Virus record (IMG/VR): IMGVR_UViG_3300028920_000029
Coordinates: 96,001 to 160,000 of that record
DNA length: 64,000 bases
Strand: one strand, 5' to 3'
DNA from: a virus
Part shown: piece by piece, positions 1 to 64,000 of the stretch
How the letters are laid out: each line of letters starts with the position of its first letter
Numbering within the stretch: position 1 is the stretch's first letter
Position numbers and translations under genes: made by a program
The notes under the pieces: model-generated
What the model was told of the DNA's origin: nothing
The model's input: only the letters and a program-made list of their open reading frames with translations
Database searches by the model: none

Positions 1-115
1 TCACTAACTTGACCGTCCTTATCATCTTTAATGATACACACTACGGATACTCCGTCAGTTTCCTTGACCTTATCATACAGCTCCTGTGCTTTCAGCTGGA
101 TAGATTTAGCTACCA

Positions 116-565
116 TTACTTACCTCCTGAAATGTGTTTGAGCCTGACACCTATTGCTGAGAACCACGCACCGATACCATACTCCAGCAAAATTTTTCCC
201 AGTGGTTTTTCAAGCTTCTCTTTTTCTTTTATCATTTCCTCTTTAGCTTTGATAATACTCTGCGCCCTGTCAATGTGAGCCTCAGTTATGTATTGCCTCT
301 TCTTTAACTCCCTTAATATCTTTGGCTTGTTGGACTGAAGTAGCTGGGCAATAGTATACCACTCCTCGTGGTGCATCTCTACTGTCCTCTCCTCCCAGCC
401 ATCGTGATAAGACTGAACTAAGTCTGCTACTCTCACCACCCTGCGCTCATCCTTATCCCAGAAGTATGTTTCAGTACCCTCGTCATTCACACCGCAGGGT
501 AACTCCTTTAACTTCCTCCAGTGTTTTGGTATATCACCTACTCCTTTATACATCATAGGTACCAC
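116..565 (-). CDS. hypothetical phage protein
   Basis: 149-aa ORF, GAGG RBS, same orientation as neighbours. Confidence 0.7.
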   Translation of the reverse strand: MVPMMYKGVGDIPKHWRKLKELPCGVNDEGTETYFWDKDERRVVRVADLVQSYHDGWEERTVEMHHEEWYTIAQLLQSNKPKILRELKKRQYITEAHIDRAQSIIKAKEEMIKEKEKLEKPLGKILLEYGIGAWFSAIGVRLKHISGGK

Positions 566-574
566 CTCATTTCT

Positions 575-892
575 TTAGAAGTGTGGGTCCCAGTATGCTC
601 TGCGATGCCCAAGTCCTATACTTGCACCGCTCTTCATACCACTACCCTGTTCTATCCAACGTCCGTTCTTTCTTAACGTGTATGTCCTAACCCTTCCGTT
701 TGGATTTGGTGAGTACTCATAAGTTTTATTCTCACTCTGTCCATTCTTGTCGGTTCTTTTGTAGTTATCATCTCTAACTCTTATAAGTTTCTTATTGGTG
801 GACACGAAAACAACGGTGGCTGGGTAACAGTCAGAACCCGCTCCCCACGTTGCTCCCATCCCCAGCTCTGGTATTACTGGTGTCTTATTCAT
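575..892 (-). CDS. conserved phage hypothetical protein (start revised to MNKTPV)
   Basis: AAGGAGG RBS before ATG at 892, promoter just upstream; GMGAT..SDCYP..RRAYWDPHF motifs recalled from phage proteins. Confidence 0.7.
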   Translation of the reverse strand: MNKTPVIPELGMGATWGAGSDCYPATVVFVSTNKKLIRVRDDNYKRTDKNGQSENKTYEYSPNPNGRVRTYTLRKNGRWIEQGSGMKSGASIGLGHRRAYWDPHF

Positions 893-911
893 ACCGTGCC
901 TCCTTAGTATA

Positions 912-939
912 ATTATACTTACTTTATTCAAAATGTCAA
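912..939 (-). promoter_or_regulatory. sigma70/sigmaA-type promoter
   Basis: TTGACA-16nt-TATAAT. Confidence 0.75.
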
Positions 940-996
940 GAAGTATTTTTAAGATGGTCTATCTCTTGCACTAGCGTATCAATGGTTGCATACCAG

Positions 997-1248
997 TTAC
1001 TCCCAAGAAAGTATTGTTTTACACTTAGGACAGGAGAAACTATCTTCTGGTTGCGTAGGCATATTAGGAGTATCAATCTCAATGTTACCGTAATCCACAT
1101 CAGCTATGCCTTCCTCACCGAGCGTAACAAACTCCTCTTTTACCTTACCAGTTTCATACTCCCACTCTCTCTTAACGTCTAGGTAGTCTATCTTTTTACC
1201 ACAAAATGGACATATCATATTACACCTCCAACAGTGTGACATCATCAC
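997..1248 (-). CDS. small Zn-ribbon protein
   Basis: CPFC...CPKC; true start probably MICPFC after GGAGG. Confidence 0.6.
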   Translation of the reverse strand: MMMSHCWRCNMICPFCGKKIDYLDVKREWEYETGKVKEEFVTLGEEGIADVDYGNIEIDTPNMPTQPEDSFSCPKCKTILSWE

Positions 1249-1444
1249 AGTTATCTTTTAGGATAATAAACACATCATTCCACGCAGTAATTTTTTGCTT
1301 AACGTGTTTAATAGCGCAAGGGATACATACGTAATAAGGTTTAATTTTCATTACCTTTTCACCCTTGTGCATCTCACGTTTACATCTAGCGCAAGGCATC
1401 GGTGTGCTAGTATTGACTACTGTTACCGAGTAGTCGTCAGTCAT
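1220..1444 (-). CDS. Zn-finger protein, CIxCA paralog family
   Basis: CARC...YVCIPCAIK. Confidence 0.65.
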   Translation of the reverse strand: MTDDYSVTVVNTSTPMPCARCKREMHKGEKVMKIKPYYVCIPCAIKHVKQKITAWNDVFIILKDNCDDVTLLEV

Positions 1445-1713
1445 TTCTGTACCTCCTTAGCATAGTCAATCATTTGTTTTAGGTCTTGAATTTCTTCTTC
1501 CATCCTTTTAATACCACAGGGTATACACAAGGTATGTGCAACCATAGTAGTATCATCCAGTATCCTATAGTCACCCAGCTCTATCCTCTTGTGGCACTTA
1601 TCACATGTCTTAACATAGGCGTGGTTTAGCAGTACTGATATACTCACGGACGCACCTCCACTCGTTTCTTTATACCACACTTTAAGTCCAGCACCCACTT
1701 CTTCCTCCCGCAT
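1441..1713 (-). CDS. Zn-finger protein, CIxCA paralog family
   Basis: CDKC...LCIPCGIK followed by a helical tail. Confidence 0.65.
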   Translation of the reverse strand: MREEEVGAGLKVWYKETSGGASVSISVLLNHAYVKTCDKCHKRIELGDYRILDDTTMVAHTLCIPCGIKRMEEEIQDLKQMIDYAKEVQK

Positions 1714-1939
1714 TTATCACACACGTAAACCTTATACCAGTTGTGGTTAACGTAGTCCTCCACGTATCTATCATACTTCCACTTATGTTTACACTTCCCC
1801 ATATCTATTCACTCTCCTTTAAACTTTAAAAATGCTTTTAATATTGCTTCAACTAATATAATTAGTATATTTGATTTATGCCATTCTTCTGCATACTCTT
1901 CCATTGGATATTCTTCCAATTTATTTGAAGGATACATAT

Positions 1940-2431
1940 CTATTCACTTTCCTTTAAAAGTTGTATTATCTTTTTTACTTGTTTTTTTCTTGTTAACCTG
2001 TATGCCGACCTGTTTGCCGACTCGTATGCCGACCAGCCTGCCGAACTGTATGCCGACCTGTTTGCCGAATAGTCTGCCGACCTATATGCCAAATAACGTG
2101 CCGACTCGCTTGCCAACCAGTCTGCTTCCTCTAATTCTTTTTTAGTCGCTGTTTTAAATATGTAATACTTCTCTATTACATCTATATAATGTTTTATTTC
2201 TTTATTCTTTGTTTTACATTGTCTTGCACACCATATTGCAAATATACGCCTGTCTAAATTACTTCCTAAGTTAGCAAATAGCCAAACCTTATCTTCATTA
2301 CTTAATTTATCTGCTTTATATTCCATACATTCAAGTAATGTCATTTTAGTATTCTCTGTTATTCCTTTTATTTCTGTAGGGTCATAACAGGGGTTTAATT
2401 TTCTAATTTGTTTTATGGTTATCTTTTTCAT
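1940..2431 (-). CDS. phage protein with 4-residue SAx repeats
   Basis: AT-rich ORF with 12-nt periodic TGCCGA repeats; architecture similar to 29906-30436. Confidence 0.7.
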   Translation of the reverse strand: MKKITIKQIRKLNPCYDPTEIKGITENTKMTLLECMEYKADKLSNEDKVWLFANLGSNLDRRIFAIWCARQCKTKNKEIKHYIDVIEKYYIFKTATKKELEEADWLASESARYLAYRSADYSANRSAYSSAGWSAYESANRSAYRLTRKKQVKKIIQLLKESE

Positions 2432-2432
2432 A

Positions 2433-2882
2433 TTACACCTCCTTAACAGTATATAGTTCTACTTCAAGCTTAGCGTCAGAGTGTTTAGTATTATTTATTA
2501 AAAACTCAGCTAACTTTTCACGGTGTGTTTCCCACCGTATAGGAGTACTTCCCATAAATACGTAGTACTCACCGCAACTCAACCTTAGGTGGTTGAGCGA
2601 TTTAGGGTCAACACCCTTAGTCAATTGCATAACAGAGTCCATTATGGACAGGATAGTCTGCACAGAAAACCTGCTGACATCCATCGAACCGACTATAATA
2701 TAGAACTTAAGAGACTGGTTACTTGTAGGTTTCCTTCGGTACCACTTAACAGAAGGAGTCGTAAAGCATTCAGGCAACCACTCCATCATAACTTTATCAC
2801 GCTCATTAAACTTACGGATACGTTTACTGCCATCGGAGTAGAACTTATGGTACGCACTCTCAGATAGTTTGGTCAAACCCAT
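2433..2882 (-). CDS. hypothetical protein
   Basis: 149-aa ORF, GGAGGTG RBS. Confidence 0.7.
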   Translation of the reverse strand: MGLTKLSESAYHKFYSDGSKRIRKFNERDKVMMEWLPECFTTPSVKWYRRKPTSNQSLKFYIIVGSMDVSRFSVQTILSIMDSVMQLTKGVDPKSLNHLRLSCGEYYVFMGSTPIRWETHREKLAEFLINNTKHSDAKLEVELYTVKEV

Positions 2883-2885
2883 TAG

Positions 2886-3128
2886 TCACCTCCTCAGACT
2901 TTCTTCTACCTTTTCGTCGTACACATACCCTTTGGGAGTCTTGCGTACCACGTTGTAGTTATCCGCACCGAGTCCAGCGTTCAGTCCTTTGAGAAAGGCA
3001 TCACGCTCCTTGCTAGTTTTGTACTTAAACTCAGTCAGCTGACACTCAGCTACAGGCTCTCCCTGTTCCAGCTTAAAGCTCACATCACTTTGTCCTACCA
3101 CTACCTTAAGTGTTCTCATATCAACCAC
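2886..3128 (-). CDS. hypothetical protein
   Basis: 80-aa ORF with RBS. Confidence 0.6.
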   Translation of the reverse strand: MVDMRTLKVVVGQSDVSFKLEQGEPVAECQLTEFKYKTSKERDAFLKGLNAGLGADNYNVVRKTPKGYVYDEKVEESLRR

Positions 3129-3132
3129 CTCC

Positions 3133-3387
3133 CTATCCTTTTAGTAGAACGTCAGAATACCCCAAGGCTTTAAGTAGCGCCTTAAGTTCGTCCATCCTGT
3201 TTAGTATTTCTTTAGTAGCACACGCAACACATCGCACTTCCCTATCCGAGTCAGGTTCCTCAACCCCATCATCATTAAAGAACGAGGTAGTAACATACTC
3301 AACCAATCTAATTTCTCCAGCCCCAATATCTTTATTACAATAATTGCATCGCTCATTAAAAGGTTCTTTAATTACTTCCATCACCAA
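3133..3387 (-). CDS. Zn-finger protein, CIxCA paralog family
   Basis: CNYC...CVACATKE. Confidence 0.65.
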   Translation of the reverse strand: MVMEVIKEPFNERCNYCNKDIGAGEIRLVEYVTTSFFNDDGVEEPDSDREVRCVACATKEILNRMDELKALLKALGYSDVLLKG

Positions 3388-3769
3388 CCACCTCCAAAGG
3401 TTTAAGGTTCATTATGTCCCTAAAGCATTTCTCTGAGGAATATAATGTGGTATGGAAAGACCACTCGCCTTTAAACTTTACACGCTTTCCATACGGTTCG
3501 GTAGTGTTTTCTTCTACCCAATCGTTAACAGAATACACACTCATTATCGGTACTATCTCTGTCTTTTCAATAGCCACATAAACGTTACGACTATGTATCG
3601 CAAAGGAAATAAGCGCTATGCCAACTACCAACGTAATTATCCCACCTACTATATGGCGGTCATAACTTTCCGACAGAACAACAACCCCACATAATACGCA
3701 CAGCCCACCGCATAGTATTCCCAGCGTAAGAAATAAAACAGCCAAAAACTGAGCATTTGATAATTCCAT
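3368..3769 (-). CDS. membrane protein (2 N-terminal TM helices)
   Basis: two hydrophobic segments, GGAGGTG RBS. Confidence 0.65.
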   Translation of the reverse strand: MELSNAQFLAVLFLTLGILCGGLCVLCGVVVLSESYDRHIVGGIITLVVGIALISFAIHSRNVYVAIEKTEIVPIMSVYSVNDWVEENTTEPYGKRVKFKGEWSFHTTLYSSEKCFRDIMNLKPLEVVGDGSN

Positions 3770-3770
3770 A

Positions 3771-3998
3771 CTACACCTCCTCCAACACTTTAATTACTTC
3801 CCACTCTACTCCGTCAAGAGTAAACTTCATGCCGACCTTCCACGTTACCGAGCCATACTCCTCAACCCCCACATCTATATTAAACTCTCTTTCCTCCCGC
3901 CTAACATAACCCATAGTAGTATCTGTATAACCATTGGTATCATCCACCACCGTGACTGACCGTTGCTCTGATAAATCCCTTGCTATAAATCTAGCCAT
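3771..3998 (-). CDS. hypothetical protein (start revised to MARFIA)
   Basis: GGAGGTG RBS before ATG 3998; promoter upstream. Confidence 0.65.
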   Translation of the reverse strand: MARFIARDLSEQRSVTVVDDTNGYTDTTMGYVRREEREFNIDVGVEEYGSVTWKVGMKFTLDGVEWEVIKVLEEV

Positions 3999-4047
3999 AA
4001 CTACACCTCCAAAGTAAACTTTTTTCACGACTAAAATCCTTATACAA

Positions 4048-4075
4048 AGTATACTATATATAATCAAAAAGTCAA
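4048..4075 (-). promoter_or_regulatory. sigma70/sigmaA-type promoter
   Basis: TTGACT-16nt-TATACT. Confidence 0.7.
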
Positions 4076-4080
4076 TCCCA

Positions 4081-4302
4081 TCACAAAAGTATATCGATAG
4101 ATGCTTTCTGTAAACTTTTTAAGTCATACTCAGCCTCCTCTTTCCAATGAGATAGTTCCTTAATAGCACAGGGTATACAGTAGATAGAGTTATTAAGGTG
4201 GACATACTTATGGTTAACACCTATCTCACCCCCGCACGAATTACACCATATAGGTATGGAGTTACTAACGTTATTGTATATAGTTATAGACATATCAAAC
4301 AC
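4081..4302 (-). CDS. Zn-finger protein, CIxCA paralog family
   Basis: CNSC...YCIPCAIKE; C-terminus IDILL like its neighbour. Confidence 0.65.
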   Translation of the reverse strand: MFDMSITIYNNVSNSIPIWCNSCGGEIGVNHKYVHLNNSIYCIPCAIKELSHWKEEAEYDLKSLQKASIDILL

Positions 4303-4306
4303 CTCC

Positions 4307-4546
4307 TTATAGTATGATGTCTATTGCTATAGTCTCCAGTTCATTTAGAGTTAGTTGTGTACGAAGAAGAGAGTAACTAGCGGGGTTCTTTGATTTTAAG
4401 TAGGCTATCCGTTCTCTTGATTGCTTAATAGCACAACGAATACACAGGGTATCTCCTATATTTATGACTACAGGATTACCTTTATGTATCTTTGTTTTAC
4501 ATAGTTTACAAGTTTCTTCCACGTTTGAGTGTGTTAGTATATACAT
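4307..4546 (-). CDS. Zn-finger protein, CIxCA paralog family
   Basis: CKLC...LCIRCAIKQ; C-terminus IDIIL. Confidence 0.65.
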   Translation of the reverse strand: MYILTHSNVEETCKLCKTKIHKGNPVVINIGDTLCIRCAIKQSRERIAYLKSKNPASYSLLRTQLTLNELETIAIDIIL

Positions 4547-4590
4547 AATAGTATCTCCTTTCCAAAGGGTATAGGGTATAACACAGGGGT

Positions 4591-4873
4591 ATTAAGGCTT
4601 AAGGAGGTCGTAGACCCGAGTGATTAAGGCGTACCCTATGATTTCATAGGGGGAATTAAGGCTTAAGGAGGTCGTAGACCCGAGTGATTAAGGCTTAAGT
4701 ATAGCCCCCACCGTACTCAAGGAACCTTAAGGCACCTACTTCTTGCGCCTACCTACTTTTCGGGGGACTCCGATGATATCATCGGAGGGACTAAGGGACT
4801 CGGGTGCATAGCACCTATTCGGGTGGCTCCGCCCGATGATATCATCGGAGGGACGCCGTTGCGTACGCAACGG
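4591..4873. repeat. non-coding block of direct repeats and perfect palindromes
   Basis: 40-bp direct repeat 4591-4630/4655-4694; palindromes CTCCGATGATATCATCGGAG (4768-4787), CCGATGATATCATCGG (4833-4848), CCGTTGCGTACGCAACGG (4856-4873). Confidence 0.9.
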
Positions 4874-4876
4874 GGA

Positions 4877-5233
4877 CTAGATAAAGTATACTATATCATC
4901 TTCTAACCTTAAAGCATCAATCCTTAAAGCATCAATCCTTAAATATTCTATACCCAGTTCCGCCCGATACTTCAATGTTTCGCATCGTTGGGTTACTATA
5001 CACCTTACATAATTGGCCAGCATCTTTACTAAGGCCCTCTTGGTAGTTAGGTATTTAACGCTACTCAGGTCCAGCTCCCAACACCAGTAGGGGAAGGGTC
5101 GTGAGCCCCAGTCCCTAGCAAACTTAGGGTCCTTCTCAATATTAAAGGGACCGTCTACTCTACTCTGTAGGGTCTTAGGCAGGTCTTTATACTTACCATT
5201 TAGGTGCGTACGTGTATTATATACTCTCTTCAT
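4877..5233 (-). CDS. hypothetical protein (GP-F/W..YxW family)
   Basis: shares RVDGPF/RLSGPW motif with 5247-5573; contains a 15-bp tandem duplication (LRIDA x2). Confidence 0.65.
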   Translation of the reverse strand: MKRVYNTRTHLNGKYKDLPKTLQSRVDGPFNIEKDPKFARDWGSRPFPYWCWELDLSSVKYLTTKRALVKMLANYVRCIVTQRCETLKYRAELGIEYLRIDALRIDALRLEDDIVYFI

Positions 5234-5246
5234 TTTTAGTTACCTC

Positions 5247-5573
5247 CTACCCTATGTAAAGTGTATCATCTTTAAGTAACGTGTCAATAATATCCTCAGG
5301 GTTATGGTCGTATAAACTATCCAGCCTGTTGTTTTTTAAAGTACCAAACATTATGTCGGGGTTGGTTTGATAAAGCTTCCTAAGTATAGCTATGACTGTA
5401 GTAGTGTGCAGGTCCTTATAGTTAAATTCCCAGTAGTACAGGCTGTATGGAGCCTTATATACAGCTTCCCATGGGCCGCTTAGTCTGCCTTTAAAGTCTA
5501 TCTTCTTGAGGCTATCCTGTATATCTTTAGCTCTTACCTCTTTAACAGTAATGTTAAAAGGTACTCTCTTCAT
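5247..5573 (-). CDS. hypothetical protein, paralog of 4877-5233
   Basis: MKRV start, GRLSGPW, YYWE, DDTLY. Confidence 0.65.
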   Translation of the reverse strand: MKRVPFNITVKEVRAKDIQDSLKKIDFKGRLSGPWEAVYKAPYSLYYWEFNYKDLHTTTVIAILRKLYQTNPDIMFGTLKNNRLDSLYDHNPEDIIDTLLKDDTLYIG

Positions 5574-5584
5574 GAGGTCCTCCT

Positions 5585-6037
5585 TTAAAAGTAAGGGAAT
5601 AAGTAGACTGGACCGTTGTTATCCAAGACCCTTACTACCTCTTCTTCGTTTGGATACATATACATGGTGGAGCCGTATACCTCGGGTCCTAGCGGCCTGA
5701 TTATCTCATAACTTGTGGCTACACACGTGGTGACTTCCTCGGGTGATTCTCTGAAGGGCCGTATGTCATATATGTACTTACAAAGCTTCCTAAGTATAGC
5801 CAGCTTGGTATAAGTAGTTAAGCTAGGCCCCTTGAACCTAAAGGAAGCACCCTTGAGGCCTGCGTAAACTAGTTTTTTGCGGTGGCGCAGCTCCACCTTG
5901 TCCATGTCAAAGTACTTTACGTCTGCGTACTCGCTATCCTTAAAACACTCCTCTAAATACTCGCCTATTACTATGTACGCCCTGCTCATTTTTTTATGCT
6001 TTTTCAGTAGGTATGGGTCCAGCTCTGGTAGTTTCAT
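5585..6037 (-). CDS. hypothetical protein
   Basis: 150-aa ORF; AILRKL motif shared with neighbour. Confidence 0.65.
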   Translation of the reverse strand: MKLPELDPYLLKKHKKMSRAYIVIGEYLEECFKDSEYADVKYFDMDKVELRHRKKLVYAGLKGASFRFKGPSLTTYTKLAILRKLCKYIYDIRPFRESPEEVTTCVATSYEIIRPLGPEVYGSTMYMYPNEEEVVRVLDNNGPVYLFPYF

Positions 6038-6420
6038 CCTAAGTATACCTCCCCATCAGTATCCGACACATACCAGTAGGATTTTACGTGTTTATCAGCA
6101 TAGGCTTCCGCTTCTTTTACTGAGTTAAAGAGTAGCTTCTTCCCCCCTCTTTTCAGCACATCCCCACCTGTGATGCTGTCGGTGTTCTCATCTTCCGTGT
6201 ACCAGTTAATAACATACTGCTTTTTAACGGCTTTCTTCCTCGTCTTCGTCTTCATCCTAAGTATACCTCCCCTTCCTTTAGTAGACACAGGGTATGGCAT
6301 GCGTATGTTAGTGCTACTCCGCGCAAAATACGGCCCATGGATCCTACCCTTAAACATCGTTGGCGGGGTGAATTCTTCACGCATTCTTTCTTCTATGTCT
6401 AAGGGCTTAAAGTCACTCAT
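6034..6420 (-). CDS. hypothetical protein
   Basis: GRIHGPY resembles the 4877/5247 motif. Confidence 0.65.
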   Translation of the reverse strand: MSDFKPLDIEERMREEFTPPTMFKGRIHGPYFARSSTNIRMPYPVSTKGRGGILRMKTKTRKKAVKKQYVINWYTEDENTDSITGGDVLKRGGKKLLFNSVKEAEAYADKHVKSYWYVSDTDGEVYLG

Positions 6421-7015
6421 CTTTCTTCTTCTTTTCTTGCAGGTGCAGCAGGTAGTTTACATAATCATGGACGTTTACTGGCCTATGTATCCTCTCCAGC
6501 TTGTGCATCGCGGTATTAGCTAGGTGTTCCTTAAAGAAAGGCTGCTTTAATAGCTCTACCTGGAACTTAGTTAGGTGCTTTAACGTGCGGTCGATGGCCT
6601 TTATTAACCACGCGTCCAGCCTGTTTCCCTTTAAAGTGATTATCTTTGCTGTACCCGCATACTGTATTAGATACTCCTTAGGAGTAGAGTAGTATAAGCT
6701 CCTTATTTTACGGTAGGTCATCCAGCATAGCTTGCCTCCTGGAGAGTAAAAGGGTATCGCTATAGATGTGTTGCCAGTACCCATGCCCTCATCTTTTAGG
6801 GAGCTCCACCTTAACATCTTTTTTACCACCGCTAGCTTGAACGTATCAGTAGTCATCTTGGACCACTTAGTCTCTATAAACACCGCCATGTTTGCCGCAG
6901 GCCGATCTCTATACGAAGACGTGTCGTCGTCGGTCCACCAATAACTAAACAACTTCTGCAGTTTCTTAAGCTGATCCTCTTCCTTTTTGGTTAGTACCGT
7001 GGATTGTTTACTCAT
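6413..7015 (-). CDS. hypothetical protein
   Basis: 200-aa ORF, GGAGGTAA RBS. Confidence 0.7.
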   Translation of the reverse strand: MSKQSTVLTKKEEDQLKKLQKLFSYWWTDDDTSSYRDRPAANMAVFIETKWSKMTTDTFKLAVVKKMLRWSSLKDEGMGTGNTSIAIPFYSPGGKLCWMTYRKIRSLYYSTPKEYLIQYAGTAKIITLKGNRLDAWLIKAIDRTLKHLTKFQVELLKQPFFKEHLANTAMHKLERIHRPVNVHDYVNYLLHLQEKKKKDE

Positions 7016-7039
7016 GTCTAGTTACCTCCTTTGTTTCGT

Positions 7040-7600
7040 CTAGCAAAACTTGAACGTTATCTTACGGTCCTTGGCCCTGGCAAACCTGAGCAGTTCCCTT
7101 AAGGCCGAGTCCTTTAGTGTGTCATTTGAGTCCTGATATGATCCATACACCCGCGTGCATATATACTTTCCTGGTCTCGTTAGTGCTTCTCTAGTTAACG
7201 TTATACTATACAGGTTAACTAAAGAATTCTTTCTCTTCCCCTCCCACGTCTGCTTGGTGTCTCTTATTACATTAAGCAGCACACCCCGAAGCGCGGCAGC
7301 AGTTTGTAACTTACCATCTGGCAGCGTAACTTCAGTGCACATCTCGTATTCGTTAATTAACATAGTATCATTATGCGAAACGTTGGCGCCTACAGGTAAA
7401 AAAGTATTGTCTACTATCTTCTTAATGTCTTCCTTGTTTGCAGCTATACTTCTTGAGCGATCAGCTTTCTCCTTTCTATTCCTAAAGTAGCTGTGTAGTT
7501 CTAACCTCCACTTGTTTATGGTATCGGTTAGTGCCATAACCAATACCACATAGCCCACAATGTATATAGCAATTTTTCCTATCGACTCCAAGAGTTCCAT
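7040..7600 (-). CDS. hypothetical protein with N-terminal TM helix
   Basis: hydrophobic N-terminus, RBS. Confidence 0.7.
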   Translation of the reverse strand: MELLESIGKIAIYIVGYVVLVMALTDTINKWRLELHSYFRNRKEKADRSRSIAANKEDIKKIVDNTFLPVGANVSHNDTMLINEYEMCTEVTLPDGKLQTAAALRGVLLNVIRDTKQTWEGKRKNSLVNLYSITLTREALTRPGKYICTRVYGSYQDSNDTLKDSALRELLRFARAKDRKITFKFC

Positions 7601-7688
7601 TGTATACCTCCCTAGTTATAGTATCGTTCCATTAGTAGTTATCGTGTATTTGTATCACATGATGAAACTATTTAGTATACTAACCTAG

Positions 7689-7850
7689 TTATCCTCCCAG
7701 TCTTCCCAGTATGATCTTACCTTTATGACAGTTAGGACAAACTGATCCCACGCAGCTGTTGCAATAGTGACTCCCGCAAGTACTGCATGTTTTCATGGGC
7801 TGCCCCTTACTAATGGTCCTTCCGCATCTGTCGCATGTTTGTGTCTCCAT
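7689..7850 (-). CDS. 53-aa Cys-rich Zn-finger microprotein (not in ORF track)
   Basis: METQTCDRC...CSTC...CNSC...CPNC; AAGGAGGT RBS. Confidence 0.7.
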   Translation of the reverse strand: METQTCDRCGRTISKGQPMKTCSTCGSHYCNSCVGSVCPNCHKGKIILGRLGG

Positions 7851-8104
7851 GTCTAGTTACCTCCTTAGTTAGTTATATGGTCTAGTTATCTATTCTTCCA
7901 GCAATACATCTACAAACTCAATATCTGATGGATAAAAATACTCATATTCCTCTTCGTATTCCTCTCCTAACTCCACCTTTACTAACCCTCCTAATTCACA
8001 GTCAACTACCTTAAAGACCTGCCCCTCGTAGTCTGTCCAGCCACCAGGCATAGAACCTTTAAGGACCCTAACATACTTAGCCATTATACGTTCCTAGTTA
8101 TCTT

Positions 8105-8788
8105 CTAGTGCTGCTTAAAGTATACGTTATCGTCTTTGTCGTTCCAGCATGTGAGACAGAGTCTCCCACAATAGTGGTGCTCGCCTCCCACATCCTTGCT
8201 TAACGGGCACATCTTAAAGTCCTTGTCCATGTTACCAGGGACCTTAGGTATCTTCACCGCTGCAGGAGGAGGCACTGGCTGCTCTACCTTAGTCATAACG
8301 TATGTCTTAGGAGTGTTAGGGATCTTTGGCACGTCCAGGTTGGACTCGTCGTAGCTCTGTTTTAGGTTAAGGTTCTTGGGCTTGGCGCTGAAGTCAAACA
8401 TGTGACTCTTAGTAAACGCCAGGAACGTAACTCCAGGGTACTCGGACATGAACTTGAGCGCGGCGTCTACGTAATCCTGCCAAAAGAAGTCCCCGCTTTC
8501 GTGGAACCTCACCTTGTCTACTCCATAGTCCTTGATCAGCGCGTCCATCTCTACGCGCAGCTCTTTCCAGAAGGACTCTGGGTTAGACGTTAGCTCGTTG
8601 TAAATCCTCTGTCTCTTCTCTCTTGCTGACCTGTAGCATATCTCTGCTTTATTTGCGTAGCACAGCTTTGAGCACAGTGGGCTCCTGCCTGGGCACGTAG
8701 TAATAGTAGGCAGGTTAAGGATAGGGATCTTCTTGTCTAACTTCCTGTTGAATCCAAAGCTAAACAACTTCGGTTTGATCTTAGCCAT
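8105..8788 (-). CDS. GP88-like (radical-SAM-related) protein
   Basis: TCPGRSPLCSKLCYA, VRFHESGDF, C-terminal CxxxCxxCW. Confidence 0.75.
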   Translation of the reverse strand: MAKIKPKLFSFGFNRKLDKKIPILNLPTITTCPGRSPLCSKLCYANKAEICYRSAREKRQRIYNELTSNPESFWKELRVEMDALIKDYGVDKVRFHESGDFFWQDYVDAALKFMSEYPGVTFLAFTKSHMFDFSAKPKNLNLKQSYDESNLDVPKIPNTPKTYVMTKVEQPVPPPAAVKIPKVPGNMDKDFKMCPLSKDVGGEHHYCGRLCLTCWNDKDDNVYFKQH

Positions 8789-8800
8789 GTCTACACCTCC

Positions 8801-9625
8801 TTAGAATTGGTCGTAATACTCATCTCTTTCCACACAGTTCATGTTAGGAACATGATCATTGTACCCCAATAGAGTAAGTTCCTTAGCTTTAATAGGGTTA
8901 AAGATATAGTCTTTTACTTCTACGTACTTTGGATCTACGCCGAATTTAATACCTTTAGTATTCTTAAAGAGCTTAGCTGTTACTGCGCCCAGAGTCTTAT
9001 CATATTTCAGCACCAACTTGTGTGGATTGCGGTCATCCCAAAACTTTGTCTTCTTATCCTTTGCCACAAACAGTCGCAGTTGGTTATCCTCCATGGAATA
9101 ACGGTCTACGATAGCAGAGTCCCGAGATACTACTACTGAGTCGTACGACTGCTTGGCGATCCTGTTCCAAACCGTTACTACGGTAGGAAGCTTAGAGTTA
9201 CTGCCGTTTAGCTTAGGCTTACCGAGTATCCTTCCGTCCTCTGCAGACCCTGCAAGTAAAAGAATGTTATTCTTCTGCGCTTTCTCTCTCTTCTTTGCCA
9301 AGATACTGTTGAGTACCTCAGGCACATCAAGTGACTCCAGGATCTTAGGCGCTTTTGAGATACATCTCTTAAGCTGTTTCTTATCGTGATACGCCTCCAC
9401 AAACTCAGTAAACTTATCCTTATGGGTCGACGCCAGCCAGATGAGCATTCCTGCAGTGGCTTCAGTCGACAACCAACACAGTCTTTCGTTTTTGTTCATC
9501 ATCTTAGCCAGCAGGACAGGGTCAGTGTCGCTGCCCAGCATACCTAAGAAGATTTGGTCAGGGACATAATAATAACCATCACTATCCTTCGTATCCATTA
9601 ACCTTTCTATTGATGATACGCGCAT
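8801..9625 (-). CDS. GPDTDP-family paralog 1
   Basis: MRVSSIER...MLGSDTDP...HKDK. Confidence 0.75.
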   Translation of the reverse strand: MRVSSIERLMDTKDSDGYYYVPDQIFLGMLGSDTDPVLLAKMMNKNERLCWLSTEATAGMLIWLASTHKDKFTEFVEAYHDKKQLKRCISKAPKILESLDVPEVLNSILAKKREKAQKNNILLLAGSAEDGRILGKPKLNGSNSKLPTVVTVWNRIAKQSYDSVVVSRDSAIVDRYSMEDNQLRLFVAKDKKTKFWDDRNPHKLVLKYDKTLGAVTAKLFKNTKGIKFGVDPKYVEVKDYIFNPIKAKELTLLGYNDHVPNMNCVERDEYYDQF

Positions 9626-9627
9626 AA

Positions 9628-10461
9628 CTACACCTCCTTATTCTTATTATACTTATTCTTAAGATGTCTTTTAAGAGAGTCTAAAGTTTTAAACTTGGTA
9701 CTTCCCTTAACTGTGTCACTATTGTTGTAGTACTCAAGTATTACTACCTCTTCACAATCTATGGGAGGTAACGTTACTTTGGAGTCAACTAGTTTACAAC
9801 TCCCATTAGTAGTAGTAGTTATTTGGTGCAGTTTCGCAGATAACTTTTTAGTTGCGGGGTCAAAGTTAAGCTCCAGCGCTCCATTATTAGATGTATTGTA
9901 GAAGTATCTGCCTCCTAATAGTAGCAACTTACCTACTTCAACACCTTTGTATTGGCTAGAAGACTCAACACAATGGAGTGCTTCATCCAGGATTGCTGTA
10001 CCATACTTCTTCTTAGCTATCCTATTCCACGTAGCTTCCATTTTTTTCACAGTATCTATTGTTGAGGTAAACTTTGGAGTACCAAAAGTCATTTTAGCAT
10101 CTGTGGAAGCCGTTAACACCAGTAGATTCATGTGTTTGAAGACCTCTTTCTCTGCCCTGAGTGCTGCGTTCACTGCCTCATTAACTCCAAGCTCCTTAAA
10201 AACCCCTGAACCATAGCGTAAAGTGTTCTTTAGCTGGCGTTTATCAGGGAAAGCAGCTACGTATTCACCGAGTTTATCCTTGTGATTCAATGCTACCCAC
10301 AGTAAACTGGCAGAAAGTACCTCAGTTTTCAGCCACTTCCTTTCCGATAGCATAGATGCAAGGGCTAGTGGGTCAGTATCTGGTCCAAGCATCGACAAAA
10401 TGAACGACTCGTAACCCAATTCCTTACTGTTCATTACCTTTTCAATCGATGAAGCGTACAT
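9628..10461 (-). CDS. GPDTDP-family paralog 2
   Basis: MYASSIEK...MLGPDTDP...NHKDK. Confidence 0.75.
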   Translation of the reverse strand: MYASSIEKVMNSKELGYESFILSMLGPDTDPLALASMLSERKWLKTEVLSASLLWVALNHKDKLGEYVAAFPDKRQLKNTLRYGSGVFKELGVNEAVNAALRAEKEVFKHMNLLVLTASTDAKMTFGTPKFTSTIDTVKKMEATWNRIAKKKYGTAILDEALHCVESSSQYKGVEVGKLLLLGGRYFYNTSNNGALELNFDPATKKLSAKLHQITTTTNGSCKLVDSKVTLPPIDCEEVVILEYYNNSDTVKGSTKFKTLDSLKRHLKNKYNKNKEV

Positions 10462-10472
10462 ATCACACCTCC

Positions 10473-11066
10473 TTATTTAAAGTTATAGTCTACAGTTACA
10501 TCAACGTAGAAAGTATACTTCTTTTTATCTTTGTTGTTAATTATCATCTTTACTTCCCGCTCTGTTAATCCTCTGGAGTGCCAATTAAATGAGGCTCTCT
10601 CACCATTCTCACGTTTAACCTCACCATTGATACTCACAATAGGCTTAGTTACTGGTACTGTACCGTCATCATCATCTTCTCCATCGAACTCTTCGTTAAT
10701 TTTTGCAAGGGTATCAAAGACTTTAACAATAGTAGACGCCCCATACTTCCACAAATCAAGCTTTAAGTGGTAGTAAGAGAGGTCAAAGTCCTTTTCTGCG
10801 CATTCAAAGTATCTAAACACAGGATTGTCCTCCAAAAACATCTCAAAATTCAGTTTACCGATTAGATTTTCGAGGTTTTCCACGTCTGTAGAATTATTCA
10901 TACCTGCCAAACCTCTCTCTTTTACCTCATTTAACAGCTGAAGATGAAGTTTTCTGGAGGTAACTGGTATCTTATTGGAGTTCCAGTTATGTATTTGTGT
11001 ATCTTTTACAGGAATTTCGTACTTTTCTTCACCATTTTCCTTAACAACTATAGAAAATCCCATCAT
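10473..11066 (-). CDS. hypothetical protein
   Basis: 197-aa ORF with RBS. Confidence 0.7.
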   Translation of the reverse strand: MMGFSIVVKENGEEKYEIPVKDTQIHNWNSNKIPVTSRKLHLQLLNEVKERGLAGMNNSTDVENLENLIGKLNFEMFLEDNPVFRYFECAEKDFDLSYYHLKLDLWKYGASTIVKVFDTLAKINEEFDGEDDDDGTVPVTKPIVSINGEVKRENGERASFNWHSRGLTEREVKMIINNKDKKKYTFYVDVTVDYNFK

Positions 11067-11283
11067 TTTTCCTCCTTTATAGCTAAAAATCCCCTGACTT
11101 TACTCTTACCTTTCTTAATTCCACCTCTTTTCATAGCTATTTTCATGGCTTCAGCGGCATTTTTAGCATAGATTATATGCTTTTGCTCGTCATATCTGCC
11201 TGCTCCCACGTGTCCTGCGGGTAAAAGGCATACAAATTTCTTTAGTTTCTGCATGATATGCTCCGTCCACAACGCGTTTCCCT

Positions 11284-11356
11284 GGAACTCCTGATGTGTA
11301 AGGGCAGTACCGTTCCACGATACGGCACCACCCTTACAACTATACCCTGGAATTCC
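11284..11356 (-). promoter_or_regulatory. long intergenic RNA hairpin
   Basis: 17-bp upper stem and 8-bp lower stem; G-U pairs close only on the minus strand. Confidence 0.55.
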
Positions 11357-11361
11357 CGCGA

Positions 11362-11670
11362 TTACTTATCGGAAACGACCCTGTACTGCTCGCCGCGGAC
11401 TTTCATTGACACCAATCCCTCTGTTGATATCATTCGGAACGCTTTCTTTTGCATATCGTACACCGTAATAAGCCCATGGTCCTCTGGATTGTACGGCATA
11501 CCAGTTCCGTTGACACCTTTCTTCACTCCCTTACGGCAAATCATCCTGCGGAATGGCCTGTTGCCATGCTCATCTTCAGTCCTCTTCCTGAAGATAGCCT
11601 TAAAAACTGTACCCTCCGCTGCCTCGATAATCTTCTTAGCATCCTCGTGTGTTACAACCTTGCTAATCAT
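11362..11670 (-). CDS. SH3-fold WYL_2/DUF2693-like phage protein
   Basis: FRK...RRMICRKGV...LITVYDMQKKAFRMI. Confidence 0.6.
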   Translation of the reverse strand: MISKVVTHEDAKKIIEAAEGTVFKAIFRKRTEDEHGNRPFRRMICRKGVKKGVNGTGMPYNPEDHGLITVYDMQKKAFRMISTEGLVSMKVRGEQYRVVSDK

Positions 11671-11695
11671 ATTACCACCTCCTTAAGTTTTAGTC

Positions 11696-12655
11696 CTAAC
11701 CCAAGAGTACCTTGAGTTCAGGGTCCTGCGATACGTCACATAGCTTAGTAACTACCTTGTCTAACTTGTATTCCTTAGCTTTATCCATAACAAACGCTTT
11801 GGCTGCGGCGACTACTATGTTCTTAGCCGACTCAGGCATATCATAGAACTGCCACCTATTGCTTCCTGGAGCGGGTGTTAGTGGTGAATATCTATAATCC
11901 TCTACCCTAAAGGTTGTTTCTACTTCTTTATTCCCATTTATAGGAGTCATAAGCAGTTCTAAATCTACTTTGCAGCCTCCAACTTTGTCTATCCACTCTC
12001 TTTCTGTTGCGGTCATCCTCTTTTTAAGATACTTTTTGAGCTGAGACTTAGTAACCGTCAGAGTATAAACGTGGTTTATATAGGTACTAAGCTTATCGTC
12101 GTTGATATACCATACAGTATCAGAGATTCGTATGTTACGTATAGTATGTGACATATGTGACAGGTATCTTTTGTAATTTAATCTTATGGATTCGTCACGT
12201 TTAGCTGACTCAATATGGTTTAACTCTTTCACTATAGCAGAGAACGTTCCTTGTTGGAGGTTAACAACAAACACTTTTCCGTCTGCGTTAAACCTCCTGA
12301 CTATCGTAGGCTTAATGTCGTTGTCCACCTTACTTGTAAGTATCTTAGAACCTTTTTCTGCAATAAAATCTGAGGCGTTCTCCACGCTCCACTTTAGCCC
12401 GTCAATAACATTGAGGTCTTCCACACCCTCCAAAACTTCCTGCACCTTATCCTCGTGGTTCACTAGGATATATTTGAAGACTGCCTGAAGAACATCATCT
12501 CTTCCAACTTCCTCACCATTGTAGTCCTTAAGGATAGCCTGGAAAAGAACTACTGGGTCAGTAGTTGGTCCCATAACACAGAGTAAATCGGTAGTAGATG
12601 ATATGGTTCCTTTCTCTATCATTCTAACTAGGGTACTTGAGTGCATTAAAATCAC
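11696..12655 (-). CDS. GPDTDP-family paralog 3
   Basis: MHSSTLVR...VMGPTTDP...NHEDK. Confidence 0.75.
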   Translation of the reverse strand: MILMHSSTLVRMIEKGTISSTTDLLCVMGPTTDPVVLFQAILKDYNGEEVGRDDVLQAVFKYILVNHEDKVQEVLEGVEDLNVIDGLKWSVENASDFIAEKGSKILTSKVDNDIKPTIVRRFNADGKVFVVNLQQGTFSAIVKELNHIESAKRDESIRLNYKRYLSHMSHTIRNIRISDTVWYINDDKLSTYINHVYTLTVTKSQLKKYLKKRMTATEREWIDKVGGCKVDLELLMTPINGNKEVETTFRVEDYRYSPLTPAPGSNRWQFYDMPESAKNIVVAAAKAFVMDKAKEYKLDKVVTKLCDVSQDPELKVLLG

Positions 12656-12989
12656 CTCCTCTTTTTCTTTTTACTATAGATACTTACTAGTTTGTTAAGT
12701 GCTTTATCATCCTTAGCTAACTTCCTGCACCATCGTCTAACGTTAGCTCTAACTAATTCTTCAGGCCATAGCTTATCTGGTAGTAGCTCACCTACTGTAA
12801 TCTGCTTTCGCTTCACCCCACATTTAATACACTTAAAGTAGTGGGCACTGTAAGGATAGAACTTATGTTCACACATTAAAATCACCTCCGTTTTATGTAG
12901 TGGAACAACAACGCAGTTATAAAACCTCACGTATGGGGACTTGAAAACCCCCTCATCTGTGGTCTTGTTTCAACAAGCGAAACAACTAC

Positions 12990-13211
12990 TCAAACTCCAT
13001 CGTCCTCCCCTTTCTTCCACTTACTAAGCAACTCGTAGATATCATTGTAGGCTTTCAGCTTACCTTGCAGCACCTCGTCTGACGGATTGTTCTTGATGCG
13101 TTCTTCAGTTCTTTTTACCCAGTGTTCTGTCAGACGAAACAAGTCATCAATACAGGCATAAGATTTGTTTCCATCGAAGATTGCTTCAACGTCAATGTGT
13201 TTGTCACTCAT
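12990..13211 (-). CDS. hypothetical protein
   Basis: 73-aa ORF overlapping upstream stop. Confidence 0.6.
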   Translation of the reverse strand: MSDKHIDVEAIFDGNKSYACIDDLFRLTEHWVKRTEERIKNNPSDEVLQGKLKAYNDIYELLSKWKKGEDDGV

Positions 13212-13704
13212 CTTCCCACCTCCTTACTTTGTTCCTAGTAAATCTAGATGGCTTCGATGTATTGTAGAAACTTACATCATACGGGTTAGCATTAAGTAGC
13301 AGCTGGTACCTTAAGGTAACTGAATGTATACCCTCGATGTTAACACAATCTGCTGCGTCATCAAACTGGTCCGCTGGATATCCTATTTCACCATTGACGT
13401 AAAAAGGATGTGGCGGCAGGTCTACTATGACATCCACCTCCTTCCCGTCTGCTAGAGGAACAGCAATCAAGTGAGCCTCGATAGCAGTATGTTTCTTCAT
13501 CAAGGCGTGAAAGGTTTTACCTAGTAAGTCAGATGGACTAAAGGTAACTGAGATTCCTACCCCAGTGTTGGTTGTGATGCAGGACTCAACGTCTATGTCT
13601 AACTTACACGACTTAGGTATCCTTAGGATGTTATCTTTGATGTGCTCCCAGGTTTCCTCAAGTATGTAAATCTCGTTTACGTTAAATCTACGAGCGTGGT
13701 TCAT
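13204..13704 (-). CDS. hypothetical protein
   Basis: 166-aa ORF, GGAGGTG RBS. Confidence 0.7.
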   Translation of the reverse strand: MNHARRFNVNEIYILEETWEHIKDNILRIPKSCKLDIDVESCITTNTGVGISVTFSPSDLLGKTFHALMKKHTAIEAHLIAVPLADGKEVDVIVDLPPHPFYVNGEIGYPADQFDDAADCVNIEGIHSVTLRYQLLLNANPYDVSFYNTSKPSRFTRNKVRRWEDE

Positions 13705-14722
13705 CAGATGTCACCTCCTCCTTTTTATTTCCTTTAAGTAACTCGTACAGCTCAGTAGAAGTTAGCTCTTTTATCTCTATTTTATCCTGGAAAGCTCCTG
13801 CCAGTTTCTGAGTTACCTTAGCTTCCACTGCCTCCTTAATTCGTTCACCGAACACAGAGCGCACCTCACCCTTAGTGGTGCACTTGGTATAGGATTCGAA
13901 GTTAGTATTTGTTTTGTATCTCTTTGTTATTCTTCCTTCGTTAGTCAGGATAAACTCTACCATACAGTTTATAGTTTCTATCCTAGCTAGTTTCTTTTTT
14001 GTCTTGTATCCCTTTAGATGATAAGGAAAAAGATCTTTGATGTCTTCCATCTTAAGATTAAAACTCAGTCTCGGAAGCTCATACTCTTCAACATGAAAAC
14101 CCTCCTCAACCAACAAACTCTTTATGGGCTGAAACATAAATGAATCTGAGATGTCATCAGTTACCTCTACCCTTTCACAGCTATAGCCACCTGTATCTGG
14201 CTCACCAAAAGGTTTAACTAACGATACAACACCGCCATTTGGGTACGTAAGGTATGAGTTTCTTACCCTAGCATTAAACTGAAGTATTGAGTTGTCGTTC
14301 GTCTTAAGTAACTCTCTCATGCGGCCTATCAAACGGCTTGATATCAAATGTATCCCATCTCCGAGTGCTTCCTTAAGGTTAGGAGTAAGTTCTTCGATCC
14401 TTTCTTTGAACCTTTCGCAAACCTTTTTAGAAATGTAAGTGTCATCATCTTTGACCATTGAGTATAACTCAGACAGCTGAGTGATACTTGTGATCTTTTG
14501 AGTTAGCACTTCGAACATGTCTGACTGGTAAACAACCGAGTACTTTAGCATTGCTGAAACAAAGTGTGTGGCACCACTAGGTTTTGAGGTTCCAACCTCA
14601 GGATTAACTAGGTAGTCATACAGCATCTCTAAGTCTGTATCAGGTCCCAGTAGCAAGACAAAGTCGACAAGACTTAACGCCTTATCTGTCTCAAAGAACC
14701 TGACAATACTAGACGTCTTCAT
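13688..14722 (-). CDS. GPDTDP-family paralog 4
   Basis: MKTSSIVR...LLGPDTDL. Confidence 0.75.
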   Translation of the reverse strand: MKTSSIVRFFETDKALSLVDFVLLLGPDTDLEMLYDYLVNPEVGTSKPSGATHFVSAMLKYSVVYQSDMFEVLTQKITSITQLSELYSMVKDDDTYISKKVCERFKERIEELTPNLKEALGDGIHLISSRLIGRMRELLKTNDNSILQFNARVRNSYLTYPNGGVVSLVKPFGEPDTGGYSCERVEVTDDISDSFMFQPIKSLLVEEGFHVEEYELPRLSFNLKMEDIKDLFPYHLKGYKTKKKLARIETINCMVEFILTNEGRITKRYKTNTNFESYTKCTTKGEVRSVFGERIKEAVEAKVTQKLAGAFQDKIEIKELTSTELYELLKGNKKEEVTSDEPRS

Positions 14723-14728
14723 CTAACA

Positions 14729-14902
14729 TCACCTCCATGTCAGTATTTTGTATGTGGTTTTTGAATCCTTGATTGCATCACCTCTAAACTCACCTCGGGT
14801 ATCGATGATGGCGAACTTGGTAGAGTTAAACAAGCTGCCCTGAATAAATAAACCCTGAGCTTTCAGCTGCTTAACGTTGTAGCTGTTACCTATGACTATC
14901 AT
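14729..14902 (-). CDS. 57-aa hypothetical protein (not in ORF track)
   Basis: MIVIGNSYNVKQL..., ATGA overlap with the upstream gene, fills the gap. Confidence 0.6.
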   Translation of the reverse strand: MIVIGNSYNVKQLKAQGLFIQGSLFNSTKFAIIDTRGEFRGDAIKDSKTTYKILTWR

Positions 14903-15231
14903 ACTGCACCTCCTTCCTCAAACTTTACTGCCTCAACAGTTCCGTGCTTGTCGTGGATTACTGAGTAAAGACTGTCATAGTCGTAGAGATACTCAATGTA
15001 TACACAATCCTCTTTCTTAAACATGTCAAGGATTTGTTCTGCCACTTTCTTAAGCAGCGTCCTGGAGTATGCTGTTGGAATGTGTATGGATACTGAGTAG
15101 TCTGCAGTGACTGTACAACTTTCAGTGCTGTAGTCAATAGCAATGTCGTCAGTTTTAACCTTAATGAGTGGAGCGATGGCGTCTTTCAACACCACCTGCT
15201 CCGAGTGAGAATGTCTAGTCATTGTTACCAC
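14899..15231 (-). CDS. hypothetical protein
   Basis: 110-aa ORF coupled to the VWA gene. Confidence 0.65.
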   Translation of the reverse strand: MVTMTRHSHSEQVVLKDAIAPLIKVKTDDIAIDYSTESCTVTADYSVSIHIPTAYSRTLLKKVAEQILDMFKKEDCVYIEYLYDYDSLYSVIHDKHGTVEAVKFEEGGAV

Positions 15232-16474
15232 TCCTCCCTTCGATGTCGGAAGAGATGTTAATGTTGATGTACGGATTGACTGCTCCTTTGTAGTGCACCT
15301 CTTCGTTGGTAGTCATGATAACCGTACGGCTTCTAACTGGTCCAACTTCCAATGGAGGTATCTCACCATCAGTTAAGACTACAAAGTTACATCTCGCTCC
15401 GATAGTTTCTTTCTCGTGCTCTGCGAACTTAGCCATTGCTGGGTTCAAATCTGTACCACCCCAGCCTGGGATAGTCTTTGGTATTGAGTCACCTTTAGAC
15501 AGCGTATGTGTAATTCCTGTATCGAAGAAGTACACTTTCTCTATCTCAGGCAACGCCAGAAGATACCCTGCAAAGTCCTCGATGTAATCAAAGCATGAAC
15601 CAGATACATCAACAGCGGCCCACACTTTAATCTTCTCGCTTCTTTTCCTTGGGAATATACAACCAGGAATATGTATCCTCCTGTGCCCTCGGGAAAAGTC
15701 TGGCTTATCTCTGTGGATAATCTTATCCAGTATCTGTTCGAACGGAAAGGACTTCTTAACTACTTTCATTAAGTCCTGAACAAACCCTCCAGCCTTAGAA
15801 CCGTACGCTCCATTCTTAGCAGCTCTTACGATGTCATTGATATGCTCCTTAACATCGTCATCCAGTTCATCAGCATTAAAGTGAGGGTCATGCTCGTCTA
15901 TCCTGTCTCCGTCCAAAGCTACAATTAGAGACCCTTTATCTTTCTCTTCCTGTTCCTTAAGAAGTAATGAGTATACTTCCTCAGAAGTTATCTCGTTTTC
16001 CTGCATACCCATCTCGTTGAGGTCAATTAACTTCTCTTCCTCAAGCTTCTGTAAGGACAGTCCAATCTCGTGTCCGTCTTCAGCTTTAGGCATACTAACA
16101 TAGCTCCCGTAACTTCTGTTGATAAGAGAATTGAGTACGGAATCTGTAGCAACATTCCATACTTTGCGGTCCTCTATTCTCTTACACCTTATCAGATGTC
16201 CCAACAGAATGTGAGCTCCCTCATGCATCAGGATATACATCTGTTCCTTGATGGGAAACTCATTGAGATACTTAATGTTAACATGAAGTAAGAGCTTCTT
16301 GTTCCTGTCAAGACTGACTGCTGCCAGTCCTGCCGTTCCAGATATGTCCCTTACTGGCATCAGTAAGAACATGTCCAGGAAGAACCTGAGCTCAGGCTGC
16401 GTAGCGAACTGCTCGAAAGGCAACTGCGATCTGAGTTTATCAGACCCAGTAACTACGTCTTTAAATCCTGCCAT
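15215..16474 (-). CDS. metallopeptidase-like + VWA domain protein (DUF2201 type)
   Basis: HEGAH (HExxH), WNVATD, MIDAS DVSGS, GGTD, VLTDG. Confidence 0.85.
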   Translation of the reverse strand: MAGFKDVVTGSDKLRSQLPFEQFATQPELRFFLDMFLLMPVRDISGTAGLAAVSLDRNKKLLLHVNIKYLNEFPIKEQMYILMHEGAHILLGHLIRCKRIEDRKVWNVATDSVLNSLINRSYGSYVSMPKAEDGHEIGLSLQKLEEEKLIDLNEMGMQENEITSEEVYSLLLKEQEEKDKGSLIVALDGDRIDEHDPHFNADELDDDVKEHINDIVRAAKNGAYGSKAGGFVQDLMKVVKKSFPFEQILDKIIHRDKPDFSRGHRRIHIPGCIFPRKRSEKIKVWAAVDVSGSCFDYIEDFAGYLLALPEIEKVYFFDTGITHTLSKGDSIPKTIPGWGGTDLNPAMAKFAEHEKETIGARCNFVVLTDGEIPPLEVGPVRSRTVIMTTNEEVHYKGAVNPYININISSDIEGRSGNND

Positions 16475-16488
16475 AAAACCTCACCTCC

Positions 16489-17040
16489 TCAGTAGTTTTT
16501 TAACTCTGGAAAAATTATGTCAAACCTGGTGTGAATGTATCTGTTCTTCGCGGCGCCTATCTTTAATGCTAAGTCATCTAAAGGGGCATACTCAAATCCT
16601 TTAGATTCATACTCCTCCGTAGTTGCATGCCACTCCCATAACTCTGATGCATTAGATACATCTCTGCTGCTTCTAGGTCTTGGGCAGTTAAAGTGTACTC
16701 CGCATTCCTCACCCATGATAGTTTGTTTACCACTCATGTCAAGCTCAACATTAGTGATTGAATTATGCATTGATGCTAACTTACTGCAGTCAATCATGTA
16801 CTGTCGAGCTTTCTTCATTGTAGCGATAACAAACGTTGTTGTAGCCTCATCAGGAATACTGAAACATGCAGATACATCTGGACTACGTTCTCCGTGGCAG
16901 TGTTCATTCCAGTAAGGTTTTTCAAGCATCACCAATCCTTTAAACTTCTTACTCAAAGCATTAAGGTACAGCCTTGAGTAGTGGTTGAAGATGCGGGAGT
17001 GCCAGTATTCCCTGGCACTCCCCGTTTTTCTGAGAAACAT
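16489..17040 (-). CDS. hypothetical protein
   Basis: 183-aa ORF between the ATPase and VWA genes. Confidence 0.65.
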   Translation of the reverse strand: MFLRKTGSAREYWHSRIFNHYSRLYLNALSKKFKGLVMLEKPYWNEHCHGERSPDVSACFSIPDEATTTFVIATMKKARQYMIDCSKLASMHNSITNVELDMSGKQTIMGEECGVHFNCPRPRSSRDVSNASELWEWHATTEEYESKGFEYAPLDDLALKIGAAKNRYIHTRFDIIFPELKNY

Positions 17041-17042
17041 GA

Positions 17043-18167
17043 TTATTTATCTTTCTTCGGTGTCTTCCCAAGCCTCTGCTTGAGCAGGTCATCGAAGTAA
17101 GTTCCGATAGGCTTACCTTTAGCAGTCAGTGATTCATACAGGAATGGATCACCATCACCAACTAAAGTAAGGAACTTAGTAATAGTATCTGCTTCAGTCT
17201 CGGCATCGACCAGCTTGTCGATAAACTTCTGCAGTACCTCTTTCCTTTTCTTCTCAACCTTGTATTCCTTTTCAGTAAACACTATACCCGCTACTTCTTC
17301 AAGAGCAAAGGACCTCTTGAGGGCTTTAGCTTTACCATACTTGGACCACGCGGCTGCAACACAGTTCAGCAGTCCTCTGGCGTCTATAATGGAATCCTGT
17401 ACGAACTCCATTAACTTAACGACAGTGCTGGCAGACAGGATACCTTTGGCAAGGTCAGCGAATTCTTTCATGTCGACATCCTTGGTCAGGTCCAGCTTAA
17501 GCTGCTTGCATGTGTCATCTAACTGTGACCACGATCTTGGACATGTCCACGGTTCAAACGGGCTGTCCTTGGACGGTCCAGTAACAAGAGCTTTCATTCC
17601 TATAGCCTTAACAAAGGCACCTATCTCTTTGATAGGCTTCTGGAAGTCAAGCCACTTGTCAACTCTTGGCGGCTGCATCATGTAGACATAACCTCTTCCG
17701 CCAGTAAGCGCTGATGTAATTATCTTGGCGAAAGTACCGTCTTCACCACCCATGTTACCTGAGATAACAAACTGTGTCTTCTCAGGCAGCTTGATGTTAT
17801 CCAGGTTTTTACCCAGGACTATATCAAGCACAGCACCCTGAACGTCCTCTGTTGCCAGAGTAAACTCGTCAAAGTGAACTACGACATTACCTTTGGAGTC
17901 TATGACTTTCTTCCAAAAGCTTGGCGCTTTCCACTCAACATAGTCTCCCTCAGGCGAAGGAATACCTTTGATGTCATAGGCTTCAAGCCTGCCCAGTGAC
18001 AACGTAATGTACTCCCTGCCCGCTGCGATAGCTCCGTCGTGGATTGAAACGGTTTTTCCTACTCCAGGATCACCTAAGATGATCAGGGTTTTCGGATTAG
18101 CCATCTCGCTAAACCTCTTGATAAGACTTACACACTCATTCGCAGCAATTGCACGCATCAAAACCAC
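17043..18167 (-). CDS. MoxR-family AAA+ ATPase
   Basis: Walker A GDPGVGKT, DIKGIP, Walker B HFDE, SGN, CPRSW. Confidence 0.85.
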   Translation of the reverse strand: MVLMRAIAANECVSLIKRFSEMANPKTLIILGDPGVGKTVSIHDGAIAAGREYITLSLGRLEAYDIKGIPSPEGDYVEWKAPSFWKKVIDSKGNVVVHFDEFTLATEDVQGAVLDIVLGKNLDNIKLPEKTQFVISGNMGGEDGTFAKIITSALTGGRGYVYMMQPPRVDKWLDFQKPIKEIGAFVKAIGMKALVTGPSKDSPFEPWTCPRSWSQLDDTCKQLKLDLTKDVDMKEFADLAKGILSASTVVKLMEFVQDSIIDARGLLNCVAAAWSKYGKAKALKRSFALEEVAGIVFTEKEYKVEKKRKEVLQKFIDKLVDAETEADTITKFLTLVGDGDPFLYESLTAKGKPIGTYFDDLLKQRLGKTPKKDK

Positions 18168-18348
18168 CTCCTAAAAGTTTTTTACTTCTGTTTTGCTAGG
18201 GGAACTTTTTTAATTCTGGCGTCAGGATAAGCTCCCCTGCATTCGTTCTTAATCCTAAGCGCTTCGACGTGCCCGTACTTAATGGCAATCGTCATGTTTT
18301 TCGATGGAGAATACACGATGTACATAAAGTTCTCCATGGCAACACCTC

Positions 18349-18684
18349 CTAGGCAAACTCTATTCGTACTGAAGTAACTCCCCATGTGTCCATGTCGTTC
18401 ACTAAATCTTCTTCCTTAAGAGGTTCTTCAGACGAACAAAAGTACCGTGACATCACTGACCCATCCTTAAGTAATTTAACCTTAAGGCTTTGTTCCTTGT
18501 CAGTCTCCTTAACCGACGCAAAGAACTTTCTGAACAGGGTTGTTAGAATGGTTGGTGATGGGTCACTGTGGAAGTCTACCTCTATCACCCTGTCTCCAGT
18601 CCTTTGCAGGTCACAATGCTGAGCACGGTTAAAAACTTTAATCGCTTCGTAATACTTTGAGAGGTCTGTGTAATCTTCACTCAA
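18349..18684 (-). CDS. hypothetical protein
   Basis: 111-aa ORF. Confidence 0.6.
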   Translation of the reverse strand: MSEDYTDLSKYYEAIKVFNRAQHCDLQRTGDRVIEVDFHSDPSPTILTTLFRKFFASVKETDKEQSLKVKLLKDGSVMSRYFCSSEEPLKEEDLVNDMDTWGVTSVRIEFA

Positions 18685-18936
18685 AATAGCACCTCCATTT
18701 TTTGCAGAAAAAGTTTGACAACTTCTTTGGTAGGCTTATCAAAGATATAGGTGTCTCTGTTTTCATCCATTAACTTATCCGCATACTCTCCCAAACGCCT
18801 ACCGTTACACGTAACCTCTTCCCACACCAAAATGTCGTGGTTAGCATAACGTAACACCAGTTCCAGCCACGTATGGAATAACATATGTTTCTGTTTTTCC
18901 ACTAATTTCCGTCGTAGCCTTTGTTTATACTGGCGG

Positions 18937-19362
18937 TTATTCATCTCCAGGCTCCTCTAACTTAACATAGATTTCGCCTGCTCTGCCGTGTAAGTAGACG
19001 CCTTTCTTTCCAGCCTGTGTAAGCTCTGGAATATCCAGCTCACCTGACTTAGCAACTTTAGGAATTGAAGCGACTTCACTTTCTATTTCTTTTAGGCGCT
19101 TAGCTTTAATTCCAGCTAACGCCTGGTCGAAATCAGAGGAAGGTATAACTCTTACCTTAGACTCTGGTACATCTGCTTCTACTTCTTCGGGTGAGGCTTT
19201 AGCTAATACAGAGATAGCTGAGTCAATCTGATTAGCCTCCTCAACCAGGACTTTCTGTGCTTCCTTTTTACTTACCTGAGCAGCGCCAATGATATCGGCT
19301 TTGGTCTTACTCAGGGCAGTAATAACAGAAGAGTAACTTGGAACGTCCTTTTTCTTACCCAT
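18937..19362 (-). CDS. hypothetical protein
   Basis: 141-aa ORF, AAGGAGGTGA RBS. Confidence 0.7.
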   Translation of the reverse strand: MGKKKDVPSYSSVITALSKTKADIIGAAQVSKKEAQKVLVEEANQIDSAISVLAKASPEEVEADVPESKVRVIPSSDFDQALAGIKAKRLKEIESEVASIPKVAKSGELDIPELTQAGKKGVYLHGRAGEIYVKLEEPGDE

Positions 19363-19605
19363 GTAACTTCACCTCCTTTTATTCACTCCAATAGATTTCA
19401 AATCCTAACAGTTCCAAATTAAACCATTTCCTTCCATCGCTTGAATCTGCATGTATTCCAAACAGAGCTACTTCAAACAACTCGATACATATCGCAAGGT
19501 TGAAGCATCTGTTGAGAATGTTAACATACGCTTCAAATCCTCCACGTATATTAAAGTTCTTCCAAGTACTACTAATCGTAAACATAGTATCACCTCCTTA
19601 ATAAA

Positions 19606-19633
19606 AGTATACCCTAGATTGTCAAAAAGTCAA
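19606..19633 (-). promoter_or_regulatory. sigma70/sigmaA-type promoter
   Basis: TTGACT-16nt-TATACT, followed by AAGGAGGTG RBS. Confidence 0.75.
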
Positions 19634-20397
19634 GGGCTAGTTCAATACAAAATGCAGCTGATGTTCTTTAATTACTAAGTAGTTATAGTATTTCCTGACG
19701 TCCTTTCCTTTCTCTATGGGGATATTGTTGAGCTTATCCACCAGCACCTGAGACCTGTCTACATCGGCAGGCTCAGCGTGTACTACATATATCGTATCGT
19801 TATCCATGATTGCACCCCCGAGGGGAAATAGGTGACGCATCCCTTTCGGTTAACATCGCCACCTTTTCAAGAGGTTTATTTCCTCTTGGTGTACTGCGGT
19901 AAAGCGTTGAGTGAAGCCTTTGTAATGTAGTGGTTAGGTATCTTGGCGTAGTTACCTTTCTTACCCACTATCATCACGTCCTTACGTGTACGTGATACAT
20001 ACGTAAGTGAGGTACCTTTCGGTATACGTATGTTGGTCGGCCTGGTCGTAAAGTCTTTGTCTAATACTATCTTGTAATGTCTCATGTTACTCACTCTCCT
20101 TGTGTTTAGATTTAATGACTAACAACAATATTTCATCTCTTAATGCTTGTTCACTACCAAACACATTATTTCTACATACTTCCTCTATATCCTGTATGAT
20201 CTTGTTTGCTTTTAATAATTCTGTTCTACCTTTTTTGTTTTCTTCTATTACATTTAACACTTCTTTTGCACAAACTTTACATATATCCATATCACTCACC
20301 TCCTTCACTCCCTATAAGATAACCCACTAAATAAGAAACTACAACTGATAATACAAAAACTAATGAACCTAATATATCTTCCATATTACTCACCTCC

Positions 20398-20739
20398 TTA
20401 TTCGTTTGGCGTGACGTAAGGAACTACTCCGCCACCTGTGAAATAATATTCATACCAGAGATCCCCATCGGTAAAGGATAGGTTGCCTACTGATACGTGT
20501 GGAGCAATGGCGGCGAACAGTCTGTCCTGCCTTGCGTCCCTGCCGCCCAGGAACTCAATGGTACCTCTGGTAATGGTGAAACCAAAGAGCCTCAAAGCGT
20601 GGTCTAAGTTCCTGGCGCACAGTATGCGCTGCCCCTTATCCCATGCCTTGCCGTACTTGACGTTACCTTTCAACGCCTCAAACGCAGCTTTCTCGTTCTC
20701 AATCTTAAGCTTGGATTTAAAACACCCGTGTCTGCTCAT
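20398..20739 (-). CDS. hypothetical phage protein
   Basis: 113-aa ORF with RBS. Confidence 0.65.
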   Translation of the reverse strand: MSRHGCFKSKLKIENEKAAFEALKGNVKYGKAWDKGQRILCARNLDHALRLFGFTITRGTIEFLGGRDARQDRLFAAIAPHVSVGNLSFTDGDLWYEYYFTGGGVVPYVTPNE

Positions 20740-21168
20740 ACTAATTCACCTCCTTAGAAGATTTAAGTTTTCCCACTAAAATTTGTAGTTCTTTTTCTTT
20801 TTTTGCATTGAGTTCACGAATTTTGTCGTAATATGCTTCTCTGCATTCTCTACACCAATGTTTTACGCCCTTTATGTTTTGTTCACAAAGCATAATCCCT
20901 TTTGTGCTTCCTTCTTCCGAGAAAAATACATCTTGAGTTTTGCATAAATCACATGTATAGTTTTTCACGTCATACCTCCTTAGAAGATTTAAATCCGTAG
21001 TCCTTTACCTCTACCTTTGGTTTCCTGGCTATCGCTACCACCTTAACCGTCAAACCAATTAAGGCGTTAGCTCCCATACCTGCCAGAAACCAAGCAAACC
21101 AGTTAGTCATTACATCACCTCCTTATTTTTTATTCCTATGAGTGCGAGGGGGCCGAAGCCCCCAAGTA

Positions 21169-21879
21169 TTACTTACCGTCAGTTAACAGCTTAGATTTTT
21201 CGCTTACTTCTTTACTTGCCTGGTCAAGAATACCAAGAACTTTCTTACCCTGTTCAGACGCCATAAGGGCTTTCTTGGTGAGATTAGTTTTCATCTTCTT
21301 GATCTGTGCAGGCAGCTCCTCAATCCTGTTACCGATATCCATAATCTTCTTGGATATCTCATTCTGCTGTTTCTTGTATTTGTTGAGCTCTTTGAGCTGT
21401 TTCTTGATGAGCGCAGGAGAAACATCAAGGTCAACCTTAAGGTTATTCTCCCTGATGTTATCATTCCCGTCGTATCTGGTAATCATTCTGGTTCTTTTGT
21501 TCTGTACGTTGAAGTAAACCTGAACCTCACCGACAACGTTTGTAAAGTCTGCGCCGACACCATGACGGTCTACCTTACCGAGTGCGCAGTGTGCATCACA
21601 AAAGTAATACAAGGGAGTAGCCGCACCACCGAGGATTGCGCTGATGTTGGAGATAATAGGCTTGCATACTGTGTTAGCCCATTTCGTTACCTCTTCCTTG
21701 TGCTTTGCCTTAACAGCTTTAACCACCTCACGTAAGTCTGCGTTTTCCTTCTTGGCGGCCGCATACTCAGCGGCAAGCTCTTCTCTGACTTGGTCTTCGT
21801 ACACCTCAACCAGTTCGTGCTTACTGACTTTCATTTCTACAAGCTCAGTAAGGTCCGTGCCGAGAACTTTCTCACTCAT
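21169..21879 (-). CDS. coiled-coil protein
   Basis: long charged helical segments; GGAGGTGA RBS; UUCG hairpin just downstream. Confidence 0.7.
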   Translation of the reverse strand: MSEKVLGTDLTELVEMKVSKHELVEVYEDQVREELAAEYAAAKKENADLREVVKAVKAKHKEEVTKWANTVCKPIISNISAILGGAATPLYYFCDAHCALGKVDRHGVGADFTNVVGEVQVYFNVQNKRTRMITRYDGNDNIRENNLKVDLDVSPALIKKQLKELNKYKKQQNEISKKIMDIGNRIEELPAQIKKMKTNLTKKALMASEQGKKVLGILDQASKEVSEKSKLLTDGK

Positions 21880-22626
21880 AACTTCACCTCCATAATAAGA
21901 TTGGTGTTAGTCTTCTTCCCATTCGTCCTTTGTTTCCTCCTCGCCGTTAACTCCTACCTCCGTAGCGATGTAGTTCCATAATGCTTTGCCTTCGTACTGG
22001 CTTTCGGGGAATGATCCGTATGCCTCGTCATACTCCCTGCATATCTGTTTAACTTTCTCTATAGGCACTTCCATCTTAATACCTCCAGACGTCTATGATG
22101 CCCCGCACTGCTATATAGTAACAGGGCACACAGACCAGCAGTCGTATGAGTATCCCCATACCTATCTTCTTCATTGATACCCAAAGCCCCATGGTACAAG
22201 CGAACAGGGCTATCAGTAAGAACGTTACTACTAATGGATTCATAGTACTCACCCCCAAAGTAGGATTATGCTCCTGCCTAAGATAAAGAAGGCAAGGTAA
22301 CATGCAATTCTATACATAGTTCTTTCAAGTACATCATCAACTTTAGTTTCTGTTAACCACATCAAGCACACAACCACTGCCAAAGCACAACCCAGTAACA
22401 CTGTCATAACGATTGGATTCATAGTACTCACCTCCTATTAGTTTATAAGTCCGAGGGAGCCTAAGCTCCCTCATACTACCAAAGGCTAGACATCTTCATA
22501 GTAACACCTCCTTAGTATTATTTTATTTATTATTTATTTTATTGTCGAGCACAAGAATATTGTAGAGTACTACAGTACTAGGGGGTATACCTATGCTCGG
22601 TGCCCCCAGGGTGAAAATCACCTTCT

Positions 22627-22962
22627 CTCCCGATACCTAGGCTTCTAGGCTTCTAGGCTTCTAGGCTTCTAGACTTCTAATACTCCCGATACCTAGGCTT
22701 CTAGGCTTCTAGGCTTCTAGACTTCTAATACTCCCGATACCTAGGCTTCTAGGCTTCTAGGCTTCTAGACTTCTAGACTTCTAATACTCCCGATACCTAG
22801 GCTTCTAGTACTCTCGATACCTAGGCTTCTAGGCTTCTAGTACTCTCGATACCTAGGCTTCTAGGCTTCTAGTACTCTCGATACCTAGGCTTCTAGGCTT
22901 CTAGTACTCCCGATACCTAGGCTTCTAGGCTTCTAGTACTCCCGATACCTAGGCTTCTAGAC
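22627..22962. repeat. hierarchical 8-bp tandem repeat array
   Basis: GCTTCTAG units interleaved with 9 copies of CGATACCTAG spaced 56,48,56,24,32,32,32,32 bp. Confidence 0.95.
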
Positions 22963-23158
22963 TACCCGTTGGATACCCAACGCGCGGACTTAAGGTACCC
23001 CTCTTTCCCTATGGATATATCTTGGGTCCCCAGAAGGACTAAAAAATTTCCCTGGTATTTTTTGGGGATTGCTTGACAATATAAGGTATAATTTGGATAA
23101 ATAAGGCTATCTGGGATGTTACCTCTATTTAGGAGGCGATCGTTGATTCTAGGGGGTG

Positions 23159-23599
23159 TTACGGCTTAAATGGGGCTATTCTGAACAGCTTATGGACTAT
23201 ACTAAATATAGTACGTACTAGGTTACTAAGTAAGCGGTGTGATTTAAGTACTATACCATACCACCATGGGAATAACAAAAGACCTTTGGCTACGGGGTAA
23301 ACATAAGAATGATAGGTTTCTACTCTTGGTTTATATCTTTTATAAACCTTAACTAATCTATATAACTCACTCTCTGGAATCCTACCATTTTGGAAGTCTG
23401 AGCACCCCCAATCTCTTATATTGGAGAATATATACTCAATACATGTAACTGTATACCTCTTGTATATTATCTTTATAGGAGTGGCCGTGTGATGCCTGTG
23501 TATTACGTTATTTTCTTCCAGCCACTTCTTTAGTACTGTCATTATAGTTACGTTGTGGCACTTCCTTATTTTCTTCCAATCCTTAACTAGGTCCATCAT
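23159..23599 (-). CDS. DLVKDW-family protein (start revised)
   Basis: MMDLVKDWKKIRKCH; first 41 bp identical to 23999-24039; YKRYKP and PWWY motifs. Confidence 0.7.
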   Translation of the reverse strand: MMDLVKDWKKIRKCHNVTIMTVLKKWLEENNVIHRHHTATPIKIIYKRYTVTCIEYIFSNIRDWGCSDFQNGRIPESELYRLVKVYKRYKPRVETYHSYVYPVAKGLLLFPWWYGIVLKSHRLLSNLVRTIFSIVHKLFRIAPFKP

Positions 23600-24039
23600 T
23601 TCTTGTTTTCCTGAAACCATATGAAAGCCGTGCTGGTAAACAATCTTATCAGTCCTACAAGCGCACGCGCATACCACGGTATAACCGATATCCAAATAAC
23701 TGTTTCTGTAATAGCTGTGACTTTTGGTTTATACTTTTTATAAGCTGTGGCTACCTGCCACCAAACATCGTCCTCGACATCTCTCATGCTCATATCTATT
23801 CTATTTTGTCTGTTAAACAAATTATAGCGTGCTCGGTCGTAGTCTATGAATATATTGTTGTAACTCGTGCGCCTTCGAAAAAGTGTTAGGATTTCACATC
23901 TCCAGGGGGTTAATTTGCTGCAATATTCCACCTGATGATACTGCCTAATCCCAATTCTAAGTATACTCTTTCGTAATATTGTTATGATCGTTACTATATG
24001 GCACTTCCTTATTTTCTTCCAATCCTTAACTAGGTCCAT
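23596..24039 (-). CDS. DLVKDW-family protein
   Basis: MDLVKDWKKIRKCH...YKKYKP...PWY. Confidence 0.7.
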   Translation of the reverse strand: MDLVKDWKKIRKCHIVTIITILRKSILRIGIRQYHQVEYCSKLTPWRCEILTLFRRRTSYNNIFIDYDRARYNLFNRQNRIDMSMRDVEDDVWWQVATAYKKYKPKVTAITETVIWISVIPWYARALVGLIRLFTSTAFIWFQENKK

Positions 24040-24065
24040 AGGTTCCTTCCTTTCTTAGTATCGGC

Positions 24066-24437
24066 TTAAACTGGGATGCCGTGGAGGACTCTCCAAAAGG
24101 TATCGTCTTTATTGCTAGTAGTTACTGAGGTTAGGATAAAGGGCCTTCCATAGTTATTTAATAACCACTCTCTTACCTCGTCTCTAGTTGTGCAGGCTAT
24201 TTCAGCCCTATAGTTATTGCGTATATAATTAAGATGATAATGTAGATATTTTTCGTCTACAACAGTAATGTATGTGGTATCATAGTCCACCAGATTGTGC
24301 AGCAAGACTTCTAAAGCGGTCACCGATACCCCTTTCTTTGGATATATACAGGCTGTCCAGGTCCCTAACGGAATCGCCTTAAATAGCCCAAAGTCTTTTT
24401 CCTTTATTGGGTTCTTGGTTTTCATGGGCCTACTCAC
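24066..24437 (-). CDS. PKKGVSxTA-family protein
   Basis: PKKGVSVTA...EWLLNNYG. Confidence 0.65.
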   Translation of the reverse strand: MSRPMKTKNPIKEKDFGLFKAIPLGTWTACIYPKKGVSVTALEVLLHNLVDYDTTYITVVDEKYLHYHLNYIRNNYRAEIACTTRDEVREWLLNNYGRPFILTSVTTSNKDDTFWRVLHGIPV

Positions 24438-24712
24438 TCTCCCTGTGATTTGATAATATCTTTTATTTCAATTAATGCTTCCTGTTGAATTATCTCTACT
24501 GTTCCAGTATGTTGGTCTATTGTATCACACATAAACTGACACTTTCTTAATGCCTCTTTTATATCCTCAATAACCTTGCCTCGCTGAGATGCTAACTTTA
24601 TTAAATATCTTAATGACATATCACTTCCACAATCCTCACACTCATATACAGGAATAGTAACCACTGCGCCTTCATAATATTTCATTTTACCATTACATTT
24701 AGGACACTTCAT
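24434..24712 (-). CDS. Zn-ribbon protein
   Basis: CPKC...CEDC. Confidence 0.6.
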   Translation of the reverse strand: MKCPKCNGKMKYYEGAVVTIPVYECEDCGSDMSLRYLIKLASQRGKVIEDIKEALRKCQFMCDTIDQHTGTVEIIQQEALIEIKDIIKSQGE

Positions 24713-25308
24713 TTTACTCCTCCTTTATTTTTTTTAATACGGCCACGACCCCGAACTCGACCACGACCACGCCATTGACCTACCATAAATATTTAAATAT
24801 ATCATTTCACTCCTCCTTATTCCTGATAGGACACGTGTCATAATTACACTTATGCCCGTCATTATCTTTATGCTTACATATTACATTTTCAGGCATTCCA
24901 CTTGTGTCTATTACATATTTTCTATGTTGACAATTCTTTTGCCAGTTCTCCCACATATCCTTACTCCCCTGTTCGTATGCCTTATTCTTTTCTGCTTCCA
25001 TTTCTTCTTCAATACTTTCTGCCTCATCAAAACTTCCTGCATACTTTAATCGCCTTTTACAATTTTCTATTTCTTCTTTTATTTCTTTTTTATCCATATC
25101 ACTCACTCTCCTTTATTGTTAGGTTTAAATTGTCTGCAATACTTACCGCCCTCTAAAACTCTCCCCATTTGAGGTATTGGAGCCTTACACCCAAAAGTCT
25201 TTCTCGTGCCAGCCGCGATCCTTAATCCTGACGCCTTAAAAGCTTTGGACGCCTCGTTAGTAATCGTATACCTCCCTCTATAAAAGTATCTGCACTTTGC
25301 GCACCTGC

Positions 25309-25587
25309 TCATTTTTTAACTCCCTCATCTATTAAAGTCGCACCTAGGGCCGCTAAAACAAAAAACGGTCCGAAACCTATTACTACCATACCTACCAAAC
25401 TTCCAAATACTTTTGTAATATACCAAAATTGGGCGAAAAAATTGCACGGGTTTTCTGGCTGCTCTATAGCCATAATCGGCGCTTGGTGGTTACTGTTATA
25501 ACACTCCATGGCTGTCGCAAAACTTATTACGTATACTATACCCAGTATACAAACTAAAACTCCTAAAACAATCTTTGTTATATTCAT
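25309..25587 (-). CDS. membrane protein
   Basis: two hydrophobic segments. Confidence 0.6.
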   Translation of the reverse strand: MNITKIVLGVLVCILGIVYVISFATAMECYNSNHQAPIMAIEQPENPCNFFAQFWYITKVFGSLVGMVVIGFGPFFVLAALGATLIDEGVKK

Positions 25588-25668
25588 ATCTTCTCCTTTA
25601 GTTTAAGTGACACGTCTCAACCTACAGCACGTGGAGCAGTCGAACGCGACCATGTTTAACGAGGTCAA

Positions 25669-26415
25669 TCACTCCCCGCCACGTTTACGGTGGGAAATCC
25701 CACACGTGGCACTTTTAGTTTTTTCTTCCCGCAAAGCCTTAGTACAATGATGCTGCAAGTTTGACGGAGACACGTTGTATATAACACTTAACTCCGCCCA
25801 CGTTAATTTCTTTCGCAGCATCATTATATTTTTCGTGTCTTCCATCGATATTTTTGGTATACGTTTTACTCCGTAATCGCGCAAAGCCTGTCTTACCCGC
25901 TGCTCCGACCTAGATAGCTTATCCGCCGTTTCTCTTATAGATAGCCCCGCATTGTGTGCTCTTAAAATCTCTTTATCTATTTCCTTTCCTTGCTCCACTT
26001 TTATGTTCTTTTGTACAGAATAGTGCGTTCTGTGTGTCCACGATACTACGGATTCTGGAAGCCTTAGCTTTTTGCCTATCTCCTTAAATGATATGTTATT
26101 CTTTCTATAGGTGTCTATTACCTCCGCTCTTTTACTAAGCGACGAGGTTTTCTCTATGGAAGATTTGTACCATAAAGTAGCTGCGGCTTTGGGACCGTAT
26201 TTGTTAAGTAATGTTTTGTATTTCGGTTTTTCTTTAGCGATGTATCTTAGCAACTCCTTAAGGTATTCTTTGTTTTTACTAGGCTTCGCTTTAACGAAGT
26301 GTACCTTCATTGTTGACCTACACGTTTTAGTTTTTTCTTCTGCAGCTCTATGGGTACTACCATTAGCCAACAACGTCACCCATCTATCTAAAAGTCTTTC
26401 CCTGTGTTTAGTCAT
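25669..26415 (-). CDS. multi helix-turn-helix DNA-binding protein
   Basis: repeated HTH-like segments (SFKEIGKKLRL, SIRETADKLSRS, TWAELSVIYNVS). Confidence 0.65.
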   Translation of the reverse strand: MTKHRERLLDRWVTLLANGSTHRAAEEKTKTCRSTMKVHFVKAKPSKNKEYLKELLRYIAKEKPKYKTLLNKYGPKAAATLWYKSSIEKTSSLSKRAEVIDTYRKNNISFKEIGKKLRLPESVVSWTHRTHYSVQKNIKVEQGKEIDKEILRAHNAGLSIRETADKLSRSEQRVRQALRDYGVKRIPKISMEDTKNIMMLRKKLTWAELSVIYNVSPSNLQHHCTKALREEKTKSATCGISHRKRGGE

Positions 26416-27288
26416 AACCCCTACCTCTGTTGAGGAGATATAGCAAACGTTGCCACGTCCCCTTGTATACTATTACTTACCCTTGTTTTTTCTCCGTGAG
26501 ATATCTTTGCTTTTCTCTCTATACTCTCCACTATCTTTACCCACGTACTAATATGCTTTACGGAATCTTTCGGTTGTATGAGTATTTTAAACCCTAATGT
26601 GTACGCGTCTGCTTGGTACGCTAAAGACGTAATAAACTCTTTTAAAGGTATTAAAGTTATTACGTCATGTATTACTCCTATGTTAATAAATACCTTACAA
26701 TCTCCTTCCTCTAACCTGGATAAGTAATCATATAACCCTTCTTCCGTTAACATTTCACTTCTCCTTTGGTAATATAAATGTTGGAAGGCCTTCCTTTTTT
26801 AAACGAATTTCTATTTGCTTCCATTGGTCTTTCACCTTTTGTATATCTTCTGGCCCATCACCATCGTATATAGGTAATTTTCATCACACTCAGACCATTC
26901 ATAAAACTTAAGTTCTCTCATAGTTCACTCTCCCTTGTTTATTAAACATTCTATTAGTGCTACTATTAATGCTACTATTAGTAAAGTTGCGAAAACTGCT
27001 AGTCCTGCTGCTATATGGCAATCACCTTCCATTGTTATCACTCCTCCTTATCTGTACTTGGATATAATCTTAAACACTGCTTTGTTAAACTCTTCTGATG
27101 TCATACTTAAATTGGGTTCTTGATATAGTTCCTCAATCTCTTTAATAACTTTAGATAGCCTTGCTTTGTATCTTTTCTTACACTTATCCCAACCCTCTTT
27201 ATACCCATCTTTATAACTGTCACCTTCTTCAAATATTACTCCTGAAATTTCCTTAGTCATTACTCCTCCTTTTCTACCCCACTGTATC

Positions 27289-27750
27289 CTATGTGTCGTC
27301 TTTTGGATCCTTTGGGTTTACTGGTCTCCAAGAAAAGAACCTATCCCATATTCTAATATACATATCTATAAAGAAGTTTGTCGGTTGACCTACTAGGTCG
27401 AAGGTTTCTATGTACTTGGTAGGTGAATACCTGGTTATTGGTCTTTTCTTCTTATAGGTTTTTGCAACAGTATACCAAGCTAACTCAGGTATTTCTCCCG
27501 CTCTGGACGTAGGATACGACCAAATTTTATTAAATCTGTAATTTACTTGTAGCGCTATTCCTCGGTTTTTGTTGCTTAACGTTTCTAAAAACAGTATCTG
27601 TATAGTGGGTCCGAACTTTAGTGTACACGATATTTTTCTGTAGCCATTTGTGTCCTTAGCATGTAGCCATCTCTTTAAAAGCGCCATAACAGTAATAGTG
27701 CTCATCTTCCTTATCCTCTTCCAATCTTTAACTAAGTCTATTCCTGCCAT
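27289..27750 (-). CDS. DLVKDW-family protein
   Basis: IDLVKDWKRIRK...YKKKRP. Confidence 0.7.
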   Translation of the reverse strand: MAGIDLVKDWKRIRKMSTITVMALLKRWLHAKDTNGYRKISCTLKFGPTIQILFLETLSNKNRGIALQVNYRFNKIWSYPTSRAGEIPELAWYTVAKTYKKKRPITRYSPTKYIETFDLVGQPTNFFIDMYIRIWDRFFSWRPVNPKDPKDDT

Positions 27751-28085
27751 GGAAACACTTCCTTTCTCTCACACAGGTCTAAGTATGACTTCAGTAAATC
27801 GATATTCCACACACACGCATGTATTTCTTTACCTGGGTTCTTAAGTATGTATGATGCTATGCTATCCCTAGTATTGTACTCGGTTAGGTTCCCATCCCCG
27901 TTTATATTATATAACTGTGCTCCTGAAAAAACTTTTAATATATTAGCCGCTATAGCAGTGGCTGATAAGCCTTTCTTAGGAATTATTACCATGCGCTCGT
28001 CTAATCCAGCCTCCAAATAAAAAAACTTGTGCTCATACTTGCAGCTAGTATGCCTATTAAATATGTCCCTCCAACTATTGTTCAT
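27738..28085 (-). CDS. PKKGVSxTA-family protein
   Basis: PKKGLSATA...ILKNPGKE. Confidence 0.65.
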   Translation of the reverse strand: MNNSWRDIFNRHTSCKYEHKFFYLEAGLDERMVIIPKKGLSATAIAANILKVFSGAQLYNINGDGNLTEYNTRDSIASYILKNPGKEIHACVWNIDLLKSYLDLCERKEVFPWQE

Positions 28086-28593
28086 CGTTATTCCCCTTAG
28101 GCTCTCGCGGCCAAAGACCGAGTTTAGTTTTTATCACATACCATACCCGCATTATTGCTATCCGTATCTTAACGACTATCCCCATAAACATAAGTATTGG
28201 ATACGTTTTAAATTGGGCTATAGTTAGTGTTATTATCCTGCCGCTGCCATCGTTATGCGTTAGAATATTATTCTTTTCGATACGCATCGTCGGCTTATAC
28301 TTTTTATACCTTAAGGCCATAGTATATAAATCTTCCTCCGTCGATTCTTCTGACGGTACCGCCATGCGTCCTCCGCTAAAGTCATACCACGATGTTGTAA
28401 CGTATACACTACCGTCATCCCGCAAACTAAAGAATAGGGTAGTTCTTTTTACTTTAAATGGCTTCTCAAGTTCTGCTACTGTTATTTGGTAATATATAAT
28501 ATTATCGGACTTCTTTACCCACCGAAGCATTAGCTTCATTATAGTTATAACGCTGTATTTTTTAATTATGTTGTAATCTTTTATTAAGTCCAT
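28075..28593 (-). CDS. DLVKDW-family protein
   Basis: MDLIKDY...YKKYKP, hydrophobic C-terminus. Confidence 0.7.
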   Translation of the reverse strand: MDLIKDYNIIKKYSVITIMKLMLRWVKKSDNIIYYQITVAELEKPFKVKRTTLFFSLRDDGSVYVTTSWYDFSGGRMAVPSEESTEEDLYTMALRYKKYKPTMRIEKNNILTHNDGSGRIITLTIAQFKTYPILMFMGIVVKIRIAIMRVWYVIKTKLGLWPREPKGNNDEQ

Positions 28594-28929
28594 TTATTCC
28601 TCACTAACAATTTTTGCGAAGAAAGGCTCCCCTGGATTATCTAGTAGCCACTCCTTAAACTCATCTTCGCTAGTAAAATACTCTTCATCTTTCGCCCCTT
28701 TGATGGCGGCGCTCTTTATTATAAAAATTTGGTGTGGGTGCGACTTCTTTATATCGGCCACCGCAGCCGTTATGCTTACGCCTTCCTTTATAGTAAATTT
28801 TACTATGGAGGCAAATGTGCCATTACCATACTTAGCCGTCAGTATATTTGCCCTTCCTTCTCCCAGGTACTCCATAGTGTGATATCTATAGGCTAATATC
28901 TTCCTGGCAAACTTAAAGTTTAAGGCCAC
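28594..28929 (-). CDS. PKKGVSxTA-family protein
   Basis: KEGVSITA...EWLLDNPG. Confidence 0.65.
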   Translation of the reverse strand: MALNFKFARKILAYRYHTMEYLGEGRANILTAKYGNGTFASIVKFTIKEGVSITAAVADIKKSHPHQIFIIKSAAIKGAKDEEYFTSEDEFKEWLLDNPGEPFFAKIVSEE

Positions 28930-28939
28930 CTTTACCTCC

Positions 28940-29233
28940 TTATTTTATATCCAAATAGTTTTCACTAAAACGGCTACTAACGGCTATTCTAAATGTTGGG
29001 GGCTTTTTGTTTCGATCTTTATAATGTATATACCACCTACAAAATACATCTGGTGTACGGAATTGACTGGTATCTTTATAAGGCATCCAAAAATTATATC
29101 GCTTATCAAGATACTTAAGTAGCGCAGTTATACTAACCGTTGGCTTTGGGGTTACCTCATATATACTGTTGACTGTTGACGGTCCACCTCCCCTAAAATC
29201 AACTGTACAAATAATATTATCTTCTTCTATCAT
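28940..29233 (-). CDS. PKKGVSxTA-family protein
   Basis: VTPKPTVSITALL. Confidence 0.6.
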   Translation of the reverse strand: MIEEDNIICTVDFRGGGPSTVNSIYEVTPKPTVSITALLKYLDKRYNFWMPYKDTSQFRTPDVFCRWYIHYKDRNKKPPTFRIAVSSRFSENYLDIK

Positions 29234-29426
29234 CTTTGAGCCTTATTCTTTGGCCATCGGTTAGGTTTTTCGTCTTGGTTAATTTCTACTGACGGACCTG
29301 GTATACCATCCTCAACTTTTACGTGAACGGGGCACCCAAAATGCCAATACACCTTAACGGGCCTTGTTGGATCCTGAACCCAATAGCCTCCAGGATACTC
29401 TTCTTCTATACTTTTAGGTAGCTTAC

Positions 29427-29744
29427 TCATTGTTTCCTCCTAGGTATTGCTTGATTAGGTTGAATAGTAAAGTTTCCTCCAGAAGCACAAAGATCTTTTA
29501 CGGTAGTGACTCTAAATTCTTTACCAGGGTTATCCAGTAGCCAGCGCTTAAACGTATTTGGGTTGGGTTTTAACACTAACCTACCCTCAATCGACTCAGC
29601 AAACGTCTTGTTTAATTCCGCTAATACTGCGGTTGCCGACGGGGTTCCTAGTGGTGTTATTTTCCACCTACGCTCACCAAGCCAACTGCCCACACCGTCG
29701 TCTGTTATTTCCTCAGTCTTAAATATTTTACTCACTGAACACAC
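29427..29744 (-). CDS. PKKGVSxTA-family protein
   Basis: ITPLGTPSATA...RWLLDNPGKE. Confidence 0.6.
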   Translation of the reverse strand: MCSVSKIFKTEEITDDGVGSWLGERRWKITPLGTPSATAVLAELNKTFAESIEGRLVLKPNPNTFKRWLLDNPGKEFRVTTVKDLCASGGNFTIQPNQAIPRRKQ

Positions 29745-29905
29745 CTTCCGACTCTATTGGTTCTATGATAGATAGCTGACTTATTTTGTTCTCCAGATTT
29801 TCTACCCTATCCTCAAGTCGCTTAAACTTATCAGTTGTAACTACCATAAACGCTATCATCACTGCCATAAACAGCGTTATCACAACGGACTCAACCTTAT
29901 CCATA

Positions 29906-30436
29906 TTACTCACTCTCCTTTAATATTTTAATACCATATTTTAATATCTTTAACCTCATTTTATTTTTTGCATAAGCAGCATCATAAGCAGCATCATAAG
30001 CAGCATAAGCAGCATCATAAGCAGCATCATAAGCAGCATCATAAGCAGCAGCATAAGCAGCATCATAAGCAACAGTATAAGCAGAATAAGCAGTAGTATA
30101 AGCAGTAGTATAAGCAGCATAAGCAGCCTTTTTATTTTTTTGTGTAGGATTTTTTATACATTTTTTTGCTGCCTCTATTGCTTTTCTCGGTCTATCGTCA
30201 CTCGGATATTTCTTTTCAAAAATATCTATTACTTGTTCTGCTGCATATACAGCATAAGATACATATTGCTTATATTCCATTACCCTAACAATTAACCAAT
30301 TAGCCCAGTCTAAATGCTTCTCTTTTATTAACTTCTTTACAACCTTTAATCCGTCTATCTCTTCCTGTTTGGTAAACCACTCAATACCCTCACTACAAGC
30401 ATCCTTTTCTTCTAACCATTTAACTGTTATATCCAT
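29906..30436 (-). CDS. phage protein with AAYD repeats (Imm5-like region)
   Basis: ACSEGIEWF, PSDDRPRKAIEAA, 12-nt tandem repeats. Confidence 0.7.
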   Translation of the reverse strand: MDITVKWLEEKDACSEGIEWFTKQEEIDGLKVVKKLIKEKHLDWANWLIVRVMEYKQYVSYAVYAAEQVIDIFEKKYPSDDRPRKAIEAAKKCIKNPTQKNKKAAYAAYTTAYTTAYSAYTVAYDAAYAAAYDAAYDAAYDAAYAAYDAAYDAAYAKNKMRLKILKYGIKILKESE

Positions 30437-31243
30437 ATTACACCTCCTTAATGTGTTATTATTACATCATCTTTGCATTTATGAAAAATTTTAAAAAGAA
30501 TCCACATACCAACAGCTCCTAGACCAAGACCACAATAAAAAATAGAAACTGCAAAAATAATAATGTCTACTTCTGTAAAAGTGCTTGGGACCATTATAAC
30601 CTTATCCTCTAACATATTACTCACTCTCCTTTAATTATTTTAGGGCTGTGGTGTGTCCTAAACCCCTACGAGTTTAGTCTGCCCTTTGCAATAGGGCTTT
30701 GGCTTTACACATATTTCAGATACCCACACCACATTTAAGCACCCTTACTCACTCTCCCTGTGATTTGATAAAACTAATTTTTAAGTTTTATTTCACTGTA
30801 ATCAAAACTGTGTTTCCTTAATGCGTCAATAATATCGTTTTGAATACTATTTATATTCATTTCTATTTCATCCTTTGTGAGACCTGTCATTTTTACATCA
30901 ACTTTCATACTTATTTCATCCGTCCAGTGTCCATTTGTTGCTACTACCTTAAATGTTCTTTTCATTTCTAGTTACCTCCCTGTGATTTGACTTTTTAATT
31001 TCTATATTTAATCCCATAATTCCAAAGATAAAAGACCTTTCAACTATTTGAATTTGAACTCGGAATAAATGAATATCAAAAAAAGATATTCTTAAATACA
31101 ATAAATCAGTAATACCATAATACATAAACTGAAAACACCTAAAATCTATTTGAATTCCCTCTTTTATTTGTATATCTATTTTTTTATCATATGTTAACCA
31201 GTCTTGCCAAAACTTTATATCCATATTACACCTCCTTATTTTT

Positions 31244-31525
31244 TCATCTATCGTGGGCGCTTATCTGAATAACTATAGAGTTGTTAGGCTCTCGTATTAG
31301 TCTATCTGCTATAGCATCCTGCTCTATTGATTTAAAATCCCAACGATCTTTTACACGTAACTTTGCCGAGGGAAACCTTTTTCTTATAGCAGAAACTACG
31401 GCGGTTATGCTTACTCCTTTTTTAGGTGTAATATCGCACAGATACCATCCAAAACTTCCTGCGCCATAAAAGGTGCACTTAAACAACTTATCGTAGTTTT
31501 CCAAAGTTGATTCCTTATTTCTCAC
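31244..31525 (-). CDS. PKKGVSxTA-family protein
   Basis: ITPKKGVSITAVV. Confidence 0.65.
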   Translation of the reverse strand: MRNKESTLENYDKLFKCTFYGAGSFGWYLCDITPKKGVSITAVVSAIRKRFPSAKLRVKDRWDFKSIEQDAIADRLIREPNNSIVIQISAHDR

Positions 31526-31757
31526 AGAATGTTCCTACGGCGTAACTAACGCCCAATAATGCTACCACAATCATACCGCCATAAAAACTTATTTCGTTTG
31601 TTGTGTACCATTTATGGAGTGCCCAGAGTATTACTGCTAGTGCGTCCAGTATTACTACGGTTATTCCTATGTGCAGTAATCCTATGCCTATTCTTCGTAG
31701 AATAACTTTCCATATAGGTTCTATTACGGGATCTGGATCGGACCATAATTCTGACAT
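31515..31757 (-). CDS. small membrane protein
   Basis: two TM segments; AAGGAGG RBS and promoter upstream. Confidence 0.65.
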   Translation of the reverse strand: MSELWSDPDPVIEPIWKVILRRIGIGLLHIGITVVILDALAVILWALHKWYTTNEISFYGGMIVVALLGVSYAVGTFCEK

Positions 31758-31796
31758 ACCGTGCCTCCTTCAATGTAGTATATCGCTTACAGTATA

Positions 31797-31824
31797 AGTA
31801 TACTGATAGAATTGGATTTGTCAA
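31797..31824 (-). promoter_or_regulatory. sigma70/sigmaA-type promoter
   Basis: TTGACA-16nt-TATACT with AT-rich upstream element. Confidence 0.75.
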
Positions 31825-31845
31825 GAAAAAATTTAAGAAATTTTA

Positions 31846-31878
31846 TGGTGCCAGCAGATGGACTCGAACCACCGTAGC
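31846..31878 (-). pseudogene. orphan 3' half of a tRNA (T-arm, acceptor strand, CCA)
   Basis: GGTGG-TTCGAGT-CCATC-TGCTGGC-A-CCA; acceptor strand pairs with 32534-32540. Confidence 0.8.
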
Positions 31879-31882
31879 TATA

Positions 31883-31966
31883 TGGTGGGCAGGGATGGAT
31901 TCGAACCATCGTACCCGAGGGAACGGATTTACAGTCCGCCGCCTTTAACCGCTCAGCCACCTACCC
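31883..31966 (-). tRNA. tRNA-Tyr(GTA)
   Basis: cloverleaf, loop CT-GTA-AA, long variable arm, CCA. Confidence 0.95.
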
Positions 31967-32443
31967 ACGTTTTTTACTACCATATGTATCTGTTTGAGTA
32001 TGACAATTTGGACAAAGAATTCTTAGGTTCTCTAATCTATTGTCAGTATGATCACCGTTTATATGGTCTAAGTGCATACTTAGTTTTTTATTATTCCATA
32101 CGTTACCTTGACTACATTTCTCACATATTTCCTGCTTTAATCCAAACTCATATAATTTTTGTTTTAATGCATGACTTGTCCACTTAGCACCATCTAAACA
32201 AAGAACATTTTTTGTGAAGGACGTTATGGAGTGTTTCCTGCTATTGGCCCCAGTAGATGACCACCCACGATTTTTAAAATGGGACGTATCTAGCCCATAA
32301 TCCTTAATACGTTTAGCCACTAAATTGTGACTTCCTCCACCTACTCGTAAACCTAACTCTCTAATAATGTCCGCGACATTATAATGTCTTTTGACTAACT
32401 CGTTTAACAGTTCCTTACTATATTTTGTAGTATTTGCTTTCAT
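31961..32443 (-). CDS. HNH homing endonuclease (start revised to MKANTT)
   Basis: CEKC...LDHINGDHTDNRLENLRILCPNCH; stop codon lies inside the 5' end of tRNA-Tyr. Confidence 0.9.
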   Translation of the reverse strand: MKANTTKYSKELLNELVKRHYNVADIIRELGLRVGGGSHNLVAKRIKDYGLDTSHFKNRGWSSTGANSRKHSITSFTKNVLCLDGAKWTSHALKQKLYEFGLKQEICEKCSQGNVWNNKKLSMHLDHINGDHTDNRLENLRILCPNCHTQTDTYGSKKRG

Positions 32444-32470
32444 AGTAAACCTCCTATCTAGAATACTACT

Positions 32471-32499
32471 AGTATAGCATATTATAGTGACAAAAGCAA
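32471..32499 (-). promoter_or_regulatory. promoter of the HNH cassette
   Basis: TTGCTT-17nt-TATACT. Confidence 0.55.
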
Positions 32500-32504
32500 A
32501 TACC

Positions 32505-32540
32505 AACAGCCAGATGTCATTGCCGCTAGACTATACTGGC
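32505..32540 (-). pseudogene. orphan 5' half of a tRNA (GTN anticodon)
   Basis: GCCAGTA-TA-GTC..GAC-A-TCTGG-CTGT then breaks off. Confidence 0.8.
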
Positions 32541-32548
32541 ACTATATT

Positions 32549-32635
32549 TGGCGGAAAGCTCAGGACTTGAACCTGAACGGGATTGCTCCCCAGAGTTTAG
32601 CAAACTCTTGCCTTACCAATTAGGTCTAGCTTTCC
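32549..32635 (-). tRNA. tRNA-Ser(GCT)
   Basis: AGAGT-TTGCTAA-ACTCT, long variable arm. Confidence 0.92.
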
Positions 32636-32643
32636 TTTATTTC

Positions 32644-32739
32644 TGGAGGAGAGGGAGCGATTCGAACGCTCGAGCGTCATCTCTGACGCCACCTATTTTC
32701 AAGATAGGTAGAATAAACCTGACTCTCTTACACCTCTCC
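32644..32739 (-). tRNA. tRNA-Ser(TGA)
   Basis: CCTAT-CTTGAAA-ATAGG, long variable arm. Confidence 0.9.
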
Positions 32740-32745
32740 TCTATA

Positions 32746-32824
32746 TGGTTGCGGAGGTCAGATTTGCACTGACGTTGTTTCAGGGTATGAGCCTGCTGCT
32801 GGAACTACTCCAGCCCACTCCGCT
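32746..32824 (-). tRNA. tRNA-Met(CAT), initiator-like
   Basis: CT-CAT-AC loop, unpaired 1:72. Confidence 0.8.
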
Positions 32825-32831
32825 TATTTTT

Positions 32832-32908
32832 TGGTCCCCAAGCCTGGAGTTGAACCAAGAAAAAGCAGGTTTTGAATCTGCCGCCTATGCCAATTCGGCT
32901 ACTTGGGG
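32832..32908 (-). tRNA. tRNA-Leu(CAA)
   Basis: TT-CAA-AA loop, short variable region. Confidence 0.88.
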
Positions 32909-32909
32909 T

Positions 32910-32995
32910 TGGTGCGCCAGGTAGGACTTGCACCTACACGACCGAAGCCGACGGATCTTAAGTCCGTTGCGTCTGCTAAATTCCGCCACTAGCGC
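32910..32995 (-). tRNA. tRNA-Leu(TAA)
   Basis: ACGGA-CTTAAGA-TCCGT, long variable arm. Confidence 0.92.
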
Positions 32996-32996
32996 T

Positions 32997-33072
32997 TGGT
33001 GGGTCCACAGGGAATTGCACCCCAATCTTCCGATTAAAAGTCGGAAGCTCTAACTAATTGAGCTATAGACCC
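32997..33072 (-). tRNA. tRNA-Lys(TTT)
   Basis: TCCGA-CTTTTAA-TCGGA. Confidence 0.93.
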
Positions 33073-33073
33073 T

Positions 33074-33150
33074 TGGTGCCCCTAGAAGGATTTGAACCTT
33101 CAGAATTCTGATTCTAAGTCAGATAGCTATACCGATTCGCCTATAGGGGC
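33074..33150 (-). tRNA. tRNA-Leu(TAG)
   Basis: TCTGA-CTTAGAA-TCAGA, short variable region. Confidence 0.88.
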
Positions 33151-33152
33151 AT

Positions 33153-33227
33153 TGGTGCGTCGAGGTGGGAACGATCCACCGACCTTCTCCTTAAGAAGGA
33201 GCAGCTCTACCACTGAGCTACCGACGC
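33153..33227 (-). tRNA. tRNA-Lys(CTT)
   Basis: CTCC-TTCTTAA-GGAG. Confidence 0.9.
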
Positions 33228-33231
33228 ATTA

Positions 33232-33304
33232 AAGGTTGGGCTGCGTACACGCTGTATCGTTTCTCCAAGGATTACGCCTCCTAGGCGACCAACTACCCAA
33301 CCTT
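33232..33304 (-). ncRNA. unidentified ~73-nt structured RNA
   Basis: 9-bp closing stem AAGGTTGGG/CCCAACCTT with internal CGCCT/AGGCG hairpin; fills the gap between RNase P RNA and tRNA-Lys. Confidence 0.45.
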
Positions 33305-33312
33305 ATTTTTAA

Positions 33313-33603
33313 AAGTAATTCATAACCCAGGTTCTGTTTTTGCAGTCATTAATCTTAGCGTCCTTACCCGCGTGCTCCGTGAGGTCTCATCATCACACGC
33401 CTATTTGGACTTGCTCACAGTAAAGGTTGGTCGTCTCACTTGTTTTTAGTTTATATAATTTTCAGAATCTGAGTTTTTATAAAACTAAAAACAACTCGTC
33501 TCTGTCCCCTATTTGTCGCTCACGCGCCCAGCTTTTAAGACTGGTACTGCGCCTCAATTGAGCCTGGAGTTTCCTCGGTTTCCCGCGACTGCTTGAATCA
33601 CTC
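33313..33603 (-). ncRNA. rnpB: RNase P RNA
   Basis: P1 GAGTGATTCA/TGAATTACTT, P2 GCAGTC/GACTGC, GAGGAAACTCCAGG and AACAGAACCTGGGTTAT forming P4 with the bulged U; ACAGA, GAGCAAG motifs. Confidence 0.9.
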
Positions 33604-33816
33604 TTATTTTTTCAACAATGCAATTAATTCTCTTCTAGCTTTTGCTTCCTCTGGGGTATCGTGAACACTATGATCTACCCATTTAACATCCACTTCTGAA
33701 TACTCAACAAATCTACCATCAACTAAAATCCATCCTCGTTTTGTGTTTTTGTTTCCAAATAATACTGGTCCAGCAATTTGTACTTTTTCTCCTGTAGCTT
33801 TAATTATTGCTTCCAT
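33604..33816 (-). CDS. hypothetical protein (start revised to MEAIIK)
   Basis: AAGGAGGT RBS; the longer ORF in the track overlaps tRNA-Asp. Confidence 0.65.
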   Translation of the reverse strand: MEAIIKATGEKVQIAGPVLFGNKNTKRGWILVDGRFVEYSEVDVKWVDHSVHDTPEEAKARRELIALLKK

Positions 33817-33841
33817 TTGTTTACCTCCTTCCCGTAAATTT

Positions 33842-33916
33842 TGGCGCCCCACGACAGAGTTGAACTGTCCTATTCGGCGCGACAAGCCGACGTAATAGCC
33901 GATATACGAGTGGGGC
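33842..33916 (-). tRNA. tRNA-Asp(GTC)
   Basis: TCGGC-TTGTCGC-GCCGA, G73. Confidence 0.9.
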
Positions 33917-33928
33917 ACTATTTCTTTT

Positions 33929-33957
33929 AGTATACTTAAAATACCAACAAGCGTCAA
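33929..33957 (-). promoter_or_regulatory. internal promoter upstream of tRNA-Asp
   Basis: TTGACG-17nt-TATACT. Confidence 0.7.
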
Positions 33958-34199
33958 TTAGCTTTTTTATTTTTTACTATACTTCTTAATTTATTATGCA
34001 GCCCAGCAAAAATTGGCAAATAAACATTCTTAAACGTTTCTTTCCATTTTTCACAGTATGGACAACCGTCTATGTGATCGTCCTCATTTATGTGTTTCTT
34101 ACACATATGTACGCCGTCTTCAGCAATATAATAGTGTTCCGTCTCAGTTACCAAAATCGGTTCCGTTACACCTTTTCGATACAATAATTTTTTACCCAT
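33954..34199 (-). CDS. hypothetical protein
   Basis: 81 aa, AAGGAGGTGA RBS, own promoter. Confidence 0.65.
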   Translation of the reverse strand: MGKKLLYRKGVTEPILVTETEHYYIAEDGVHMCKKHINEDDHIDGCPYCEKWKETFKNVYLPIFAGLHNKLRSIVKNKKAN

Positions 34200-34219
34200 A
34201 GTTCACCTCCTTTCTTTTA

Positions 34220-34248
34220 AGTATACTTAAGGTTTTGACATATGTCAA
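34220..34248 (-). promoter_or_regulatory. internal promoter
   Basis: TTGACA-17nt-TATACT; -35 is half of the palindrome TTGACATATGTCAA. Confidence 0.75.
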
Positions 34249-34261
34249 GCCTTTTATTTCC

Positions 34262-34336
34262 TGGCACCCCCTGTAGGCTTCGCACCCACGCACCGCGGTC
34301 CGTAGCCGCGAGCTCTGTCTCCTGAGCTAAGGGGGT
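34262..34336 (-). tRNA. tRNA-Arg(ACG)
   Basis: CGCGG-CTACGGA-CCGCG. Confidence 0.9.
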
Positions 34337-34337
34337 A

Positions 34338-34412
34338 TGGTGTCCCTTGATGGAATCAAACCACCGTCTCAGCTTTAGGAAAGCCGTGTTCTATTCACTG
34401 TACTAAAGGGAC
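34338..34412 (-). tRNA. tRNA-Arg(CCT)
   Basis: CGGCT-TTCCTAA-AGCTG. Confidence 0.9.
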
Positions 34413-34413
34413 A

Positions 34414-34489
34414 TGGTGCCCTGAGAAGGACTCGCACCCTCGACCTACGGAGTAGAAATCCGCTGCTCTGTCTCCTGAGCTACCAGGGC
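34414..34489 (-). tRNA. tRNA-Arg(TCT)
   Basis: GCGGA-TTTCTAC-TCCGT. Confidence 0.9.
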
Positions 34490-34494
34490 CTTAC

Positions 34495-34570
34495 TGGTTG
34501 CGGGACCACGGATCGAACGTGGACTATTCTGAGTCAGGGTCAGATGTTTTGCCTATTAAACTATCCCGCA
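34495..34570 (-). tRNA. tRNA-Gln(CTG)
   Basis: TCTGA-CCCTGAC-TCAGA, T1:A72; C33 instead of U33. Confidence 0.85.
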
Positions 34571-34571
34571 A

Positions 34572-35117
34572 CTATATCTTCCATTTTTTACGTCTTTTAA
34601 TAACAGCTTGACCACTACAATTTTTAATAGTAGCAATCTCTTCGTTAGTTTTTCCGTCTTTTACTAAGGCCTCAAGTTCTCTTTTGTTCCATTCTATTTT
34701 TCCAGCTAATTTTCCTGCACACATTAAAGAACAAGTTTTTCTATATGCCATCTTTTCCTTGCCACATACTGGGCAAAAATCCTTTAATTCGTTTTTAGTA
34801 GAATCTGTTATAAGTTTATCATTAAATCTCAATGCTGTTTTTGGAATTATACTTATTAATCCATGCACTTCGCTATGACAATTGCTACAAACCATAACAC
34901 ATTTTTCTACTTCTTTTTTAATTTTTATCCACTTCGTAGGATCTCTAAGCATAAAAGCAATTCCGCTTTCTTTATCTTTACTATTTAAATGATGGAACTC
35001 TAAAGCGTCTATATGTTTATTATACCCACAAATGCAACATTTTCCACCAAAACCTTCTACTAGTTTCTTTTTTGTATTCCGTCTCCAACGTTTTACAGCC
35101 TCAGATTTAGCACTCAT
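34572..35117 (-). CDS. HNH endonuclease with C-terminal Zn-finger/HTH
   Basis: GGKCCICGY...ALEFHH...KCVMVCSNCHSEVH. Confidence 0.88.
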   Translation of the reverse strand: MSAKSEAVKRWRRNTKKKLVEGFGGKCCICGYNKHIDALEFHHLNSKDKESGIAFMLRDPTKWIKIKKEVEKCVMVCSNCHSEVHGLISIIPKTALRFNDKLITDSTKNELKDFCPVCGKEKMAYRKTCSLMCAGKLAGKIEWNKRELEALVKDGKTNEEIATIKNCSGQAVIKRRKKWKI

Positions 35118-35147
35118 AGTAAAACCTCCTTATAGTTTATTACTACA

Positions 35148-35177
35148 AGTATAACATAACACGGTGTGTTAATGCAA
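35148..35177 (-). promoter_or_regulatory. putative promoter of the second HNH
   Basis: TTGCAT-18nt-TATACT with extended -10 TG. Confidence 0.5.
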
Positions 35178-35192
35178 CTTGTTACGTTATAT

Positions 35193-35267
35193 TGGCTCCA
35201 GCGGGTGGAGTCGAACCACCATTTTACTCCTTAACAGGGAGGCGCATTACCATTATGCTACACTGGA
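35193..35267 (-). tRNA. tRNA-Asn(GTT)
   Basis: CT-GTT-AA, G73. Confidence 0.92.
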
Positions 35268-35269
35268 AC

Positions 35270-35346
35270 TGGTGCCTCCGAAAGGATTTGAACCTTTGGC
35301 CAAAGCGTTATCAACACTCTGCTCTACCAAGCTGAGCTACAGAGGC
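35270..35346 (-). tRNA. tRNA-Ile(GAT)
   Basis: TT-GAT-AA loop. Confidence 0.92.
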
Positions 35347-35347
35347 A

Positions 35348-35423
35348 TGGTGGAGACGATCGGGAACGATCCGACAACCCCCTGATTGCAAATCAGGCGC
35401 TCTCCCAATTGAGCTACGTCCCC
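35348..35423 (-). tRNA. tRNA-Ala(TGC)
   Basis: TT-TGC-AA, G3:U70. Confidence 0.93.
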
Positions 35424-35424
35424 A

Positions 35425-35500
35425 TGGTGGATACTTTTGGAGTCGAACCAAATTCTCTTGTTCTTCAGACAAGCGTGATGACCGCATTCACCAAATATCC
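35425..35500 (-). tRNA. tRNA-Phe(GAA)
   Basis: CTTGT-CTGAAGA-ACAAG. Confidence 0.9.
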
Positions 35501-35501
35501 A

Positions 35502-35578
35502 TGGTGCTCTCCGAAGGACTCGAACCTCCGACCCTCTCATTATGAGTGAGACGCTCTAACCGACTGAGCTAGAAGAGC
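35502..35578 (-). tRNA. tRNA-Ile2 or elongator Met (CAT)
   Basis: TCTCA-CTCATAA-TGAGA; identity not resolvable by eye. Confidence 0.85.
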
Positions 35579-35585
35579 AATATTC

Positions 35586-35659
35586 TGGAGAGGCGAGTAA
35601 GATTTTAACTTACCTTATCTGGGTTGCAACCAGACGCCTAGACACTTGGCTATCGCCTC
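35586..35659 (-). tRNA. tRNA-Cys(GCA)
   Basis: TT-GCA-AC, U73. Confidence 0.88.
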
Positions 35660-35670
35660 TCTTAATTCTC

Positions 35671-35745
35671 TGGTAGTCGGAGTGGGTACTGCCCCCACCT
35701 GGTCCTCTTTGTAAGAGAGGTGCATGACTAATCTGCCATCCGACT
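35671..35745 (-). tRNA. tRNA-Val(TAC)
   Basis: CCTCT-CTTACAA-AGAGG; atypical D and T loops. Confidence 0.85.
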
Positions 35746-35766
35746 TCTATTAAGATCTATAAATCC

Positions 35767-35840
35767 TGGTTGCCTCAGAACGGGTCGAACGTTCGCTACC
35801 TGTGTCAAAAACAGGCGTGCTACCACTACACTACAAGGCA
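35767..35840 (-). tRNA. tRNA-Gln(TTG)
   Basis: CCTGT-TTTTGAC-ACAGG, T1:A72. Confidence 0.9.
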
Positions 35841-35844
35841 TTTT

Positions 35845-35918
35845 TGGAGAGGGCTAAGGGACTCGAACCCTTTTTTTCAGTTTGGAAGACTGGAGTTAAA
35901 CCTATTAACTAAGCCCTC
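35845..35918 (-). tRNA. tRNA-Gly(TCC)
   Basis: CT-TCC-AA, U73. Confidence 0.88.
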
Positions 35919-35920
35919 TC

Positions 35921-35991
35921 TGGTACCACGAACTGGAATTGCACCAATCCTCTGGGCGTATGAAACCCTGAGTCCATCTAATGGTCGTGGC
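35921..35991 (-). tRNA. atypical tRNA(CAT) with shrunken D-arm
   Basis: acceptor GCCACGA/TCGTGGT, GGGT-TTCATAC-GCCC, T-arm, CCA; D-arm reduced to CCAT-TAG-ATGG. Confidence 0.7.
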
Positions 35992-35999
35992 CTATATTT

Positions 36000-36075
36000 T
36001 GGAGCCCACGGAGGGACTTGCACCCCCAACCGTCGGTTTACAGGACCGCTGCTCTTCTATTAAAGCTACGCGGGC
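36000..36075 (-). tRNA. tRNA-Thr(TGT)
   Basis: CGGT-CCTGTAA-ACCG, C2:G71; C33. Confidence 0.85.
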
Positions 36076-36085
36076 TCTTAATTTT

Positions 36086-36159
36086 TGGTGTGAGGCGGGG
36101 ATTTGAACCCCTCTGGGAGAGCCACAATCTCCCGTGCTAACCATTACACTAGCCCCACC
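36086..36159 (-). tRNA. tRNA-His(GTG)
   Basis: TT-GTG-GC loop, encoded G-1. Confidence 0.9.
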
Positions 36160-36162
36160 ACT

Positions 36163-36237
36163 TGGCACCGCCGTAAGGAATCGAACCCTATCTTTCTGTT
36201 CTGGAGACAGATGTGCTAACCATTACACTACTGCGGC
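36163..36237 (-). tRNA. tRNA-Trp(CCA)
   Basis: TCTGT-CTCCAGA-ACAGA, G73. Confidence 0.92.
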
Positions 36238-36240
36238 ATT

Positions 36241-36317
36241 TGGTGACGCATGTGGGACTCGAACCCACAATCCTCAGACTGAAAATCTGATGGCTTAAAC
36301 CATTTGCCTAATGCGCC
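36241..36317 (-). tRNA. tRNA-Glu(TTC)
   Basis: TCAGA-TTTTCAG-TCTGA. Confidence 0.92.
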
Positions 36318-36349
36318 ACATCTCTTTAACTGTTAAGAACTATAAGTGC

Positions 36350-36426
36350 TGGTCTAGGTGGAAGGATTTGAACCTTCGACATCTTGCTTCCAAGGCAAGC
36401 AGGCTACCAGACTGCCCCACACCTAG
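36350..36426 (-). tRNA. tRNA-Pro(TGG), first gene of the array
   Basis: CTTGC-CTTGGAA-GCAAG, C1:G72. Confidence 0.92.
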
Positions 36427-36431
36427 TCGTT

Positions 36432-36471
36432 AAAATAAAAAAGGCCCGACGGATTTCTCCGCCAGGCCTTT
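36432..36471 (-). terminator. intrinsic terminator (attenuator) directly upstream of the tRNA array
   Basis: 14-bp stem AAAGGCCTGGCGGA-GAAA-TCCGTCGGGCCTTT running into a U-rich tract, ending 5 nt before tRNA-Pro. Confidence 0.9.
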
Positions 36472-36492
36472 GTCTAGTACTACTCTAATTCG

Positions 36493-36645
36493 TCACATAG
36501 AGCTGCCTGGCAGACCTGGCGGTTTTTGTGTATCTATACATACCGCCGCCAACAGAATATAGGCATGCATAAATAACTGGCTATCGCCAAGCCATTCTGC
36601 TCTTCGCCTATTCTCTGTGGTCTGTGACAAACTCTTAAGCAACAT
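36493..36645 (-). CDS. 50-aa leader peptide containing all 20 amino acids (not in ORF track)
   Basis: AGGAG RBS at 36655-36659; MLLKSLSQTTENRRRAEWLGDSQLFMHAYILLAAVCIDTQKPPGLPGSSM*; lies between promoter and terminator. Confidence 0.8.
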   Translation of the reverse strand: MLLKSLSQTTENRRRAEWLGDSQLFMHAYILLAAVCIDTQKPPGLPGSSM

Positions 36646-36717
36646 GATTTATTTCTCCTAATTTTGGTGCTATGTTGGACTAGCACCTTATGCTAACACA
36701 ATCTTTATGACAATACA

Positions 36718-36746
36718 AGTATACTCATGGTTTCGGTAAATGTCAA
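36718..36746 (-). promoter_or_regulatory. promoter of the leader/tRNA operon
   Basis: TTGACA-17nt-TATACT. Confidence 0.85.
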
Positions 36747-36759
36747 GTAAATTTGTAAA

Positions 36760-37107
36760 CTAAGTAATAAAAAATGTACAGTATAAAACGCCCACAAGAA
36801 GTATAATTCCCATAGCAGTAACAAACAAAATTTCTGAAATAATACTGCGCTTCTTAAACCTGGTACACCTCCCATTCTTATTAAGCTGTGCTTGGCCTGC
36901 TATCCTAACTTTTTTACATTGTGTACCATATGTTGGATCCCACACATCTTGCGGGTCAAAACAATCGTCATGAGTACACACAATAGTATAGCCACTAATA
37001 ACTATGCTAGAATTGGGTTCATTGGGATCAATAAACCTCTCTTCTACACTGGTGTACCCATTATTTAGATATGTACAATCTTCACACTTTACCGTGCCTT
37101 TTTTCAT
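36760..37107 (-). CDS. Cys-rich protein with C-terminal TM anchor
   Basis: CEDC..C..C..C..C, hydrophobic tail. Confidence 0.6.
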   Translation of the reverse strand: MKKGTVKCEDCTYLNNGYTSVEERFIDPNEPNSSIVISGYTIVCTHDDCFDPQDVWDPTYGTQCKKVRIAGQAQLNKNGRCTRFKKRSIISEILFVTAMGIILLVGVLYCTFFIT

Positions 37108-37570
37108 CTTTCCACCTCCTTTGAAATAGTTTCTTAATTTTTCTTATTCCGTATTTGATACCCCACCTAATACGTCTCAATAGCCCTATAACGCTAATCA
37201 TTATATGACCATACCAAGGTACCAAACTTATAAAGTCGGCATCTGGTTGTCCAACAAGTACGTTTTTACGTTTAGGTTTATGAACTCTATACTTACTAAC
37301 AAGCTCTAATAAATCTTCTTCCTCGATAACGCCGCTATTGTCACCTATAATATATACAACGCTATGTGTACTCGATGATTTACCAACGCCAGAAAGTGAG
37401 GTTGACGTAACTCTAAAAAAGTTGTGTACATTCAAATACGTGCAACTTTTATACTGGCGGGAGCTGCGAACAAACCAACGCCTAAATAACCCAACCAAAG
37501 TTACGGTGCAGTAACCTTTAGAGGCTTTCCAATCTAATACTGGATCCCACGCCAGCTTCTCGCTACTCAT
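37082..37570 (-). CDS. divergent DLVKDW-family protein
   Basis: DPVLDWK..TVTLVGLFRRW..YRVHKP..PWY. Confidence 0.65.
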   Translation of the reverse strand: MSSEKLAWDPVLDWKASKGYCTVTLVGLFRRWFVRSSRQYKSCTYLNVHNFFRVTSTSLSGVGKSSSTHSVVYIIGDNSGVIEEEDLLELVSKYRVHKPKRKNVLVGQPDADFISLVPWYGHIMISVIGLLRRIRWGIKYGIRKIKKLFQRRWKDEKRHGKV

Positions 37571-37992
37571 TTAGTATCTCCTTTAGTAGGGTAAGTTCTT
37601 TTTTCGGTATCTGGTTCTACAGATATATCGCCAACTCCTATATAAGCTTCCAAGTTCCTCTTGGGTTTAACTTTTGAATTAATGGTATCTATGTACGCAT
37701 GCACTTTATCAGACATAGTTTTTGTAGTTATATCTTCTGGAAGCTCATCCTCAACAATCTTTTTGTCGTTTAGAATAACGGTGAATCCTCCAAGCATTCC
37801 AGGGGCCTTTGGGTTCGATGTAGGCATTACCGCAACAGGTTTATAAAACTTAAAATCCTTTTGTAACTGAATACCTAATGATCGAGCCAGTTCCATAGTA
37901 GTCGCTGCACGAGATAATACGTCCGATAAATCCTTCTTAGATAACTTCATGAACTCTTTCCACTGTCTTGGTTCTATTCTATTCATCTTCAT
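37567..37992 (-). CDS. hypothetical protein
   Basis: 141-aa ORF. Confidence 0.65.
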   Translation of the reverse strand: MKMNRIEPRQWKEFMKLSKKDLSDVLSRAATTMELARSLGIQLQKDFKFYKPVAVMPTSNPKAPGMLGGFTVILNDKKIVEDELPEDITTKTMSDKVHAYIDTINSKVKPKRNLEAYIGVGDISVEPDTEKRTYPTKGDTK

Positions 37993-38416
37993 AGCTATCC
38001 TCCATACTAAGTCTTTTAAGTGTTGAATATACGTGTCTGTTATCTAACTGATACTCGTGCGGGAAATAACACTCATATTTTTCGGCTATGAACCTTGCTA
38101 CCGCCGCAGACCTGCTAACTCCTCCTTCACAGTGTACCACTATATGCTCAATGTCCTTTGGAAGCATATCTATAAACTCTAGTATCTTACGTGCGTCATC
38201 CTCCGTAAAGTTTATATACTCATTCTCTTCTGCGCCGTCAAAGACCCAGGCACCTCTGACGCCATCCACGTCATGAAAAGCAAGCCTTAAAACATACTTC
38301 CATAACTTGTGTAGTGTTGGGGCGTCTCTTTTGGGGTCCCTAATGGAAATTAAAGCTACATGTTCATTAGGTACCACCTGTTCTATAACTGCCCTGGATA
38401 CGAAGTCGACTTTCAT
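37979..38416 (-). CDS. dual-specificity/tyrosine phosphatase family protein
   Basis: CX5R motif VHCEGGVSRSAA, FHD loop. Confidence 0.85.
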   Translation of the reverse strand: MKVDFVSRAVIEQVVPNEHVALISIRDPKRDAPTLHKLWKYVLRLAFHDVDGVRGAWVFDGAEENEYINFTEDDARKILEFIDMLPKDIEHIVVHCEGGVSRSAAVARFIAEKYECYFPHEYQLDNRHVYSTLKRLSMEDSYEDE

Positions 38417-38432
38417 GTTTCCTCCTAATTAT

Positions 38433-38924
38433 CTATCTTCTCTTACCTAATATTCTGTATTTCCAAGATTTTAAATTACTAGCATTCACAAACACTTTAA
38501 AATCTTCTTCAAAGATCCAACCACCTGTAGTGGTTTCCCATCTAAAATTTGTGACTTGATATGCTCTACATTCTTTATTATGTCCTACAATAAGAACTGA
38601 GTGAAATCCTGTTTTTGGGTGCCAAACACTTACTTCGCACGGAAGAAGTATTTTATACTTACACAGCATTTTACCATCTTTGTCCTGTGCATCAGGAAGA
38701 TAATCTCCTTCCCAAATTGACTCAATACCTAACCTCTTGTGAGCCTTCTTAATACTTATCGCCGCTCCATTCCTGGCACATACAAGATCTACCATTTTTT
38801 CATAGCGCTTAGATTCAAGAGGTATAACCTTTCCCGTCAAATAGTAATAAGCATTTACCGCGCTTATTAACTGACAGTCAGAGTAATTTTGTTTGTTATG
38901 ATACTTATACCAATCTCTAATCAC
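38433..38924 (-). CDS. papain-like (C39-type) cysteine peptidase
   Basis: Q..DCQLISAVNA and FHSVLIVG. Confidence 0.55.
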   Translation of the reverse strand: MIRDWYKYHNKQNYSDCQLISAVNAYYYLTGKVIPLESKRYEKMVDLVCARNGAAISIKKAHKRLGIESIWEGDYLPDAQDKDGKMLCKYKILLPCEVSVWHPKTGFHSVLIVGHNKECRAYQVTNFRWETTTGGWIFEEDFKVFVNASNLKSWKYRILGKRR

Positions 38925-39254
38925 ATGCCCTCCAGATATGCGCGTATATTAGCCAGCTTTTGTTGTTCGCTAACATCGCTGTTTAGTATGTTCTTTATTA
39001 CTTCCTTAAGCCTTTCCTTACCTTCCTCTACTCCATTATCAAAACCATTTTGGTACTCAAAACTACTATTCATATATTACCTCCTCTTTATAACCTTTAT
39101 TTCAAATTCCCCAGTAAAATCTTTACCGCAATTATTACACACCTCTTTAATTCTAAATTTATTTTTTGTTCTTTTAAAGTCGTCTAAGTACAAATACTGA
39201 TCTCTCTTACAAAATGGACATTTAACTAGAATTGTACTAGTCATATATTACCTC

Positions 39255-39743
39255 CTACTCTTTAAGTAGCTCATCCCCAGTCTTATTAAGACTTGGGTCA
39301 TCTATATTGTACCAAGTCTTACCTCCGTCCTTAGAGAAGAAACTTGGGTCTCTTTTGTTTTGCCACAGGGTTTTGGCGTTTTTACCACACATATCTGTGA
39401 TGTCCATCCACTCATCTGGATTAGAAGAAATAGGTGTTAAAGTTTTATACTTAAGCAGTTTGTTTAGTATATCTATGGTAAGACTTGCCGAGAAACCGCT
39501 ATGACCTTGCGTAGAAAAAACCTTAACCATGTCTAATATACTTTTACCAAGTGCTCCGTTATAATCTGAGCCTTTGTCAAACATGCCAGCTCTCCGAAGT
39601 TCTTTTTCCGCATGACTAACTAAGTTGCTTTTTCTAAACCGTTCCTTAAAGTTAAAAAAATTTACTATCCTTGTCCACCAAGATATATACCAAAACAGTT
39701 TAGGTGTTGCTACGGGCTCAAGATCTTTCTCATCACTCGACAT
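39255..39743 (-). CDS. conserved phage protein
   Basis: HAEKEL..GHSGFSA..DEW..QNKR motifs recalled from phage proteins. Confidence 0.7.
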   Translation of the reverse strand: MSSDEKDLEPVATPKLFWYISWWTRIVNFFNFKERFRKSNLVSHAEKELRRAGMFDKGSDYNGALGKSILDMVKVFSTQGHSGFSASLTIDILNKLLKYKTLTPISSNPDEWMDITDMCGKNAKTLWQNKRDPSFFSKDGGKTWYNIDDPSLNKTGDELLKE

Positions 39744-40476
39744 TTTGTCTTCCTTTCCCTAACGGATATGGACTCTTGTACATCTCCTGCCGTTTACGAG
39801 CCTGATCCTTCTTTTTTTCTTCTCTGTGTTTTGGGCACAGCGCCTTTCTGTATCCTGCATCCACCCCACAAACATAACATTTACCCATTAGTATCTCCTT
39901 TCTACTACATTTCTCTATAAAACAATATAATGAGTTTTATGTTTTTGTTTGGGAACACCTTTTTATACTCGGCAATAATAGCGTCCGATACCTTTATTAA
40001 CTTATCGTACGAGTCTAGTTTGTCCTCCGAATCAAAAACGCTGTTCCCAAACATTTGTCCTTTTCCTTCAACATCATAAGCGTAACTTACAAAATACTTA
40101 GTAGGTTCCATGGTTACCACCTACTTACCCTTTTCTTCTTCACACAGAAGTAGCTGTAACTGAGCTTCAAGCTTGGCTATCTTTTCTCTGTCAATGTTTC
40201 TCTGGTGAATAAGGTAGTTTATGTTTTTAGTATTCTTATCTATTACCGTAAGCAACTCAAGATACTTTGTGGTTAACACTTCTCCCATTTCAACAACAGA
40301 TTCTTTGGATGACATAAATATTTCGCCAACTTCATCCAACGACTCTATAATGGTTCCTTTGTCTCTTGCGTAAGATATACCACATAACACCGCTGTACTA
40401 AAACATACAATTATCGCTATTAGCAACAGTGCCTGTGCTAAATCTAGTGAGTCCTTAACTGAAAGTTTACTCATAG

Positions 40477-41019
40477 TTATACCTCCTTTCCGTCAATAGT
40501 ATTATCGGTACTCAAAACTCCAATAGGCTCAGATGCGGAAGTAGTCAGAGTACATGTATCATCGGTGTACACCATATTGTACGAGTCGTCTTTGCTAGGA
40601 AAGTAGTGTGTAAACTCAAAAGATATTGTGCTAATGGTTGGATCTAGCAGCGCCGTCTCTAGCGACTTACTTAACTGATCCTTCAGCGGAACGTTAGAAT
40701 GATCTCCGCGTTGAATCGTGATAGATGTTTCCCCTATCAGTATTATTGATCTAAAAGTATTTATATCTATGGAGTTAAACATCCCTAAAACTTTTTTACA
40801 CATTTCTAGCTTTGTTGTTGTACAAAAATCTTTTACTAGGAAAAAAGACATCCTAACATTAATACTGTGTTTTTCTGAAATTACTGCTAAACTAGGTACT
40901 GCCCCGTTAGATCCACTTTGTACAAATATGTCCTTAAATTGGTTACATAGTTGCCTTTCTAGCCGTTCCGCGTCAGAACTTTTGTAACTTATTCCGTATA
41001 CCTCAGTCATAGTTGCCAT
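40477..41019 (-). CDS. hypothetical protein
   Basis: 180-aa ORF, GGAGGTG RBS. Confidence 0.65.
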   Translation of the reverse strand: MATMTEVYGISYKSSDAERLERQLCNQFKDIFVQSGSNGAVPSLAVISEKHSINVRMSFFLVKDFCTTTKLEMCKKVLGMFNSIDINTFRSIILIGETSITIQRGDHSNVPLKDQLSKSLETALLDPTISTISFEFTHYFPSKDDSYNMVYTDDTCTLTTSASEPIGVLSTDNTIDGKEV

Positions 41020-41021
41020 AT

Positions 41022-41669
41022 CTACACCTCCAAAGATGTTAGTTGTTTAATGGTTTTGTATAGCTCCATCGCGTCTGATTCCTGGTACAAGTATAAATCC
41101 CCTACCTTTTTATTGTCCTCAAACTTCAGTGGAAATTCTATACTTGTAATATCTAAGGCTTCGTGCCTATTCTTTTTCTTTTCTCTACCGATCTTCGCCC
41201 TAGAAGTATCCGTGTATAAGTTTACGGCAAAATCCTTTGTCTTGTATGTTACTACCAAATCTATACCCTGTTGACTGTCTATTAAAGGATTGTGCCATAC
41301 TGAATCAAATACGTGAGTTTCCTGCAAAAGCTTGCCAAAATGAAAATCTCTTACTAAAGATGGGTACGCCCTAAACGCTCTAGCCTTTATTCCCTCTAAC
41401 TGTTCTTCCGACAGAGCGGACTTATCAAACCACTCAGAGTTATGAAGTAAGTATCCCCTATAAAATTCTTCTTGTGTAGGAACTACCTGGCTTGATATTA
41501 ATATAGAATAAAAAGAATCTATGAACGACGGTAGTCTCATTTCCCACTCTACGTCATTACGTCTTATAGGAGAAAACGTAAGCGCCATAGATTTAAGCCT
41601 GTCTTCTACAGCTTTAGATGACAACGCTACCGAAGTTAACGTATTTGGATACTCCTCGAACCTAGTCAT
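41022..41669 (-). CDS. putative PD-(D/E)xK endonuclease, TaqI-like
   Basis: GIKARAFRAYPSLVRDFHF...D..GIDL. Confidence 0.45.
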   Translation of the reverse strand: MTRFEEYPNTLTSVALSSKAVEDRLKSMALTFSPIRRNDVEWEMRLPSFIDSFYSILISSQVVPTQEEFYRGYLLHNSEWFDKSALSEEQLEGIKARAFRAYPSLVRDFHFGKLLQETHVFDSVWHNPLIDSQQGIDLVVTYKTKDFAVNLYTDTSRAKIGREKKKNRHEALDITSIEFPLKFEDNKKVGDLYLYQESDAMELYKTIKQLTSLEV

Positions 41670-41922
41670 AACTCTCCTAACTATACCTTTTTAGGGTATA
41701 TCTTTTCTCTAGTTCGGCTTAGTTTTCTTAGTAGTTGGATATTGTAGTCGTATAGTAATTCCCAACACTCCTCATCTGTGTGGTCCTTTCTTAGCTCTCT
41801 AATAAACGTACGTATACCCTTAACGCGTTGTAGGTCTTCTTTAGGTATTTTTTTAAGCAGCAATTGCATCAGTCGTTGCTCAGTTATTTTCTTTCTTCCC
41901 ATGGTTTCTCCTTTCTATACTA

Positions 41923-41950
41923 AGTATACTGATAAATTGCTATTTGTCAA
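41923..41950 (-). promoter_or_regulatory. sigma70/sigmaA-type promoter
   Basis: TTGACA-16nt-TATACT. Confidence 0.75.
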
Positions 41951-42788
41951 GGTCTTTTCTAAGTTTTTTTCTAATAGGTATTTCGCTTTCTAGGCACCCA
42001 ACACTTCCAGATCCCATACCATTTTGTAAGGTTTCTACATACTTACCTATTTTTAAACATCCTGGGGGCTCTATAGAGGACGCCTGGTCTGTGCCGTACA
42101 TCGATCTATCAAGTGTTATATGATACTCTAACATTTCCGCCCCCAATAAGTACGCCGCCACAATAAAGATTATTCCTGCATAATGATTTGAGTAGCCTAT
42201 TTTATACTTATCTCCATACATATCCTTAAGTGTTGATAAACGTTTTAGATTTACATCTTTCACTGGGGTGGGGTAGCTTGAAGTACACGACAGTATATAC
42301 TCAACAGTATCTCCAAAGATTTCTAAAGCTGCGTTTAGTTCATCAATACTACTCATACCAGTGGATAGTATAACCTTTTTACCCGTACCCTTTATTTTCT
42401 TAAGTAGAACTTTGTCCGTCAACGACGCCGACGCAACCTTTATATATGGTATATCAAATTGGGATAAAAATTCTACTGAGTTAACATCCCAAGGTGTGGC
42501 AAACCAAGCGATACCCTTATACTTACAATACTTATCTATTTCTTTATATTCTCGTAATCCGAATTCTCGAGCCCTTTTGTAATCCCCTACCGTAGCACCC
42601 CATGGAGACTCCAGATACTTATCAAGCTCCTCTTGTGTATATAAAAAATCTATATCTCTTTTCTGAAACTTAACTCCGTAACAACCACTAATAGCGGCGA
42701 TATCTATAAGTTCTTTAGCCATATCCACGTCGCCATTAGCGTTTATACCTATTTCAGCTATAAGTTTTGTATTAGACACCGTGCTCAC
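41940..42788 (-). CDS. neuB: N-acetylneuraminate (nonulosonic acid) synthase family
   Basis: IAEIGIN, VKFQKR, KVAS, LSTGMS, CTSSYP, GYSNH, EYHITLDR. Confidence 0.9.
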   Translation of the reverse strand: MSTVSNTKLIAEIGINANGDVDMAKELIDIAAISGCYGVKFQKRDIDFLYTQEELDKYLESPWGATVGDYKRAREFGLREYKEIDKYCKYKGIAWFATPWDVNSVEFLSQFDIPYIKVASASLTDKVLLKKIKGTGKKVILSTGMSSIDELNAALEIFGDTVEYILSCTSSYPTPVKDVNLKRLSTLKDMYGDKYKIGYSNHYAGIIFIVAAYLLGAEMLEYHITLDRSMYGTDQASSIEPPGCLKIGKYVETLQNGMGSGSVGCLESEIPIRKKLRKDLDK

Positions 42789-43464
42789 CCCAATACTGTT
42801 TTAAATTTTCTTCACAGATAATCAAATCTGTAACGTCGTCTATCTCTTGAAGTTGCGGTTTATCCATCAGATATACGGAAATCTTTCCTCCCAGCCTGTT
42901 ACGGTGCTTTTTTATAAAGTCTGGAGTGAATATGTATATGGACCCGTTTTCTACTATCAAAGTTTTTCTATTGTCGTCTTGGCGCATACCCCTATTCTTG
43001 TAATCATACGTTACGCTATTTGGTGTATCGTCCCAAACACACGCAGAGGTTAGCGGTACACCAGAAAATAGCGTATCTGCCTCCTCCAATACATACTGAT
43101 CTAAAGCCTTATCGATATCGCCGACATATCGTAAAGGTGACGTAGCCTGAAGAAATACTACCAAGTCAATATCTTTTATACCTGAGTAATCCAATACGTG
43201 AATAATTGCGTCTTCCGATGGAGACGTATCTGTGGCCATACTTTCTGGTCTATCTACTACGCAAACCTCGGGATATCTTTCTTGTACAAACTCCATTATA
43301 TCTTTGCTATCGGTAGTAACAAATACTTTACTAACTTTAGTACTATCTAACGCGGATTCTATTGTCCAAGATACCAGCGGCTTTCCATTTATTGGTATTA
43401 AGTTTTTTCCTATAATACCCTTAGATCCACCACGAACAGGTATTATTGCAACTACGTTATTCAT
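42772..43464 (-). CDS. neuA: acylneuraminate cytidylyltransferase
   Basis: IPVRGGSKGIIGKN, LQATSPLR, ENGSIY, EIDD. Confidence 0.9.
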   Translation of the reverse strand: MNNVVAIIPVRGGSKGIIGKNLIPINGKPLVSWTIESALDSTKVSKVFVTTDSKDIMEFVQERYPEVCVVDRPESMATDTSPSEDAIIHVLDYSGIKDIDLVVFLQATSPLRYVGDIDKALDQYVLEEADTLFSGVPLTSACVWDDTPNSVTYDYKNRGMRQDDNRKTLIVENGSIYIFTPDFIKKHRNRLGGKISVYLMDKPQLQEIDDVTDLIICEENLKQYWGEHGV

Positions 43465-43583
43465 ACTTTTCTAAACCCCCTAAAAGACGCATCCTTATTT
43501 TTGTATAGTCTGTCTATAGAAGCCAAAGTTGACGCGCAGTTTTTTGTGTAGTAATCCATTATCATATACTATTACTAGTGTTC

Positions 43584-44534
43584 TCATTGTATGCTCGCTT
43601 TAAAATATTCTATGGTTCTTTTTAGTCCTTCATCTATTGAAGTTTTAGCTTCGAACCCCAACAACTCCCTAGCCAATCTCGTATCGCTTTGTCTAGTTCT
43701 ATACCCTACCCGTTCAATACTTTTATCAAATACAACATTAGCGTTACTTCCACTAATGTATACTATTTTTTCTACTAAATCTTTTATAGTTATTTGGTCA
43801 TCACATGCTAAATTTATTGGAGTAGCATCCTTAGACTTTTCTGACGCCAAAAGTATTCCTTGTACTATATCCTTTACATATATAAACGATCTTGTTTGTA
43901 AACCATTACCCCACACCACTATTTCGTCTTTAGTTACGGCCTTGTTAACTAACGCAGCCACTACGTGCGCCACCTTAGGGTCAAACTTATCTTTAGGGCC
44001 GTATGCGTTGGACGGCCTAACTATAGTAACTGGTTTTCCAGAATATTTATACATAGTTTGCCCAAGCTGTTCCATAGTTCTCTTAGCTAATCCGTAGCCT
44101 AAATTTGTTTCTTCTGGAAGGTCTAAAAACCCTGCGGATTCTGGAGTGGGTACCTCAGCGTCTCTAGCGTATACGCAGGCCGAACTCACTAACGTAACTG
44201 CTTGGATATTATTGTCCTGTATGGCTTGAAGTACATTACTTGACATAATAACATTATTATTAAATATGCTAAAGTTACTATTCATATTGTACTCTATACC
44301 TCCAACATCTGCTGCCAAATGCATTACATGATCGAAGTCTTTGATAGCTTCAACACACTGTGGTAGATTTTTAAGATTTGCAGTTACGACTTTACATCCC
44401 ATAAACATATCTTGAGGAATTCTAGATAGTATACTAACATCAGCCATCTCTGATTTTAACGCCTCACATAGATGTGAACCTATGAACCCAGAGCCTCCAG
44501 TAACTAAGACTTTTTTGTTTTTCCAAAAACTCAC
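43584..44534 (-). CDS. NAD(P)-dependent GDP-sugar epimerase/reductase (Fcl/ColC/GME-like)
   Basis: TGGSGFIG, LAADVGGI, SSACVY, YGLAK, VWGNG..RSFIYV. Confidence 0.85.
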   Translation of the reverse strand: MSFWKNKKVLVTGGSGFIGSHLCEALKSEMADVSILSRIPQDMFMGCKVVTANLKNLPQCVEAIKDFDHVMHLAADVGGIEYNMNSNFSIFNNNVIMSSNVLQAIQDNNIQAVTLVSSACVYARDAEVPTPESAGFLDLPEETNLGYGLAKRTMEQLGQTMYKYSGKPVTIVRPSNAYGPKDKFDPKVAHVVAALVNKAVTKDEIVVWGNGLQTRSFIYVKDIVQGILLASEKSKDATPINLACDDQITIKDLVEKIVYISGSNANVVFDKSIERVGYRTRQSDTRLARELLGFEAKTSIDEGLKRTIEYFKASIQ

Positions 44535-45694
44535 TTTAGTATCTCCTCAAATGTTTTTCCTATGTAGTCTATATCGCTATCCGTTATATACTGATGACAT
44601 CCAATGTAAAATGCTTGTGACCCTAGAAATTCCGCATTCTTTAATTTACCCTTATACTCAAATTTAAAGTTTGAATATGCTGGCTGTTGTGTAGGTATAC
44701 ACCCAAACAGCGGCCTCGACTCAATTCCTTTAGCTGTTAGTTTACTCATAAGCTCTTCTCTATTTAGGTTGGTAATTATTGGATATGCTAAATAGCTTAC
44801 GTTCTCGTCATACTTAGGGAGTATCAAAGCGTTCGAAATTCCTTTTAGCCTATTGTTTAGTTTCTTAACATTTTCTGATCTTACTTTAACTATTTCATCC
44901 ATTTTAGCTATCTGCCCTATCCCTAACGCTGCTTGAAATTCCATAGTCTTAAAATTATATCCTACATGGGTATGCGTAAACCTTGGGTTGTTTCCTTCTT
45001 TTGGACACGTACCTTGAGCCTTCGTGCACACCAAACAATCACATGCCCTACCATTAGCTTTTAATCTCCTTATTAACTTCGCGACTTCTGCATCATCGGT
45101 AACTATAGCTCCCATCTCGCCAACCTGAATGTTGTGCGCTATATAAAAGGAATAGTCCGCAAGTAACGACATAGTGCCCACATTCTTTCCGTTTATCTTG
45201 GTTCCGTGAGCTTGTGCAGCGTCCTCAAATACAGTTAGGTTATACTTTTTGGCTAGATAGTTTATTGCGTCCATGTCGCATGGATAACCCATTAAATGTA
45301 CTGGGAGTATCGCGGCGTATCCTTTCGGGTCAACCTGTAGTAACGACTCCACCTCAACAATAGACATATCAAACGTTATGGGGTTCACGTCAACATATAC
45401 TGGTTTAAGTCCTGCAAGTATTAAGGCGTTTGATGTTGCTACATAAGTCAGCGGAGTAGTAATAACTTTGCTGCCTTTAGGAACCTTATTAAGGTACTTA
45501 AGCGCTAGCAAGCCTACAAGCAGTGCAGACGTACCAGAGTTAACCGTTACACAGTATTTTGTACCTATCTTCTTGGCAAACTCTTTTTCAAACTCCTTAA
45601 CATACTTGCCTTCGGATATCTGCCCAGAGTCTAATACGGCGTTAATGGCGTCTCTTTCTTCCTTACCTATTCTAAAATCTCCTACCCTAATCAT
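44531..45694 (-). CDS. DegT/DnrJ-fold PLP enzyme, probable 3-dehydratase (ColD/RfbH-like)
   Basis: VNSGTSA, EDAAQAHG, SFYIAHN with His at the catalytic Lys position, Cys cluster CDCLVC..C. Confidence 0.8.
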   Translation of the reverse strand: MIRVGDFRIGKEERDAINAVLDSGQISEGKYVKEFEKEFAKKIGTKYCVTVNSGTSALLVGLLALKYLNKVPKGSKVITTPLTYVATSNALILAGLKPVYVDVNPITFDMSIVEVESLLQVDPKGYAAILPVHLMGYPCDMDAINYLAKKYNLTVFEDAAQAHGTKINGKNVGTMSLLADYSFYIAHNIQVGEMGAIVTDDAEVAKLIRRLKANGRACDCLVCTKAQGTCPKEGNNPRFTHTHVGYNFKTMEFQAALGIGQIAKMDEIVKVRSENVKKLNNRLKGISNALILPKYDENVSYLAYPIITNLNREELMSKLTAKGIESRPLFGCIPTQQPAYSNFKFEYKGKLKNAEFLGSQAFYIGCHQYITDSDIDYIGKTFEEILK

Positions 45695-45695
45695 A

Positions 45696-46661
45696 CTAGC
45701 CCTCCTTTAGCAACTTTATATCTTCGTGGACCATCATGTCTATTAATTCTTCAAAACTAACCTTAGGCTTCCACCCAAGTTCTGCCTCAATTTTTGTAGC
45801 GTTACCTACCAAAAGATCAACCTCGGCTGGCCTATACAATTCCTTATCAATCTTTACATAGTTTTCGTAGTTTAGCCCTACTCCGCCGAACGCCACCTCT
45901 AACAACTTTTTAACAGTATGTGTCTTTCCAGTTGCAATCACATAATCTTTCGGCTCGTTGTTTTGTAGCATCAAATACATAGCCTCAACATAGTCACCAG
46001 CAAATCCCCAATCTCTTTTGGAATCTAAATTACCCATACTTAAACTTTTTGACAGTCCCAACTTTATCTTTGCAACTTCATGAGTTACCTTTCTAGTAAC
46101 AAACTCCATTCCCCTACGCGGGCTTTCGTGATTGAAGCACATTCCAGAACACGCAAAAAGATCATAACTTTCTCTATAATTTACAGTAGCCCAATGACCG
46201 AAAACTTTCGATACTCCATAAGGACTTCTAGGATAGAAAGGTGTTGTTTCAGTTTGTGGAGTTTCAACTACCTTACCGAACATCTCACTACTAGATGCTT
46301 GATAAAATTTCGTTTTAGGACTAATCAATCTTATAGCCTCAAGCACATTTACAACGCCAACACCCGTAACGCTAGTCGTTGTAAGCGGTGCTTTCCACGA
46401 ATGAGGCACAAATGACTGCGCACCAAGATTGTACACTTCATCTGGCTTAACATCTCTCAGTATTGAAATTAAAGAAGACAGATCTGTTAAATCTCCAGAT
46501 ACAAATGTGATACTATCGAGCAGGTGGTCGATTCGATGTGTAGTTGTGGTACTTGAGCGTCGCTTCAACCCAAAAACATTGTATCCTTTATCTAGCAACA
46601 ACTCTGCCATGTAAGATCCATCTTGCCCAGTAATACCTGTAATAAGTGCCGTTTTACGCAT
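45696..46661 (-). CDS. gmd: GDP-mannose 4,6-dehydratase (start revised to MRKTAL)
   Basis: [42 protein letters not shown]. Confidence 0.95.
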
Positions 46662-46662
46662 G

Positions 46663-47787
46663 CTAATCCTCCAGTGCCTTTTTCGCCAAAATAAACCTGC
46701 GAAGTATTTTGTTGTCATCTTTTATTTCTCCAGCCACCTTAAGTGAGAAACCACTGTAGAGTAAGTACTTAATTTTTTTATCAAAGTTTTTATCTACTGT
46801 AGTTACATCTCCACTTTCCAATAAAAAATATCCTCCAGGATTTAGTAACCCTTTAACTTTATCACAAAACTCAATAAAAGTATACCTTGTATAAAAATCT
46901 ACTACTAACGAAAGTATGATATCATATTTAGCCGTAACGTTAAAATCTTCGAAGCTTATATTATATAGGGTACAGTTCGGTATATCTAGTATTCTTTTAG
47001 CCTCATTACCTACGCTTACAAGATCGGCGTTTATATCGATAGCGTCTACATGTTTTACATACCTACTTAACACTAGCGATATAAATCCCGTATTACACCC
47101 TATATCCAGTAGTTGCGAGTTAGCATTTATAACTGATTCTATACTGTACTTTTCCAACCTATGTAACGTAGAACGTTGACCAGTTAGTTTTAATAGCGGA
47201 CAGCTTTGATAAAAATCTCCACGACCTAATAATTGCTTTGAGGCTGTGTATGCCTCTTTTAAACTAATTATATCGGCCACTTTTTTCTTAGCAAAATCCT
47301 CGGATATACGATAGTTAAACTTAATCAGGTCCCACGTTTTGTTAACAAGATTAAGTTCTTTTGGTGAAAAGTTACGATTTTCAAACCAATCTATACCATA
47401 TCTCGGATCACCGTCTTCCCGAATAAGTATCTCAAACTTTGATACGTTAGCAAACAAAAGAATGCACGCAAGCCTGTGAGCGCCATCGATTACACGTAAA
47501 TGCTTGTTCACAATTATAGGAGACGCATAGTTATACCCGTTGGCTTGAATAGACCTAATGAGGAGTTTAAATTTTTTTACGTACATATCCGCATCATGAT
47601 CGGACATACCCAATCTTTCCTGCTGCATTTTTTTATATAAGGCTATTCCAGGACCTTGCGTTTTGCTTACTAGTTCTTCTGCTGCAAGGTATCGTACCGC
47701 AATATCATATCTGTTAAACGTGTATGCCCCTCCATCTTCAACAAATTGATCCAATAACAGCTGTCTCGGTGTTGTTAGTGCGTGCAC
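46663..47787 (-). CDS. ParB-like domain fused to class I SAM methyltransferase
   Basis: IDGAHRLA and LDIGCNTG. Confidence 0.7.
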
Positions 47788-48716
47788 TAGTTTTCTCCTT
47801 GTTTAAGTATATTGTCATAAATTTTTTCATATTCTGCAACTATGTCTTTTGGGTTCCAATATTTTCGCATCCACTCTTTATTTTTCTTTCCCCTATGTAT
47901 AAGATTTTTTCTTCCTAAACCAACCAAACCATTTAAGTGACCCTCTAAATCATCAAGCCAAACGTTATCTACGGGTAACATGTCACTTCCAGAAACTTTC
48001 TTAAATATTGATTCTACCTCGTCATCCATGGAGCAAATAGTTACGGCTCCCTGCGCTAAACCTTCAAGCGTACATCTATGATAGCTTTTTGTTACACACT
48101 CATCTATGTGGATTACACATACGGATTTTCGACGCATACACATCTCAAAACTAGTATTACTTATAATATCTATTTCAACATTATTAAACTTACGTACCAT
48201 ATTATCAAGAATTTGTTTTGTCTCTGGAACCGCTTTACTTGAGTAGGTTCTATTTCCTCTTGGTAATAGTGTGGACGGAGAAAACGCTATTCTTATGTTT
48301 GTAGATTTATCAACATACTTGTACAATTCGTCATCCAAGTCTATAATATTTCTGACCCACAAACAATTCTTATACTCTGGTAGTGTCGCGTGGAATTGTG
48401 CTATTACTAATTTTGTGTAGGGAAACTCTAATTGTGTAACCTGCCCAACGCTATGATACTGAATGACCTGAGGTTTTGTCGTTTTTAAAAACTTGTTGTG
48501 GAAATGTACTATACTATACTTGTTAAAATTAGTATCCTTTAGTATTGGTATGTCTTTTCTTGGTATAGAATTTGACCTATCGCCGCCATAGAATTCATTT
48601 TCGTTTGGGCTAATCAACACTGCGCGGTATCTGTCGCTATACTTATTTATACACTGTACTAAGGCATCTGGTGCCCACGCTATAGGCGTCTCTTTGTAGT
48701 GTGCAACGGTTAACAC
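47787..48716 (-). CDS. putative GT-B glycosyltransferase
   Basis: C-terminal LEGLAQG...YEKIY pattern; cluster context. Confidence 0.5.
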   Translation of the reverse strand: MLTVAHYKETPIAWAPDALVQCINKYSDRYRAVLISPNENEFYGGDRSNSIPRKDIPILKDTNFNKYSIVHFHNKFLKTTKPQVIQYHSVGQVTQLEFPYTKLVIAQFHATLPEYKNCLWVRNIIDLDDELYKYVDKSTNIRIAFSPSTLLPRGNRTYSSKAVPETKQILDNMVRKFNNVEIDIISNTSFEMCMRRKSVCVIHIDECVTKSYHRCTLEGLAQGAVTICSMDDEVESIFKKVSGSDMLPVDNVWLDDLEGHLNGLVGLGRKNLIHRGKKNKEWMRKYWNPKDIVAEYEKIYDNILKQGEN

Positions 48717-48728
48717 TTTGTATCTCCT

Positions 48729-49424
48729 TTAATTTTTTCGTTGCCCATCATTAAGCTCCTCCTTTAGTCCGTTAATTTGTTCCAGTATTGTATATTTTCT
48801 ATACCCATCTCGTATATAACTATATCCGTATCTTTGACCAACTAAGGGAGGATTTATTACGTATGACTTTCCTCTGGGATGTACATGATCCCCTAAAATT
48901 GTATCAATTGCCACATTATAACTACTACACGCATTCATGGCAATATCATAACATGAGTTGTGAATTAAGTATGCGTGAGTACACAAGGTTCTTGATGTCT
49001 TAAATACCTGATTATTATCTGTTTCTTGTAGCGTATTCCACCACGATGTACCTCCTAGATAAAACATCTCCCATTGGTGAGTACTTATAAAGTTGCGTAC
49101 AACATCTAAGTGGTTATTGAAGTGATCAAATATTTTTAGGTCGTCTTCAAACACGCAGATATACTCTAAGTTTCGCTCCTTTGCTAAGCTAACTATTTTA
49201 TGGTGTCCCATTCTACACCCAGCGTCTCTATCCTCTGTGGTTTTACCGCCGTTAATTATTACTCCCTGTATTTCCTCAAACTTTATGTCGGGAATTTTTC
49301 CTATTTCTTTTTCAAAATCATTCCATCTTTCTTCTTTGAGGGTATCTAGTGTCAGTACAAACGTGTTCTCAAATAAATTTTCCATACAATTACTCCTATA
49401 ATGTTCCATATTCAAACGCGTCAA
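48729..49424 (-). CDS. glycosyltransferase family 25-like
   Basis: GCRMGH, VFEDD, YLGG, THAY. Confidence 0.75.
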   Translation of the reverse strand: MTRLNMEHYRSNCMENLFENTFVLTLDTLKEERWNDFEKEIGKIPDIKFEEIQGVIINGGKTTEDRDAGCRMGHHKIVSLAKERNLEYICVFEDDLKIFDHFNNHLDVVRNFISTHQWEMFYLGGTSWWNTLQETDNNQVFKTSRTLCTHAYLIHNSCYDIAMNACSSYNVAIDTILGDHVHPRGKSYVINPPLVGQRYGYSYIRDGYRKYTILEQINGLKEELNDGQRKN

Positions 49425-50136
49425 ACGTAGGATTCTTACTTATATTAAGTATTTTTAAACCCTTACGTTTGGCGTGCTCGTTTAATATTTTAAAATTTTC
49501 TACTATTATATGTCTGTGAGGAACAAACCCCTTCCATCCAGGAACATTTGGTATTTCCAATATATTATTACCAGCATACCCATACGCGTAGTCCAACTCA
49601 ACGCCAACCACATATATTGGATTGCACAGCATAAGAATTGCAAAAGAAATGCAGTGTTCTATAACAGTGTATACCGCGGTATTTCTTTCACTATACCCAG
49701 TAAATTTTTGGACCTCCTCTTGTATTGTAAGTCTACCAGGTATTCTTCGGGCGCAACAATCGTACACCTTACATAAGTCTTTGTGTAAAGGTCTATCTGT
49801 GAAATGTCTTTCATCAAATTGAAGATAGTCCACCTTTAGAAGTTTTTCAGCTTCTTCTCTCGGAGTTTGGTCAACTGATTCAGCGTAAAAAACTGGTACC
49901 CCTCTAGAGTTTATTACTTCATGTAGGTTTTTTATGGTATTGACGTTGTTAGATAACATCCAATAGTGCATATTTACGTCGGTAAGTTTGTACCACTGGT
50001 TACAGGACATCATAATATACTTACTTCTGTACTCCTTTAGCTTATCTAAATGTGGGTTTAAGCTAGGCCCTAACCCCATAATAAAGCAAGGCTTATTTTT
50101 ATGCTTACCCAGTATATCTTTAATTTGAAGTTTCAT
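49396..50136 (-). CDS. DUF115/Maf-like (sialyltransferase-related) protein
   Basis: FIMGLGPSL, SCN, PIYVVGVE. Confidence 0.6.
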   Translation of the reverse strand: MKLQIKDILGKHKNKPCFIMGLGPSLNPHLDKLKEYRSKYIMMSCNQWYKLTDVNMHYWMLSNNVNTIKNLHEVINSRGVPVFYAESVDQTPREEAEKLLKVDYLQFDERHFTDRPLHKDLCKVYDCCARRIPGRLTIQEEVQKFTGYSERNTAVYTVIEHCISFAILMLCNPIYVVGVELDYAYGYAGNNILEIPNVPGWKGFVPHRHIIVENFKILNEHAKRKGLKILNISKNPTFDAFEYGTL

Positions 50137-51035
50137 TTAAGTATATCCTCCAACGTATGTATTACGTCGTACTTTTGTAGTAATAAGCGCTTTGCAGCTC
50201 GAATATGCTCTATTCTATGTTCCCACTCCTTGTCTTTTATGGCCTTTTCTATGGTACCCATTATGTCCTGCGGAGTACTATTTTCTTTTAGGCGAATAAA
50301 GGATTTTTCTGGTATAAACTTTTCAAGGTTTGGCGCTCCCCAATATATGGGGAGGCACTCACTAATTATGGCATCCCAAAATTTTTCGGAAAACCAATTA
50401 CCTTCAAAAGTATTTTCTATAACCAGTGTATATTTATACGTATTAAGGACGTCATGCTTATTTGGTATGTCTTTATCCTTCCATTGCTTGTACGCCGATA
50501 TATTTTTATGTACACATGAATACCTTTTTCCGCCGTATAGGTCATAATCAAAGTTTGAATCGTGCATCGCGTCAAGTAACCTTAGTCTTAGAGCATGGCC
50601 TGAATAGGTATTCCATAATGAGGTTATAAAACATAGTCGATCCTGTCTTTCCTCTTTATTTGGAATCGTCGCACAAGGTTTAAAACACTCTCCTTTTACA
50701 TCATAGTATGGAAATACTATCGGTCTGTTTCTCTCCATATCAAAAAACTTATATATAGTATTATCTAGATAAGCTTTATCTGCCCACTTACCCCACATTT
50801 TATGTCGTTCTGGGGGCTCGTATTGGTGAAGAATAACTTTTTTTAAATTTAAATCCTTTTCTTTTACACTTCCCCTATTGCCCACACAGTTTGTAACGAC
50901 AACAAAATCGGCGTTTTTGTGGAACGGAACCGCAGTAATCTTATTGCTATTATACAGCGAATATATCTTCTCTATATACTTCGTGTAGAAAATATCTGTT
51001 GATGTCCAATCTGGTACATGACAAATTTTTATCAC
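50133..51035 (-). CDS. glycosyltransferase family 10 (fucosyltransferase-like)
   Basis: YKYTLVIEN..WFSEKFWDA..PIYWG. Confidence 0.8.
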   Translation of the reverse strand: MIKICHVPDWTSTDIFYTKYIEKIYSLYNSNKITAVPFHKNADFVVVTNCVGNRGSVKEKDLNLKKVILHQYEPPERHKMWGKWADKAYLDNTIYKFFDMERNRPIVFPYYDVKGECFKPCATIPNKEERQDRLCFITSLWNTYSGHALRLRLLDAMHDSNFDYDLYGGKRYSCVHKNISAYKQWKDKDIPNKHDVLNTYKYTLVIENTFEGNWFSEKFWDAIISECLPIYWGAPNLEKFIPEKSFIRLKENSTPQDIMGTIEKAIKDKEWEHRIEHIRAAKRLLLQKYDVIHTLEDILK

Positions 51036-51862
51036 TGCTTATCCTCCAATATAAGGCTGTAGTCTCTTTCTTCGTGCACCGAAGTTGGTGTGTGGCCATA
51101 AAAGTTTTTGGTATCTATTTTGTACCCCTTTAAATACTTATCATTTAATGTAGTTAGAGAAAACTCCTCATTAGTTCCGTGAGGTGTATACCCCCGTTGC
51201 GTAAGGTTGTTTGGAACTGTCATCAAACACGTATGTAAATCAGAAACCATCATAGGTTTTTCTGAGGTACGTTTACCATTCATCTGTCCTTCCAACGCAT
51301 TTGGATGTTCAAAGTTTAATGTATTAACTATTTTAGTAAAATACTCCCTCTTATATATGTGGGAATCTACAGCGTGTGGATAACCCCACTCACCTCGCGG
51401 GTCCGACGATCTCCAGTCCCACTTTAAAAAGTCTTTTTCTTCGCAAAAACTTGGCGTAGTTACCTTTATTCCTGCAGAATGACTGTACGTAAGCTGCTTA
51501 CTCATGCGAAGTGACACACACGTTACGTCATCGGTATAGGCTTGTAACAGCAAACTAATATTGGGTTGTCGAATTACTACGCAATCGTCAACAAACCCAA
51601 TAATATATTCCCCAGAAAACGACTTCAACATAGCCAAAACCTGAGGTTTAAACTCGCTTTCTTTTATCCACGTAACTGTTAGATTTTTATTGCTAGCGTA
51701 TGTATTTATGAGCTTATCATACCCAAGTTTAAATTGGTCATTAGAATACGTATATATAATACTAACTTCGGATATTTCTTTAAAGTTATCCTGTATACTT
51801 TGTAATAGTAAACTTAACTGCATGGCTCTATCTTTTGAAAATACAAACGCGTCTATACTCAT
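51032..51862 (-). CDS. GT-A fold glycosyltransferase
   Basis: FSKDRAMQL, FVDD. Confidence 0.6.
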   Translation of the reverse strand: MSIDAFVFSKDRAMQLSLLLQSIQDNFKEISEVSIIYTYSNDQFKLGYDKLINTYASNKNLTVTWIKESEFKPQVLAMLKSFSGEYIIGFVDDCVVIRQPNISLLLQAYTDDVTCVSLRMSKQLTYSHSAGIKVTTPSFCEEKDFLKWDWRSSDPRGEWGYPHAVDSHIYKREYFTKIVNTLNFEHPNALEGQMNGKRTSEKPMMVSDLHTCLMTVPNNLTQRGYTPHGTNEEFSLTTLNDKYLKGYKIDTKNFYGHTPTSVHEERDYSLILEDKQ

Positions 51863-52683
51863 TTTAGCTCCTTTAACGTTACATCCAATTTATCTATATC
51901 TCCACAATCGGTGTGTAATGCAAAATCGAACGCGCGGGTTACCATACTCTCATACTTATCTCTAGGAAAACTTATAAGATACTCAGATAGTTTGTCGACG
52001 CTATCGAATTTTCTATAGTCTATAAACAACTCTGATGGAACATACTCTTCTATATTATAGCATCCATAGTAAATGGGTACGACCTTAGCCCGAAAGGCAT
52101 CAAATATTTTTTCTGTGATATACCCATTTGAGTGTTCGGAATGGTAACAATTTTCAAAGCTTAGGTTATACATATATTTATCTAGCGTTTGTAACTTTGA
52201 CACAGAGCCTGGAAATGTCTCCTCTTTAGTCTCTCCAACAACCCCCTTATATAATTGTTCTCCATAAGGAATTTTTCCGTAGCAATCAGCAACTAATTTC
52301 TTACTTAGCTTTTTCATGGTATCAAGTCGAAGGTGCGTTATGTCTCCGTTACTATGAGTTGATTTTCTATGCCTACACAGTAATATTACCCCTAAAATTT
52401 TTTTGTCATACGGAGTATAATTATCCAATGTGTTGGTATATGGAATTGGAAATCCGTGAATTTTTACCACATTAAAGTTACGCTTGTACTTAATATACAA
52501 TACGTTATTCCAAGTTATGATACCCTTATACCGCTGCCAAATACTCGTATCGTAGAGCTGAGGCGATACTGCCATACACTCAACCAAAAACAAATACTTG
52601 TTCTTACTTCTGCATTGTGGGGTATCCCCAAAACAAACGTGAGGATTCTCCTCTATTAACTGTTTCCATCTATCGACTATCAT
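51859..52683 (-). CDS. glycosyltransferase family 10
   Basis: YNLSFEN..GYITEKIFDA..VPIYYG. Confidence 0.8.
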   Translation of the reverse strand: MIVDRWKQLIEENPHVCFGDTPQCRSKNKYLFLVECMAVSPQLYDTSIWQRYKGIITWNNVLYIKYKRNFNVVKIHGFPIPYTNTLDNYTPYDKKILGVILLCRHRKSTHSNGDITHLRLDTMKKLSKKLVADCYGKIPYGEQLYKGVVGETKEETFPGSVSKLQTLDKYMYNLSFENCYHSEHSNGYITEKIFDAFRAKVVPIYYGCYNIEEYVPSELFIDYRKFDSVDKLSEYLISFPRDKYESMVTRAFDFALHTDCGDIDKLDVTLKELK

Positions 52684-53333
52684 TAGTTTTCCTTAGTTAA
52701 CGATACTAATGTACCGTGATTACTATGCTTGGACGTTTTTTGTACGGAGCACTGCACTCCCATCCGCTTACATACGTCATGTATTATAGATTCGTATTCG
52801 TGGTCTCTGGGATTTTCTAGTACTAATATGTAGCGGTTAGATAATTGTACCATATTCTCTACGAAAGTTACAACCTTTTTTGTACTTAGGTGCATCAACA
52901 CCGCCTGCGTATATACGAAGTCAAATTTCTTTTTAAAATGTTTGTGCGCCCCAACGACAGACATATCTAACACAGTTATATTCTTCAATACACTTTCCGA
53001 TATACCGAGTTTTGTTCTGCCAAAATCTATTTGGGACTGCAAAAGTTCACACCCGCATAAATCCAACTTATTATTTATTGTATATAGATTTTGAAGATGT
53101 TGACCAGACCCACACCCACACTCAAGAACACTAGATACTCCAGTTCTTACAACTTGGTAATATAGCTCCTTCCAGTTTGCGCACAAGTTATCATAAAACT
53201 TAATATCGTTATCTGCTACAGAAAAGTCCTTAAGTAGCAGCTCCCTAACGGGCTTTATTTCTTCAAGAATTTGTTTTGAGTACTGATTTGTGTACTCTTC
53301 CCATTTATAATCGTCACTTAACTTTTCTTTCAT
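52683..53333 (-). CDS. class I SAM methyltransferase
   Basis: VLECGCGSG, FDFVYTQAVLMHL. Confidence 0.8.
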   Translation of the reverse strand: MKEKLSDDYKWEEYTNQYSKQILEEIKPVRELLLKDFSVADNDIKFYDNLCANWKELYYQVVRTGVSSVLECGCGSGQHLQNLYTINNKLDLCGCELLQSQIDFGRTKLGISESVLKNITVLDMSVVGAHKHFKKKFDFVYTQAVLMHLSTKKVVTFVENMVQLSNRYILVLENPRDHEYESIIHDVCKRMGVQCSVQKTSKHSNHGTLVSLTKEN

Positions 53334-53337
53334 TTAC

Positions 53338-54012
53338 TTACCTCCAACTCCACGAGTTTACATAACTAACTAAATCATCTTTGGGCAATTTTTGAATTTT
53401 TAGTCTCTCTGCCCTATTACTATGATAGTACTTATTGCCGAACATACCTTCATATTTTCTTGGGTGGTATAAATGAAATAGCTTTCCAGGTAATTTTTCT
53501 ACCTTACCGCCTAATTTTACGACTCTATCTATGCGCTCTAAATCTTCTTCTCCCCACTGTACCATATTTTCATTTTCACCGCCCATACTAAGATATTGTT
53601 TTCTATTAACAAAAACGCACCCTCCAACAGAATCATTGTGCAATGATAAACTTTCTAGTTTTAACTTATCCAGTGATGATAGCGGTTCTCTTTTCTTATC
53701 CCTCGGCACATCTAAAAATTCTCCGCCGTACGGAACCACAATAGTTGTGCCCTTTAAACACATATCAATTGCCTCGCGCATACTTTCTAACGCAATAAGC
53801 GCGTCAGTATCCATTAGGCATGCCACTGGAGTGGTGGCTTTGTTAAGCATACTGTTTAAATATCTCGTTCGGTGAAACGGGCGTTCTGTAACCTCATGTA
53901 CCATAACCTCTTCGTGTAGTTTAGCCAGGTGAGCCTTAACTATTTCTAAATTTTCTTTTCTGTCCTCGCTATCTTGTTTGTATGGTATACAAAACGTACA
54001 CGTTTTACTCAC
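53338..54012 (-). CDS. galactosyltransferase-like (GT2/GT7 C-domain)
   Basis: DTD, GGENE..WGEED, HLYH. Confidence 0.75.
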   Translation of the reverse strand: MSKTCTFCIPYKQDSEDRKENLEIVKAHLAKLHEEVMVHEVTERPFHRTRYLNSMLNKATTPVACLMDTDALIALESMREAIDMCLKGTTIVVPYGGEFLDVPRDKKREPLSSLDKLKLESLSLHNDSVGGCVFVNRKQYLSMGGENENMVQWGEEDLERIDRVVKLGGKVEKLPGKLFHLYHPRKYEGMFGNKYYHSNRAERLKIQKLPKDDLVSYVNSWSWR

Positions 54013-54013
54013 C

Positions 54014-55885
54014 TTACACTCCCAAGTACCAATCTTTGTGCTTATCTTTTATATAAGACTTTATGGCATCTAAGTTTTTGTCGGCAACCGTTGTCCTGCT
54101 TGAACCCTTAACTCTCCAAAACAAGGAGGATTCTAAACACTTACCAATTCTCTTAGTTCGCTTAGCTATCCTTAACCAAAACTCGTAGTCTTCCCAGCCT
54201 AATGACATACCTTCATCAAAGCCTCCAACCTTTTCCCACAGTGATTTCCTAAACATAGCCGAACAGTTAATAAACGGCCCTTTCCGTATCTTCTCCTCTG
54301 AGTATTCTGGCCAATCATAAATCTTATCCGACGAATCAAAACATGTGGAGCTAGTATAAGATACGTCCAGGTTATTGCTTGTAATGTTGTTATAGTTAGC
54401 TTTTAGATAGTTAGTCGGCAATATGTCATCCCCATCCACGCACACTATAAACTTATATTTAGCCTCACTAATACCTCGGTTTCTTGCAGCAGATACTCCC
54501 ATATTCTTATCTTGTTTTAACAGTCTTATATCCATATCTTTTTCTTTGTCTATGTAGTTTTGTATAACCTCCACAGACTTATCGGTAGACGCGTCGTCAA
54601 CCACTATAACTTCGAACTCCATTGTTTTAGAGTTAGCTTTTATAGACTGCAAAGTTTCCTCTATGTATTTCTCCTGATTAAAACACGGAACAACAACGGA
54701 TATTTTATCAACTTGGGGCTTGGATATTACCATAGAAGATATACCTTTCTTTAGCTTTTCATCTACTATCTTCTTATACCAATTAGCTGTTTGCTTGGCC
54801 ATTATCCTTTGATCAAACTTTCTCTTTACCAACTCTTTCCCAGCCATACCTATGCGTTTTCGAAGGGCTTTATCCTGTATAAGTTTTTCCAAAGCCTTAA
54901 CCCATCTCAGATGGCACTTTCCTTTTGGAGAAACTAACAGTCCATCCTGGCCATCTGTTATTGTCCTATTATACGCAGGAACGTCTGACGCGATAACTGG
55001 TATACCTAATCCAGCCATCTCTATATATTTAAGATTGGATTTGTTAGAGTTAAACTCGGAATCCTTTAACGGACACAGCCCTATGTCTATGTTATATAAC
55101 CTACTGTAGTGTTCGTATAAGTTCTTCGTCCAGTCAAATCTTTGAAACCTGTCTGGCGGTAAGTCGTTAAACCCTTCAAAGGTTCCAAACCCACCAAATA
55201 GAAACTTAACTTTTGGGTACTTATTAAGTATCTCCTTTATTGCAGATATTATTTGTTGTAGGTCCTCGCCGTGGCTATGCCCTCCAGTCCATCCTATAAC
55301 TACATCATCTGTCTCGTAGTTTCTTGGTAGATCATTAAGGTTTCCATATATGCTAAGGTCTATTCCATTTGGAATAACTCTAACATTTTTATTCTTGTTT
55401 TGTAAAGTTGTCTTAAGTACATCCGTACTTACTGTGACATAGTCTGCGGCCTTAGTCATATTATTAAGAACACGTTGAGCATCTGCATTCATAAAAGCAT
55501 CATAAGCGGGGTTGTCTGGAGCCAGATTCGACAAGTCATCGTCCAGTTCAAACGTATATACGATATTAGGATTCTGTTCTTGCATCACCTGGTAAATGTG
55601 AGGCTCATAAACTCTCTGAGTACCTATTATTTTAAAGTGGGGATTTTGGTATAGCTGTGCTGAACACCAGTTAGTTATGGTTATGTTAATATCATCGTAG
55701 TGTTCGGTATTTATTGCCCAGGCTAACTGAAGTAATCTATACCATCCGCACGCATTTATACTACTTAGTATATATAAAACCTGCATAGCTTTTGGATTAC
55801 TCTTTAGTATTCCTGGTGCTATGGTTGCTGTTCTACTCTTATCAAACAACACTGTCCAATCTCTTAAGAATTGAAAGTCCATCAT
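54014..55885 (-). CDS. GT4-GT2 fusion glycosyltransferase
   Basis: ELDD..KSNLKYIE..GIPVIASD, then VVVPCFN..VDDASTD..DGDD..WEDY. Confidence 0.85.
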   Translation of the reverse strand: MMDFQFLRDWTVLFDKSRTATIAPGILKSNPKAMQVLYILSSINACGWYRLLQLAWAINTEHYDDINITITNWCSAQLYQNPHFKIIGTQRVYEPHIYQVMQEQNPNIVYTFELDDDLSNLAPDNPAYDAFMNADAQRVLNNMTKAADYVTVSTDVLKTTLQNKNKNVRVIPNGIDLSIYGNLNDLPRNYETDDVVIGWTGGHSHGEDLQQIISAIKEILNKYPKVKFLFGGFGTFEGFNDLPPDRFQRFDWTKNLYEHYSRLYNIDIGLCPLKDSEFNSNKSNLKYIEMAGLGIPVIASDVPAYNRTITDGQDGLLVSPKGKCHLRWVKALEKLIQDKALRKRIGMAGKELVKRKFDQRIMAKQTANWYKKIVDEKLKKGISSMVISKPQVDKISVVVPCFNQEKYIEETLQSIKANSKTMEFEVIVVDDASTDKSVEVIQNYIDKEKDMDIRLLKQDKNMGVSAARNRGISEAKYKFIVCVDGDDILPTNYLKANYNNITSNNLDVSYTSSTCFDSSDKIYDWPEYSEEKIRKGPFINCSAMFRKSLWEKVGGFDEGMSLGWEDYEFWLRIAKRTKRIGKCLESSLFWRVKGSSRTTVADKNLDAIKSYIKDKHKDWYLGV

Positions 55886-56471
55886 TTTTTATTCTTAGCC
55901 CCTTTTGACTCATAAAACGTGAGTATCCTATACACCGAGTTCATAGTCTTTGTGAGCATATCTGGAGATACTTCAAAGTTTCTGGCCCAAACTGGCTTTA
56001 ATGCCTTCGGGTGTACCCCAGCAAAACTTACGTCATACTTAGTTGTTTCTGGTGAGTATGTTATGTAGTGCTGTACCTGTAATCCATTATCTACCGAAAA
56101 TGCTAATAGGCACTTCATAGCATACATATTATAAAACAACGTTTGAGGTTCAGATTTTTCTTCTACCGCCTCTTCTTTGCCTATTTTTTCTTTTTCCACA
56201 ACACCCTCCTTTTAAGGCTGAAACTAATTTATTAACTTCTTTTTCATCTAAGCAAACCGCATCTGTATACGGATGCCCAGTTGTGATTGTGTTCCATATA
56301 CACCTAAGAACAAACTTAATATCATAACCTCTACTACGCTTATGTCCGTAACCATAAAAACTCATATAAGCTTCTTTAGTTTCTGGATCCTTTTCAATCG
56401 CTATAATGTGACACCCACAAGAGCACCTTATAAATTTTGACTGTAGTTGTTTTACGGAATACATATTGTTT

Positions 56472-56801
56472 TTACTCACTTTTCTCTCCCATGATCTTAA
56501 TATTTTCTATCCCGTACTCCTTCATAACTCGTTTGCAGTCATCACAACAATACCAATGACCAAATAAATACAAAGTACCTCCTCTTGCCCCATCTCCAGC
56601 AGCCTTACAAGCCATTACCTCGGCGTGCCCTTCTTGCTCACATACCGTTTTACATAACTCGTATCCCTCACCAGTTTTGCATCCTTGAATATCCCTAGGA
56701 CAGACCGCAACGTAGTTCTTACAATTATTTCTGCCTACCCAAAACTTACCGTCGTTCTCTATTATGGCTAGGGTTTGCTGCTTTTTACAGGTATAGCTCA
56801 T
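56472..56801 (-). CDS. cytidine/dCMP deaminase-like Zn protein
   Basis: GHAE...CCDDC. Confidence 0.7.
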   Translation of the reverse strand: MSYTCKKQQTLAIIENDGKFWVGRNNCKNYVAVCPRDIQGCKTGEGYELCKTVCEQEGHAEVMACKAAGDGARGGTLYLFGHWYCCDDCKRVMKEYGIENIKIMGEKSE

Positions 56802-57103
56802 TTCTTTTTACCTTTTAGTTCGAACCATAGTAGAAATAATATGCAACATCCACAGTGGGCTAAGTGACTAATGGATGTCTCAGGATCCGTTTTTTCTCCC
56901 ATCTTCCATGCAGTCAGGTGTCTAAAGAGGGCATTAAAGTACCTCTCTTTTGCGTCAGGTACATATTGCCAATTATCTTTACTATATTTTTTTGCCCCAA
57001 AAGTAAGCACTTTTACTATTTCCTGTAAAGGCTCAAACGGTAGTAAGCCCCACATCGGCTTACTCTTATCAAGCTTCCTTCCCCGCGATTTTTTCTTTTT
57101 CAT
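56798..57103 (-). CDS. dATP/dGTP diphosphohydrolase domain protein (DUF5664)
   Basis: GRKLD..VLTFGAKKY..NW..DPET..HLAH. Confidence 0.85.
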   Translation of the reverse strand: MKKKKSRGRKLDKSKPMWGLLPFEPLQEIVKVLTFGAKKYSKDNWQYVPDAKERYFNALFRHLTAWKMGEKTDPETSISHLAHCGCCILFLLWFELKGKKK

Positions 57104-57107
57104 AACG

Positions 57108-57362
57108 TTAGCCCTCCTTCACTTTTATTAAGCCAGCCTGGTCAAACTCATATATTACATTTCTTGGTGCGGGCGGATCTTTTCGCATCACAAGTCCCAT
57201 GTAAGTAATCCCAGGATTCTCGTCAATAAACTTCTTTATTTTTGGATACCACTCCATAAAACATTCTTTGCATATTCTCTTCTCTTTAGTTACTTTACCA
57301 CAAATGGTACAGTTTCTCATATCAATTTGTAAGTCTTTTGAATCTATCTTACTATCGTCCAC
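57108..57362 (-). CDS. Zn-finger/HTH protein resembling flagellar-operon YvyF
   Basis: MRNCTICGK..ICKEC..IKKFIDENPG..I.EF..AGLI. Confidence 0.45.
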   Translation of the reverse strand: MDDSKIDSKDLQIDMRNCTICGKVTKEKRICKECFMEWYPKIKKFIDENPGITYMGLVMRKDPPAPRNVIYEFDQAGLIKVKEG

Positions 57363-57633
57363 GTTTCTTACCCCACAATATAAAAGCGGTAACTAATAGC
57401 ATACACGCAAATATGTTAACTATAAGATTAAAAATTATAGGTTTCTTGGGAGCTGCTGTAGCCACGTATACTAGCATAAGAAACTCCCCTAACCACCACC
57501 ATAATACAAACACCAGAGATAACCCGTCAACATTCTTAACTTTATATGTATGAATAACTTGTGGGAGGCCACACGTAGCCAACAAAACTCCCCCAATCCA
57601 TCCTATAAGTTCAACGAGATCCATTAGTTCCAC
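57352..57633 (-). CDS. PQ-loop (SemiSWEET-like) membrane protein
   Basis: GWIG..LPQVIHTYK.KNVDGLS, 3 TM. Confidence 0.8.
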   Translation of the reverse strand: MELMDLVELIGWIGGVLLATCGLPQVIHTYKVKNVDGLSLVFVLWWWLGEFLMLVYVATAAPKKPIIFNLIVNIFACMLLVTAFILWGKKRGR

Positions 57634-58226
57634 CAGGAATCCATATATTTAGCTATGATATTGAATGCTTTTTTGTAATACTTTTGTCTGTTATACCAAT
57701 ATCTTCGACTTATCCTAATGGCAACTTTAGCGGCGTGACGTTCTTCTTCCTCCGTTTTACACTTACTTCTGGTAAACTTACAAGTAACTTCTTTTCCATC
57801 TTCAGACGGTATAGTTTTCATATCCAATTCACCGTACTTTTCTTGGTGTAGTTTATAAAGTGGGGTATCCAGTTCGTCTTCTTCGTGAACCTTTTTGAGG
57901 TATGTGGCAGCTAAACGCATAAGTCTTGCGTAAGACTTATTATGAATATGATAACCGTACTTCGCGTGATGCTTGGCTAACTCTTCCAGACGTTTTTGTA
58001 TCATTGGAATAAAATATACTGAGGTATCCCAGTCCTCGTTGTTATACATAAAACGAAACCACCGAAATGCTCTGGAAAACTTTTCTGGAAATCTGGTAAT
58101 CTCACACCAAACATCTTTAAAAAATCTTACGACGGCCCACCAACCTCCACCAAAACACCTTTCTACGCTTTTGGCGAACGTATCTGTTAGAACGACTTTG
58201 TATTGCTTATCTTTCTCTTTATGCAA
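57624..58226 (-). CDS. conserved phage hypothetical protein
   Basis: DWD..F, C-terminal WWN. Confidence 0.65.
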   Translation of the reverse strand: MHKEKDKQYKVVLTDTFAKSVERCFGGGWWAVVRFFKDVWCEITRFPEKFSRAFRWFRFMYNNEDWDTSVYFIPMIQKRLEELAKHHAKYGYHIHNKSYARLMRLAATYLKKVHEEDELDTPLYKLHQEKYGELDMKTIPSEDGKEVTCKFTRSKCKTEEEERHAAKVAIRISRRYWYNRQKYYKKAFNIIAKYMDSWWN

Positions 58227-58441
58227 TTTACTCCTCCATCAATACATCACAATTAGATTTGGGTATAGGACAAAACTTAAGTGCCTCTTTACCGTATAAA
58301 GTTACTAGATGTTCAAAATACTCCCACTTCGTCAGGTCTTCGTACATCGCACAAATATCGAAGTTTAAACTTCCTCCATATACCATGTCATCTATTATCC
58401 ATCTACTACCATCTACCATATTGACCACCTCCAGTTTATTA

Positions 58442-58470
58442 AGTATACACTAAAACTCCTCTGATTTCAA
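58442..58470 (-). promoter_or_regulatory. sigma70/sigmaA-type promoter
   Basis: TTGAAA-17nt-TATACT with extended TG. Confidence 0.6.
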
Positions 58471-58579
58471 GTTATTTTTTAACATTTTTCGTACGCGTTT
58501 TCGGCCCTTTTTCTTAAAATATCGCTTTGACTTTGTGTGCGCTTCCTCTGGGTGGGACGGTCGTTTAGCTGTATATAAT

Positions 58580-59401
58580 TTATTTATGCTTTTTGCCACC
58601 AGTTTTTCTCCTTTTAGTATACCTATCACACGAACTTCTAAAATAGCAGGTTGCACAAGACGCCTCTTTTTTGTGGTAAACCTTTGTTGTTTCAATGGCG
58701 TGTATAACATCAATAAGCTTGTTAAACTTATCTACCCTACTTTCCTTTGCTGAAGCTAACTCTTTCTTATTTATTTTCTTATTTAAAAACATATACATAA
58801 AACTCATGTCTCGGTCAAAGATTAAAGTATACAACATTACCTGAAAATTGTTTGTCCAACTCTTTTTGAACGACGTAATATTTTGAGTTTTAAAATCTAT
58901 TACCAATCCTGGAGCTATGTATAGGTCTATCTTTCCGTTTACCAATATATGACTATATCTCTCCCACTCTTTGTGTAGTCTATTTTTTGGGAGGGTTGTG
59001 GCCAAGTCTCCTATACTAATAGAAAATTGTTTCTCTGGCTCTATCTTTGCGGAGTATAGTTTGTTATCTACTACCCAAGATACATACGGTCTAACGTAGT
59101 TGTTCACTATCATATAGTATGGCATAAGTCCTTTTGTATTTTTAGAGTACTGACCGTGTCTTTGTATGGCAATACTCTGTCCCTTAGTTAATATTTTCTT
59201 AAATAGGTCATCCGTATTATCTGCGAAGTTTTGGGTTAACAACCACCTATTAAGATCCTCTAAGACCTTATGTACTAATCCGCCAAATACCATACCCTTA
59301 CTCGGAGCACTTTGCTGACGCTTTAAGTACTTTAAACTGTATCCGTATGGGCAGTTTAACCATTGCTCTATCTTAGTTGCAGATATCTTAGTTATAGCCA
59401 T
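58580..59401 (-). CDS. PD-(D/E)xK (Cas4/RecB-like) exonuclease
   Basis: ISATKI..CP, GGLVHKVLE, GKIDL, IDFKT, QVMLY, CATCYFRSSC. Confidence 0.85.
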   Translation of the reverse strand: MAITKISATKIEQWLNCPYGYSLKYLKRQQSAPSKGMVFGGLVHKVLEDLNRWLLTQNFADNTDDLFKKILTKGQSIAIQRHGQYSKNTKGLMPYYMIVNNYVRPYVSWVVDNKLYSAKIEPEKQFSISIGDLATTLPKNRLHKEWERYSHILVNGKIDLYIAPGLVIDFKTQNITSFKKSWTNNFQVMLYTLIFDRDMSFMYMFLNKKINKKELASAKESRVDKFNKLIDVIHAIETTKVYHKKEASCATCYFRSSCDRYTKRRKTGGKKHK

Positions 59402-59421
59402 ATAGTCTCCTATAAGTTATT

Positions 59422-59503
59422 CGCGGCGGCCTGGAGGCACCGTATTTGGGTGAAAATACGAGTGGGTAGTAGGAGGGGAGACCTAATACTGGTGGCCGCC
59501 GCG
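59422..59503. other. GC-clamped three-way-junction element
   Basis: CGCGGCGGCC/GGCCGCCGCG enclosing two hairpins. Confidence 0.6.
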
Positions 59504-61528
59504 TTATTTATTAAGTACTTTTGATATTCCATCTCTCTTCTCCACAATAATTAAATTTTCAAACATATCTTCAAGATCGGGAAAGTGCGTAACAACAAAA
59601 ATCTGAAATTTGTTTGCCAATAATTTTATCATATCTCCTATAATCTCCCTAGCTTTATCATCGAGGTCAGTGAACCCTTCATCTATAATCATAAATCTAA
59701 ACCCGTATTTTGTAGCCATAATAGTTGAGAATGCCAACCTAATAGCAAAGTTAACTGTTGACCTTTCTCCACCAGACAAAAGTTCCAACCCGTATATTCT
59801 ATCCTCGGAAATCTTTTTTACCATAATATCAAACGTGGGCTTGAACCCTTCCCCAGATTTCTTCTGCCGCTCCATTTGAAATATAACAGAGTAGTTCATA
59901 ACCCGTAATAGAGAATTAGCTAACGTAGCTATCTCTCCTAACGCAGTAGTAAAAAGCCACCGCTGTATACCATTAGGAGACAGTATCTCTCCCACACTTC
60001 TAAGTATCTTTTCAGCTCTTGCGTGACCTTGTATATCGTTTTCTAATACACCGATTTCACTGGCGTATGAATCTACGCGCCGTGTATCGTTTAGGTGGTC
60101 AGACAGCCTACCAGTAAGCCTGGTTAACTTTGACTTAAACTCATCTAACTCGCCACGTATATCATTTATTTTTCTTTCCGCAGCTACATTCTCTGCACTT
60201 TCTACGGCCTTCCATTGCTCCTTTAAGCTTGCTAAAGACTTCTCAAACGCCTGTACCTGTGTCTCTAATGTACGTACCTGCCCAGATAGCATGGCTATCT
60301 TACTCTCAACATCTTCTTTACTTCTGATATGTTCTGCGTATACCACAGCTTGTTGTGTTATAGTTGCTAACTCCTCACTATCTTTTACCCTCTTAGCTTT
60401 AGCAGCGTCGGTTTTTTTAGTCAGCTCGGTTAGTTCGTTTGATTGTTTTTGTATTTCTATGTTTACGTGGTCCGCTATAGCTGTTTGTTCCTCACCTGTT
60501 AAAGCTCTATCACACATCGGACACCTATTAGCGCTTAGCATATCCTGCATGGAGGCCCTATATTTCTGCAGTACATCAGTCTTTATTTTTACCTCATGCT
60601 CAAGAGACGCTATATACTTCTCCATATTTAAAGAGCTGGCTACAAGCGCCTGCCTGTAGTTGTCGTCTATGGCAGTTATCTTTTTAGACTTTAGGTTATC
60701 TAATATAGTCTTCTGCTGCGTTAAGGCTGTAGTCGATTGATCTAGGGAATTCTTAGCTAACTTATAGTTTCCCTCCGCAGTATCAAGTTGAGATTTTAGC
60801 TCAACCTTTCTATTCATATTGTTTATAGTTGCTGCGTGCGCCGTAAGGACTTCTTCTTTTTGTTTTATCGCATCATTAGTACTTGCTATGTCGCTCTTTA
60901 GTTTCTCCGTATCAACTCCAGCAACAATTTCCTTTAGCTCGTCCATACTCTTAGTAAGCATCTCCATCTTTACTTTAAACTTACTTGTCGACTTAGATAG
61001 TTGAGTACTTAAACTTTTTGCGACGTCGTAATACTTTCTCCACCTATCTATGTCAAGAAGCTCCATTATGAATTCTGACTTCATTTTAGGAGATAGCAAC
61101 CCAAAGAACTGGTTAAACCCCTGGGCCTGGAATATCGTTTGGTCGAATAGCCTTTTACTTATCTTAAGAGTTTGGCGTATAAACTTTTCTACCTCGACCT
61201 TAGATTGCGACGTTTTCACTCCATCCTTATATAAATCTATGGAGTAACTATCCGTAGTCATTATCTTTTGTATTTTAAACGTTGTGGAGTCGACTATAAA
61301 CTCTAGCTCTACCGAACCAGTGGACTTACCGTGCTGTAAATATTGTGAGGTTTTACCATATAGGGCGTATTCGATACCATCAAATATAGATGATTTACCC
61401 GCACCATTCGACCCGCTCCTATCAATGTTTATACCTTTTATTAGCACTGGCGAAGCCATAGTTGAAAAGTTTATATACGTATCTCTGTGTGATTTAAAGT
61501 TTTTAAGTCTTAGGCTTTTCAGTATCAT
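59504..61528 (-). CDS. sbcC: SbcC/Rad50-like SMC ATPase
   Basis: GSNGAGKS, Q-loop, Zn-hook CPMC, LSGGE, IIDEG, VVTH. Confidence 0.92.
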   Translation of the reverse strand: MILKSLRLKNFKSHRDTYINFSTMASPVLIKGINIDRSGSNGAGKSSIFDGIEYALYGKTSQYLQHGKSTGSVELEFIVDSTTFKIQKIMTTDSYSIDLYKDGVKTSQSKVEVEKFIRQTLKISKRLFDQTIFQAQGFNQFFGLLSPKMKSEFIMELLDIDRWRKYYDVAKSLSTQLSKSTSKFKVKMEMLTKSMDELKEIVAGVDTEKLKSDIASTNDAIKQKEEVLTAHAATINNMNRKVELKSQLDTAEGNYKLAKNSLDQSTTALTQQKTILDNLKSKKITAIDDNYRQALVASSLNMEKYIASLEHEVKIKTDVLQKYRASMQDMLSANRCPMCDRALTGEEQTAIADHVNIEIQKQSNELTELTKKTDAAKAKRVKDSEELATITQQAVVYAEHIRSKEDVESKIAMLSGQVRTLETQVQAFEKSLASLKEQWKAVESAENVAAERKINDIRGELDEFKSKLTRLTGRLSDHLNDTRRVDSYASEIGVLENDIQGHARAEKILRSVGEILSPNGIQRWLFTTALGEIATLANSLLRVMNYSVIFQMERQKKSGEGFKPTFDIMVKKISEDRIYGLELLSGGERSTVNFAIRLAFSTIMATKYGFRFMIIDEGFTDLDDKAREIIGDMIKLLANKFQIFVVTHFPDLEDMFENLIIVEKRDGISKVLNK

Positions 61529-62606
61529 CTATTCCTAATTCCTCCAAGTCAAACGGTGAATCATTTTTTGTCAGAGTCTCGTTTTGGATTTTATCACATA
61601 TACCTAATATGATATCCTTCTCTGCAACTAAATCATTTTTCTTTATCCAGTCATCCATAAACGCCCGCGAGTTTGTTAAGGTTGTGTCTGTTGCCGTTTC
61701 AAATGTAACATCCTGTAGATTTAAGTCTATGTACGCAAAGTTATTTGTTTTACTTAATTGAGAATATAGTTTATCAACCTTAGGTAACGCTTCCACAGTT
61801 ACCCCCTTGGCTACTATTTTTACTATAGCTGAGTCCAATGCGTAAACCTCCTGCGGAACGTTTCGTATATCTACCTCATAGATGGGCATAGCTGGGGTAA
61901 CTATTGTTTCCACGTTACCTTCATCCCACATATATATGGATTTATTAGGTTCTTTCTCCCCTAAATTCCACCTAAATGGAGAACCACCGTAAGCCCAATT
62001 ACCGTATACAAACCCCGCTTTGTGTATATGTCCTAAAGCGCCGTACTTAACCTTTGTCATATCCTGTAATAACTCAACAGGAACTACATATTCGTTAGAT
62101 GGCGGGGTAATACCAGGAACACTTCCAGTAACCCAAAAATGTCCTATAGCAAATAGGTTATCCCCAGTATACTCATCATGCAATTCTTGTATCTTAGCTA
62201 GCTCATCCTCCTGATTTAAGTATACGTATGGCATCGCCAAAACATCTATGTCTCCAACCGTATATATACCAGTTTCGGATAATACGTGTAAGTTTGGTAG
62301 AGCTAGTGATTCTATTGGACTTAAAGTATGGTGCGATCCTTCCTTAGCTGGGATGTCGTGATTACCAGGAACGATAACTAAATGAGTATTTAAATCTAAT
62401 ATTCTACGTATAAAAGCGTTGGCTAGAGAACGCTCACCAGATGTTGGAAGTTTTGTATTAAATAAATCTCCAGCTATGAATACATAGTTGGGTTTTCTTT
62501 CTTCTATAGTATCCAAAATAAACCGTATAGAAGTAATTAAATCTTTTCTATACCGCTTATCCCGTTTTAGTTCTATGTGAATATCTGATAAATGTAGTAT
62601 TTCCAT
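61503..62606 (-). CDS. sbcD: SbcD/Mre11-like nuclease
   Basis: SDIH, AGDLF, GNHD, LGHIH, YGGSP. Confidence 0.92.
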   Translation of the reverse strand: MEILHLSDIHIELKRDKRYRKDLITSIRFILDTIEERKPNYVFIAGDLFNTKLPTSGERSLANAFIRRILDLNTHLVIVPGNHDIPAKEGSHHTLSPIESLALPNLHVLSETGIYTVGDIDVLAMPYVYLNQEDELAKIQELHDEYTGDNLFAIGHFWVTGSVPGITPPSNEYVVPVELLQDMTKVKYGALGHIHKAGFVYGNWAYGGSPFRWNLGEKEPNKSIYMWDEGNVETIVTPAMPIYEVDIRNVPQEVYALDSAIVKIVAKGVTVEALPKVDKLYSQLSKTNNFAYIDLNLQDVTFETATDTTLTNSRAFMDDWIKKNDLVAEKDIILGICDKIQNETLTKNDSPFDLEELGIDDTEKPKT

Positions 62607-62976
62607 ACTCGATCACCCTAAAAAGCCTATCGTTAAGTCTTCTACTATTACTGTACCACCTACGCATACGCCTAATTCTAGTAACTATAGAGTTAATTCT
62701 TTTAGTTACCGAGCGCTCCGCCTTAGCCGTAAGCATTGTAGAAGTCGAAGGCTTATCAATATTTTCCTTCGGTATGGGATCTCCTAACAGTTTCATTAAC
62801 CTATTCAGGTCTCCCCCAGTTTTACAGCCGAAACAATAAAAACTGTTTGTTGCTGGGTAAATTGTAAAGGACGCTACTTTCTCGTTGTGCCACGGAAATG
62901 GACAAGGTATTCGTAGTGTGTCACCCACACCCTTAGGGACGTATCCTTTTGATCTTAAGTAATCCTCAATCTCCAC
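62557..62976 (-). CDS. stand-alone CHC2 (primase-type) Zn-finger protein
   Basis: CPFPWHNEKVASF..FYCFGCKTGGD. Confidence 0.85.
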   Translation of the reverse strand: MEIEDYLRSKGYVPKGVGDTLRIPCPFPWHNEKVASFTIYPATNSFYCFGCKTGGDLNRLMKLLGDPIPKENIDKPSTSTMLTAKAERSVTKRINSIVTRIRRMRRWYSNSRRLNDRLFRVIEYGNTTFIRYSHRTKTG

Positions 62977-63421
62977 GCTTTTTACGTCCTTTCTTTTTTG
63001 GGACTTTCTTAGCTATTCTTTTTCTTATATCTTCCCTAGACGTTTTAACTCGATTAACTGTGTAAAGTTTCTTTAGTGCCTTATCCAGCTTACATGACGG
63101 AATAACCATACGTTTTAGCGCGGACATCGATATATCCAATAGCTGCTCGTGTACTTCTACTACTCCATCAATAGATTGAAGATACACTAAATGGTCTGAC
63201 TCGTCAACCTTAAATGCTACCATATCTAAGTCGTAATAATCGCAAACGTCTCGTAACCACGACATAATATGCGTACACTTAAATGTGCCTAAAAATGTTA
63301 TCCACAATACTTTTGTGCCATTCTTGGTAAAAATCTTATAGTCATCGCACCGTACGTTAGGATTGTGTTCCTCTATGTTGGCTCTAATGTTATAGTATAG
63401 TAGGTCTTCATCTTTTGGCAT
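62966..63421 (-). CDS. hypothetical protein
   Basis: 151-aa ORF. Confidence 0.65.
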   Translation of the reverse strand: MPKDEDLLYYNIRANIEEHNPNVRCDDYKIFTKNGTKVLWITFLGTFKCTHIMSWLRDVCDYYDLDMVAFKVDESDHLVYLQSIDGVVEVHEQLLDISMSALKRMVIPSCKLDKALKKLYTVNRVKTSREDIRKRIAKKVPKKKGRKKRGD

Positions 63422-63572
63422 TCGCTTTCTTCTTCGGCGGAGGCTCTATCGCGACGTTTCGGACGCAGTCTTTTTCACGAATAGATAGTAATTTACCGCC
63501 CGTATAGATGTTTGTATACAGCGTAACCCTACCGCCGTCAAAGAATTTTATACTCATATCATCTTTCATTAT

Positions 63573-63998
63573 TTACACCTTTTTTAAGAAATCTATAACG
63601 TCTACCTCGTTGTCGCTCTTGTAGGAATATCCCTTACCGTTAATTCCGTAGTTATACCCTTCCTGCAAAAGTTTTGTCTTTGTAAAGTCTAAAGCGTCGC
63701 AAGGTCTATCTTTAGGATAAAGAGCAAGTACATCCCATCCCGCAGTCTTAACCTTATCCTTTATTATCTCTTCAGCAACCTGCTCCTGCGCGTTCATAGA
63801 TGCTGGAACGGTCTGAAGTATGGCATCTCTGTATGCTTCATAACTCTTAGTATTGTCTGGAGCCACAATTCCCGTACCTATATCAACATACTCATCTGGA
63901 TAACAGAAAACAACTATTACCTTCTTAACCTGTTTGTTAGGAAAGGCTGTGTTGTATTTGTTAAGAGCTATAAATGGATTATTCGCCCCAGCTCCTCC
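63573..63998 (-). CDS. hypothetical protein, 5'-truncated by the window edge
   Basis: frame stays open upstream of 63866 to the end of the window. Confidence 0.6.
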   Translation of the reverse strand, partial: GGAGANNPFIALNKYNTAFPNKQVKKVIVVFCYPDEYVDIGTGIVAPDNTKSYEAYRDAILQTVPASMNAQEQVAEEIIKDKVKTAGWDVLALYPKDRPCDALDFTKTKLLQEGYNYGINGKGYSYKSDNEVDVIDFLKKV

Positions 63999-64000
63999 AT

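Follow-up and report, generated by a model that had tools for sequence, protein, structure and literature searches.

Homing endonucleases usually avoid doing harm by residing within self-splicing introns or inteins, or by occupying an intergenic position. SegB of phages T4 and T6 is a free-standing GIY-YIG homing endonuclease of the tRNA gene cluster; it cuts inside the tRNA genes of related phages, with the T2L tRNA-Asn gene as its preferred site, and its homing alters the tRNA gene set (PMC2330249, PMC13096335). A unit made up of segB and tRNA-Tyr has been described, with linkage of the two in T6 (PMC13096335), and for the T4 segB/tRNA-Arg pair, in which the stop codon of the nuclease gene lies within the tRNA, control of expression at a low level by way of tRNA processing has been proposed. 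The F-Tfl enzymes of T5 are likewise encoded by homing-endonuclease ORFs in a phage tRNA cluster, and expression control through tRNA processing has been proposed for T5 as well. Insertion into the anticodon loop of a tRNA gene is known from the group I introns of tRNA-Leu(UAA) and tRNA-fMet (I-Ssp6803I) (PMC3984707; bioRxiv 10.1101/2020.01.27.920355); according to a 2014 review, all phage introns known at that time were in protein-coding genes (PMC3984707). Free-standing endonuclease genes are also found inside conserved genes with no intron around them, as is the case for mobE in nrdA of Aeh1 and mobA in gene 39/60 of T4, and the proteins that are split in this way reassemble and stay functional (PMC2988022). 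The 'enigmatic' tRNA introns of Lak megaphages are inserts in the anticodon region, one of them in a tRNA-Tyr(GTA) and one that may itself encode a tRNA, and no known intron class fits them (PMC6784885).

Here we describe a phage locus that, with a probability of roughly three in four, is a free-standing HNH homing-endonuclease cassette that has settled within the tRNA-Tyr(GTA) gene of a phage; what moves would be the HNH gene together with the tRNA-Tyr(GTA) to which it is fused. As with SegB, the nuclease gene lies among phage tRNA genes, and its stop codon overlaps a tRNA in the manner of T4 segB/tRNA-Arg. Unlike SegB, which has the GIY-YIG fold, recognises a T-loop motif and lies between tRNA genes, the nuclease has the HNH fold, and the putative cassette interrupts a tRNA gene at its anticodon loop, where both halves have been left and a tRNA of the same isotype has been brought along. 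Nested or split tRNAs such as the one seen here are not mentioned for T5 in the T5 literature consulted. The point of insertion is shared with the tRNA group I introns, but the locus has no ribozyme, its exons are incomplete, and rescue would come from a second gene and not from splicing. It shares with mobE and mobA the arrangement of a free-standing endonuclease gene inside a conserved gene; whereas the split proteins can reassemble, this is not open to a tRNA that has lost its anticodon arm, and in the present case the nuclease is accompanied by a spare copy. The Lak inserts resemble the present one in that a phage tRNA gene is interrupted in the anticodon region by DNA with a tRNA-like gene; they are treated as introns, and no nuclease gene is described for them in the text consulted (PMC6784885), whereas the present insert contains a nuclease gene and 15 nt of the interrupted gene are missing. 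In the literature searched, we came across no published account of a nuclease cassette bringing a tRNA of matching isotype into a tRNA gene.

The window that we analyzed, a stretch of 64,000 nucleotides from whose first base all positions are counted, was taken from an IMG/VR virus record of 173,362 bp (bases 96001-160000), which CheckV rates complete and which has a GC content of 39.8%. A scan of the whole genome revealed 27 tRNA genes, all of them in a single minus-strand array at 31883-36426. Val is the only isotype that is not represented, and Tyr is represented by a single gene. The same array also encodes a bacterial-type RNase P RNA and two HNH genes. One of these, the 160-aa ORF that is the subject of this study, lies between tRNA-Ser(GCT) and tRNA-Tyr in the 27-gene array, with no Intron_gpI match around it; the second is unrelated to it.

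All features of the split locus lie on the minus strand. The 5' fragment of the interrupted, or outer, tRNA gene (32506-32540; tRNA positions 1-35) starts at 32540, 8 nt past tRNA-Ser(GCT). Its acceptor strand is GCCAGTA; this is followed by T8, by a D stem of 3 bp that closes the loop TAGCGGCAAT, by the 5' anticodon strand TCTGG and by the beginning of the anticodon loop, CTGT, at which point its likeness to a tRNA ends. Its D arm is of the class II type. The 3' fragment (31846-31878) begins with GCTAC, the end of a long variable arm, continues with a perfect T arm (GGTGG / TTCGAGT / CCATC) and with TGCTGGC as its acceptor strand, and ends in A73 and CCA; it contains neither the 3' anticodon strand nor the greater part of the variable arm. 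The complementary halves reported in the initial annotation are borne out, since the acceptor strands GCCAGTA and TGCTGGC pair at 7 of 7 positions and no other pair in a window-wide control does so perfectly. For this control, 87 orphan sites resembling a 5' half and 10 resembling a T arm were collected from the 64 kb and yielded 17 candidate pairs within 2.5 kb of one another; 0.018 perfect acceptor pairings would be expected among them by chance, and one was observed, which is the pair described here.

Between the two fragments, an insert of 627 nt replaces approximately 15 nt of the outer tRNA gene, from position 36 to the middle of the variable arm. The left junction falls after position 35, directly behind CTGT, and the right junction falls within the variable arm, where a 4-nt spacer, TATA (31879-31882), separates the insert's tRNA from the 3' fragment. 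Reading through the insert, we observed a 62-nt segment that probably serves as a leader (32444-32505), the 160-aa HNH gene (31961-32443) and an intact inner tRNA-Tyr(GTA) that differs from the outer one (31883-31966). The latter is a class II tRNA with an encoded CCA that is recognized by ARAGORN, by Rfam (58.9 bits) and in the genome tRNA scan. The first six bases of this inner tRNA, GGG-TAG, are the last codon and stop codon of the HNH ORF, and together with the match of the ORF to phrog_10822 and the ARAGORN call they uphold the earlier description of an HNH gene and an intact tRNA-Tyr between the halves, the tRNA supplying the stop codon. Non-coding DNA in the insert amounts to only 62 + 4 = 66 nt. 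A strong ribosome binding site, AGGAGG (32455-32450), lies upstream of the HNH ORF. The promoter that had been placed before the HNH gene is a less certain matter: a possible extended -10 element, TGC-TATACT (32479-32471), can be seen by eye, but a sigma-70 consensus scan of the region upstream of the ORF returned no site at the threshold of 9 out of 12 matches. ARAGORN with introns allowed did not call the split gene, and on the homolog loci it produced mostly chimeric false calls.

The identity of the interrupted gene can be read from an intact tRNA-Tyr(GTA) of an unrelated phage (L301, 7811-7893). The anticodon arm of the L301 gene reads TCTGG / CTGTAAA / CCAGA and is followed by a long variable arm that ends in GCTAC and then by the same T arm as in the window. 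By blastn, window positions 32506-32536 align with L301 7859-7889 at 90% identity, and window positions 31845-31878 align with L301 7810-7843 at 91% identity, so that homology on the right-hand side begins precisely at 31878. Both fragments are colinear on the L301 gene, with 15 nt of L301 between them that have no counterpart in the window. The differences between the window fragments and L301 are all in stems and all leave a standard pair, and most are compensated on both sides. The D loop also points to Tyr: among 1563 distinct phage tRNAs that were gathered irrespective of anticodon, just 2 have TAG[CT]GGCAAT, both of them Tyr(GTA), and a pattern that combines this D loop with the Tyr anticodon loop matches 102 viral contigs, which carry intact genes of the target type. 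Six IMG/VR tRNAs have the same acceptor stem together with A73, and they comprise four Tyr(GTA) and two Thr, the latter both from one phage. The outer fragments themselves retain G34-T35 and the end of the long variable arm, and have lost anticodon position 36. L301 and a second locus, L241, are intact homologs of the TAGCGGCAAT-type tRNA-Tyr. Judged from these sequence comparisons, the split gene is a single tRNA-Tyr(GTA) of the TAGCGGCAAT D-loop type.

These results agree with the earlier view that the remnant fits Tyr better than Asn, and the uninterrupted relative whose anticodon was sought reads GTA (Tyr) in L301, not Asn. The halves derive from one gene and not from unrelated ones, given that both map colinearly to it. 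The claim that the 3' anticodon strand is missing holds insofar as CCAGA sits at exactly that place in L301, but the loss extends to about 15 nt and is not limited to CCAGA. Several other identities were considered and rejected. The array's own tRNA-Asn was the first best match of the remnant, but Tyr is indicated by its D loop, by its class II features and by the comparison with L301. Thr, which had been considered by elimination, was rejected given that a Thr(TGT) gene exists at 36000-36075. Val is the sole isotype absent from the genome and would be reached by elimination, but the fragments are unlike Val. A split or trans-spliced tRNA of the Nanoarchaeum type, or one containing a BHB intron, was likewise rejected, since the two halves together do not make a complete tRNA: they lack the anticodon from position 36 onward, much the larger part of the variable arm and the 3' anticodon strand.

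The HNH protein matches PHROG 10822 (HNH endonuclease) from end to end (residues 2-159, E 1.7e-45), and its matches to Pfam HNH_3 (22.1 bits, cut-off 24.8) and HNH (20.0 bits, cut-off 21.4) are both slightly below threshold. Two CxxC pairs and the H..N..H residues are intact, and C107, C110, H127, N135, N139, C144, C147 and H148 are invariant in an alignment with the 14 closest homologs. An AlphaFold model (pLDDT 82) predicts a helical N-terminal part and a C-terminal beta-beta-alpha(-metal) unit. The best Foldseek matches of this model are all weak and are mainly to HNH nucleases (McrA and the GVE2 and Gme HNH enzymes); a sequence search of solved structures found no relative of the protein. 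The gene is present in a single copy in the genome.

Homologs of the HNH protein number 4569, and tRNA genes were present at 136 of the first 140 homolog loci that we scanned (58/60 and 78/80). In about 20 of the 80 loci fetched with the closest homolog, the HNH gene lies inside a tRNA-Leu(UAA) gene that is split after U34. The inserts in these genes are 720-870 nt long, are located in the anticodon loop and bear group I core strings downstream of the ORF. At one related locus, L114, the Intron_gpI model gave a sub-threshold match of 31.7 bits (E 4e-6). The family thus includes intron-borne endonucleases at tRNA anticodon loops, for which the intron-less gene is the expected cut target. In a FastTree phylogeny with weakly supported deep branches, the HNH proteins of the window and of its closest homolog fall outside the clade of intron-borne genes, and the nested state requires at least four origins.

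We found the nested arrangement again in other phages. The closest homolog of the HNH protein (P0003; 64% amino acid and 71.5% nucleotide identity) is encoded by a 99,954-bp viral contig, L103, in the order outer 5' half, HNH gene, inner tRNA-Tyr(GTA), outer 3' half, with the break after T33. The outer 5' half of L103 has a D loop identical to that of the window and ends 12 nt before the HNH start codon, and the HNH stop codon falls inside the inner tRNA-Tyr(GTA). The outer gene resumes directly past this tRNA with its 3' anticodon strand, which is followed by a long variable arm, by the T arm and by an acceptor strand that pairs with the 5' half at 7 of 7 positions. As far as its sequence tells, the L103 phage is otherwise unrelated to the window phage. 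The identity between their same-isotype tRNAs is 0.65, no higher than the background level for phages without relationship, and when 7.6 kb from upstream of the window's array was compared with the L103 record, there was no match. The cassette is at the start of the array in L103 and at the end of the array in the window.

A comparison of the outer genes of the window and L103 revealed 9 base-pair differences, all of which are compensated, with 0 broken pairs and with identical D and T loops. Because the outer differences all preserve the stems, the HNH genes seem to have diverged long before the insertions took place, and repeated mobility is therefore implied. A single ancient insertion followed by neutral decay was rejected, since all stem pairs are intact in the window as well as in L103 despite an HNH nucleotide identity of 71.5%. 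Either two different native tRNA-Tyr genes have been hit fairly recently, or the outer fragments are under selection.

Further loci display the layout in more or less complete form. In L371, a TAGCGGCAAT-type tRNA-Tyr is broken after T33 and is followed by a 142-aa HNH gene (31% identity over an end-to-end alignment), the C-terminus of which, together with GGG-TAG, lies on the first bases of an inner tRNA-Tyr just as in the window; no outer 3' fragment was seen at this locus. Since the HNH-tRNA-Tyr junction has been kept down to 31% protein identity, the tRNA is an old part of the unit. L206 has a 27-nt, near-identical copy of the 5' end of the tRNA-Tyr, then an HNH gene, then the complete tRNA-Tyr, and in L378 and L386 the same type of tRNA-Tyr is broken at the loop at a contig end, so that these are probable interrupted genes. 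Nested loci with other isotypes include L057 and L163, where a Gln-type outer gene encloses a tRNA-Gln, L170, where a Leu-type outer gene encloses a tRNA-Leu, and L124, where a Ser-like outer gene encloses a tRNA-Cys. At L089 and L095 the insert holds the HNH gene alone, with too little space for a ribozyme.

Searches for closer relatives of the phage itself were less productive. A megablast comparison of the locus with phage records returned only a 46-nt tRNA match, and exact-pattern scans for the joined tRNA gene and for the 5' half had no matches. Relatives of the neighboring protein at 29906-30436 are at most 62% identical and none has a tRNA array nearby, and a 93-aa neighboring protein has no homolog but itself among 5.8 billion proteins. 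Among the matches listed in a metagenome scan, HNH homologs reach at most 47% identity. No close relative with an empty site at this exact locus was found by the phage-record, pattern and neighbor-protein searches.

The idea of a homing cassette, which the initial annotation had put forward, gains support from the recurrence of the nested layout in the unrelated L103 phage, from the junction that is kept in L371, from the agreement between inner and outer isotype in 7 of 8 nested lineages and from the status of the inner tRNA as the sole tRNA-Tyr of the phage. We infer its cleavage specificity, repair route, inner tRNA gene resistance and expression control as follows. During co-infection, the nuclease would recognise a tRNA-Tyr gene of the TAGCGGCAAT type that is still intact in the other phage, and would cut it within the anticodon loop or close beside it; cutting at this loop fits the observed breaks, which follow position 33 or 35, and also the intron-borne members of the family. 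Repair of the break would then copy the HNH gene and the inner tRNA into the target, either with the conserved tRNA sequence serving as short homology arms or by microhomology joining with resection. The target gene would be left as two pieces, with approximately 15 nt lost as well in the case of the window, and for these two reasons it could neither decode nor be cut again. Lacking its anticodon and 3' strand, the split gene cannot function, and the decoding of tyrosine would be handed to the inner tRNA. Finally, because the HNH stop codon lies within the inner tRNA, processing of this tRNA by RNase P would strip the last codon and the stop codon from the HNH message, and this may keep the nuclease at a low level.

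The inner tRNA gene is presumably not cleaved, given that its D arm and anticodon stem differ from those of the target. The D loop of the target is absent from the inner tRNA in all three Tyr cassettes (window, L103 and L371), and this makes it a candidate basis of resistance. Some observations count against a homing cassette. The anticodon loop of the inner tRNA, CTGTAAA, is the same as that of the target, and since the loop is common to both, only the D arm or the stems could be the source of resistance. Moreover, whether CCA is encoded in the inner tRNA and in the outer fragment depends on the array in which they reside, CCA being encoded in the window and absent in L103, which is unlike a freshly imported cassette unless the cassette adapts. 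The unlike isotypes of L124, the one exception among the nested lineages, also speak against this explanation.

The outer fragments show zero decay, and this also fits selection acting on them. We considered that the fragments, being kept by selection, might pair in the array transcript as a tRNA-like clamp or handle around the HNH message and inner tRNA and be recognised by RNase P, RNase Z or the CCA-adding enzyme. This we judge unlikely, as we do its extensions, in which the clamp would set the ends or the stability of the HNH message and complete copies such as L103 would undergo ribozyme-free excision and religation. The retained stems are indeed all perfect, CCA is kept, cofolding of the outer fragments restores the acceptor, D and T helices, and the Lak phage tRNA introns, which may encode a tRNA (PMC6784885), offer a parallel. 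The comparison of the window with L103, with its 9 compensated pairs and unchanged D and T loops, falls on the same side, but compensated differences are equally expected if two distinct native tRNA-Tyr genes were each recently hit, and the window fragments are 90-91% identical to the intact gene of an unrelated phage. A clamp also sits poorly with the incompleteness of the loci, as the window copy is without the 3' anticodon strand and anticodon, L371 is without a 3' fragment and L206 keeps only 27 nt. With respect to excision, a distance of approximately 545 nt separates the RNase P site of the inner tRNA from the point where the 5' fragment stops, and the two cuts would therefore give unjoinable ends; joining the ends in L103 would create a 6-nt loop with no sensible anticodon; and a search of the phage genome for RtcB found none encoded. 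If such a clamp did operate, nesting one tRNA within another would amount to a ribozyme-free means of packaging, processing or excising a mobile nuclease gene from bacterial tRNA transcripts.

Two historical accounts of the locus are less likely than a homing cassette. Two neighboring tRNA-Tyr paralogs and a free-standing HNH gene could have been reshaped by unequal recombination, amplification and collapse into a nuclease-driven local rearrangement scar. There is precedent for this in T6, where SegB drives the tandem amplification, via microhomology and with truncations, of a unit of tRNA-Tyr and segB (PMC13096335), and the 27-nt near-identical duplicate in L206 and the T arms of the window, which differ at only 2 of 17 positions between inner and outer genes, are what such events might leave. 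The acceptor stem, D arm and anticodon stem, however, have diverged so strongly that the inner and outer genes are not recent duplicates. Taken together, the two fragments follow a single gene in exact colinearity and are only about 15 nt short of it, and unrelated phages have the same order and break point although the position within the array varies, all of which renders a scar improbable. We consider it very improbable, more so than a scar, that the tRNA-Tyr once held a self-splicing group I intron with an HNH gene, the core of which was lost before a tRNA-Tyr was captured. HNH relatives do reside in anticodon-loop group I introns, as the 31.7-bit match at L114 illustrates, and the core in these introns lies downstream of the ORF, at the place taken here by the inner tRNA. 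Yet a search for Intron_gpI (RF00028) at 31800-32600 gave no match even at E 10, with the L114 relative as positive control. Moreover, the insert offers only 62 + 4 non-coding nt, the exons lack about 15 nt relative to L301, the HNH proteins of the window and L103 lie outside the intron-borne clade (with the weak deep support noted above), and the HNH-tRNA-Tyr junction is maintained to 31% protein identity.

If a homing cassette is indeed what the locus contains, then it and its relatives point to a third solution to the problem of avoiding harm, one suited to RNA genes, in which the nuclease is fused to a spare tRNA of the same isotype. Because this spare tRNA travels along, the cassette could land in and inactivate a conserved tRNA gene without a ribozyme. 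tRNA sequences are conserved across unrelated phages and could therefore act both as target and as portable homology arms, which would explain the spread of related cassettes to unrelated phages. Such a unit bears on the shuffling of phage tRNA arrays, on the 'pseudo' or missing tRNAs that scanners report in phage genomes and on the spread of tRNA-Tyr, which published work connects with the evasion of defences that cleave tRNAs (PMC13096335).

The end of the tRNA array is marked by a strong sigma-70-like promoter on the minus strand (31797-31824; TTGACA, 16 nt, TATACT), which scored 11 of 12 matches in the promoter scan. This promoter is outside the cassette and serves the next gene, an 80-aa ORF at 31757-31515.

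Homologs of the first HNH endonuclease of the window, whose gene lies inside an outer tRNA-Tyr gene split at its anticodon, are also found in the tRNA-Leu(UAA) genes of other phages, where they reside in group I introns of 720-870 nt that split the gene after U34. We observed this arrangement at loci L106, L110, L113, L114, L118, L122, L126, L137, L145, L147, L157, L162 and L181 of the viral contigs fetched for comparison, plus others, and in most of them the HNH gene lies at about 6000-6500. These introns fall outside the Rfam gathering threshold because the ORF splits the intron core. A 2014 review placed all phage introns known at that time in protein-coding genes (PMC3984707). Some of the intron-borne HNH ORFs contain in-frame stops, which fall at conserved positions: TGA in L118 (6001-6495) and L122 (5992-6486) stands where relatives have Trp, and TAG in L113 (5986-6498) stands where relatives have Gln at one of its two sites. 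The positions of these codons suggest that the phages of L118, L122 and L113 use recoded stop codons.

Other tRNA genes are interrupted as well. At L095 (3896-4707), an HNH-only insert, with no room for a ribozyme, occupies a tRNA-Ala-like gene that has G3:U70 and whose anticodon triplet is absent. The ends of the insert form a perfect 16-bp inverted repeat, which would extend the anticodon stem. At L378, a minus-strand gene of the same tRNA-Tyr type as the split outer gene runs from 483 downward and is broken after C-T-G-T, matching the break in the window; the ORF past this break, within which the contig ends, has no detectable similarity to the first HNH and no Pfam match. A body of the tRNA-Tyr type, with the same D loop, a long variable arm and A73, also occurs in class II tRNAs that read Lys codons through anticodon TTT or CTT (L370 2709-2793; L379 4232-4316 and 4407-4490; L380 3714-3798). 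These look like Tyr-derived tRNAs that have undergone an anticodon switch.

The phage tRNA array of the window holds a second HNH gene (34572-35117, minus strand), which belongs to different PHROG families (35854, 2255 and 3106) from the first and is flanked by tRNA-Asn and tRNA-Gln(CTG). We saw no tRNA fragments around it. Its stop codon ends 1 nt ahead of the start of tRNA-Gln(CTG), and such abutting of the next tRNA is common to both HNH genes. A tRNA-Thr(TGT) gene (36000-36075, minus strand; Rfam, 46.2 bits) is called by ARAGORN at -ps90 and not under default settings. Including this gene, the genome encodes 27 tRNAs for 19 amino acids, Val being the sole isotype absent. Also within the array, between tRNA-Lys(CTT) and tRNA-Asp, lies a match to bacterial class A RNase P RNA (33308-33604, minus strand), which scores 112 bits against a gathering score of 100.

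Follow-up and report, generated by a model that had tools for sequence, protein, structure and literature searches.

A predicted reduced class A RNase P RNA gene within the tRNA array of a complete phage genome

Organization of the tRNA array and the RNase P RNA gene

We analyzed a 64,000-nucleotide stretch of viral DNA (hereafter, the window), which comprises bases 96001–160000 of a 173,362-bp IMG/VR record (IMGVR_UViG_3300028920_000029) rated 100% complete by CheckV. The window holds a cluster of tRNA genes that is interrupted by two HNH homing-endonuclease genes, and a gene for an RNase P RNA lies within this cluster, on the same strand as every one of the tRNAs. Coordinates of all features are given in Table 1.

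Table 1. Features of the RNase P RNA gene and of the surrounding tRNA array (positions in the window)
Feature	Position	Strand	Basis
tRNA array, 29 genes, interrupted by two HNH endonuclease genes	31883–36426	minus	
HNH homing-endonuclease genes in array	31961–32506, 34572–35117	minus	
Promoter-like TTGACG-17-TATACT, just ahead (about 6 nt) of tRNA-Asp	33929–33957	minus	Consensus match only
tRNA-Asp(GTC), first gene of unit	33842–33916	minus	
70-aa orphan ORF with strong AAGGAGG ribosome-binding site	33604–33816	minus	
RNase P RNA gene, 297 nt, reduced bacterial class A (predicted)	33308–33604	minus	RF00010 match and MFE fold
Minimal P3, 3 bp (CGG/CCG), with GAAA tetraloop (GNRA)	33576–33585	minus	Model alignment and mapping
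CR-I and P4 5' strand (GAGGAAACUCCAGGCUC), with bulged U37 (= E. coli U69)	33560–33576	minus	
P12, 23-bp AU-rich hairpin, 29-nt insertion relative to model	33438–33496	minus	Alignment and local fold
Junction in place of P13/P14, keeps GUGA (A169 = E. coli A180)	33431–33440	minus	
L15 GGGUAA, RNA positions 236–241 (G237, G238, U239 = E. coli G292, G293, U294)	33364–33369	minus	
J15/2 and CR-IV (AGAUUAAU), joined straight to P15	33348–33359	minus	
J2/4 and CR-V with P4 3' strand (AAAAACAGAACCUGGGUUAU)	33322–33341	minus	
77-nt tRNA-shaped element between RNase P RNA 3' end and tRNA-Lys(CUU)	33228–33304	minus	

ARAGORN identified 26 of the tRNA genes, each ending in CCA. Three additional cloverleaf-like genes (Val-UAC, Thr-UGU and a CAU species) were found in gaps of the array; all three are likewise CCA-ended, and the Thr gene was also scored as a tRNA in the Rfam scan. 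These genes together agree with the initial annotation, which had counted 29 CCA-encoding tRNAs and had described their spacers as often 1–3 nt: eight spacers are 1 nt long and two are 2 nt long. T immediately precedes the mature tRNA 5' terminus in 14 of the 26 ARAGORN predictions, and C does so in none. Outside the cluster, no tRNA or other Rfam RNA was detected in the genome. The second of the HNH genes has relatives of 33–43% identity in unrelated large phages. A 181-aa ORF of the array encodes an HNH endonuclease with relatives in unrelated phages that have no RNase P.

The RNase P RNA gene appears to belong to a predicted unit with the order tRNA-Asp, 70-aa ORF, RNase P RNA, 77-nt hairpin and nine tRNAs. 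Near-identical copies of the promoter-like sequence ahead of this unit, TTGACA-17-TATACT, recur three times in the cluster, at 36746, 34248 and 31824. The first of these (36746–36718, minus strand) stands upstream of the first tRNA of the array (Pro), in the region 36432–36746, which also contains a strong terminator, made up of a 14-bp hairpin and a U tract (36471–36440, minus strand), just upstream of tRNA-Pro.

On its 5' side, the RNase P RNA gene abuts the 70-aa ORF, whose stop codon touches the first base of the RNA. This ORF matched only itself among 5.8 billion proteins and had no family match; because it is an orphan and is not basic, a role as protein cofactor is without support. On the 3' side lies the 77-nt element, which has a 10-bp closing stem (−27.6 kcal/mol, z = −2.9), a small hairpin, and a long arm with the 7-nt loop GCGUAAU, in which a GUA anticodon could be read. 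The element lacks CCA, was not scored as a tRNA, and matched no Rfam family at a threshold as loose as E ≤ 1; it could represent a degenerate tRNA, or else a processing signal that sets the 3' end of the RNase P RNA. We saw no terminator after the RNase P RNA, so that the RNA would have to be excised from a longer transcript.

An Rfam scan of the window matched the gene to RF00010 (RNaseP_bact_a) with E = 1.9e-33 and a score of 112.1 bits, which places it in the family by score with a margin of only 12 bits over the gathering cut-off of 100. The alignment spans model positions 1–367 and is not truncated. RF00010 was the top-scoring family of the RNase P clan for this interval, and the match was the only non-tRNA Rfam match of the window. 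The minimum free energy (MFE) fold of the 297-nt RNA yields P1, P2, P3, P8, P9, P10/11, P12 and P15–17 unaided, with an energy z-score of −3.7 relative to dinucleotide shuffles. The initial annotation had placed an RNase P RNA at 33313–33603, with no strand given, and had named a covariance-model search as one way to check it. That interval falls inside the match, and the search, with its score above the curated threshold, did not refute the claim. We concluded from the sequence that the locus is a reduced variant of the bacterial-type class A RNase P RNA family in a viral setting.

Other genes of the record attest to its viral origin. It encodes a terminase large subunit, a portal, a family A DNA polymerase, tail proteins and an SbcCD-like nuclease; the nearest GenBank phages show only ~24% identity, in the SbcC-like protein. 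The RNase P RNA gene is located ~129 kb into the record, amid phage genes on the same strand, and its G+C content is 0.43 as against 0.40 for the genome. In an independent assembly (Logan), positions 31500–37000 of the window were found in a single contig of 137,010 nt with no differences over 5.5 kb; the contig comes from the sole public run that contains this DNA, a DNA library from marine sediment and probably the very sample from which the record derives. The initial annotation recognized no rnpA in the window, and this absence extends to the whole record, in which PF00825 had no match (10 of 14 control genomes did). Neither a CCA-adding enzyme nor RtcB was found in the phage genome. Elsewhere in the window, a cluster of roughly 14 kb (41940–55885, minus strand) encodes a NeuB-family synthase, a cytidylyltransferase, epimerase/dehydratases, an aminotransferase, a SAM methyltransferase and several glycosyltransferases (GT10 twice, GT25, and a 623-aa double glycosyltransferase). 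Together these genes resemble a phage pathway for making and transferring a nonulosonic (sialic-like) acid.

Predicted structure of the RNA

Helices were mapped from the model alignment, in which RNA position i corresponds to window position 33605 − i, with E. coli rnpB (M1 RNA) as the reference for residue numbering. All 89 mapped pairs are standard. They are distributed across P1 (10 bp), P2 (6), P3 (3), P4 (8), P5 (4), P7 (5), P8 (5), P9 (4, with a GUGA loop), P10 (2), P11 (4), P12 (23), P15 (4), P16 (6) and P17 (5). The core helices P1, P2, P3, P5, P7–P11 and P15 are thus all present and fully paired, with P3 reduced to 3 pairs from the 9 of the Rfam consensus. The mapping recovered the elements that the initial annotation had described, namely P1, P2, a very short P3 (here with its GAAA cap), an AT-rich hairpin in the region of P12, and compensatory changes in P4 (CTCCAGG/CCTGGG) around a bulged U.

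In P4, all eight pairs are standard (A34-U281, A35-U280, C36-G279, C38-G278, C39-G277, A40-U276, G41-C275 and G42-C274, with U37 bulged). The CR-I/P4 5' strand differs from its E. coli counterpart, GAGGAAAGUCCGGGCUC, at two positions, and both differences are compensated on the 3' strand: relative to M1, G68-C358 has become C-G and G72-C355 has become A-U. Further double changes relative to M1 were observed at one pair in P5, three in P7 and one in P15, and no pair was broken. Random decay would not leave a pattern of at least seven double compensatory changes with none that is disruptive.

Conserved regions CR-I to CR-V all aligned to the conserved blocks of the model, reading in order GAGGAAAC-UCC, ACAGAGA, GUGA, AGAUUAAUG (CR-IV) and ACAGAACC-UGGGUUA (CR-V). 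Residues expected to contact the substrate are also retained. In E. coli, G292, G293 and U294 pair with the 3' CCA end of the tRNA (PMC11143913), and retention of this GGU site in L15 fits the encoding of CCA by all 29 tRNAs of the array. A193 is the equivalent of the J5/15 adenosine A248 of E. coli. The adenosines A89, A169 and A177/178 correspond to E. coli A118, A180 and A232/233, of which A118, A180 and A233 are named as contacts of the tRNA elbow (PMC11143913).

What the RNA lacks are whole peripheral helices, cleanly excised. P13/P14 are absent, with 3 nt opposite 45 model positions, and P18 is absent, with 0 nt opposite 24 model positions. The P6 pseudoknot, formed between L17 and J5/7, is doubtful, as the L17 loop GACC pairs, by eye, with at most 2–3 nt of AGGCG. 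The predicted catalytic and pre-tRNA-recognition core is intact. P13/P14 and P18 are typical of class A and dispensable for chemistry, but E. coli M1 without P18 cleaved a model substrate at a rate more than 3000-fold lower (PMC11143913). P18 and P13/P14 brace the two domains, and in view of the effect of deleting P18 the phage RNA by itself may be a poor enzyme if neither a protein nor the lengthened P12 makes up for the loss.

Distribution among phages and cellular genomes

Searches for an orthologue of this RNA returned none. With blastn, no GenBank phage matched. In 185,579 species-representative genomes, exact copies of the 17-nt CR-I string numbered 36, and none of them lay in an RNase P RNA, which argues that the gene is not a fresh capture from a host. 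Its sole match in IMG/VR (L002) was rejected as an orthologue, being a chance 20-nt identity with neither RNase P nor tRNA. A CR-IV/CR-V pattern carrying the flipped pair of P4 gave 42 chance matches in IMG/VR, none with CR-I upstream, and three matches among metagenome contigs, none related: the first belongs to a bacterial RNase P RNA of full size, another is cut at the start of its contig beside a bacterial SRP RNA, and the third (L123) has no Rfam match. Because no orthologue was found, selection is judged here from comparison across the family and not from covariation within the lineage.

Phages with a related terminase, at most 67% identical, were likewise without the gene: RF00010 was found in 0 of 38 such IMG/VR records (whole records, E ≤ 0.01). 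In G090, the nearest of the complete relatives (150 kb, terminase 49% identical), there is a single tRNA and RNase P RNA is absent. Three other relatives, G094 and the more distant G096 and G097, have 9, 63 and 28 tRNAs, respectively, and no RNase P RNA was detected in them; a scan at E ≤ 1 covered the full arrays of G094 and G097 and, of the G096 array, the last part only (L219, without L217 and L218). The absence of RF00010 from relatives with 63 and 28 tRNAs indicates that an RNase P RNA gene is not required for big arrays generally, and its absence from the terminase relatives searched marks it as an accessory gene of patchy distribution.

G096 itself (IMGVR_UViG_3300028800_000066) is an 88-kb partial contig with a terminase of 34% identity; its 63 tRNA matches extend over about 43 kb, at about 39–82 kb, and it has no RF00010 match at E ≤ 0.01. 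Two other terminase relatives carry a gene like that of a CCA-adding enzyme, with PolyA_pol and HD domains (L124, 4630–6198; L126, 831–1580), a few genes upstream of the terminase; the phage studied here has no such gene, and each of its tRNAs encodes CCA.

RNase P RNAs were found in other IMG/VR contigs when we scanned that collection with the P4 5' strand, leaving two positions free, and then ran RF00010 over whole records. The scan yielded 23 RNase P RNA matches. At least 13 of these lie inside tRNA arrays, several of them in records rated complete (162–463 kb); the remaining matches have no tRNAs nearby, and the short, high-scoring contigs among them (275–328 bits) look bacterial. In two records, of 372 kb (G002, locus L094) and 497 kb (G068, locus L109), the RNase P RNA is nearly full-size (247 bits, 339 nt) and has no tRNA within 1.5 kb on either side; these records could be huge phages that have the gene on its own, or host DNA. 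BLAST matches to M1 in phage records of GenBank were rejected because the records look like bacterial DNA. One of them, 'Microcystis phage MaAM05' (L300, MW495066.1, 112323–118518), has an unannotated M1-like stretch amid fabI, engB and mtgA, and this record may be partly bacterial DNA.

No array copy is closely related to the RNA described here, with no sequence kinship detected beyond the universal core, and the terminases of the phages that carry them do not match the terminase of this phage. All five of the array copies that we inspected lack P13/P14 and have a short P3, and one of them also lacks P18. Such shared losses of helices among phage copies that are not related point to convergent streamlining. 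One copy of 263 nt (L103) shares with our RNA both the lack of P18 and the A-U pair in P4, and another (L099) likewise has a long AU-rich P12, whereas only the RNA described here combines a long P12 with a 3-bp P3 and the absence of P18. The sixth pair of P4 is G-C, A-U or C-G among the phage copies, and the flipped C-G third pair, next to the bulged U, was seen in this RNA only among 18 RNase P RNAs compared, a sample in which the retrieval pattern let only these two positions vary.

Predicted function and comparison with known RNase P systems

RNase P RNA is among the few universal ribozymes and is treated as a cellular housekeeping gene. In classic work on phage T4, the host enzyme reportedly matures the phage tRNAs. 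The initial annotation had proposed that this phage carries its own RNase P RNA, and the RF00010 match, the viral record and the predicted intact core and recognition sites support that reading. From the homology, the intact core, the compensated helices, the setting and the viral origin of the gene we infer its expression, its use of RnpA, its catalysis and its benefit to the phage. The locus is probably a phage gene, kept by selection, whose class A RNase P RNA would act together with host RnpA on tightly packed tRNAs.

Under this interpretation, transcription from the sigma-70-like promoter would produce a polycistronic RNA containing tRNA-Asp, the 70-aa ORF, the hairpin and the nine tRNAs, and the RNase P RNA would be cut out of this precursor. 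Since rnpA is missing from the phage, the RNA presumably relies on the RnpA protein of the host in the infected cell, and the resulting holoenzyme would cleave every phage tRNA at its 5' end. The spacers of the array leave little room for other processing. Where they measure 1–3 nt and CCA is encoded, a single 5' cut would separate two neighbors and leave the upstream tRNA with its CCA plus 1–3 nt. A burst of 29 tRNAs from the array would impose a heavy load on RNase P, which extra catalytic RNA would relieve; RNase P capacity is thus a likely bottleneck for expression of the array. It is also plausible that the RNA is adapted to the tight spacers or to odd tRNAs. A virus-borne RNase P RNA would widen the known takeover of translation by large phages, from tRNAs and synthetases to the processing of tRNA, and its link to arrays with 1–3-nt spacers suggests a testable idea, that RNase P capacity limits the expression of dense arrays. 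The phage copies also serve as natural experiments on the limits of reduction of class A RNase P RNA, and offer specialists on this enzyme ready-made minimal ribozymes.

A more far-reaching interpretation, which we regard as rather unlikely, is that phage RNase P RNAs constitute a distinct and recurrently evolved viral type, without P13/P14, often without P18 and with a short P3, that forms a maturation enzyme under the control of the virus. Such an enzyme would be independent of the host RNA subunit, and perhaps of proteins altogether. Head-to-tail arrays with 1–3-nt spacers and odd elbows would be what it is tuned to, and it would excise itself from the array transcript by cleavage at the flanking tRNA-shaped hairpin. 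If this were true, the supply of phage tRNAs would continue despite shutdown of, or attack on, the RNase P or tRNA pool of the host.

Other explanations dispense with a catalytic role in tRNA maturation. The RNA could act as a non-catalytic decoy or regulator, soaking up host RnpA or pre-tRNAs through its retained binding surfaces and so throttling host tRNA maturation or timing the release of phage tRNAs. The loss of stabilizing elements (P13/P14, P18 and all but a minimal P3) would be in keeping with this role, as would the heavy cost in rate of deleting P18 (PMC11143913) and the flipped pair beside the catalytic bulged U, a flip not seen in the 18 other RNase P RNAs compared. Yet CR-I, CR-IV, CR-V and the bulged U, which serve catalysis and metal binding, are all kept, a decoy would have no need of a compensated P4, and catalytic domains without the entire specificity domain still cleave pre-tRNA (PMC11143913); we therefore consider a decoy improbable. 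We give similarly little credence to a decaying relic, that is, a non-functional rnpB copy acquired with host tRNA genes and now losing parts. A length 80 nt below that of M1, a score near the Rfam cut-off, and a sporadic distribution that leaves out the 38 IMG/VR records with a related terminase are what a relic might show, but decay is hard to reconcile with 89 of 89 standard pairs and with double changes relative to E. coli that leave every helix intact. Moreover, the deletions coincide exactly with whole peripheral helices that are missing from unrelated phage copies as well, and a core string present in no RNase P RNA of the cellular genomes searched implies long divergence during which the fold was kept.

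An active ribozyme might instead act mainly on targets other than tRNA, such as phage or host mRNAs or the adjoining tRNA-shaped hairpin. Non-tRNA substrates of RNase P exist (PMC11143913), and the unclassified hairpin lies directly at the 3' end of the RNA; the setting among 29 tRNAs, the elbow adenosines and the CCA-binding GGU nonetheless fit pre-tRNA best, and make this alternative very improbable. Least credible of all is that host DNA was misassembled into the viral contig or binned with it by mistake. Some IMG/VR and GenBank 'phage' records do carry bacterial rnpB, as the short 275–328-bit contigs and MaAM05 illustrate. Here, however, the gene sits deep within a complete record, surrounded by phage genes and with a phage-like G+C content, an independent assembler recovered the same 5.5 kb in a 137-kb contig without a difference, and the P4 variant is found in no RNase P RNA of the cellular genomes searched. 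A phage gene that probably supplies a catalytic RNA for the maturation of tRNAs remains our preferred reading.

A literature search that covered subscription journals thinly turned up no description of a phage, or of any other virus, with a gene for RNase P RNA. A survey of huge phages mentions tmRNAs and not RNase P (PMC7162821).

Compared with E. coli M1, the phage RNA has ~80% of the usual length (297 versus 377 nt). Both share P1–P5, P7–P12 and P15–P17, the P4 pseudoknot with its bulged U, CR-I to CR-V, the GGU of L15 and the elbow adenosines. Unlike M1, the phage RNA has no P13/P14 or P18, a P3 of 3 bp, a longer and AU-rich P12 and a doubtful P6; two of its P4 pairs are changed, one of them adjoining the bulged U, and it is encoded by a virus without rnpA. 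Archaeal type A RNase P RNAs, which act with four or five proteins, are likewise not known to have P13, P14 or P18 and have a similar inventory of helices. The phage RNA differs from these in that it fits the bacterial model best and keeps the bacterial CCA-binding loop L15.

Engineered RNAs that have been reduced by deletion of P18, or to the catalytic domain alone, still choose the right cleavage site (PMC11143913). These constructs are much slower, whereas the natural phage RNA has had evolutionary time in which it may have compensated. What makes RNase P essential in E. coli is its separation of polycistronic tRNAs, which for some operons does not require RNase E (PMC7049720, PMC2190699). 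The tRNAs of phage T4 arise from multimeric precursors, and RNase P is required to process these (PMC11143913); T4 depends for this wholly on the host enzyme, whereas the phage described here would contribute a catalytic RNA of its own.

What the first reader, a model, noticed from the sequence alone, without database searches (positions are those of the whole stretch)
36432..36746. Pan-amino-acid leader-peptide attenuator controlling a phage tRNA array
Seen (minus strand): promoter TTGACA-17-TATACT (36746-36718), then AGGAG RBS, then a 50-codon ORF (36645-36493; MLLKSLSQTTENRRRAEWLGDSQLFMHAYILLAAVCIDTQKPPGLPGSSM) containing all 20 amino acids within its first 42 codons. A 14-bp GAAA-loop terminator with U-tract (36471-36432) follows, with tRNA-Pro 5 nt later. 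CCGCCAGGTCT in codons 42-45 (36522-36512) can pair 11/11 (one G-U) with the terminator's 5' arm AGGCCTGGCGG (36469-36459), forming an antiterminator. Established: trp/his/thr-type attenuators use this logic but sense one or two amino acids through runs of repeated codons. Inference: this leader samples the whole code, so a ribosome stalled on any depleted tRNA (anticodon-nuclease defence or starvation) would let transcription read into the replacement tRNA set. I know of no described system of this kind, but could not search.
Basis: partly seen in the sequence, partly recalled or inferred. Interest (0 to 1): 0.96.

Follow-up and report, generated by a model that had tools for sequence, protein, structure and literature searches.

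The report
Structured leader gene gating phage tRNAs
An uncultured marine-sediment phage, and one distant relative, place a promoter, a ribosome-binding site, a folded 50-codon reading frame and a strong transcription stop directly in front of a block of tRNA genes; this looks like a trp-operon-style switch for tRNA production, but the idea that it senses all 20 amino acids is not shown.

Summary
I found a second copy of the module in an unrelated metagenome contig (L021/L022). It has the same promoter type, the same AGGAGAAATAA ribosome site, a 48-codon frame, a GAAA-loop terminator, then tRNA-Pro-Glu-Trp-His-Thr. Both RNAs fold far better than shuffles (z -7.0 and -4.0) into one shared architecture. 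In both, the terminator's 5' arm has an upstream partner about as stable as the terminator itself, at the same place (codons 42-47), although the arm sequences differ. The leader is as conserved as the tRNAs behind it. I therefore favour a real terminator/antiterminator switch gating the promoter-proximal tRNA block, most likely read by ribosome position. Three claims are weak:
- The coding signal is only modest.
- All-20 coverage is a 1-5% event, and its retention in the homologue has a conditional probability of 0.13-0.37.
- Leader codons match the phage tRNA set no better than background.

Later tRNA blocks have their own promoters. Only two family members exist, and there are no expression data. 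Earlier notes of this scan report similar mini-ORF/terminator cassettes before tRNA arrays in many other phages. I partly confirmed one, in Caulobacter phage phiCbK. I found no published account.

The parts
36718..36746 (-). Sigma-70-type promoter TTGACA-17-TATACT
   Evidence: It matches 11 of 12 consensus positions. The same hexamers occur at 34248, 33957 (TTGACG) and 31824, each before an ordinary small gene or a tRNA. The homologue has TTGACA-17-TATTCT at L021:499-527.
36646..36711 (-). 5' untranslated leader. The first about 12 nt (UUGUCAUAAAGAU) and the SD region AGGAGAAAUAA (36659-36649) are conserved. A 28-nt stretch with two hairpins is an insertion absent from the homologue.
   Evidence: Alignments A1 and A3 and the fold.
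36493..36645 (-). 50-codon reading frame, stop TGA at 36495-36493. It holds all 20 amino acids. The conserved blocks are ENRR..EW, FMH-AYILL and IDTQKPPG.
   Evidence: The homologue P0007 is 48 aa, E 2e-4, 53-59% identical, and also holds all 20 amino acids. Nucleotide identity is 75%, against 58-75% for the adjacent tRNAs.
36623..36633 (-). Helix Ha, 5' strand (codons 5-8). It pairs with 36487-36497, the stretch that contains the stop codon, so the whole frame is closed into one domain.
   Evidence: MFE helices. An analogous helix between the start of the frame and its stop-codon region, with a different sequence, exists in L021.
36553..36617 (-). Long irregular hairpin Hb-Hc-Hd (codons 10-31). 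Its apical stem is AAUGGCU/AGUUAUU.
   Evidence: In L021 the apical stem is AAUGGCA/UGCCAUU. That is one U-A to A-U swap and two G-U to G-C changes, inside the part where the peptide is not conserved.
36518..36547 (-). Hairpin He ('1:2'): GGCGGU/ACCGCC around a loop whose 15 nt (AUAGAUACACAAAAA) are invariant between the two phages.
   Evidence: A 24-nt block is identical, including eight third codon positions.
36503..36522 (-). Antiterminator strand(s): CCGCCAGGUCU (36522-36512, codons 42-45, Pro-Pro-Gly-Leu) and an overlapping second copy CUGCCAGGCAG (36513-36503).
   Evidence: Duplexes with the terminator's 5' arm are -23.6 and -20.7 kcal/mol, shuffle P 0.002. In L021 the partner is GGUGGGGUGA, just 3' of CCGCCA: -14.2 against -14.1 for the hairpin, shuffle P 0.03.
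36428..36471 (-). Intrinsic terminator: 14-bp stem, GAAA loop, then UUUUUUAUUUUAA.
   Evidence: -24.6 kcal/mol. In L021 it is an 8-bp stem with a GAAA loop and an identical U-tract.
34262..36426 (-). Gated block: tRNA-Pro, Glu, Trp, His, Thr(UGU, C33), a CAU tRNA-like gene, Gly, Gln, Cys, Met, Phe, Ala, Ile, Asn, an HNH-like ORF, then Gln and Arg x3. No strong promoter was detected inside it.

Best explanation
The element is a cis-acting transcription attenuator. A host-type early promoter starts a leader RNA of about 280 nt. The leader carries a ribosome-binding site and a 50-codon frame folded into a compact multi-helix domain, and it ends in a strong intrinsic terminator five bases before tRNA-Pro. 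The terminator's 5' arm can pair either with its 3' arm (stop) or with a strand lying on codons 42-47 of the frame (go).

I infer that ribosome position decides between the two. A ribosome that keeps pace with RNA polymerase sits on the antiterminator strand while the terminator is being made, possibly held there by the conserved Pro-Pro-Gly codons. The terminator then forms. A ribosome that lags or stalls upstream leaves that strand free, and polymerase reads into the next roughly 19 tRNA genes.

Shown here: the anatomy, its conservation in a second phage, the fold and the alternative pairing. Inferred: translation of the frame, the ribosome as the sensor, the pause at Pro-Pro-Gly, and any link to tRNA or amino-acid supply. 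Breadth of sensing, meaning which codons matter, is open.
For: 1. A second copy of the whole module exists. Promoter, SD, ATG, 48-codon frame, GAAA-loop terminator, identical U-tract and then tRNA-Pro-Glu-Trp-His-Thr lie on contigs with unrelated flanking genes.
2. The leader frame is 75% identical in DNA. That equals or exceeds the adjacent tRNA genes at 58-75%.
3. Both RNAs fold significantly better than shuffles, z -6.97 and -4.04 with 0 of 200 shuffles each. They share helices, and one stem keeps pairing through a double change.
4. In both, the best upstream partner of the terminator's 5' arm is as stable as the terminator and lies at codons 42-47, although the arms differ in sequence. Shuffle P is 0.002 and 0.03.
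5. A footprint-masking model predicts that the arm pairs upstream in the nascent RNA unless the ribosome's P site is on codons about 41-47.
6. AGGAG-N9-ATG is conserved inside an otherwise diverged 5' leader. dN/dS is lower in this frame (0.36) than in the other two (0.65-0.75), and the only internal indel is 3 nt.
7. No other promoter-like site of 10 or more of 12 matches lies between the terminator and tRNA-Asn (35193), and there is no second terminator, so these tRNAs appear to need read-through.
Against: - Only two independent sequences exist, so covariation cannot be tested statistically.
- The coding signal is weak. Differences by codon position are 12/12/18, and frame +1 is also open in both sequences to the same TAG.
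- At full length the terminator is always the minimum-energy fold, so any switch must be kinetic.
- Another strong hairpin in this genome also finds an upstream partner at 0.94 of its own energy. The duplex statistic alone is therefore not decisive.
- There are no runs of regulatory codons, and codon matching to the phage tRNAs is not above background.
- The antiterminator partners in the two phages are analogous rather than base-for-base homologous.
- Other tRNA blocks of the same phage, and tRNAs of a more distant relative, sit directly behind the same promoter type with no leader.
- The host and any phage-specific promoters are unknown.
Confidence: 0.5

Rival explanations
1. It is a stand-alone small gene: a structured small RNA, possibly dual-function and also encoding a 50-aa peptide, with its own promoter and terminator. 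The tRNAs behind it are made by constitutive leak through the terminator or from promoters of a kind I cannot recognise. There is no regulated switch.
For: - Own promoter, strong terminator with a long U-tail, z -7 fold and an invariant 15-nt single-stranded loop that could be a seed.
- The phage scatters ordinary small genes with the same promoter among its tRNAs.
- The terminator is the minimum-energy fold in every modelled state.
- Attenuator-derived RNAs can act in trans (rnTrpL, PMC6614838).
Against: - A terminator-arm partner of matching strength is kept at the same place in both phages despite different arm sequences.
- tRNA-Pro begins five bases after the U-tract in both, so the two units are physically fused.
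- No match to any Rfam family at E <= 1.
Confidence: 0.25
2. It is a translation-independent riboswitch-like leader. The closed three-way domain (Ha, Hb-Hd, He) binds a ligand, a protein or a tRNA and thereby sets terminator against antiterminator. The reading frame is incidental.
For: - It has aptamer-like closed architecture followed by a terminator, with an invariant loop.
- The weak coding signal and a second open frame fit a non-coding reading.
- Helices are preserved exactly where the peptide is not.
Against: - AGGAG-N9-ATG is conserved and unpaired.
- There is no hit to T-box or any riboswitch model.
- The antiterminator has no T-box-type bulge.
- dN/dS is lowest in the ATG frame.
Confidence: 0.12
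3. It is a chance coincidence of an ordinary small gene, an ordinary terminator and a fortuitous complementarity.
For: - The all-20 property and the duplex were noticed post hoc.
- A control terminator also finds a partner at 0.94 of its own energy.
- Two of 90 small ORFs in the genome have all 20 residues.
Against: - The whole module is conserved at tRNA-like levels in a second phage with unrelated flanks.
- Both copies are significantly structured.
- Both keep an alternative partner at the same place.
Confidence: 0.05

Closest known systems
Leader-peptide transcription attenuators of amino-acid operons (trpL, hisL, thrL, multivalent ilvGMEDA leader); textbook knowledge, see also PMC1183508
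   Same: Promoter, SD plus short frame, an intrinsic terminator before the regulated genes, and an antiterminator strand inside the frame that competes for the terminator's 5' arm.
   Different: The regulated genes are tRNAs, not biosynthetic enzymes. The frame is long (48-50 codons) and has no run of regulatory codons. The stop codon lies after the antiterminator strand rather than before it. The whole frame is closed by a helix joining its start to its stop.
pyrBI attenuator of E. coli (44-codon leader that senses how tightly ribosome and polymerase are coupled); from my own knowledge, not checked here
   Same: A long leader frame, with the outcome set by whether the ribosome keeps up with RNA polymerase rather than by one amino acid.
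   Different: In pyrBI the frame runs through the terminator, so the ribosome blocks the hairpin directly and close coupling gives read-through. Here the frame ends 21 nt before the stem in the window (28-29 nt in L021), and close coupling would give termination.
Leader-ORF attenuators that sense general ribosome stalling (vmlR of B. subtilis, PMC9226507; mef/mel, PMC4335068)
   Same: A short frame plus terminator/antiterminator that reports slowed translation in general.
   Different: Those control antibiotic-resistance factors in bacteria and respond to drugs. This one sits in a phage before tRNA genes.
T-box riboswitches
   Same: A terminator/antiterminator leader tied to tRNA status.
   Different: No Rfam T-box match, no specifier loop or UGGN bulge, and the downstream genes are tRNAs rather than synthetases.
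Mini-ORF / terminator cassettes before tRNA blocks in other phages
   Same: The same order of parts. In Caulobacter phage phiCbK (JX100813) the annotated 45-aa gp083 is followed by an annotated rho-independent terminator and then tRNA-Pro x2, Lys x2, Leu x3 and Ser x2. Of its 45 residues, 25 are P, K, L or S by my own hand count of the translation.
   Different: Those leaders are reported as matched to the few amino acids of their block. This leader carries all 20 and shows no enrichment over background. There is no sequence similarity.

Membership tests
Ribosome-mediated (leader-peptide) transcription attenuator | Short reading frame with SD and start codon in the leader transcript | tested here: met
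   AGGAG-N9-ATG and a 50-codon frame. The same is found in L021 with 48 codons.
Ribosome-mediated (leader-peptide) transcription attenuator | Intrinsic terminator between the leader frame and the regulated genes | tested here: met
   A 14-bp stem plus U-tract ends 5 nt before tRNA-Pro. L021 has an 8-bp stem plus the same U-tract.
Ribosome-mediated (leader-peptide) transcription attenuator | Mutually exclusive antiterminator that uses the terminator's 5' arm and a strand within reach of the translating ribosome | tested here: met
   Window: -23.6 against -24.6 kcal/mol, P 0.002. L021: -14.2 against -14.1, P 0.03. Both lie on codons 42-47. A control terminator weakens the statistic.
Ribosome-mediated (leader-peptide) transcription attenuator | Regulatory codons: a run or enrichment of the sensed codons | tested here: not met
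   There are no runs. 41 of 50 codons are readable by phage tRNAs against 37.8 +/- 3.7 in ordinary genes, P 0.25.
Ribosome-mediated (leader-peptide) transcription attenuator | The frame is under coding selection in relatives | tested here: inconclusive
   dN/dS is 0.36 against 0.65-0.75 in the other frames, and the single indel is 3 nt. However, differences by codon position are 12/12/18 and frame +1 is also open. n = 2.
Ribosome-mediated (leader-peptide) transcription attenuator | Read-through responds to ribosome stalling or aminoacyl-tRNA supply | not testable with these tools
   The host is unknown.
T-box riboswitch and other Rfam families (6S, tmRNA, SRP, riboswitches) | Match to the family covariance model | tested here: not met
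   cmscan at E <= 1 over 31000-38000 gave no hit in 36428-36750. ARAGORN found no tmRNA.
Candidate class of this scan: codon-matched mini-ORF attenuators before phage tRNA arrays | Promoter, mini-ORF, terminator and tRNA block in this order | tested here: met
   The same order of ORF, terminator and tRNA block is seen in phiCbK; its promoter was not examined.
Candidate class of this scan: codon-matched mini-ORF attenuators before phage tRNA arrays | Leader composition mirrors the tRNAs of the block behind it | tested here: inconclusive
   The leader holds all 20 residues, so a match is automatic, and there is no excess over background. By my own hand count from the alignment and the tRNA list, the shared conserved core holds codons for all six tRNAs common to both phages (Pro, Glu, Trp, His, Thr, CAU). 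My rough, uncomputed estimate of the chance of that is a few percent.

The most novel reading that the evidence does not exclude
The leader is a deliberate pan-codon test track. Because it carries every amino acid and its antiterminator strand lies at the very end of the frame, a ribosome delayed at any codon leaves the antiterminator free. The delay could come from starvation, an anticodon nuclease or any other tRNA-depleting defence. The phage's replacement tRNA set would then be switched on, so phage tRNA production is coupled to the measured health of host decoding.
Probability: 0.15. Interest if true: 0.9.

Novelty: new variant of a known kind. Interest (0 to 1): 0.62.

Why it matters
Why phages carry tRNA genes, and how they are controlled, is still argued. 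Proposals include codon compensation and escape from tRNA-cleaving defences (for example PMC10264068). A translation-coupled switch in front of a tRNA block would mean the phage measures decoding speed and supplies tRNAs on demand. That would extend a classic regulatory logic to tRNA genes and give a direct handle for testing the defence-escape idea. I found no published description. The same layout in cultivable phiCbK offers a laboratory system.

Tried and rejected
**Known RNA families.** No Rfam hit at E <= 1 in the element and no tmRNA. I also looked by eye for SRP, 6S and T-box motifs and dropped them.

**Type I toxin.** The hydrophobic stretch is too short, and it is polar in the homologue.

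**Internal promoter for the tRNAs.** Only a 9-of-12 site lies inside the frame, and its -35 is not conserved.

**Searches for further homologues, all negative:**
- blastn of the leader against 50,697 phage records: none.
- The neighbouring 115-aa protein: none in IMG/VR and only a 36%-identical fragment elsewhere.
- IMG/VR pattern scans with 21-mer, IDTQKPPG-degenerate, Pro-Glu spacer, helix and terminator patterns gave nothing or chance hits in unrelated genes.
- GTDB genomes: chance hits only.
- The profile search of 5.8 billion proteins and the metagenome scan found only the same two members.
- An exact look-up of the protein next to the leader in L021 found no longer contig.

**Portal-protein relatives.** These share up to 67% identity (G002, the complete one, 63%). 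The complete 150-kb genome G002 has one tRNA, no leader and no RNase P RNA. G001 has dispersed tRNAs directly behind promoters.

**Sequencing runs.** No RNA holder listed. Contigs of a second sediment run carry a near-identical phage. It has TTG>TTA in codon 2 and two changes between the SD and the ATG, which is too little to use.

**Other tests.**
- RNAalifold on the MAFFT alignment mis-pairs the terminator because of indels, so I compared helices per sequence instead.
- The control set of genome terminators was mostly weak hairpins.
- The first ensemble model timed out.
- A blastn of the tRNA block found only single tRNA matches and no syntenic arrays.

Full report
**Observation**

- The promoter TTGACA-17-TATACT lies at 36746-36718.
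- AGGAG sits nine bases before an ATG.
- The frame is 50 codons, 36645-36493, and reaches all 20 amino acids by codon 42.
- A 14-bp GAAA-loop hairpin with a U-tract lies at 36471-36430.
- tRNA-Pro(UGG) starts at 36426.
- The proposed antiterminator, 36522-36512 paired with 36469-36459, is 11 contiguous pairs. It is worth -23.6 kcal/mol against -24.6 for the terminator, and only 0.2% of shuffled upstream sequences do as well.

**Context**

The window is bases 96001-160000 of a 173-kb IMG/VR virus record. The DNA is held in marine-sediment metagenome runs. The phage has no close relative in GenBank phages.

Its tRNA region (31.9-36.4 kb) holds 26 ARAGORN tRNAs. Rfam adds one more, and a further CAU tRNA-like cloverleaf lies at about 35921-35995. 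The region also contains a reduced bacterial-type RNase P RNA, two HNH-like ORFs and several small ordinary genes.

The promoter hexamers of the finding recur at 34248 (before an 81-aa gene), at 33957 (directly before tRNA-Asp) and at 31824. The promoter is therefore credible. It also follows that the leader can gate only the tRNAs from Pro (36426) down to the Arg genes (34262). Within that stretch I found no strong promoter and no other terminator.

**The leader is strongly structured**

From the predicted start to the U-tract the RNA folds at -104 kcal/mol, z = -6.97. Without the terminator z is -5.2, and for codons 8-46 alone it is -6.3. No Rfam family matches at E <= 1. At this point I leaned towards a non-coding RNA.

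**A homologue**

An exhaustive phmmer search with the 50-aa peptide found one credible relative, P0007 (48 aa, E 2e-4). It lies on two identical short contigs from different archives, L021 and L022.

The locus repeats the whole module: TTGACA-17-TATTCT, an identical AGGAGAAATAA, ATG, a 48-codon frame, a GAAA-loop terminator with a different 8-bp stem, the same TTTTTTATTTTAA, and then tRNA-Pro, Glu, Trp, His and Thr in the same order. The upstream genes are unrelated.

DNA identity is 75% over the frame, against 58-75% over the tRNAs. The leader is thus constrained at least as strongly as the tRNAs. No third member was found by any route.

**Structure comparison**

L021 also folds better than every shuffle (z -4.04). 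Folded separately, the two RNAs give the same plan:
- Helix Ha joins codons 5-8 to the stop-codon region.
- A long hairpin Hb-Hd follows.
- Hairpin He (GGCGG/CCGCC) has a 15-nt loop that is identical in both.
- The terminator closes the leader.

In Hd the stem AAUGGCU/AGUUAUU becomes AAUGGCA/UGCCAUU. That is one double compensatory change and two G-U to G-C changes, inside the segment where the peptide is not conserved. Ha is kept with different sequences, though in a slightly shifted register. With two sequences this is suggestive, not statistical.

**Terminator against antiterminator**

The two terminator 5' arms differ: AGGCCUGGCGG in the window and UCGCCCGGC in L021. Each still has an upstream partner of the same strength as its own hairpin. 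In both phages the partner lies just at or after the conserved CCGCCAGG, on codons 42-45 in the window and 44-47 in L021. The window also carries an overlapping second copy of the partner.

Two cautions apply. Another strong hairpin in this genome also finds a partner at 0.94 of its own energy. The two antiterminators are analogous rather than homologous base for base.

I ran a simple model that masks a 28-nt ribosome footprint. It predicts that, before the 3' arm is made, the 5' arm pairs upstream in every state except when the P site is on codons about 41-47. At full length the terminator is always the minimum-energy fold. Any switch is therefore kinetic. The discriminating state is a ribosome sitting on the end of the frame, where both phages keep Lys-Pro-Pro-Gly. 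From general knowledge, Pro-Pro-Gly is a slow, EF-P-dependent motif. Its role here as a pause is my inference.

**Is the frame translated?**

For translation:
- The conserved, unpaired AGGAG-N9-ATG lies in an otherwise diverged leader.
- The one internal indel is 3 nt.
- dN/dS is 0.36, against 0.65-0.75 in the other frames.
- A synonymous TTG>TTA change in codon 2 is seen both in L021 and in a near-identical environmental variant.

Against translation:
- Differences by codon position are 12/12/18.
- Frame +1 is open in both sequences to the same stop.
- The conserved peptide blocks coincide with conserved helix strands.

I put translation at roughly 60-70%.

**The pan-amino-acid claim**

All-20 coverage has P = 0.018 with proteome composition, 0.010 in real 50-residue windows and 0.052 for random sequence. 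Two of 90 similar-sized ORFs in the genome show it.

The homologue also has all 20. However, 17 kinds already sit in the 25 shared residues, so it needs only Ser, Val and Cys among its variable positions, with P 0.13-0.37. The diversity of the shared core itself (17 kinds in 25 residues) has P 0.02-0.03.

Leader codons are readable by the phage's own tRNAs no more often than codons of ordinary genes: 41 of 50 against 37.8 +/- 3.7. The design claim is therefore not excluded, and the geometry is compatible with sensing at most codons. It is not supported beyond a weak hint.

**Wider context**

Earlier notes of this scan describe many mini-ORF/terminator cassettes ahead of phage tRNA blocks in other genomes. 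I treated these as leads only.

I checked one. In phiCbK (JX100813) the annotated 45-aa gp083 is followed by an annotated rho-independent terminator and then nine tRNAs for Pro, Lys, Leu and Ser. Of its 45 residues, 25 are P, K, L or S by my own hand count of the translation. The layout therefore recurs in a cultivable phage.

Literature searches found classical and drug-sensing leader attenuators but nothing on tRNA genes in phages.

By contrast, a more distant relative of this phage (portal 63% identical) drives tRNAs directly from the same promoter type with no leader. The device is optional.

**Verdict**

The element is a real, conserved, structured leader fused to a tRNA block, and the best reading is a terminator/antiterminator attenuator, probably ribosome-mediated (0.5). 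The main rival is a stand-alone, possibly dual-function small RNA gene with a leaky terminator (0.25). A ribosome-independent riboswitch-like leader comes next (0.12). The pan-codon sensor is a sub-case at about 0.15. It is a new variant of a known regulatory kind, and it needs homologues and bench tests.

Noticed in passing
window 33308-33604 (-): A reduced bacterial class-A RNase P RNA lies inside the tRNA array, between a small ORF and tRNA-Lys. It is 297 nt, scores 112 bits against a gathering score of 100, E 2e-34. It is absent from the portal-related phages G001-G005.
   Followed up: partly
window 36003-36075 (-) and 35921-35995 (-): Two tRNA genes were missed by ARAGORN. One is a tRNA-Thr(UGU) with C instead of U at position 33 (Rfam 46 bits). 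The other is a CAU-anticodon cloverleaf with a short D arm that neither tool called. Both have counterparts in L021 (1122-1197 and 1198-1273).
   Followed up: partly
window 34248-34220, 33957-33929, 31824-31797 (-): Near-identical promoters, (C)TTGACA-16/17-(ag)TATACT, are scattered through the tRNA region. They drive small ordinary genes and tRNA-Asp directly. The same type occurs in the distant relative G001 (L046 8534, 6621).
   Followed up: partly
window 34572-35117 (-) and about 31967-32443 (-): Two HNH-like ORFs (Cys pairs, HxxH/HLDH motifs) are inserted between tRNA genes. The first has no Pfam hit; the second was not scanned. They may be homing endonucleases that shape the array.
   Followed up: no
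G000:C1:160740-162374 (-), just beyond the window: The phage encodes a full-length GroEL-type chaperonin (PHROG 5725, E 1e-162).
   Followed up: no
window 44531-45694 and 54014-55885 (-): A DegT-type aminotransferase and a 623-aa double glycosyltransferase lie at these coordinates, within a densely packed run of ORFs (about 41-56 kb) that was otherwise not examined. This may be a sugar-modification gene cluster.
   Followed up: no
window 36251-36693: Contigs of a second marine-sediment run from another study carry a near-identical phage. The only leader differences listed by coordinate are TTG>TTA in codon 2 and two bases between the SD and the ATG (contig row: 4 other letters; 3 are tabulated).
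   Followed up: partly
L053 (phiCbK JX100813 47000-53000): The published annotation already marks rho-independent terminators immediately before three tRNA blocks. One of them follows the 45-aa gp083.
   Followed up: partly

Follow-up and report, generated by a model that had tools for sequence, protein, structure and literature searches.

The tRNA genes of this uncultured phage stand behind an element of approximately 330 bp, in which a sigma-70 promoter is followed by a leader ORF lying within a large RNA fold and by an intrinsic terminator; the gene for tRNA-Pro comes directly after it. The structure of the leader and the wiring between its terminator and an antiterminator strand are real and non-random. 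The best reading of this one sequence, in which we place middling confidence, is that a ribosome-mediated (leader-peptide) transcription attenuator controls entry into the phage tRNA array. A more specific form of this reading is put forward tentatively: a 50-codon leader that contains all amino acids and is read once may act as a general sensor of translation capacity, such that a lag at most codons would open the complete tRNA set. The window analysed here comprises bases 96001–160000 (64,000 nt) of a 173,362-bp IMG/VR phage record, which is rated complete and has a G+C content of 40%. The nearest cultured relatives of the phage share only ∼25% identity with it in the terminase and SbcC-like proteins. 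All coordinates are those of the window and refer to the minus strand, which carries all genes around the leader (Table 1).

Table 1. Features of the leader element and of the tRNA array behind it, in window coordinates.
Feature	Position	Strand	Remarks
Sigma-70-type promoter TTGACA-17-TATACT	36718..36746	-	11/12 consensus positions; predicted transcript start near 36711
Two small hairpins in the 5' UTR, ahead of the ribosome binding site	36666..36701	-	MFE helices 36701-36697:36692-36688 and 36687-36681:36672-36666
Shine-Dalgarno AGGAG	36656..36660	-	10 nt upstream of the AUG at 36645
Leader ORF	36493..36645	-	50 codons plus UGA; spans the whole fold; gene call in the source record
Shared 5' closing strand (codons 2-9)	36619..36642	-	Partner 36497-36480 (conformer A) or 36516-36499 (conformer B)
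Closing stem P1	36633-36623 with 36497-36487	-	11 bp, 2 of them G-U
P1 extension	36642-36637 with 36485-36480	-	RNAfold
3' strand of P1 and extension	36480..36497	-	Includes the UGA stop codon (36495-36493)
Arm A	36549..36620	-	Long imperfect hairpin with AUAGGCG:UGCCUAU; core pair probability 0.97-1.0
Arm B, protector hairpin	36518..36547	-	GGCGGU (codons 33-35) with ACCGCC, the 5' half of the antiterminator strand; probability 0.5-0.66
Antiterminator strand	36505..36523	-	Two overlapping registers against the terminator 5' arm; encodes K-P-P-G-L-P-G
Intrinsic terminator	36431..36471	-	13-14 bp G+C-rich stem, GAAA loop, UUUUUUAUUUU tail (U6AU4)
tRNA-Pro(UGG)	36350..36426	-	Next gene past the terminator; begins 5 nt beyond the U tract
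tRNA array	36426 down to 31883	-	26 tRNA genes by ARAGORN
tRNA-Thr(UGU) in array		-	Rfam match
tRNA-Val(UAC) and a third CAU tRNA-like gene in array gaps		-	Read from the sequence
RNase P RNA, bacterial type A, in array		-	Rfam, 112 bits

Taking all sources of annotation together, the tRNA array represents all 20 amino acids. The tRNA-Pro gene heads a block of 19 tRNA genes (36426–34262) that contains no internal promoter-like site of the TTGACA/TATACT class. Four promoters of this type occur on the minus strand (41950, 36746, 34248 and 31824), plus a TTGACG/TATACT site at 33957, and the next promoter-like sites past the 19-gene block are those at 34248 and 33957. Because the block has no promoter of its own, and tRNA-Pro follows the U tract so closely that there is no room for another, it can be transcribed only through the terminator. 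This terminator was the strongest of only five terminator-like sites found in a simple scan of the 173-kb genome, and the pair probability of its stem is 0.9–1.0.

The leader transcript is predicted to run for ∼280 nt from promoter to terminator and, with so strong a terminator, would make a complete transcription unit in its own right. The locus could therefore be a free-standing gene, for a structured small RNA or for a 50-aa protein, with a constitutive terminator, tRNAs supplied by leaky read-through and a complementarity that has no switching role. In phage T4, stable small RNAs of unknown function are found within the tRNA cluster, and with or without switching the same leader RNA would be set free once RNase P cuts at tRNA-Pro. 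However, 19 tRNA genes served by no other promoter would then be held back by the genome's strongest terminator, and this reading, which we think unlikely, meets further difficulties in the peptide and in the pairing of the leader with the terminator.

Several features of the leader ORF suggest that it is translated. Of the long ORFs in this phage, 57% have AGGAG or GGAGG 5–11 nt upstream, compared with 3.2% of all ATGs. In the folding model the Shine-Dalgarno sequence is unpaired with a probability of 0.43–0.87, and it and the AUG are largely unpaired. An open frame of 50 codons has a probability of P = 0.049 given the base composition. The UGA stop codon follows the antiterminator strand, at a distance of 22 nt from the terminator stem. 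Searches of IMG/VR and of 5.8 billion proteins with the leader peptide returned only the peptide itself, and no domain was found. At 14 residues, the hydrophobic stretch it contains falls short of a membrane helix, which, with the lack of a homologue or domain, counts against a free-standing protein gene. A type I toxin mRNA (hok/fst-like) was also considered and rejected, as the hydrophobic stretch has only 14 residues and no promoter-like site was present on the plus strand across 36430–36720.

The 50 codons of the leader ORF specify all 20 amino acids, which is also the case for 2.3% of the 50-codon windows in the phage's genes and for 7.7% of composition-matched open shuffles. They are cognate to 26 (strict wobble) or 27 (relaxed wobble) of the 27 anticodon species of the phage, a coverage with P = 0.011 and P = 0.007, respectively, against composition-matched open shuffles, and reached by 0 and 7 of 20000 gene windows. 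Where three Arg codons follow one another (AGG, CGA, AGA), each matches a different phage tRNA-Arg. Given the peptide, the choice of synonymous codons is not special (random choice was as good in 15% of trials, P = 0.15). The codon-match signal is amino-acid diversity only and was noticed post hoc. No run of one regulatory codon, such as is seen in classical leaders, is present in the ORF. A match to the first tRNA block alone showed no enrichment: 18 of the 50 codons specify amino acids that belong to the later, separately promoted blocks, and this is approximately the proteome share.

Two details weaken the idea of a strict sensor of all tRNAs. The Gly(UCC) anticodon has no strictly cognate codon in the leader ORF, and the Pro codons are confined to a zone in which a stalled ribosome would mask the antiterminator strand and so favour termination, even though tRNA-Pro is the first gene regulated. 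The K-P-P-G motif of codons 41–44 lies on the antiterminator strand, and a ribosome pausing there would likewise favour termination; the motif may be a simple by-product of complementarity to CCUGGCGG.

The leader RNA is far more stable than expected by chance. The 147-nt stretch at its core folds at −58.9 kcal/mol, compared with −37.5 ± 3.4 kcal/mol for 200 dinucleotide shuffles (z = −6.25), none of which was as good, and with its flanks (291 nt) the z-score is −7.15, again with no shuffle equalling the native stability. The opposite (plus) strand folds 8.4 kcal/mol more weakly because several of the pairs are G-U on the minus-strand RNA, as expected if the latter is the folded molecule. RNAfold predicts a multibranch fold comprising the closing stem P1, arms A and B, and a small arm C. 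The G+C content of the fold is 47%, compared with 35–40% for the flanking genes and ∼37% for gene third positions; together with the extreme stability, this would also suit a purely non-coding RNA and is counted against the attenuator.

The preliminary description of this region had named four helices, all of which proved to be complementary on the minus strand at the positions given: P1, CAGACC/GGUCUG (36624–36619 with 36516–36511, 6 bp), GGCGGU/ACCGCC (36547–36542 with 36523–36518, 6 bp) and AUAGGC/GCCUAU, the last with a pair probability of 0.97–1.0. It had also placed P1 and CAGACC/GGUCUG in one structure. The two are in fact alternatives since both use the same 5' strand, and among 2000 sampled structures they occurred in 993 and 1001, respectively, and together in only one. 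CAGACC/GGUCUG is part of an imperfect 15-bp helix (36635–36619 with 36516–36499) that closes the fold in conformer B, while P1 closes it in conformer A. The two conformers are iso-energetic (−103.6 kcal/mol for A and −103.3 kcal/mol for B), and each has a pair probability of ∼0.5 in the full-length RNA; before the terminator is made, that of conformer B is 0.75. A further UGGCU/AGCCA pairing assigned to the middle arm has a probability of 0, and its place is taken by the shifted register GAAUGGCU:AGUUAUUU plus GGC:GCC.

An antiterminator segment had also been proposed, and it is present in two overlapping registers. In the first, AT-1, 36522–36512 pairs with 36469–36459 in the terminator 5' arm. 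The resulting 11-bp duplex (segment 36523–36511) has an energy of −23.6 kcal/mol, compared with −13.6 ± 2.1 kcal/mol for shuffled leaders (P = 0.0015), and random genomic windows give P = 0.002. The second, AT-2, comprises 10 bp between 36514–36505 and 36467–36458, and is present in the MFE structure of a transcript cut at 36456. Protector, antiterminator and terminator are thus the three mutually exclusive pairings of an attenuator. If the locus were a free-standing gene, this complementarity (P ∼0.001) would be without a role, as would the two protector pairings that fall on that very strand.

In the naked leader, before the terminator 5' arm is made, the folding model has the antiterminator strand 94% paired. 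As had been suggested, the strand is held by partners from separate places in the ORF: the GGCGGU of arm B and, in conformer B, the strand of codons 4–9. In conformer A, P1 closes around it. The closing helix is finished ∼10–20 nt before the terminator 5' arm is made. To reach either antiterminator register from either naked conformer, 20–29 base pairs have to be broken, with direct-path barriers of 20–29 kcal/mol that are crude upper estimates and ignore pseudoknotted intermediates. In the full transcript at equilibrium, protector and terminator together (−103.6 kcal/mol) are 18.8 kcal/mol better than a fold in which the antiterminator is forced (−84.8 kcal/mol), which would also suit a free-standing gene with a constitutive terminator. 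At the decision point, when the polymerase has released the 5' arm of the terminator but has still to make the 3' arm, the antiterminated fold without a ribosome is 3.4 kcal/mol better than the P1 fold (P ∼0.9). For this reason the earlier claim that the untranslated leader hides the antiterminator stands in a kinetic sense only, not a thermodynamic one, and the default-off state of the attenuator, through a putative kinetic lock, depends on the direct-path barrier estimates.

This small energy difference at the decision point could be tipped by a ligand, and it is one of several features that would fit a riboswitch-like or factor-dependent attenuator. In such a scheme the P1-closed fold senses a small molecule, a tRNA or a protein, and the ORF is fortuitous. 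The closing helix, three-arm junction and expression platform directly behind form an aptamer-type layout, the RNA is very stable and enriched in G+C, and a significant complementarity between terminator and antiterminator fits any attenuator. We nevertheless consider a riboswitch-like element rather improbable. It leaves unexplained why a good Shine-Dalgarno sequence and AUG lie exactly at the fold start, ahead of a frame that stays open for 50 codons (P = 0.049), why the stop codon falls between antiterminator and terminator, and why the peptide contains 20 amino acids; neither is any candidate ligand or factor indicated. Rfam searches gave no family at threshold, riboswitch models included; on a 311-nt stretch the best alignment was to the trpB motif (E = 0.11) and covered only a hairpin and the terminator. 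There was also no match to the T-box model with E values of up to 10. The sequence AAUUAGAGUAGUAC, which resembles a T-box sequence, was rejected as one on the same grounds.

The effect of a ribosome on the leader was modelled as a sliding footprint of 28 nt forced to be unpaired, from 12 nt upstream to 15 nt downstream of the first P-site base, for each codon in turn; this constrained folding does not include steric effects. The outcome varied with the position of the footprint. With the P-site on codons 1–11, AT-2 forms at the decision point with a probability of 0.69–0.97, and for codons 4–11 the antiterminator strand is already 26–48% unpaired at the earlier stage, when the 5' arm has yet to emerge. 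For codons 13–27 the strand is only 6–18% unpaired before the 5' arm is made, which is no better than in naked RNA. Arm B is lost with the footprint on codons 30–40; AT-1 forms at the decision point for codons 29–36 (probability 0.99–1.0), and the strand is 35–53% unpaired beforehand for codons 28–37. With the P-site on codons 41–48 neither register forms, as the ribosome covers the antiterminator strand. For codons 49–50 the model pairs the strand across the ribosome, which we regard as sterically impossible.

In the model, then, ribosomes on codons 1–12 and 28–40 expose the antiterminator, those on codons 41–48 mask it, and those on codons 13–27 would leave it locked unless ribosomes queue. 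The preliminary description had proposed a single output from stalls spread over ∼40 codons, a refuting result for which would have been no dependence on footprint position. Such dependence was seen in the folding model, and the proposal is borne out only in part, by the two exposing zones but not by the masking zone nor, unless ribosomes are queued, by codons 13–27. When ribosomes are queued every 10 codons behind a stalled leading one, one of them covers codons 4–9, and the barriers fall to 7–10 kcal/mol at several positions, although these values are noisy. Barriers under the ribosome footprints as a whole, at 7–32 kcal/mol, are too noisy to rank positions because they are dominated by long-range pairings of the 3' tail and 5' UTR, which depend on a transcript start that is only predicted.

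The locus thus combines an ORF with a ribosome binding site, a terminator before the genes, an antiterminator that excludes the terminator and a protector that overlaps the ORF, all of which are expected of a leader attenuator. Under the attenuator reading, host RNA polymerase would start at the consensus promoter and produce a leader of ∼280 nt. With no ribosome on it, the strand of codons 4–9 would close the multibranch fold in either of the two iso-energetic ways while arm B pairs the rest of the antiterminator strand; with the latter kinetically locked, the terminator would form and transcription would stop 5 nt before tRNA-Pro. A first ribosome that keeps pace with the polymerase would be on codons 41–50 or the stop codon as the terminator is made, and would cover the antiterminator strand, again leading to termination. 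A ribosome lagging on codons 1–12 or 28–40 or, if queued, anywhere before codon 41 would instead cover one of the protector strands. The freed strand (36523–36505) could then pair with the emerging terminator 5' arm, and the polymerase would read on into the tRNA genes.

In this scheme, the presence of all 20 amino acids in the leader means that the phage could make more of its own tRNAs whenever nearly any charged tRNA runs short. P1 and helix B cover ORF positions +4 to +27, so a leader that has been released and folded would probably be poorly re-initiated, and the element may behave as a one-shot sensor read by the pioneer ribosome.

The attenuators of the enterobacterial trpL, hisL, leuL, thrL, pheL and ilvGMEDA/ilvBN leaders offer the closest mechanistic comparison. 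They share with the phage leader a short ORF (translated in those cases, and probably so here), three exclusive pairings and an intrinsic terminator directly before the regulated genes. In them the antiterminator is blocked when a ribosome stands at the ORF end and free when the ribosome lags, as is proposed here. They differ in that they regulate biosynthetic enzymes rather than phage tRNA genes and have ORFs of 14–32 codons rather than 50. In place of a run of regulatory codons the phage ORF has all 20 amino acids, its antiterminator strand lies inside the ORF, and the part of protector is taken by a large multibranch fold that can close in two ways and also covers the ORF start. The 44-codon leader ORF of E. 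coli pyrBI is similarly long, and there the output is set, as is proposed here, by the gap between ribosome and polymerase and not by one amino acid. However, in pyrBI a closely following ribosome translates into the terminator hairpin, prevents it and so gives read-through, whereas the phage ORF ends 22 nt short of the stem, and a ribosome in close step is predicted to cause termination. T-box riboswitches also report tRNA charging through a choice between terminator and antiterminator, as the phage leader may do, but they bind tRNA directly without translation and control synthetases, while here there is no T-box match and the genes controlled would be those of tRNAs.

A possible second case was found in Caulobacter phage CcrColossus (NC_019406.1), in which an unannotated 39-codon ORF (L015:4601–4720) is followed by a hairpin and then ten tRNA genes (three for Pro, three for Leu, and one each for Lys, His, Ala and Ser). 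Of the 38 residues encoded by this ORF, 29 are drawn from those six amino acids, compared with a background of 38% (P = 1.8e-6). Both phages therefore have a mini-ORF and hairpin directly before a tRNA block, and a predicted peptide whose composition mirrors the tRNAs. There is no sequence similarity between the two; in the present phage the array is complete, the match is to all 20 amino acids and the leader lies in an unusually stable fold. By analogy, the CcrColossus case raises the prior for such a class, but says nothing on the leader fold described here.

No relative holding the leader locus was found in the collections searched. The upstream 115-aa and 162-aa proteins matched only themselves, plus one sequence of 36% identity on a 583-nt contig, and the neighbouring 145-aa phosphatase-like and 162-aa Tad3-like proteins had no relatives in IMG/VR. 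A 24-mer from the phage tRNA-Pro gave no match in IMG/VR. A 21-mer from the antiterminator strand gave three chance matches in metagenomes, on contigs of 54–75% G+C with no further similarity, and a 17-mer from the variant P4 strand of this phage's RNase P RNA gave one chance match without tRNA or RNase P. The terminase search returned only three contigs at 52% identity, which at 8–13 kb are too short to include the tRNA region, and in blastn against cultured phages only tRNA-Pro matched.

Phages commonly time gene blocks by antitermination, and a structured RNA directly behind a promoter and ahead of a terminator is what would be expected if the leader were a processive-antitermination RNA (HK022 put-like), or the target of a phage antiterminator protein, that modifies RNA polymerase and so times the tRNA array. 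A cis-acting put-like element would, however, rob the terminator of any purpose for all transcripts that cross it. Nor does this reading account for the specific complementarity between leader and terminator arm, and there was no match to a known RNA family. We consider processive antitermination highly improbable, and the whole remainder, in which it is joined with any other explanation, quite improbable too.

Phage tRNA arrays are usually viewed as an aid to codon usage, or as stand-ins for host tRNAs that are destroyed in the course of infection or by defence nucleases, and little is known of how their expression is controlled. Our literature search found no description of leader-peptide control of tRNA genes. 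If the attenuator reading is true, it would provide the phage with a demand-driven supply of tRNAs, and would carry a textbook mechanism beyond amino-acid biosynthesis, to the machinery of translation. As a synthetic sensor, the leader element could also report ribosome speed. Should the more tentative reading as a general sensor also hold, the phage would produce tRNAs as they are needed, such as during degradation of host tRNAs or their cleavage by defence nucleases, and continued read-through would also reach the phage's own RNase P RNA.

Only five intrinsic-terminator-like sites, each combining a U-rich tail with a stem at least as stable as -12 kcal/mol, were found in a scan of the whole 173 kb genome, and the strongest of them is the one preceding the tRNA array. 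A TTGACA-16/17-TATACT promoter motif is repeated on the minus strand at 41950, 36746, 34248 and 31824 (and 33957), and its recurrence suggests early transcription units dependent on the host sigma-70. The later tRNA blocks appear to have promoters of their own, predicted at 34248 and 33957 and leaderless. Two HNH endonuclease genes, typical mobile insertions, divide the array into blocks.

Three tRNA or tRNA-like genes in the array were absent from the ARAGORN calls; once these are counted, the phage tRNA set covers all 20 amino acids. The array also holds an RNase P RNA gene. Its product is compact, with the usual P4 strands replaced by CCAGG/CCUGG, and a search of IMG/VR with a 17-mer of the variant P4 strand returned no true match. 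The unit beside it, a putative small RNA slot of the tRNA array, is not tRNA-like and is predicted to form a fold closed by a 10-bp stem (-27.6 kcal/mol).

Table. Features in and around the tRNA array, elsewhere in the phage and in CcrColossus (window coordinates unless a handle precedes them)
Feature	Position	Strand	Basis or remark
HNH endonuclease gene, within tRNA array	34572-35117	-	phrog HNH families, E 1e-22
HNH endonuclease gene, within tRNA array	~31970-32470	-	phrog HNH families
tRNA-Thr(UGU), C33	36003-36075	-	Rfam
tRNA-like gene, third with CAU anticodon, reduced D arm	35919-35990	-	missed by ARAGORN
tRNA-Val(UAC), odd T arm	35660-35745	-	missed by ARAGORN
Bacterial type A RNase P RNA, phage-encoded	33308-33604	-	Rfam RF00010, 112 bits, E 3e-34
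73-80-nt unit between RNase P RNA and tRNA-Lys	33228-33307	-	predicted fold
162-aa protein, Pfam Tad3 (type I Thoeris inhibitor) match	39255-39743	-	E 6.6e-38
Dual-specificity-phosphatase-like protein	37979-38416	-	HCxxGxxRS motif, phrog_5614
GroEL homologue and NrdD-like anaerobic ribonucleotide reductase (L007, a further stretch with genes credited to the same phage)	L007:740-2374 and L007:5994-8012, as listed	-	GroEL E 1e-162
Tandem array, non-coding, about 450 nt	~22450-22950	-	repeated short units
39-codon ORF, unannotated	L015:4601-4720 (NC_019406.1, about 61264-61383)	+	Caulobacter phage CcrColossus (L015)

Among the other phage proteins, the Tad3-matching one is probably the product of an anti-defence gene; its coding sequence precedes the tRNA array by a few kb. 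The tandem array is built of short CUAGAAGCC and CUAGGUAUCGGGAGUA units, has strong predicted structure (z -4.8), and may represent iterons or a protein-binding array.

In CcrColossus, a block of ten tRNA genes is immediately preceded by the 39-codon ORF and a hairpin, and 29 of 38 residues of the ORF belong to the six amino acids of the tRNAs that follow (P 1.8e-6). This ORF is an independent case of a codon-matched putative leader ahead of a phage tRNA block.
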